From an uncultured virus (IMG/VR IMGVR_UViG_3300009507_000010) (taxonomy: Duplodnaviria > Heunggongvirae > Uroviricota > Caudoviricetes), in IMG/VR virus record IMGVR_UViG_3300009507_000010: a stretch of DNA of 20,000 bases; one strand, written 5' to 3'. The number at the start of each line of letters is the position of its first letter. The first letter of the stretch is position 1. The position numbers and the translations under genes are program-made. This document shows positions 1-20,000 of this stretch, one piece after another. The notes under the pieces were generated by a model. That model had not been told where the DNA came from. It worked only from the letters and a program-made list of their open reading frames with translations, and did no database searches.

Positions 1-2
1 TA

Positions 3-128
3 GCACTAAGAATGATGGCAGTATTAAAAGACTGGGATCCTAGAATATATAATACTTTCACACAAGCAGAGCAAGACGATGATTACGAAGCACCAATGCC
101 GATCTTCATCAGTAGCAGTTTTGGATAA
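3..128 (+). CDS. 3' end of upstream gene, partial; possibly terminase large subunit C-terminus
   Basis: Frame 3 is open from the window edge: ALRMMAVLKDWDPRIYNTFTQAEQDDDYEAPMPIFISSSFG*, stop TAA 126-128. The terminase guess rests only on recollection of similar C-termini in large phages. Confidence 0.45.
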   Translation, partial: ALRMMAVLKDWDPRIYNTFTQAEQDDDYEAPMPIFISSSFG

Positions 129-131
129 ATA
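126..131 (+). promoter_or_regulatory. T4-late-like promoter box TAAATA
   Basis: ATAAATA at 125-131 overlaps the upstream stop codon and lies 7 nt before ATG 139, with no SD between them. Resembles the T4 gp55 late consensus TATAAATA. Confidence 0.55.
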
Positions 132-138
132 CTTTACT

Positions 139-2007
139 ATGATAAACTTAAACTTAATAGCAGAAGACCTATTTAATAAAATACGTAGCCGTTACCAAAG
201 TGTAACTATGGGCGACGAAAATGGAAAAGTGACTAGTGATCCTCAGTTGGCACGTTTTATTGATTTTGAATATAAATCACAAACAGAAGCCCTAGGACAA
301 GTTAGCATAAGTTTAACTGAAACTGGACTTGTAGTTTATTATAGCACAGAATTTGTAAGTGAAGAATCCGATGAAGTAAAACGAGATTGGTACAGCTTCC
401 TTAAAGAACTTAGAACATTTAGTAAGAAACGTAGACTTAATTTTGAACCGAGAGATATCACAAAGTCTAATTTAGATAAAAGAGATTATCAGTTTCTAGC
501 ACAAAACTCCGGAGAGACCCAAATGAGTGAATCAAAATTATACGGCTCTGCCCGTAAAAGCTATCAAGATTTAGGTGGCGCAAAGTTAATGGTTACACAT
601 AGTAAACCTATTAATACAGAAATCGCAGGCGGACGTTCAATGCATATTGAAAGCATCTTTATTGAAAGTTCAGAAGGCGAACGCTTTAAATATCCTGTTA
701 AGCATTTGAATGGTGCAAGAGCATTAGGTCGTCATATTGCAAATGGCGGTAAGCCACATGATTCATTTGGTACACATGTAATTGAAATGAGCCAAGAGCT
801 AGGCAAGCTACGTAAGTTTAAAACTTATATGGGACGTTCGGGTGTTATGGCAGAAGCAATGGGTCCTGTTTCTGATCGTGTTAACGAGCGTATAGAAAAA
901 ATTAAAAAAGAAGTAATGCAATTGCAGCGCGAATCATATTACAAAGATGTAGTAGAGAATTTTGAAACTCGCGAACTATCAGAAGTTCCAGAAGAAGTAA
1001 AAGCAAGCTGGGTTGAAGCACTTACTATCAAATCATTCCAAGAAGAATTACAAGATGTATTTCCTTATATCTACAATCTTGTTAGTGAAACACAAGATAT
1101 TAATCCAGAAGATTTTCAAACTGAAGGCGAACAGCCGGCAGAGTCATACGTAGTACGTAGAGGCGATACTATCTTTTCAATTGCAAAGAGATTCGCTGAT
1201 TCTAACTACGACGGTGATGTCAAAGCTGGTGTTGAAGACATTATGGAATTAAATGGTATTAGTGATCCAACATCACTACAGCCTGGCCAAAAATTAGAAA
1301 TTGGTTACTTTATGGGCAGTATGAAAAGTGGCGGAACACGAGGACTACCGCCAGGCGGATTTAAAGCATATGAAGCAGAACTAGAATCATCAATTGGTGC
1401 AGTAACAAAGAAGTACGATGTTATTGAAAGTAATTCGGTGTTTAGTAGTGACGAAGGCGAGCAAGCTCAAGCAATTAAAAAATTACAATCACTAGTAGGA
1501 GATCATTTTCCAGCAGGCATAGATGGCATGAATGCAATCGAAAGTCTAAGCGGACTTATTGACGATCCGATGCTAACTGATATGTTTAAAAAAGTTGGAG
1601 CGAAAGATTCAGATATGTGTGTACGTCCATTAGTACACAAATATATCAAAGCTAAAAACCCACAGTTGCTAGCCAAGTTAGATTTTGGCGACATGACAAG
1701 TTCTTCAGAACCAAAAGAAACTGAAGTTACTGTAGGCAAAGACGGATCAATGTCACTAGACAAAGAAGAAGCAAAAGAGCAAAAGACTCCATTAGGTGAG
1801 TTCATCCTAAGCTACTTTGATCGCGAAACAGGTGAGTTTCCAAAAGGTGAAACAGCAGTACTAACTAGCGTTGAAAAGGACTACGGTGACAAGTATGTAG
1901 GCCCTGCAAAACAGTTTATTGAGCGTGTACGTCAAACATGCGAAGAATATGTTGCAGACGACAGTACTGAAGAGTTTGATAGAATTAGAGCACTAGCCGG
2001 TTTGTAA
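139..2007 (+). CDS. Large acidic phage protein with an internal LysM domain, probably virion/structural
   Basis: ORF track 79..2007; ATG 139 preferred because 79 overlaps the upstream gene. LysM motif YVVRRGDTIFSIAKRF...IMELNGISDPTSLQPGQKLEI at ~1147-1302. Glu-rich; ends EFDRIRALAGL. Confidence 0.75.
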   Translation: MINLNLIAEDLFNKIRSRYQSVTMGDENGKVTSDPQLARFIDFEYKSQTEALGQVSISLTETGLVVYYSTEFVSEESDEVKRDWYSFLKELRTFSKKRRLNFEPRDITKSNLDKRDYQFLAQNSGETQMSESKLYGSARKSYQDLGGAKLMVTHSKPINTEIAGGRSMHIESIFIESSEGERFKYPVKHLNGARALGRHIANGGKPHDSFGTHVIEMSQELGKLRKFKTYMGRSGVMAEAMGPVSDRVNERIEKIKKEVMQLQRESYYKDVVENFETRELSEVPEEVKASWVEALTIKSFQEELQDVFPYIYNLVSETQDINPEDFQTEGEQPAESYVVRRGDTIFSIAKRFADSNYDGDVKAGVEDIMELNGISDPTSLQPGQKLEIGYFMGSMKSGGTRGLPPGGFKAYEAELESSIGAVTKKYDVIESNSVFSSDEGEQAQAIKKLQSLVGDHFPAGIDGMNAIESLSGLIDDPMLTDMFKKVGAKDSDMCVRPLVHKYIKAKNPQLLAKLDFGDMTSSSEPKETEVTVGKDGSMSLDKEEAKEQKTPLGEFILSYFDRETGEFPKGETAVLTSVEKDYGDKYVGPAKQFIERVRQTCEEYVADDSTEEFDRIRALAGL

Positions 2008-2040
2008 TTGGCTAGCGTACTATAAGTTTTATTTCTTTTT
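1993..2040 (+). terminator. Possible hairpin/terminator at the end of the LysM gene
   Basis: CTAGCCGGTT-tgt-AATTGGCTAG (1993-2015, with G-U pairs) spans the stop codon. A T-rich tract starts about 11 nt later. Confidence 0.35.
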
Positions 2041-2053
2041 CTTTAAAAAAGAC

Positions 2054-2082
2054 TTGACAATCGTTGTAGACCAGTATATAAT
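2054..2082 (+). promoter_or_regulatory. Consensus sigma70 promoter upstream of SSB gene
   Basis: TTGACA 2054-2059, 17 bp spacer, TATAAT 2077-2082, with an A/T-rich UP-like region upstream. Confidence 0.9.
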
Positions 2083-2162
2083 AATAACTGTGCTACAAAC
2101 AAATAGGCACTTAGTAGCAATGTAGCTACGCAGCACATAGGCATTTATAGGAGGCATTAACT

Positions 2163-3194
2163 ATGGCATCATTAGCAGAAATCCGAGCAAAGCTCAAAGA
2201 ACAAGAAGCTGGCTCAAACGGCAATCGTACATCAGGCGGTGGCGATAACGCAATTTACCCATTTTGGAATATCAAAGAAGGCGAGAGTGCAATTCTACGT
2301 TTCCTTCCAGATGGTAACACATCCAATGACTTTTTCTGGGCAGAACGATTGATGATTAAACTACCTTTCGCAGGTGTTAAAGGTCAAACTGATTCACGTC
2401 CAGTACAAGTACAAGTTCCTTGTATGGAGATGTACGGAGAGTCATGTCCAATTCTTGCAGAAGTACGCGGTTGGTTCAAAGACCCTTCACTAGAAGATAT
2501 GGGTCGTAAGTACTGGAAAAAGCGTTCGTATATCATGCAAGGGTTTGTAACTGACAACCCGTTGTCAGAAGATACAACACCAGAAAACCCAATTCGTAGA
2601 TTTATTATTGGTCCACAAATCTTCCAGATTATTAAGCAGTCTTTGCTTGACCCAGATATGGAAGAATTGCCAACAGATTATACTGCTGGTGTAGACTTCC
2701 GTCTTAACAAAACATCTAAAGGCGGATATGCAGACTATGGTACATCGAACTGGGCACGTCGTGAACGTCCACTTAGTGATGCAGAAATGAATGCAATCAA
2801 TACACACGGATTGTTTAATATGTCAGACTTCCTTCCTAAGAAGCCTACTGAAGTTGAAGTTAAAGTGTTGCACGAGATGTTTGAAGCATCAGTAGATGGT
2901 GAAGCATACGATCCAGATCGTTGGTCACAGTACTTCCGACCAGCAGGTATGCAAGCACGTACAGGTGACCCGACTAAGGCAGCAAGCCCACAGGCAACTG
3001 CTACAAGTCAAAGTGCTCCTGCTCCACAAGCAGCACCAGTAGCAGCAACACCTGCTCCACAAGCAGCACCAGCAGCACCGGCAGTTGAAGAGTCAGTACC
3101 ATTTGATACTACTCCGCAAGAAGCAGCACCAGCAGCAGGTGGCGGCGGCGCAAGTGACATTCTTGCAATGATTCGCGCACGTCAGCAAGGTTAA
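2163..3194 (+). CDS. Single-stranded DNA-binding protein, T4 gp32-like
   Basis: SD GGAGG 2150-2154. gp32-type core (AILRFLP, CMEMYGESCPI, YWKKRSY, GVDFRLNK, YADYGTSNW) followed by an Ala/Pro linker. Lies directly upstream of UvsX. Confidence 0.8.
   Translation: MASLAEIRAKLKEQEAGSNGNRTSGGGDNAIYPFWNIKEGESAILRFLPDGNTSNDFFWAERLMIKLPFAGVKGQTDSRPVQVQVPCMEMYGESCPILAEVRGWFKDPSLEDMGRKYWKKRSYIMQGFVTDNPLSEDTTPENPIRRFIIGPQIFQIIKQSLLDPDMEELPTDYTAGVDFRLNKTSKGGYADYGTSNWARRERPLSDAEMNAINTHGLFNMSDFLPKKPTEVEVKVLHEMFEASVDGEAYDPDRWSQYFRPAGMQARTGDPTKAASPQATATSQSAPAPQAAPVAATPAPQAAPAAPAVEESVPFDTTPQEAAPAAGGGGASDILAMIRARQQG
3018..3072 (+). repeat. 22-bp direct repeat (33-bp period) encoding PAPQAAP twice in the SSB linker
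   Basis: CCTGCTCCACAAGCAGCACCAG at 3018-3039 and 3051-3072; partial third copy AAGCAGCACCAG at 3121-3132. Confidence 0.85.
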
Positions 3195-3205
3195 TACAGC
3201 AAGCT

Positions 3206-3239
3206 AAAAGGGTTGCATCTTTAAAAAGCAACCCTTTTT
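3206..3239 (+). terminator. Rho-independent terminator after SSB gene
   Basis: AAAAGGGTTGC (3206-3216) pairs perfectly with GCAACCCTTTT (3228-3238); ends in a T-run. Confidence 0.85.
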
Positions 3240-3274
3240 AGTTGCTCTACTTTTCAGCTTATTAGGAGAAACAA

Positions 3275-4360
3275 ATGGCTAAATCATTCGATGTTAGTAA
3301 GTTCCGTAAGGACTTGACTAAAAGTATCTCAGGCATGAGTGCTGGATTTAACGATCCTACTGATTGGATTTCAACAGGATCATATGCGCTAAACTATCTT
3401 ATCTCAGGAGACTTTCACAAGGGTGTTCCGCTGGGTAAGGTAACTGTGTTTGCAGGTGAATCAGGAGCAGGTAAGAGTTATTTCTGTTCAGGTAACATTG
3501 TAAAACACGCACAGGATCAAGGAATCTTTGTAGTACTAATTGACTCGGAGAACGCACTTGATGAGAGCTGGCTACAGGCTCTAGAAGTTGACACAAGTGA
3601 AGAAAAACTTCTTAAACTTAATATGTCAATGATTGACGATGTAGCAAAAACTATCTCAACTTTTATTACAGACTACAAATCAATGGCGGAAGAAGACCGT
3701 CCTAAAGTGTTGTTTGTAATTGACTCATTGGGTATGTTGCTAACACCTACTGATGTTGATCAGTTTAACAAGGGTGATATGAAAGGTGATATGGGTCGTA
3801 AGCCTAAGGCGTTGACTTCACTTGTTCGTAACACAGTTAATATGATTGGCTCATTGAATGTTGGACTAGTATGTACTAACCACACATACGCATCGCAAGA
3901 TATGTTTGACCCAGATGACAAAATCAGTGGTGGCTCGGGCTTTATCTATGCATCAAGTATTGTTGTTGCAATGAAGAAGATGAAGTTGAAAGAAGACGAA
4001 GACGGCAACAAGATCTCAGAAGTTATGGGTATCCGTGCTGGTTGTAAAGTAATGAAGACTCGCTATGCAAAACCGTTTGAAGGTGTGCAGGTTAAGATTC
4101 CTTACGAGACTGGTATGAATCCTTACTCAGGTCTAGTTGAATTGTTTGAGAAGAAAGGCTTGTTGACAAAGCAAGGCAATCGACTCAAGTATGTAAACTT
4201 AGCAGGCGAAGAAGTTCTTGAATATCGCAAGGCTTGGATGCAAGAAGGTAAACTCGATTTGATTATGTCGGAATACAACGAAAAAATTGCACCTGTGGTA
4301 AATACCGACGATGCAGAAGTAGTTGATGCAGACTTAATTGAAGAAACATACGAGGAGTAA
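3275..4360 (+). CDS. uvsX: RecA-family recombinase, UvsX-like
   Basis: SD AGGAG 3264-3268; ISTGSYALNYLISG, Walker A GESGAGKS, IDSENALD, Walker B FVIDSLG, TNHTY, SGGSGFIYASS. Confidence 0.92.
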   Translation: MAKSFDVSKFRKDLTKSISGMSAGFNDPTDWISTGSYALNYLISGDFHKGVPLGKVTVFAGESGAGKSYFCSGNIVKHAQDQGIFVVLIDSENALDESWLQALEVDTSEEKLLKLNMSMIDDVAKTISTFITDYKSMAEEDRPKVLFVIDSLGMLLTPTDVDQFNKGDMKGDMGRKPKALTSLVRNTVNMIGSLNVGLVCTNHTYASQDMFDPDDKISGGSGFIYASSIVVAMKKMKLKEDEDGNKISEVMGIRAGCKVMKTRYAKPFEGVQVKIPYETGMNPYSGLVELFEKKGLLTKQGNRLKYVNLAGEEVLEYRKAWMQEGKLDLIMSEYNEKIAPVVNTDDAEVVDADLIEETYEE

Positions 4361-4363
4361 CCT

Positions 4364-4603
4364 ATGAACAACGAAGAGCAGATCGTAGAGATATGGAATC
4401 TGTTTAAACCATATCTTGACAAGAAACAGATTGACATTATCGCAGAAAAGTTTATTGATCATCTTGTTGACTCTGGTACACATGACGAAGTATTAACAGC
4501 ATGCTTAGGTAACAGTCAGAGTTTAGATAATGCAATTCATTATTATCTAGATATGGAAGACGAACTTAAAGATGATGCTGATATAGACGAATGGGATGAT
4601 TAA
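4364..4603 (+). CDS. Small acidic hypothetical protein
   Basis: SD GAGGAG upstream; tightly packed between uvsX and uvsY; acidic C-terminus. Confidence 0.75.
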   Translation: MNNEEQIVEIWNLFKPYLDKKQIDIIAEKFIDHLVDSGTHDEVLTACLGNSQSLDNAIHYYLDMEDELKDDADIDEWDD

Positions 4604-4605
4604 AC

Positions 4606-5061
4606 ATGGGTTGGTATTCAGAAGTATCGCGTGATATATCTAAGATTCCTGCGGCTGTACAGTTCTTTGAAGATGAGCTAATTAGTGCTCGTGTTGAAGT
4701 AAAGCTAAAGGGCAATGTGGAACGTGCTGCTGCTGAAATGCCGGGCATTGTTGAACATCGTTTCAATCAGCTTCAAGAGATTGAAGCAATCCTAAACTAC
4801 TTGAACATCGAGCTACGTAGGTTGCGTAGCTCGTACTTTAAGAAATATCTCGAAAACTATCAACGAGCTCTGTCAAGCCGTGACGTTGAAAAATACGTTG
4901 ACGGTGAGGCAGACGTTGTTGACTATGAAAAGATTATCAACGAGTTTGCTCTTATGCGCAACAAATGGTTAGGTGTTCTTAAAGCACTTGATCAAAAGCA
5001 ATGGCAAATTACAAACGTTGTTAAGCTAAGAGTAGCAGGTATGGAAGACGCTTCGATATGA
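4606..5061 (+). CDS. uvsY: Recombination mediator, UvsY-like
   Basis: 151-aa helical protein with YLENYQRALSSRDVEKYVDGE and KALDQKQWQITNVVKLRVAG, similar to the UvsY family; downstream of uvsX. Confidence 0.7.
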   Translation: MGWYSEVSRDISKIPAAVQFFEDELISARVEVKLKGNVERAAAEMPGIVEHRFNQLQEIEAILNYLNIELRRLRSSYFKKYLENYQRALSSRDVEKYVDGEADVVDYEKIINEFALMRNKWLGVLKALDQKQWQITNVVKLRVAGMEDASI

Positions 5062-5273
5062 ATTGTGTAAAGTGTGGTACATCACTCAACAAAGGTTATT
5101 TAAGATGCAGAGCCTGCGGACACGATAATCCGCCGCCAGAGCCTCTTGACATTGTTGGGTATATGTTAGCAGGTGCTATACCTCTTATATGGTACCTTAC
5201 TGGTTCGCTCATAAGTGCTGTATTAACTGTGGTAGGACTAACTGGCATATACTATCTAATGCTTCGCAAATAA
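5058..5273 (+). CDS. Small zinc-ribbon membrane protein
   Basis: CVKC...CRAC at the N-terminus and two hydrophobic segments at the C-terminus; ATGA overlap with uvsY. Confidence 0.6.
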   Translation: MNCVKCGTSLNKGYLRCRACGHDNPPPEPLDIVGYMLAGAIPLIWYLTGSLISAVLTVVGLTGIYYLMLRK

Positions 5274-5309
5274 TTATCAGTTCTAACATACTGGGCTAAT
5301 CTTATTGTG

Positions 5310-5315
5310 TAAATA
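5310..5315 (+). promoter_or_regulatory. T4-late-like TAAATA box at the start of the glycan operon
   Basis: TAAATA 5 nt before ATG 5321 in the intergenic gap; no SD. Confidence 0.6.
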
Positions 5316-5320
5316 TCTAC

Positions 5321-6100
5321 ATGAGCAGAGTAGTATTAGTAACAGGCGGCTTTGATCCGCTACACAGTGGGCATATTGCTTACTTTAAAGCAGCAAAAGA
5401 ACTAGGTGATCACTTAGTTGTTGGAATAAATTCAGATGATTGGCTTACCCGTAAGAAAGGTAGGCCTTTCATGCCCTTAGAAGAACGTGCAGCAATTATT
5501 AAAGAACTTGCATGCGTTGATGAAGTAATAGCTTTTAACGACAATGATGATAGTGCATGTAACGCTATTATGCAAGTACTACAAACAAAAGGCAGTAGCT
5601 GGACTGTTGTATTTGCTAATGGTGGCGACAGGATAAACACTAACACTCCTGAATACAAAGTATATGGTGAACACCCTTCTGTTGAATTTAAATGGAAGGT
5701 CGGCGGCAGTAATAAGGCCAATAGTTCGAGTTGGATACTAGACGAGTGGAAAACACAAAAGACCGAACGTGACTGGGGTTACTGGCGTGTGTTAGATCAC
5801 AAGCCTGAGCAAGGTTACAAAGTAAAGGAACTTGTAATATATCCTGGCAAAAGTTTAAGTGACCAACGACACCTTAAACGTTCGGAGCAATGGACAGTTT
5901 TAGAAGGCACTGTTAAAATGGAAACAGAGTGGAACAACTTAAAAAATGCTGTTCATTTACAAGCACACGAACGCCCTTATGATATAGGTGTTAAAGTTTG
6001 GCACAAAGCATCAAACCCAGGAACAGAGAATGCACACATACTTGAAATACAACGAGGTAGTGAATGTATTGAAGAAGATATTGAAAGAAGAGATAAATGA
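5321..6100 (+). CDS. HxGH nucleotidyltransferase (RfaE-II/TagD-like) fused to ManC/PMI-type cupin
   Basis: N-terminal TGGFDPLHSGH, LVVGINSD, RKKGRPFMPLEER, FANGGDR. C-terminal ERDWGYWRVL, VKELVIYPGKSLSDQRH..RSEQW, ILEIQRG..EEDIER, resembling the type II mannose-6-phosphate isomerase cupin. Confidence 0.8.
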   Translation: MSRVVLVTGGFDPLHSGHIAYFKAAKELGDHLVVGINSDDWLTRKKGRPFMPLEERAAIIKELACVDEVIAFNDNDDSACNAIMQVLQTKGSSWTVVFANGGDRINTNTPEYKVYGEHPSVEFKWKVGGSNKANSSSWILDEWKTQKTERDWGYWRVLDHKPEQGYKVKELVIYPGKSLSDQRHLKRSEQWTVLEGTVKMETEWNNLKNAVHLQAHERPYDIGVKVWHKASNPGTENAHILEIQRGSECIEEDIERRDK

Positions 6101-6777
6101 AAGTATTTGTAGGTTACGACCCTAGAGAAGACATTGCATATCAAGTGTGCAAACACAGCATTGAACGGCACAGCCCTCTGGCAAATGTCATTCCGCTTAA
6201 ACAATCAGAGCTCAGAAGTGCAGGGTGGTATAATCGCCCTGTAGATAAACTAGCCAGCACTGAGTTTACGTTTACTCGATTTTTAGTTCCGGAACTTGCT
6301 AACTTTAATGGTTGGGCAGTGTTTATGGACTGCGATATGTTGCTTAGAACAGACATTGCAGAGTTATTTGCACAAGCAGATGATACAAAGGCAGTAATGT
6401 GTGTACAACATGACTATTCACCTAAAGAAGGTATTAAGATGGATGGACAAAAACAAACAGTTTATCCACGTAAAAATTGGTCTAGTGTGATGCTTATTAA
6501 CTGTGGACATCCTGCTAACAAAAGACTTAACATAGACTTAGTAAATGAAAAAGAACTTAACGGAGCATACTTTCATAGATTTAGTTGGTTAGAAAGTGAC
6601 GAGTTGATTGGCGAGATATCACACGAATGGAATTGGTTAGTAGGACACTATAAAGAGCCAGAGGACGGCACTCCAAAATTATTACATTACACAGAAGGCG
6701 GCCCGTGGTTTGAAAACTATCGCGAGTGCGAATATAATCAAGATTGGAAAACTGAACTTTTTGAGATGATGAAATGA
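6097..6777 (+). CDS. GT-A glycosyltransferase (GT8-like)
   Basis: VFVGYDPRE, STEFTFTRFLVP, DxD motif FMDCDML, YPRKNWSS, EWNWLVG, LLHYTEGGPWF. Confidence 0.75.
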   Translation: MKVFVGYDPREDIAYQVCKHSIERHSPLANVIPLKQSELRSAGWYNRPVDKLASTEFTFTRFLVPELANFNGWAVFMDCDMLLRTDIAELFAQADDTKAVMCVQHDYSPKEGIKMDGQKQTVYPRKNWSSVMLINCGHPANKRLNIDLVNEKELNGAYFHRFSWLESDELIGEISHEWNWLVGHYKEPEDGTPKLLHYTEGGPWFENYRECEYNQDWKTELFEMMK

Positions 6778-7571
6778 TAATCTTTGACCATACAGATTCT
6801 ATACTAGAACTGTGGAGGACCGGTACTAACGGTACATACGGACACTTAGAGCAGTTACACCTTATTGATAAGTCTATTCCCGTTGCAATACGAGGAATGA
6901 CTAAACGAAAAATAATGGCCCGCTGTAACGAAGAAGGTCGTGATTATTATTATATAGACACTGGATACTTAGGAAATTTAGGCAAGCGTAAAGATTTTCA
7001 CAGAGTTGTTAAAAATAATGTACAACACTTAACTCCAATAGAAGTTCCTGATGACAGATACAAAGCACTAGTACAGCATACTAACGAATGGCCGATATAT
7101 TTTCCAGGTTGGCGTAAAGGAGGACATGCTATACTAATTGTTACTCCTAGTGAAAAACCCTGCAAGTATTACGGCATTACTAGAGACGAATGGCTTAATG
7201 ATACTATTGTTAAAATAAAACAGCACTCCGATAGGCCAATTATTATTAGAGATAAGCCGCCTCGCAGAGAGCGTGTAGGCGATAGCAGCATCTTTAATCA
7301 AATGATACAAGATAAGATATTTGCAGTAGTTACATACAATAGTATTGCTGCAACTGAAGCAGTTTCCTTTGGCGTACCTGCATTTGCTAATGCTCCAAAC
7401 GCTGCACATTCTGTATGTTCGAACGACTTTACACAAATTGAAAATCCATATTACCCTCCACGTGAGCAGGTTGCTAAATGGATACACTGGTTAGCTTACT
7501 GTCAGTATAATACTTCTGAATTAAACAGTGGCCGTGCATACAAGATACAGGAGAAGTATAATCTATGTTAG
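6774..7571 (+). CDS. Putative GT-B glycosyltransferase, KpsC/KpsS-like (paralog 1)
   Basis: YYYIDTGY, IKQHSDRPIIIRDKP, VVTYNSIAATEAVSFGVPAF, WLAYCQY. Same architecture as ORFs 7565 and 10001. Confidence 0.55.
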   Translation: MIIFDHTDSILELWRTGTNGTYGHLEQLHLIDKSIPVAIRGMTKRKIMARCNEEGRDYYYIDTGYLGNLGKRKDFHRVVKNNVQHLTPIEVPDDRYKALVQHTNEWPIYFPGWRKGGHAILIVTPSEKPCKYYGITRDEWLNDTIVKIKQHSDRPIIIRDKPPRRERVGDSSIFNQMIQDKIFAVVTYNSIAATEAVSFGVPAFANAPNAAHSVCSNDFTQIENPYYPPREQVAKWIHWLAYCQYNTSELNSGRAYKIQEKYNLC

Positions 7572-8494
7572 TAGCAAGTTATATGAGAGGTATCCCTGCA
7601 AACAACAGAAATCCAGAGAAGCCCGAAATTATTAACAACTTTGTAAAAGGCGTTAACATTCACGAAGGAGACCGCGGAGTAGTATGCTGGGACAATAATC
7701 CAATAGAGTGCGATGTAGCAGTTATACAAGGCTATGTACACGAACGATCTGAAGGTAGCCCTCACCTAAGACTTCGCCGAGCAGTTTTAGACCATCAAGA
7801 AAAAAGAAACAAGCGTACGATTGTAGTTGATAGTAATTTGTTTTTATATAAAGATTCAGGCAATACTAATCGATACTTGCGCTATAGTTATGACGGAGTT
7901 TTTCCTACTACTGGCGAATACTGCAATGATAGTTATGATCCAATGCGCTGGGAGAAACTCAGCAAAGATATTGGATTTTCTTTGCAGCCTTATCGAGGCA
8001 ACAAAGGTAAGTTCATAGTTATATGTGCGCAACGTGATGGCGGGTGGAGCATGGGAGGCAAGAGTGTTGTAGACTGGGTATTAGAAATATTGCCAGAAAT
8101 TAAAAAATATTCTGACAGACCTGTAATGCTACGTTTTCATCCTGGCGACGGCAATTGGAGAATGCACTACAAACGATTAATTAAATCTGGCATCATTTTA
8201 AGTAGAAGTAAGACACTAATGGACGATCTAGGACAAGCAGCAGCAGTTATCACATATAACAGTAGCCCTGGTGTTGCAGCAGCTATTGAAGGTATTCCTG
8301 TGTTTGTTACAGACCCGTTGCCTGAACAGAGCCAAGCATTTGCAGTAGCACATACTAGTTTAAGTAGGTTAACAAATCCAGAAGAATTTGACAGAGAAGA
8401 ATGGATTAAGAAACTAGCAATGTGTCACTGGAATCAAGAAGACTTAAAAAACGGTGAGTGTTGGAAATGGATGCGGCGCTGGGCTACCAAGTAA
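7565..8494 (+). CDS. Putative GT-B glycosyltransferase, KpsC/KpsS-like (paralog 2)
   Basis: IVICAQRDGGWS, IKKYSDRPVMLRFHPGD (HP motif), VITYNSSPGVAAAIEGIPVF, DREEWIKKLAMCHW. Confidence 0.6.
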   Translation: MLVASYMRGIPANNRNPEKPEIINNFVKGVNIHEGDRGVVCWDNNPIECDVAVIQGYVHERSEGSPHLRLRRAVLDHQEKRNKRTIVVDSNLFLYKDSGNTNRYLRYSYDGVFPTTGEYCNDSYDPMRWEKLSKDIGFSLQPYRGNKGKFIVICAQRDGGWSMGGKSVVDWVLEILPEIKKYSDRPVMLRFHPGDGNWRMHYKRLIKSGIILSRSKTLMDDLGQAAAVITYNSSPGVAAAIEGIPVFVTDPLPEQSQAFAVAHTSLSRLTNPEEFDREEWIKKLAMCHWNQEDLKNGECWKWMRRWATK

Positions 8495-9128
8495 GTATCC
8501 AATCTTTGTTAAAGTTAATGACACGCTTCATGCCCCAACTTTCTAATAGTTGTACAGCAGGAAGCGTTTCTCTATCTTCCTGATATTCGTGATTTTGTTG
8601 TTCAACAATCATCATAGGACGATTACGTAGTATAGTTTCTTTTGCTCCATTAAGGATCGGAACTTCATATCCTTCGCAATCAACTTTAATTAAATCAACT
8701 TCGTTAAATACAAAACTATCAAGAGTACGCATAGGAGTTTTGCCCTTACCGAAACTGTTAGGATTAACGTGACTATGTCCAGTATTATCAGGAGTAATAA
8801 TCATATCAATTTCACTTTCAACTTCGCCTAGTGCAACAGGGTGTAGTGTATAATTGTCATGCTTCGTATTTTTAAACAAGCAATCTTGAAAGTCATTTAC
8901 AGGTTCAAACGAATGTACATGATCAAAATCTTTTACAAGATCCATAGTCCATAAACCTACATTAGCACCTATGTCTAGAGCAAGTCGTTTAGATTCTAAT
9001 AAGCTAATTGCGTGGTCTCTTACACGATGTTGATAGCGTACACAGTTATCTTTTTTAAGACTTTTGTCTAGCATACGTTGAAAATGAGTTTCTACATCAG
9101 GGAGAAATATTCCTAAGTGTTCTATCAT
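8484..9128 (-). CDS. FkbM-family SAM-dependent methyltransferase
   Basis: ALDIGANVGLW, VHSFEP, VALG, TLDSF, DLIKVDCEGYEVPILNGA. Confidence 0.85.
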   Translation of the reverse strand: MIEHLGIFLPDVETHFQRMLDKSLKKDNCVRYQHRVRDHAISLLESKRLALDIGANVGLWTMDLVKDFDHVHSFEPVNDFQDCLFKNTKHDNYTLHPVALGEVESEIDMIITPDNTGHSHVNPNSFGKGKTPMRTLDSFVFNEVDLIKVDCEGYEVPILNGAKETILRNRPMMIVEQQNHEYQEDRETLPAVQLLESWGMKRVINFNKDWILTW

Positions 9129-9961
9129 TTCCAGTAATCCTCTGTTCTAGTAACCATAATATCTTTCTTATCAGACTTGCCTTTGTCTTTACGTCCGCCT
9201 TTCATATGGTCAATCCATTTTCCTAACGGTCCGTTAATCAAAGGATGTCCGCCACCGCCCGACTTTGCTTCTCTAAGATACATGTCTGCACTATAGTCAT
9301 GTGATGGAAATTCTTTATACTTCTTTAGTAGCTCGCCAAACACATAACTGTCGTGCCATTCGTCGAGTGTAAAGATACCGTTCTCTGCATCTTCGTACAT
9401 ACGTTCAAAGTCTTCTAAGAAGCTGTGGCACACAGGATGATTTAAGTTCATACCATAGAAGCCGCACTCAGGCCAAGTCTGTGATCCTTTGCCTCTGCCT
9501 ACATATGTAATGTAAGCATTGTCAGGTAACAGCTCACTAAACTGTTCGTAACTCCAATCACTGTGTACAAACGTATCTGCATCCATCCATACACACCAAC
9601 CCTTAGAGCGTGTACAAGCGTCATATACTGCGTATGTTTTATTAGCAAATCTAACAGCATCCCACTTGAATTCTTTCATCCAATCGCGACGTGTGTGACG
9701 CTGTGGTTCATTACTAACATCGCCATTAGCTTTAGGAACATTGCCCCACTTTTCTTTAAATGCATTTAGTTTAGGTAACGCTTGTTTTGCGTCAATGATT
9801 TCAATGCGATCTGGATCAGGGTTATTAGGTTTACAATCTTCTGCATATACCAACAACTTAATACGCTTGTCTACCCTTGCTGCAAAACTGTCTAAAAATC
9901 TTTGTCCGTATTTTGTTAATCCTGCTGGGTGAAAAGTTGTAACCACAGTTATTGCTGGCAT
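9125..9961 (-). CDS. GT-A nucleotide-diphospho-sugar transferase-like protein
   Basis: Start reassigned to ATG 9961 (SD AAGGA upstream on minus strand). ITVVTTF, WDAVRFANK, DxD motif VWMDADT, ECGF, EWHDSYVF, DHMKG. Confidence 0.65.
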   Translation of the reverse strand: MPAITVVTTFHPAGLTKYGQRFLDSFAARVDKRIKLLVYAEDCKPNNPDPDRIEIIDAKQALPKLNAFKEKWGNVPKANGDVSNEPQRHTRRDWMKEFKWDAVRFANKTYAVYDACTRSKGWCVWMDADTFVHSDWSYEQFSELLPDNAYITYVGRGKGSQTWPECGFYGMNLNHPVCHSFLEDFERMYEDAENGIFTLDEWHDSYVFGELLKKYKEFPSHDYSADMYLREAKSGGGGHPLINGPLGKWIDHMKGGRKDKGKSDKKDIMVTRTEDYWK

Positions 9962-9970
9962 GTTAAATCC

Positions 9971-10001
9971 TTTGTTAAATATAGTATAGGTATTTAACAA
10001 A
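9971..10001. promoter_or_regulatory. Bidirectional element: 11-bp inverted repeat carrying a TAAATA box on each strand
   Basis: TTTGTTAAATA (9971-9981), 9 nt spacer, TATTTAACAAA (9991-10001), between divergent genes starting at 9961(-) and 10001(+). Confidence 0.7.
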
Positions 10002-10840
10002 TGAAATTTAGTTTATGGACAAATTATGGCGCACTTAATAGCAGACCGGTGTTTGATGCTTTTGCAAATAGTATTATGGATGCTGGGCATACTGTTAGTT
10101 ACAATGATAACACTGCCGACATTGATGTTATTTGGAGTGTGCTTTTCCACGGCCGCATGGCTAGAAACAAAACTATCTGGTGCAACAAAAAGCCTACTAT
10201 AGTTCTCGAAGTAGGCGGCATACAACGTGGCACAACTTGGAAGGTAGGACTCAATGGAATTAATAGAGATGCTTATTTTGGTCCCGTGGGGAATAGCAGT
10301 AACCGTGCTAATCTTCTTGGACTTGTTTTAAAACCTTGGCAAACAGACAGTGAATATATTCTTATATGTGGACAACACGATAAGAGTTTACAGTGGCAAG
10401 GCATGCCAAGTATGAGCGATTGGTTTATGCAAACTTACAGAGAAATCCGCAAGCATACTGATCGTCCGATAATATTTAGACCGCATCCGCGATGTCAGCT
10501 ACCACATATTATAGAACTAGGACTAAAAAATGTTTACAGACAAAATCCTATAAAGATAGACGGCTCGTACGATGACTTTGACATGCAGTTTGACCGTGTA
10601 CACGCTACTGTAAGCTGGAGTAGCAATCCAGGTATACACAGTGTACTCAACGGCGTTCCAGCGTTTGTAGGGCCCAGCTCGTTGGCGTATGACGTATCTA
10701 TAAAGACACTTGCCAACATAGACAATCCTCCAGTAGTAGACAGACAGCAATGGCTTAATGACTACGCACACACTGAATGGACTGTTGAAGAAATTTCTCA
10801 AGGAATACCTTTAAAACGCTTGACATCTAAACTGTTTTAG
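10001..10840 (+). CDS. Putative GT-B glycosyltransferase, KpsC/KpsS-like (paralog 3)
   Basis: IVLEVG, ILICGQHDKSLQW, IRKHTDRPIIFRPHP (HP motif), VSWSSNPGIHSVLNGVPAF, DRQQWLNDYAHTEW. Confidence 0.6.
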   Translation: MKFSLWTNYGALNSRPVFDAFANSIMDAGHTVSYNDNTADIDVIWSVLFHGRMARNKTIWCNKKPTIVLEVGGIQRGTTWKVGLNGINRDAYFGPVGNSSNRANLLGLVLKPWQTDSEYILICGQHDKSLQWQGMPSMSDWFMQTYREIRKHTDRPIIFRPHPRCQLPHIIELGLKNVYRQNPIKIDGSYDDFDMQFDRVHATVSWSSNPGIHSVLNGVPAFVGPSSLAYDVSIKTLANIDNPPVVDRQQWLNDYAHTEWTVEEISQGIPLKRLTSKLF

Positions 10841-10848
10841 TATATAAT
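10820..10848 (+). promoter_or_regulatory. Consensus sigma70 promoter
   Basis: TTGACA 10820-10825, 17 bp, TATAAT 10843-10848; SD AAGGAG 10862-10867. Confidence 0.88.
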
Positions 10849-10875
10849 AGTAATATTACTAAAGGAGCATTATGG

Positions 10876-12060
10876 ATGTTAAACGTTACTGTAGAAGATT
10901 GTTTAGAACTTCTAACTGGTTTAAATAAAATAGAAAACTATAAATTTGAACTAGAAAGCTCTGACTACAATATTCTAACCAGTGTTGCTAGGCAAGTATT
11001 CAAAGGTGTTGCGCTGACTGATAGACAGTATGACATGTTAGCACAAAAGTTAGAGAAATATACTACACAGTTCGAAGCTCAAGGTATTGATTTAACAAAC
11101 GTATTAGAACGTAAAATTTTAAGAAATCCTTTTAGAGAAGTTGACCGAACACAGCGCATTTATATAGATAACAAACTTATTGTTGCACAATTTCCCTTTA
11201 ACAAGAAACTTATTTCTAAAATACAAAAACTTCGTGACGATGCTGACGGCCAAATTACCAATAATGAAAATAAATGGAAGTTTGAACTATCAGAAGGAAA
11301 CGTGTTGCTTATAGGAAAAACTTTAGACAAGTTTGAATTTTCAAATGAGTTTCAAGAGTTATTTGACCAAGTTAGTAGTTTTGTATACGAAGAACACGTT
11401 CCTGGAATATACAAAGAAGACAATCAGTATGTATTAAAGAATGTGCATCCAGACGCAATAAAAAATGTTACAACTGATTGCGGTCCTATTGATTCAAATG
11501 TTTTAAAGTATGTTGATCGCAGAAATCAATATGGCATTGTACACTGTGATGTAGAATCTACTCTTGACACTTTAGAAGAAAAAATAGCATATAGAAAGAC
11601 GTCATCAGTTTATATTCCAGATGACTATAGTATAGACGAACTTGTTGACTCTATCGAAACGCTAGGCAGATATCCTGTATTAGTTGTAGCAGACGAGACT
11701 AATTTAATTCACTTGTATGAATATTACAATAGCTTTTCAAGATATGTACCTAACAATAAACAGTCGGTGATGTTTCGTCTTTCTAACGAAACGCAAACAG
11801 AACGAAACTTTAACCAGTGGGTTAAAGATAACAAATTAAACAATTGGGTTGACAACACTACTAAAATAGTGTATATTAATGCTAGTAAAGTTCCTAAACC
11901 GGTACTAAAGAATTATGACCCTCAGTGTTTACTTAATTTGTCTACTAGTATTAGGACATATGGAGTTAAACAATTATGGTTAGAACACATTAGCGATTTA
12001 AGAATATTTTATGCAACCAAGCCTTTGGCTATGAGAAATATGGACACTATTACTAAATGA
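10876..12060 (+). CDS. Hypothetical protein upstream of helicase
   Basis: 394-aa ORF with promoter and SD; ATGA overlap with the helicase gene; no family motif recognised. Confidence 0.75.
   Translation: MLNVTVEDCLELLTGLNKIENYKFELESSDYNILTSVARQVFKGVALTDRQYDMLAQKLEKYTTQFEAQGIDLTNVLERKILRNPFREVDRTQRIYIDNKLIVAQFPFNKKLISKIQKLRDDADGQITNNENKWKFELSEGNVLLIGKTLDKFEFSNEFQELFDQVSSFVYEEHVPGIYKEDNQYVLKNVHPDAIKNVTTDCGPIDSNVLKYVDRRNQYGIVHCDVESTLDTLEEKIAYRKTSSVYIPDDYSIDELVDSIETLGRYPVLVVADETNLIHLYEYYNSFSRYVPNNKQSVMFRLSNETQTERNFNQWVKDNKLNNWVDNTTKIVYINASKVPKPVLKNYDPQCLLNLSTSIRTYGVKQLWLEHISDLRIFYATKPLAMRNMDTITK
11849..11877 (+). promoter_or_regulatory. Intragenic sigma70-like promoter upstream of helicase
   Basis: TTGACA 11849-11854, 17 bp, TATATT 11872-11877; about 180 bp before ATG 12057. 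Confidence 0.6.
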
Positions 12061-13520
12061 GTACCTGCAAACTAATTATTGAAGATGAAGTAAACATTAA
12101 GATTGAAGGTCTAGAAGTAGATGTTCGTCGACAACTTGCTAATGCTCTTAAGTTTGAAGTGCCGTATGCAAAGCATATGCCGCAGTATAAACTAGGACGC
12201 TGGGATGGTAAAGTTGCTTTCTTTGGTATTGGCGGCAGCGGATATGTTAATCACCTTGATGTAGTACAGCAAGTACTTGCAAAGAATCGAGTACAAATTG
12301 TTGACATTGAAGACAGACGCCATCCAATACAATTTAACTTTACTCCAGTTACAGAACGTTACTGGGCAGACCAAGGTGTTTGTTGGCCAGACGGTCATCC
12401 TGTAGCAGGTACAGAAATCATTCTACGTGACTATCAAGTAGAAGCAATTAATAACTTTCTACAAAACCCACAGAGCTTGCAACAGATTGCTACTGGTGCA
12501 GGTAAGACAATTACAACAGCAACGCTGTCACACATAACTGAGCCCTACGGTCGTAGTCTTGTTATTGTTCCTAACAAATCACTTGTTGAACAAACAGAAG
12601 AAGACTATATTAACTGTGGGCTTGATGTAGGGGTGTACTTCGGCGACAGAAAGAACTTAGGTAAGACTCACACTATTTGCACTTGGCAGAGTTTGAATAT
12701 TCTAGACAAGAAGCACAAGGACGGTTCAGCAGTGTTATCACTTGCAGAGTTCCTAGAAGGTGTAAGCACTATTATTGTTGACGAAGTACACCAAGCCAAA
12801 GCAGAAGTTCTTAAGAACCTGCTCACTCGCAACCTACGTAATGCACCCATTCGTTGGGGACTAACTGGCACAGTGCCCAAAGAGAAGTTTGAATTTGAAA
12901 GTATTCATGCTAGCTTGGGTCCTGTTATTGGACAGATTAGTGCTAAGGAATTACAAGACAAAGGTGTGCTATCACAATGTCATGTTAATATTGTACAATT
13001 AATTGATACTGTATCACACGCCGGCTATCAAGAAGAATTAAAATATCTTGTAACTAATACTGACAGGATTGAATACTTAGGCAAACTATTAAACAACGTA
13101 AAAGAATCAGGCAACACACTTATACTCGTAGATAGAATCAGCGCAGGACAAATGCTTGCTGAACTAATACCTAACAGCACGTTTATTAGCGGTGCTGTCA
13201 AAGTTAAAGACAGGAAGGAAACATATGATACAATTCGCGAAGGAACTAATGAAGTCATTATCGCAACCTACGGGGTCGCTGCGGTGGGACTTAATATACC
13301 TCGTATTTTTAACTTGGTGCTTTTGGAGCCTGGCAAATCATTTGTAAGGGTAATTCAAAGTATTGGACGCGGCGTAAGAATAGCAAAAGACAAAGACTTC
13401 GTGCAAATATGGGATCTTACATCAACGTGTAAGTTTGCGAAGCGACATCTAACTCAGCGTAAGAAATTTTACAAAGAAGCAGAATATCCCTTTACAATTG
13501 AAAAGGTAGATTGGAACTAA
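12057..13520 (+). CDS. uvsW: SF2 DNA helicase, UvsW-like
   Basis: Q motif LRDYQ, Walker A ATGAGKT, IVPNKSLVEQ, DEVH, GLTGT, AVGLNIP, QSIGRGVR; N-terminal WDGKVAFF typical of UvsW. Confidence 0.85.
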   Translation: MSTCKLIIEDEVNIKIEGLEVDVRRQLANALKFEVPYAKHMPQYKLGRWDGKVAFFGIGGSGYVNHLDVVQQVLAKNRVQIVDIEDRRHPIQFNFTPVTERYWADQGVCWPDGHPVAGTEIILRDYQVEAINNFLQNPQSLQQIATGAGKTITTATLSHITEPYGRSLVIVPNKSLVEQTEEDYINCGLDVGVYFGDRKNLGKTHTICTWQSLNILDKKHKDGSAVLSLAEFLEGVSTIIVDEVHQAKAEVLKNLLTRNLRNAPIRWGLTGTVPKEKFEFESIHASLGPVIGQISAKELQDKGVLSQCHVNIVQLIDTVSHAGYQEELKYLVTNTDRIEYLGKLLNNVKESGNTLILVDRISAGQMLAELIPNSTFISGAVKVKDRKETYDTIREGTNEVIIATYGVAAVGLNIPRIFNLVLLEPGKSFVRVIQSIGRGVRIAKDKDFVQIWDLTSTCKFAKRHLTQRKKFYKEAEYPFTIEKVDWN

Positions 13521-14027
13521 ATGCAAATATTAACATTAGAAAACACAACATACAATTTAAACAATCTTCCAGATAAAATTAACGATGACATACGGTTTGC
13601 TGTTTTAGATAACAATGTACCTGCAGAATCAGACTTTTACTGGATACCATTAATATTTTTGGAATCGTTTAATAGCCCGGCCATTGTGCTAAACATAGGC
13701 GGAACAGAAATAACAATGCCAATTGATTGGAACATAGTTGTTGGTTGTCAAGAAAGTGGCACCGACTTAGAAGTTATTCCACTAACAAGTGTAGCAGACA
13801 GAGGCTTTGATGTATTCCTCTTTAATCCACATACATCATTCGTAGCTCAGTGGGGAAGCCTTGAAGTAACAAACTTTTACAATGATGTGAAATGGTTCTT
13901 TCCTAAAATGAAAAATAATCAAATGCTAGCTGTTCCGCTAGAAGAAGGCAGTAATCCAATGTGTGCATTCTTCTGCAAAGACGTTAGTAGATCCAGCGAG
14001 CTAATAGATTTTGGAAACTTACTATGA
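13521..14027 (+). CDS. Hypothetical beta-rich protein
   Basis: 168-aa ORF abutting the helicase stop; no firm family assignment. Confidence 0.7.
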   Translation: MQILTLENTTYNLNNLPDKINDDIRFAVLDNNVPAESDFYWIPLIFLESFNSPAIVLNIGGTEITMPIDWNIVVGCQESGTDLEVIPLTSVADRGFDVFLFNPHTSFVAQWGSLEVTNFYNDVKWFFPKMKNNQMLAVPLEEGSNPMCAFFCKDVSRSSELIDFGNLL

Positions 14028-14599
14028 CATTATACAGCAAGGACTATACAAATCAACTTAAACAGTTGCACGAAAAGAAACAATCATTCGGCAGCCGAAC
14101 CGGACTAGGCGACATTCAACAATGGATTGAAAAGTATAATCCGGAGACCTTTTTAGACTACGGCTGCGGCAAAGGCGGACTAGTTAACACACTCAACGAC
14201 ATGATTCCAAATAGTTGTGTTGGTTATGATCCGGGCAATGCCGAGTACGCTGCTGAGCCGCCAGGTCCTGCAGAGATGCTTATTAGTACTGATGTACTAG
14301 AACATATCGAGCCCGAGTATATCGATGCTGTGTTACAACACATAGATAAACACTTTACTCGAGTAGCGTACTTGCTGATTGCAACTTGTCCTGCAAAGAA
14401 AAGTTTACCTGATGGCCGCAACGCACACTTAATTCAAGAAGAGCCAGACTGGTGGCGCCCTCTACTACTAAAAAATATTAATGCAAAGATTGTAGACGAA
14501 AAGTATAAACTAGGTACTTGGACTAATAAGAAGACTGGACAAGACCATCCAAACAACAAGTTTATCGTAGTATTAGAAAAGAGTAGCAATGGGAATTAA
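14024..14599 (+). CDS. Class I SAM-dependent methyltransferase
   Basis: FLDYGCGKG, GYDPG, ISTDVLEHIEP, GRNAHLI..WW. Confidence 0.85.
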   Translation: MTLYSKDYTNQLKQLHEKKQSFGSRTGLGDIQQWIEKYNPETFLDYGCGKGGLVNTLNDMIPNSCVGYDPGNAEYAAEPPGPAEMLISTDVLEHIEPEYIDAVLQHIDKHFTRVAYLLIATCPAKKSLPDGRNAHLIQEEPDWWRPLLLKNINAKIVDEKYKLGTWTNKKTGQDHPNNKFIVVLEKSSNGN

Positions 14600-14954
14600 G
14601 GCAGGAAAAATTTGGGGTTCAACTGAACTGATCCACGCTAACGGTGTACTAGAGTTTCATCGTATTGAATATAAAGCAGGATATAAATGTTCAGAACACG
14701 AACACGAATTTAAATGGAATGGATTTTTTGTTGAATCGGGCAAGATGATTGTTCGAGTTTGGCAAGATGATCAAGGACTAGTTGACGAGACTATTCTTGA
14801 AGCAGGCGACTTTACACAAGTAAAGCCCGGCAAGATCCATCAGTTTGAAGGTTTAGAAGACGGTGTCGCTTTTGAACTATACTGGGCGGAATTTAATCAC
14901 GATGACATTGTTCGTCGTACAAGCGGCACAGAAGTAGAAAGTAAAAAGAAATGA
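14589..14954 (+). CDS. Cupin-fold protein (sugar isomerase/epimerase-like)
   Basis: KIWG, CSEHEHEFKWNGFFVESG, VKPGKIHQF cupin motifs. Confidence 0.75.
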   Translation: MGIKAGKIWGSTELIHANGVLEFHRIEYKAGYKCSEHEHEFKWNGFFVESGKMIVRVWQDDQGLVDETILEAGDFTQVKPGKIHQFEGLEDGVAFELYWAEFNHDDIVRRTSGTEVESKKK

Positions 14955-15253
14955 AAGAATATTTTAATTTTAACGGCGTAGCAAAGCGTCAAGAGTTTTG
15001 GGCAGTGCATATTGTCTCAATTCTAGTACTGATTGTTGCTATGGCAATGCTAGAAGGTGCTGGAGCAGTGGGCGCACTTGCTGCATTAATTATCCTTGTT
15101 GGTGCATTTTGGGCAGTACTTGCTGTTACTGTAAAACGCATACGTGATGCAGGACTCAACACTTGGTGGTTACTAGCAGTGCTTGTTCCTTATGTAGGTA
15201 CAGTGGCTACTATTGTATTTGGTTGCCTTAGCAGCGCAGAGCAAGATGGCTGA
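14951..15253 (+). CDS. DUF805 (YhaH-like) inner-membrane protein
   Basis: YFNFNGVAKRQEFW, LAVTVKRIRDAG..WWLL..VPYVG; three hydrophobic segments. Confidence 0.8.
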   Translation: MKEYFNFNGVAKRQEFWAVHIVSILVLIVAMAMLEGAGAVGALAALIILVGAFWAVLAVTVKRIRDAGLNTWWLLAVLVPYVGTVATIVFGCLSSAEQDG

Positions 15254-15503
15254 TCTTCTTCCAGGAGAGGCATTGATATATGAGCGTAGCGACGGTGTTG
15301 TCTACGCTCATTATCGCGACAAGCCTGAGATACCGCGTTGGATCATAGGCGGCGATCCTGCAGGAGTAGCAAGGGCACAAGGTGACATGCTCAACTACAG
15401 TGACTGGCAAGACTTGTGTAGATTGTCAGAAGAGTATCCTACAATAAAAAAGCTCTTGGATCAAGTAGTTACAATGTATTACACAGTGAAGGACGACAAA
15501 TGA
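15246..15503 (+). CDS. Hypothetical protein
   Basis: ORF track 15213..15503; ATG 15246 (MADLLPGEALIYERSDG) gives a short overlap with the previous gene. Confidence 0.65.
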   Translation: MADLLPGEALIYERSDGVVYAHYRDKPEIPRWIIGGDPAGVARAQGDMLNYSDWQDLCRLSEEYPTIKKLLDQVVTMYYTVKDDK

Positions 15504-16276
15504 GAATCATAGCAGGACCGTGCCAACACGAATCGTTAGCACAGAGTGCAGAGATTGCTAAAGAATGTAAGCGTGTGTGCGACAAGTATGGCATTGAATA
15601 TTATTTTAAAGCCAGTTATGACAAAGCCAATCGTACAAGCGCAAACGGTGTGCGTGGTATGGGTATGGATGCTACACTCACAGACTTTTTAGCACTAAAG
15701 GTAACACTAGGTGTAAAGACACTTACTGACGTACACGACTATGTGCAAGTAAATCGCATTGAAAGAGAATTTAAAGATGCAGTTGATGTTTACCAAATTC
15801 CTGCGTTCTTGTGCAGGCAAACAGATTTGATTACAGCGGCGTGTGCTACAGATAAGATTGTAAATATCAAAAAAGGACAGTTCCTTGCACCTTGGGACGT
15901 CAAAGGTATACTAAGCAAAACAGAAGGTGCTAAAGAAGTATGGATAACAGAAAGGGGAACTAGTTTTGGATATAATACACTTGTCGTGGATTTCACTGGC
16001 TTACAGTATATGCTTGATACTTATGATGCTCCTATCGTGCTGGATGCTACTCACGCAGTACAGAAACCTGGAGGCAAGGGTGATAGTAGTGGCGGCAATC
16101 GTGATTATGTGCCTGGGCTCGCTCGCGCTGGGGCTGCTCTTGGGATCGACTCCTTCTTTATGGAAGTCCATGCTAACCCTGATCTAGCACCTAGTGACGG
16201 ACCTAATATGTTGCGACTAGAAGACTTTGAAAAAGTAGTAGAAGACATTGTTGCTATTAGGAGAGTTTTAAAATGA
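15500..16276 (+). CDS. kdsA: KDO8P synthase (2-dehydro-3-deoxyphosphooctonate aldolase)
   Basis: IAGPC, FKASYDKANRTS, QIPAFLCRQTDL, NIKKGQF, ERGTSFGYNTLVVDF, DATHAVQKPG, FMEVH, SDGPNM. Confidence 0.95.
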   Translation: MRIIAGPCQHESLAQSAEIAKECKRVCDKYGIEYYFKASYDKANRTSANGVRGMGMDATLTDFLALKVTLGVKTLTDVHDYVQVNRIEREFKDAVDVYQIPAFLCRQTDLITAACATDKIVNIKKGQFLAPWDVKGILSKTEGAKEVWITERGTSFGYNTLVVDFTGLQYMLDTYDAPIVLDATHAVQKPGGKGDSSGGNRDYVPGLARAGAALGIDSFFMEVHANPDLAPSDGPNMLRLEDFEKVVEDIVAIRRVLK

Positions 16277-16956
16277 ACAAGACAGCAATACTAATTCCTG
16301 CTAGGTACGGCAGCACCCGCCTTCCAGGCAAGCCATTGATATCATTAGATAATATTCCTATGATACGCAGAGTATATGAACGCTGCCGCAAGACAGGACT
16401 TGACACCTATGTACTAACTGATGACATGCGCATCTTTGAATTATTTGGCGCACATAACTGTTGGATCGAAGAAGTAGATTATGCTAACGGCACAGAACGA
16501 TGCGCAGGCGCGATACAAAATGATTTCTTTAAAAAATATAATAAGTTTATTAATGTACAAGGCGACATGCCCGATGTAACAGCTGAAGTGATTAACAAGT
16601 GTCACACACTGTTAGATTATTACAATGTGTCAACAGTATACGCAACTATGCCAAAGATGATGCAAGACGATCCTAATACTGTAAAGTGTGTACACGCAAG
16701 TGAACATGCACTTTGGTTTGGCAGAGGCATTACAGGATACGGCAGTTGGCACTTAGGCGTATATGGTTACAGACGCAACGCATTAGAAATGTATCCTACA
16801 TTGCCGGTACCAGAAGAAGAAAGAATTGAGCAATTAGAACAGCTCAGATGGTTAAAAAACTCTTGGCAGATCGGGATTAATCCTGTATACTATAAAGGAG
16901 TAGAGATAAACACACCCGAGGATGTAGAAACATGGCAGCAGAAAAACTCCCAATAA
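16273..16956 (+). CDS. kdsB: CMP-Kdo synthetase (3-deoxy-manno-octulosonate cytidylyltransferase)
   Basis: IPARYGSTRLPGKPL, NGTERC, INVQGD, DPNTVK, HLGVYGY, EQLEQLRWL, INTPED; ATGA overlap with kdsA. Confidence 0.92.
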   Translation: MNKTAILIPARYGSTRLPGKPLISLDNIPMIRRVYERCRKTGLDTYVLTDDMRIFELFGAHNCWIEEVDYANGTERCAGAIQNDFFKKYNKFINVQGDMPDVTAEVINKCHTLLDYYNVSTVYATMPKMMQDDPNTVKCVHASEHALWFGRGITGYGSWHLGVYGYRRNALEMYPTLPVPEEERIEQLEQLRWLKNSWQIGINPVYYKGVEINTPEDVETWQQKNSQ

Positions 16957-17384
16957 AAGATGTACTAGCCGCAATCGATATGGGTGCAAAGTCTGTATGG
17001 GATGAGCTAGACGTCGATCAGCGCAAGCAGGTTAGCTTCTGGCTACTCAATAGATATGTGTCAGGAGTTAGCGGCAGTAGAGAAAAGCAAGAACTTGCCA
17101 TCTTTAAGACTAACGAGTACTACAATAAAAATTATATGTCAGTTAGTAAAGAACAAAAACTAATGTGGCAACTGTTGTGCATGAGCGGCAATACTGGTAA
17201 GATAGAATACCATCCATGGATTGGTTTGAAAAAGAAAACCGGTAGCAACAACAAAGCAATAAAGTTACTAGAACAAATTTATCCACACTTAAAGAACGAC
17301 GAGGTAGAATTACTTGCTAGAATATCTACAAACAAAGAACTCAAACAACTTGCGCAAGAGCACGACATTGACTTCAAGCCCTAA
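16932..17384 (+). CDS. Probable clamp-loader small subunit, T4 gp62-like
   Basis: Pattern FWLLNRYVS...NEYYN...KLMWQLL...HPWI..KKK...LLEQIYP...VELLARI resembles the gp62 family; judged by eye only. Confidence 0.45.
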   Translation: MAAEKLPIKDVLAAIDMGAKSVWDELDVDQRKQVSFWLLNRYVSGVSGSREKQELAIFKTNEYYNKNYMSVSKEQKLMWQLLCMSGNTGKIEYHPWIGLKKKTGSNNKAIKLLEQIYPHLKNDEVELLARISTNKELKQLAQEHDIDFKP

Positions 17385-18057
17385 GCCATATGTATGTGAA
17401 TACTGTGGCGGCAGCTACGTTAAAGAGTCAACTCTTGCAGTGCATCTTTGCGAAAAGAAACGTAGAGCATTGCAAAAGGATGAAAAGCGTGTACGGCACG
17501 GGTTCTATGCATTTCAGCGTTTCTATAAACTAAGTGCAGGAGCAAAGAAAGAAAAAACATACGAAGAGTTTTGCAAGTCACCATACTATAATGCATTTGT
17601 TAAGTTTGGCAGTTTCATTAGTAATGTTAAGCCGTTATATCCAGAAAAGTATATTGATTACGTTATTAAGAGCGGAGTCAAATTAGATCACTGGTGCCGC
17701 GATGAGCTTTATGAAAAGTATGCGTTAGAATTGATTCTTAAAGAAGATGCAACGACTGCACTAGAACGTAGTATTGTTACTATGGTAGAATGGGCAAAAG
17801 AAAACGATAGTGTATACAATCATTACTTTAATTATGTTAGTCATAATAGAGCAGTCCAACATATACGCGACGGAAAAATTAGTCCGTGGATTGTTCTTAA
17901 TTGTGCTAGCGGCAAAGCAATGTTAGCACAATTCAACGACGAACAATTGAAATTAGTCTATCAAGTTATTAATCCTCAACACTGGGCTATGCGATTTAAA
18001 AGATTGCCTCTAGACGTACAACTTGTAAAAGACGTTGCTAAGGAAGCGGGACTCTAA
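17368..18057 (+). CDS. Zinc-finger (C-x2-C-x12-H-x-C) protein
   Basis: KPYVCEYCGGSYVKESTLAVHLCEKKRR; likely start TTG 17368 (ORF track 17314). Confidence 0.65.
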   Translation: MTSSPKPYVCEYCGGSYVKESTLAVHLCEKKRRALQKDEKRVRHGFYAFQRFYKLSAGAKKEKTYEEFCKSPYYNAFVKFGSFISNVKPLYPEKYIDYVIKSGVKLDHWCRDELYEKYALELILKEDATTALERSIVTMVEWAKENDSVYNHYFNYVSHNRAVQHIRDGKISPWIVLNCASGKAMLAQFNDEQLKLVYQVINPQHWAMRFKRLPLDVQLVKDVAKEAGL

Positions 18058-18284
18058 TGAAACCTAATACTAACTTTGATTTTAATGTAGAAGAACTTGC
18101 TCTAGTAGAAGAGTCTATGCAATATCGTATGCGTAGATTATTAGCACGTCGAGAAACTGTTGTAAAAGAAAACAGCAAAATTAAGATTGACAAAGAAGTA
18201 AAACAAATATATACTTTACTAGGTAAGATACACAATCAAAAGGTTTGGTTTACTACTACAGACAAATTCCAAGGCGGAGGTTAA
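18057..18284 (+). CDS. Small basic hypothetical protein
   Basis: TAATG stop/start overlap with the upstream gene; 75 aa, helical-looking. Confidence 0.6.
   Translation: MKPNTNFDFNVEELALVEESMQYRMRRLLARRETVVKENSKIKIDKEVKQIYTLLGKIHNQKVWFTTTDKFQGGG
18187..18215 (+). promoter_or_regulatory. Intragenic sigma70-like promoter upstream of mini-DnaE
   Basis: TTGACA 18187-18192, 17 bp, TATACT 18210-18215; 70 bp before ATG 18286, which has SD GGAGG at 18276-18280. Confidence 0.7.
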
Positions 18285-18285
18285 T

Positions 18286-18852
18286 ATGCCTGATATTGAT
18301 ATTGACTTTGCAGACAGAGACATTGTTTTAAACAAGATCAAGCATCGAGTTGCAAAGCTAGATACTGGCAAAAAACATAACACTGGTGTTTATGTAACAG
18401 AGATTCCGCACAATCCGTTTAATGAAATATCTACTATTGACTACAAGGCCGCAGACGAACGTGGTTACTTTAAACTAGACTTCCTTAACGTGAGCATATA
18501 CAAAGACGTTAGGGATGAAGCACACTTAACACAACTAATGGAAAGGGAACCAATATGGCAACTACTGGAACACACAGACTTCAGCGACAAAGTCTTTCAT
18601 CTCAACGGGCACGGCGTACTGTTGCAGCAATTGAAGCCTACTTCGGTGGAACAATTAGCAGCGACACTAGCAATCATTCGACCAGCGAAGAGGCACCTGA
18701 GTGGAAGCAATTGGAATTTGATTTTTCAAGAGGTTTGGAAAAAGCCTGAAGAAGGCTATTATTTTAAGAAGGCACACGCAGTATCTTATGCAATGGCATG
18801 TGTTGTACACATGAATTTAATATGTGAGCAGTTGGCAGATAATGGATCTTGA
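18286..18852 (+). CDS. Minimal DnaE (Pol III alpha)-like catalytic core, 188 aa
   Basis: MPDIDIDF, KHNTGVYV (cf. HAAGVVI), GYFKLDFLNV (cf. GLVKFDFLGL), LKPTSVEQLAATLAIIRP, YYFKKAHAVSYA (cf. YGFNKSHAAAY), all in DnaE order. Confidence 0.85.
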   Translation: MPDIDIDFADRDIVLNKIKHRVAKLDTGKKHNTGVYVTEIPHNPFNEISTIDYKAADERGYFKLDFLNVSIYKDVRDEAHLTQLMEREPIWQLLEHTDFSDKVFHLNGHGVLLQQLKPTSVEQLAATLAIIRPAKRHLSGSNWNLIFQEVWKKPEEGYYFKKAHAVSYAMACVVHMNLICEQLADNGS

Positions 18853-19543
18853 AGTAGACTTAATTATTACTAACTGGAGCAGTAAGTACAGTGATCGTAT
18901 GTTCGATGCTTGGCAGCATATTAGTATTCCTAAACTTGCTAGGAACTCTGTTCCTGATTGGCATAAAGATACTATGCCATTAGATGAAGACAGCAATAGA
19001 ACAATTAAAAAGTGCATGCCGGTAACAGATGCAATAACTTCCGGATACATTATGCCAGCGCCGGTTGATATGCTAATATACACCGACACAGATAATAACT
19101 TACAGTTCAAATGCCAGTATGGCGAATTCTTTGTATCAAGGCATTCACAGACACAGTATGCTAAAACCCCGTATAAAGATAATACAGTTTTAAAGTTTGA
19201 TTTTCCTTGGATATTTAAAACACCGCCCGGCTGGAGTATGTTATATACACAACCATTTCACAGAGACAACTCTAAATTAGAAGCTCTATCAGCTATTGTA
19301 GAAACAGACACATACTATAACAGCGTTAACTGCCCTGTACAAATTAAAGATTGGCCTGTTGGCGAGATGCTAGAAATACCCAAAGGCTATCCGCTAGTAC
19401 AAGCAATTCCTTTTAAGCGTGAAGAATGGAAGATGAATATGAAACACGTTGACTGGAATGCGCACTTTAAAACAACGCTTGAGTTTGTTAAGAATACTAG
19501 TGCTTATAGAGACGAGTATCGAGAAAAGAAAAAGTTCAGTTAG
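18842..19543 (+). CDS. DUF6065-like phage protein (possible dUTPase-like beta fold)
   Basis: TIKKCMPVTDAITSGY, PWIFKTPPGWSMLYTQP, IVETDTY, IPKGYPLVQAIPFKRE; start ATG 18842 or 18824. Confidence 0.55.
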   Translation: MDLEVDLIITNWSSKYSDRMFDAWQHISIPKLARNSVPDWHKDTMPLDEDSNRTIKKCMPVTDAITSGYIMPAPVDMLIYTDTDNNLQFKCQYGEFFVSRHSQTQYAKTPYKDNTVLKFDFPWIFKTPPGWSMLYTQPFHRDNSKLEALSAIVETDTYYNSVNCPVQIKDWPVGEMLEIPKGYPLVQAIPFKREEWKMNMKHVDWNAHFKTTLEFVKNTSAYRDEYREKKKFS

Positions 19544-19911
19544 TTTTTGTCTTTTCGTATTAGCTGTACTGATTTTCGTTTTACTCGTTTTAGTGTTAGG
19601 TTGTTTAAGTTTACAGTAGGACCAATAACTACTCTTACATCTTTAGAGTTCATTGTCATCATAGCATACTTTAAATCTGTAATCTCATTTCTTAAAAAGA
19701 TATTAATAGGTATCATTCGATTAGATTCCCACCACCATATCTCGCCTAGTTCTAATAATTGTTCTTTATGTTTTTCCGAATGTAAGCCTTCATAAACAAT
19801 CATAGTAGTAATGTATTGATCCTGATTGCAAACGATGCCGACATACTCGGCGCCGCCGTAACTAACTACGCTTACGAATGGAAATTTTTCTTGAATATCT
19901 TTAGTTAACAT
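19540..19911 (-). CDS. Hypothetical phage protein
   Basis: Start reassigned to ATG 19911 (MLTKDIQEKFPFVSVV...WWWESNRMIPINIFL); stop overlaps the convergent gene by 4 bp. Confidence 0.7.
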   Translation of the reverse strand: MLTKDIQEKFPFVSVVSYGGAEYVGIVCNQDQYITTMIVYEGLHSEKHKEQLLELGEIWWWESNRMIPINIFLRNEITDLKYAMMTMNSKDVRVVIGPTVNLNNLTLKRVKRKSVQLIRKDKN

Positions 19912-19921
19912 GTCATCTCGA

Positions 19922-19956
19922 TAAATATACTTATGCAAGTATTTAATCAATATTTA
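19922..19956. promoter_or_regulatory. Face-to-face TAAATA boxes between divergent genes
   Basis: TAAATA on + at 19922-19927; TATTTA (TAAATA on -) at 19940-19945 and 19951-19956. Confidence 0.6.
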
Positions 19957-20000
19957 TTAAACAATAGGCTCACACTGGTTGCAAACCTGAGTGACTTCGT
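19933..20000 (+). CDS. 5' end of next gene, partial
   Basis: ATG 19933, 5 nt after TAAATA; MQVFNQYLLNNRLTLVANLSDF is open to the window end. Confidence 0.55.
   Translation, partial: MQVFNQYLLNNRLTLVANLSDF

Follow-up and report, generated by a model that had tools for sequence, protein, structure and literature searches.

A new member of the split minimal DNA polymerase III alpha family in an uncultured phage

Introduction

Jumbo phages of group 2.2 encode, beside a family B DNA polymerase, a minimal DNA polymerase III alpha subunit that is split in two (Iyer et al., 2021; PMC7824862). As described in the main text of that study, one gene encodes an N-terminal NTP-binding protein and another, located far away, a C-terminal Mg2+- and template-binding protein, and the authors suggested that the split polymerase aids the synthesis of one strand, or repair. 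The accessible text of PMC12926913 does not mention the split form. We found no experimental study of the split phage polymerase in the open-access literature searched.

In cyanobacteria, the halves of a split DnaE are spliced into the full-length enzyme. The phage family shares with this intein-split system the derivation of a DnaE from two separate genes (PMC3919608). Another comparison, by functional analogy only, is with Bacillus subtilis DnaE3 and eukaryotic Pol alpha, each likewise an additional polymerase alongside the main replicase and a primase; the B. subtilis enzyme and Pol alpha extend RNA primers before hand-off to a processive replicase (PMC3919608). The DnaE3 of Thermotogae resembles the phage proteins in its strongly reduced thumb and PHP domains (PMC3919608). 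B. subtilis DnaE3 is a single full-size chain, whereas the phage counterpart is known from sequence and models.

Here we describe a short polymerase gene in a 20,000 nt stretch of DNA (the window, meaning the whole stretch analyzed) from an uncultured virus (IMGVR_UViG_3300009507_000010). The window differs from the virus contig record (G000) at 32 of 20,000 positions, one of which alters a residue of the protein studied here, at a non-conserved position.

Results

The 188-aa ORF encodes the C-terminal unit of the split polymerase

The ORF at 18286-18852 (+) encodes a protein of 188 aa, hereafter the C piece, which opens with MPDIDIDF and carries the DnaE motifs in the order that an initial annotation of the sequence had reported. 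It matched PHROG 11778 ("DNA polymerase", profile length 197) with an E value of 6.5e-60. A Pfam search at E 0.01 gave no match, and phmmer placed three stretches of the ORF on Mycobacterium tuberculosis DnaE1, weakly (whole-sequence E 0.11-0.25). Relatives were present in 96 records of cultured phages, nearly all of them jumbo phages, and 95 of these matched over at least 80% of the C piece; identity was 52% for Paride/PA5oct and Atu_ph07 and 34-38% for RaK2-like phages. These results confirm that the ORF is a genuine gene.

The C piece is a new member of the family described in 2021, an identity that rests on the published description and the set of phages rather than on accession numbers. 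As described for that family, it is a stand-alone protein with the Mg2+-binding Asp residues, the template-binding subdomain and little else. The family (PHROG 11778, partner PHROG 11127), as presented in the main text of PMC7824862, also has a two-gene minimal DnaE core beside a family B polymerase, which in the present case was seen in relatives; shared with it are the phages involved (Atu_ph07, RaK2-like and PA5oct/Paride-like, 34-52% identity) and the context of T4-like SSB, UvsX, UvsY and UvsW with DnaG and DnaB. The present copy differs in coming from an uncultured phage and in lying on a contig without the partner region. Since the family is already published, the gene itself is no discovery.

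To compare residues we used alignment A1 (97 sequences), made up of the C piece, 69 full-length representatives chosen from 150, 17 sequences taken from 120 close hits, and 10 proteins related to the fusion described below. The features of the ORF are as follows, with conservation given for A1.

18286..18852, plus strand: C-terminal unit (188 aa) of a split minimal DNA polymerase III alpha, with catalytic palm strands and shortened fingers (sequence, PHROG and model; description in PMC7824862 section 3.4.1)
18292..18306, plus strand: D3-x-D5-x-D7, in which D3 and D5 correspond to the E. coli metal ligands D401 and D403, and D7 to D405; invariant in 97/97
18346..18393, plus strand: beta-hairpin, residues 21-36, a short turn replacing the DnaE thumb (~85 residues) and containing H31 and G34; model strands E21-24 and E30-36; H31 in 96/97
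18472..18480, plus strand: K63-x-D65, corresponding to E. coli K553 (salt bridge to the primer's final phosphate) and D555 (third catalytic Asp); invariant in 97/97
18679..18690, plus strand: R132-P133-A134-K135, corresponding to E. coli R639-P640-G641 (close to the templating base), with a Lys peculiar to the mini family after them; R132 and P133 in 97/97, K135 in 90/97
18757..18777, plus strand: Y158-x-F160-K161-K162-x-H164, corresponding to E. coli Y754/F756/N757/K758/H760 of the nascent base-pair pocket, with the steric-gate His and with N757 replaced by Lys; H164 in 97/97, K or R at 161 in 96/97

The P-D-x-D-x-D stretch corresponds to E. coli residues 400-405 (PMC4374717), and D405 is an extra Asp peculiar to DnaE-type enzymes (PMC3919608); the catalytic triad is therefore D3, D5 and D65, equivalent to D401, D403 and D555, with D7 equivalent to D405. 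Two of the three Asp residues initially named as catalytic, D5 and D65, stand, but D7 gives way to D3. The reported shortening between the Asp residues also stands, with the figures corrected to 60 residues versus 152 in E. coli DnaE. Equivalents of all four Asp residues, together with K63, R132, P133 and H164, were invariant across A1 at identities down to 29%. Loss of the catalytic Asp residues among short homologs had been named as an outcome that would refute the initial reading; D3, D5 and D65 were kept in every sequence. Pro occupies the P133 column in 27 of 28 DnaE rows as well. The ends of the protein vary, with 1-17 residues ahead of D3 and a tail of 16-42 aa past the His (97 sequences), and ahead of DxDxD the reading frame stays open for no more than 39 codons (80 loci).

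The C piece is predicted to fold as a DnaE core lacking thumb and most of the fingers

Structure prediction against the DnaE palm had been proposed as a check. An AF2 model of the C piece (97-row alignment, pLDDT 95) folds as a DnaE core and aligned with residues 419-808 of M. tuberculosis DnaE1 (5lew; Z 9.7, rmsd 3.6, 183 residues aligned), residues 461-838 of Taq Pol III (2hpi; Z 9.4, rmsd 3.8) and PolC (3f2b; Z 9.4). The top structural matches were all C-family polymerases, the first unrelated row appeared at Z 4.3, and Foldseek agreed. Among the listed fold matches of the C piece, the best being C-family polymerases, there was no AEP fold, and Pol-beta-fold transferases over the palm of the C piece alone did not appear in the structural match list either.

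The extent of shortening was read from spacings in a full-length DnaE (P0292). The first Asp and the conserved His are 28 residues apart in the C piece versus 113 in P0292, and R132 and H164 are 32 residues apart versus 114, corresponding to ~85 residues missing at the thumb and ~82 in the fingers; the latter include the RRAMGKK segment carried by 29 of 30 long DnaEs. Thus, the deletion of the thumb and the strong reduction of the fingers were read correctly at the outset, as was the lack of GRGS/FERF, PHP, clamp-binding and OB parts. The PHP, full palm, thumb, fingers, (HhH)2 and clamp-binding motif that a replicative DnaE holds in one chain are not united in the 188-aa ORF. Compared with bacterial DnaE (E. 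coli, Thermus aquaticus 2hpi, M. tuberculosis 5lew/7pu7), the phage protein shares the palm fold, the Asp triad and equivalents of D405, K553, RP(G) and H760, but it is without PHP, thumb, RRAMGKK finger segment, clamp-binding and OB parts, and in the phage the GS motif resides on another gene, the R390 position is Glu and N757 is Lys.

A partner gene in relatives carries the complementary N-terminal piece

A search with PF07733 found one short N-piece gene each in Paride (169 aa) and Atu_ph07 (177 aa), belonging to PHROG 11127. N pieces (~170-185 aa) carry a GRG-S motif and end where the FERFL of DnaE ends, and the C piece begins at MPDID. GRGS was invariant in 60 distinct N genes, and the 82 related N pieces each terminate no more than one residue away from EFL[RM]. 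The mixed alignment used for the pieces (A7) was anchored with full-length DnaEs. Unlike the intein-split DnaE, the phage N piece stops right after EFL[RM] and the C piece starts at DxDxD. Neither piece matched the intein Pfam families, and membership in the intein-split group was rejected given that the gene ends bear no split-intein halves.

On the contig of the present phage, a motif scan and searches with PF07733 and phrog_11127 detected no partner, PHP or family B gene; this contig is only 55.7 kb long and 15% complete, so the absence is uninformative. It also ends 1.1 kb past the C gene, so no N piece would be expected on it. We searched 49 contigs of relatives, favoring long contigs among 80 loci. 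Six matched, two with true N pieces (G002 and G003) and four with a different DnaE of ~550 aa, and the 43 contigs without an N-piece match are fragments of 2-73% completeness. G002 and G003 are two of the three related contigs longer than 200 kb, and their C pieces are 71-72% identical to the present one. The N piece lies 122 kb downstream of the C piece in G002, and the distance is estimated at ~131 kb in G003, across a missing part. In six cultured jumbo phages plus Alishewanella phage Slicko01, the N-C distances span 4.5-183 kb. Neither an N piece nor a family B polymerase was found in the relative that is 73% complete (G001); for the N piece, a geometry like that of G002 would explain the blank. 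In none of 80 C loci and 80 N loci did the halves lie next to each other, and their tallies by genus run in parallel (C/N: Escherichia 34/34, Pseudomonas 11/11, Erwinia 8/8, Klebsiella 11/10). Thus, the genome search for a GRGS ORF proposed in the initial annotation was empty on the phage's own contig and successful in Paride, Atu_ph07, G002, G003 and Slicko01.

Some features of the carriers are of separate note. Slicko01 (OQ508956.1) has a genome of 141 kb, below jumbo size, and carries both halves on the same strand 11 kb apart (L177:12571-13182 and 24021-24533). At L088:1240-2865 and related loci, the N piece lies between a conserved gene of ~78 aa (79/80) and one of ~127 aa (76/80), followed by a GroES-like gene (72/80). 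In Paride and Atu_ph07, the gene for the clamp-loader large subunit follows at the N-piece locus.

Predicted proteins join the two pieces in natural single-chain fusions

Three predicted proteins on contigs of 2.4-5.9 kb (P0229, P0272 and P0273) join the N and C pieces in a single chain of 375-376 aa, in DnaE order and with a short linker. They are 78-81% identical and probably represent one lineage. A model of the fusion (pLDDT 86, pTM 0.82) aligned with DnaE over 344 residues (Z 21.2, rmsd 4.2), and its best seven structural matches were C-family polymerases with Z 12-21. The alignment used for the model held 28 DnaE rows, and hence the modeled packing may be borrowed from DnaE. The fusions support one two-piece enzyme. 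With the partner gene in relatives, the natural fusions and the published family, the initial suggestion that the ORF is part of a split polymerase, with another small gene providing the rest, is supported, and we regard it as very likely that the C piece is one of two halves of an enzyme.

The fusions, the residue swaps described below and the corrected numbering are small additions beyond the main text of PMC7824862, whose supplement may cover them. That text likewise does not mention the 141-kb carrier Slicko01 or relatives with a second DnaE of ~550 aa, which figure 3b or the supplement may include.

The replication neighborhood includes recombination genes and, in relatives, DnaG and DnaB

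The window holds the following genes around the C piece, with counts for loci of limited length.

2163..5061, plus strand: gp32-type SSB, RecA/UvsX-like recombinase and UvsY-like mediator, recombination genes of group 2 jumbo phages
12057..13520, plus strand: UvsW-like helicase of a T4-like replication/recombination context; 58/80 loci
16932..17384, plus strand: conserved neighbor of 150 aa; 79/80 loci
17314..18057, plus strand: C2H2-type protein of 247 aa (phrog_11058), a conserved upstream neighbor of unknown function; 80/80 related loci
19540..19950, minus strand: conserved downstream neighbor phrog_11637; 77/80 loci

Past the contig end, relatives carry a DnaG primase (~2 kb downstream, 68/80 loci) and a DnaB helicase (~5 kb, 56/80), many loci being too short to reach them. 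L006 encodes both, and its C piece and the present one are 97% identical; with these and the SSB, RecA-like, UvsY-like and UvsW-like genes in the window, the gene set is that of group 2. The 150-aa neighbor is possibly a small clamp-loader subunit, which we offer as a lead only (atlas clusters at 0.92, PF16790 in 13% of members).

The DnaG proteins of relatives gave Toprim matches, and in the eight primases aligned the EGxxD and PD-x-[DE] acidic motifs are kept, the second being less regular in Slicko01; a degenerate primase in need of a stand-in was rejected on these grounds. A family B polymerase (PF00136 over the cut-off) was found in four of five related records. Since, among relatives, DnaG keeps its motifs and a family B polymerase is present in most records searched, neither the main replicase nor the primase is missing there. 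In the same five records, PHP gave no match over the cut-off, and no separate finger/PHP gene appeared beyond the C pieces and one weak match (E 0.004) that by position lies inside a KdsB-like ORF.

Four of 80 related loci (L045:14700-16475, and L037, L050 and L078; loci L089-L092) contain, 6.3-8.5 kb downstream of the C piece, another C-family gene, whose product has ~550 aa. This protein gave no PHP match and its thumb region is shortened, yet RGS, the Asp triad, RRA and the His are all retained; it is an intermediate-size DnaE beside the split one.

Active-site residues are divided between the pieces and partly rewired

In ternary complexes of E. coli Pol III, as reported in the accessible part of a preprint (10.64898/2026.06.29.735100), the residues around the incoming dNTP include R362, G363 and S364 of the GS motif. 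This motif maps to the N piece, and D401/D403, Y754, F756, N757 and H760 map to D3/D5, Y158, F160, K161 and H164 of the C piece. The same source describes K553, the equivalent of K63, as essential and binding the primer's final phosphate, and places R639-P640-G641, equivalent to R132-P133-A134, near the templating base (10.64898/2026.06.29.735100). H760 has been proposed as a steric gate against rNTPs in E. coli, according to the accessible text of PMC8485763. With K63, the RP motif and H164 kept, the C piece meets the needs of a template-directed dNTP polymerase that extends primers, the GS motif excepted.

Other contacts have changed. In 15 of 15 rows of the mini family the R390 position is Glu, immediately preceded by His or a basic residue, versus E-R in 28 of 28 DnaE rows; R396 has no column in the mini family, and R709/K714/K715 are deleted with the RRAMGKK segment. 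The R390A substitution alone lowers efficiency 27-fold in E. coli (preprint 10.64898/2026.06.29.735100, accessible part), so the activity of the phage enzyme may be weak or different. The family has two Lys residues of its own, K135 (90/97; Pro in DnaE) and K161 (K or R in 96/97; Asn in DnaE), and the E. coli position of K161, N757, lies within 4 Å of dGTP in the same preprint (10.64898/2026.06.29.735100). From these sequence changes, we infer that K135 and K161 may offset the lost basic charges.

We propose that the C and N subunits together constitute a two-gene C-family DNA polymerase of ~370 residues of group 2.2-type jumbo phages. On sequence and model, the C subunit supplies the metal-binding D3, D5 and D65, K63 for the primer phosphate, the RP motif on the template side and the His of the steric gate; the N subunit, a separate gene in relatives, supplies the palm helices and the GRGS nucleotide-binding motif, ending at FERFL. 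The two chains would assemble without an intein into one Pol-beta-fold active site, adding dNTPs to a primed template. Without thumb, PHP, clamp-binding and OB parts, such an enzyme would be expected to add few nucleotides per binding event and not to proofread. It could assist the family B replisome as an accessory enzyme, either by elongating the RNA primers made by DnaG prior to hand-off or by closing short gaps during recombination-dependent replication and repair.

We consider this explanation as a whole likely, and an active template-directed DNA polymerase comparably probable. A short-run accessory polymerase, in primer extension or gap filling, would be its most likely form. Taken singly, primer extension, suggested by analogy with DnaE3 and Pol alpha, is tentative, and so is short gap filling in recombination-dependent replication or repair. 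More speculative still is a version in which the rewired triphosphate site (K135, K161 and the ER-to-[RK]E change at R390) would make N+C a Pol-alpha-like extender that hands DnaG primers to the family B replicase.

An active N+C enzyme would be a C-family polymerase only about one third as long as DnaE. Such an enzyme would reveal the capabilities of a palm without thumb and clamp, and whether the phage divides priming, primer extension and bulk synthesis among DnaG, C-family and B-family enzymes; were the primer-extender role true, C-family and B-family enzymes would share one viral replisome. The single-chain fusions and the residue map ease an activity test.

Alternative activities for the split enzyme

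The loss of the thumb and of most of the fingers, the Glu at the R390 position and the missing finger Arg/Lys residues would also suit a nucleotidyltransferase of the terminal-transferase or end-healing kind, with the split enzyme adding one or a few nucleotides untemplated or to a nick, a protein or a modified end. The N+C model resembles Pol-beta-fold nucleotidyltransferases, among them ANT(2''), CCA-adding enzymes and TUTases, in a region that covers at least residues ~100-280 and crosses the junction, but only at Z 3-5, well below its seven best matches, all C-family polymerases. Invariance of the RP motif, of the K553 equivalent and of the steric-gate His is a further argument against this activity, which we consider unlikely. 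A stand-alone primase-like, protein-priming or modifying nucleotidyltransferase, as first suggested for the ORF, is not supported: the ORF is without the dNTP-contacting GS motif, its steric-gate His is retained along with the contacts to template and primer, and relatives have DnaG nearby.

The C piece, or N+C, is small and non-processive by anatomy and its gene lies near DnaB, as would suit a primase starting chains de novo. We nonetheless find such a primase improbable, in that relatives encode a DnaG-type primase with its acidic motifs ~2 kb downstream and the rNTP-excluding His (97/97) and the primer-phosphate Lys are both retained.

Equally improbable, in our assessment, is that the C piece acts alone, or jointly with a protein of the host or a third one of the phage (the 247-aa zinc-finger neighbor, for example), the N piece being unrelated. 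The distance between the N and C genes, their different neighbors, the prediction that the C piece folds alone with high pLDDT and the presence of the 247-aa gene at every locus could be read in this way; however, the halves are exactly complementary at the FERFL/MPDID junction, occur fused and are found in the same phage groups, and because the entire neighborhood is syntenic, adjacency says little about any one neighbor.

The short form is maintained by purifying selection

Relatives of similar length number at least 7,999, given that 7,999 of 8,000 scored candidates of 103-329 aa (clusters at 90% identity) were relatives, and the best 120 are 184-203 aa long; the C piece is thus a very common core gene of this jumbo-phage group. 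Among proteins of 385-2000 aa, the 8,000 scored included 30 matches, all with DnaE domain sets and E values of 3e-6 or weaker (the fusion range of 330-384 aa was skipped). Nei-Gojobori dN/dS was computed for 70 distinct C genes, drawn from the window and from those 76 of 80 loci in which the gene starts with Met. The 822 of 2,415 pairs with dS 0.05-1.5, which are non-independent, gave a median of 0.14 and a maximum of 0.26, and 1,589 pairs were saturated. Purifying selection acts on the N pieces too, with a median dN/dS of 0.21 (1,564 of 1,770 pairs). The dN/dS check among homologs that the initial annotation had called for therefore came out purifying throughout the usable pairs, and its argument against decay is borne out by the short homologs, the invariant active site and the low dN/dS. 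Although ~85% of DnaE is missing and the nearest proteins of at least 385 aa are ordinary DnaEs, the C piece has a negligible chance of being a fragment left by decay or truncation of a full-length DnaE, since the long DnaEs match only weakly and conservation and selection results refute a relic.

Expression signals and local variation

Two candidate expression signals precede the gene.

18187..18215, plus strand: sigma-70-like promoter match TTGACA-17-TATACT (11/12), a consensus match only, within an upstream ORF of 75 aa
18276..18281, plus strand: Shine-Dalgarno-like GGAGGT, 4 nt ahead of the ATG, read from the sequence

The promoter and strong Shine-Dalgarno sequence claimed for the gene are thus both present as sites; the promoter is no trait of the family, given a score of at least 11 upstream in 11 of 75 relatives versus 15 of 375 control windows, and a conserved promoter was rejected. 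The 75-aa ORF that holds the promoter-like site (window 18057-18284) belongs to no known family and is present in only four of 80 related loci. Contigs of relatives from RNA runs join 18045 to 18286 without it, and it looks like a variable insert. Four marine metatranscriptome runs from one study contained contig pieces of the region, including exact 3´ pieces of the C-piece gene, with DNA carry-over possible.

The C gene is overlapped at its end by a DUF6065/phrog_7084 gene (window 18842-19543), for which just 12 of 80 loci gave a match. A sugar/capsule block interrupts the replication cluster (window 5321-16956), with cytidylyltransferase/cupin, GT8, FkbM methyltransferase, KdsA-like and KdsB-like genes. 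Outside the window, the first 14 kb of G000 (in window orientation) hold about ten ORFs of 300-400 aa, most with cysteine-rich starts of the CxxxCxxC type, which we take to resemble radical SAM proteins.
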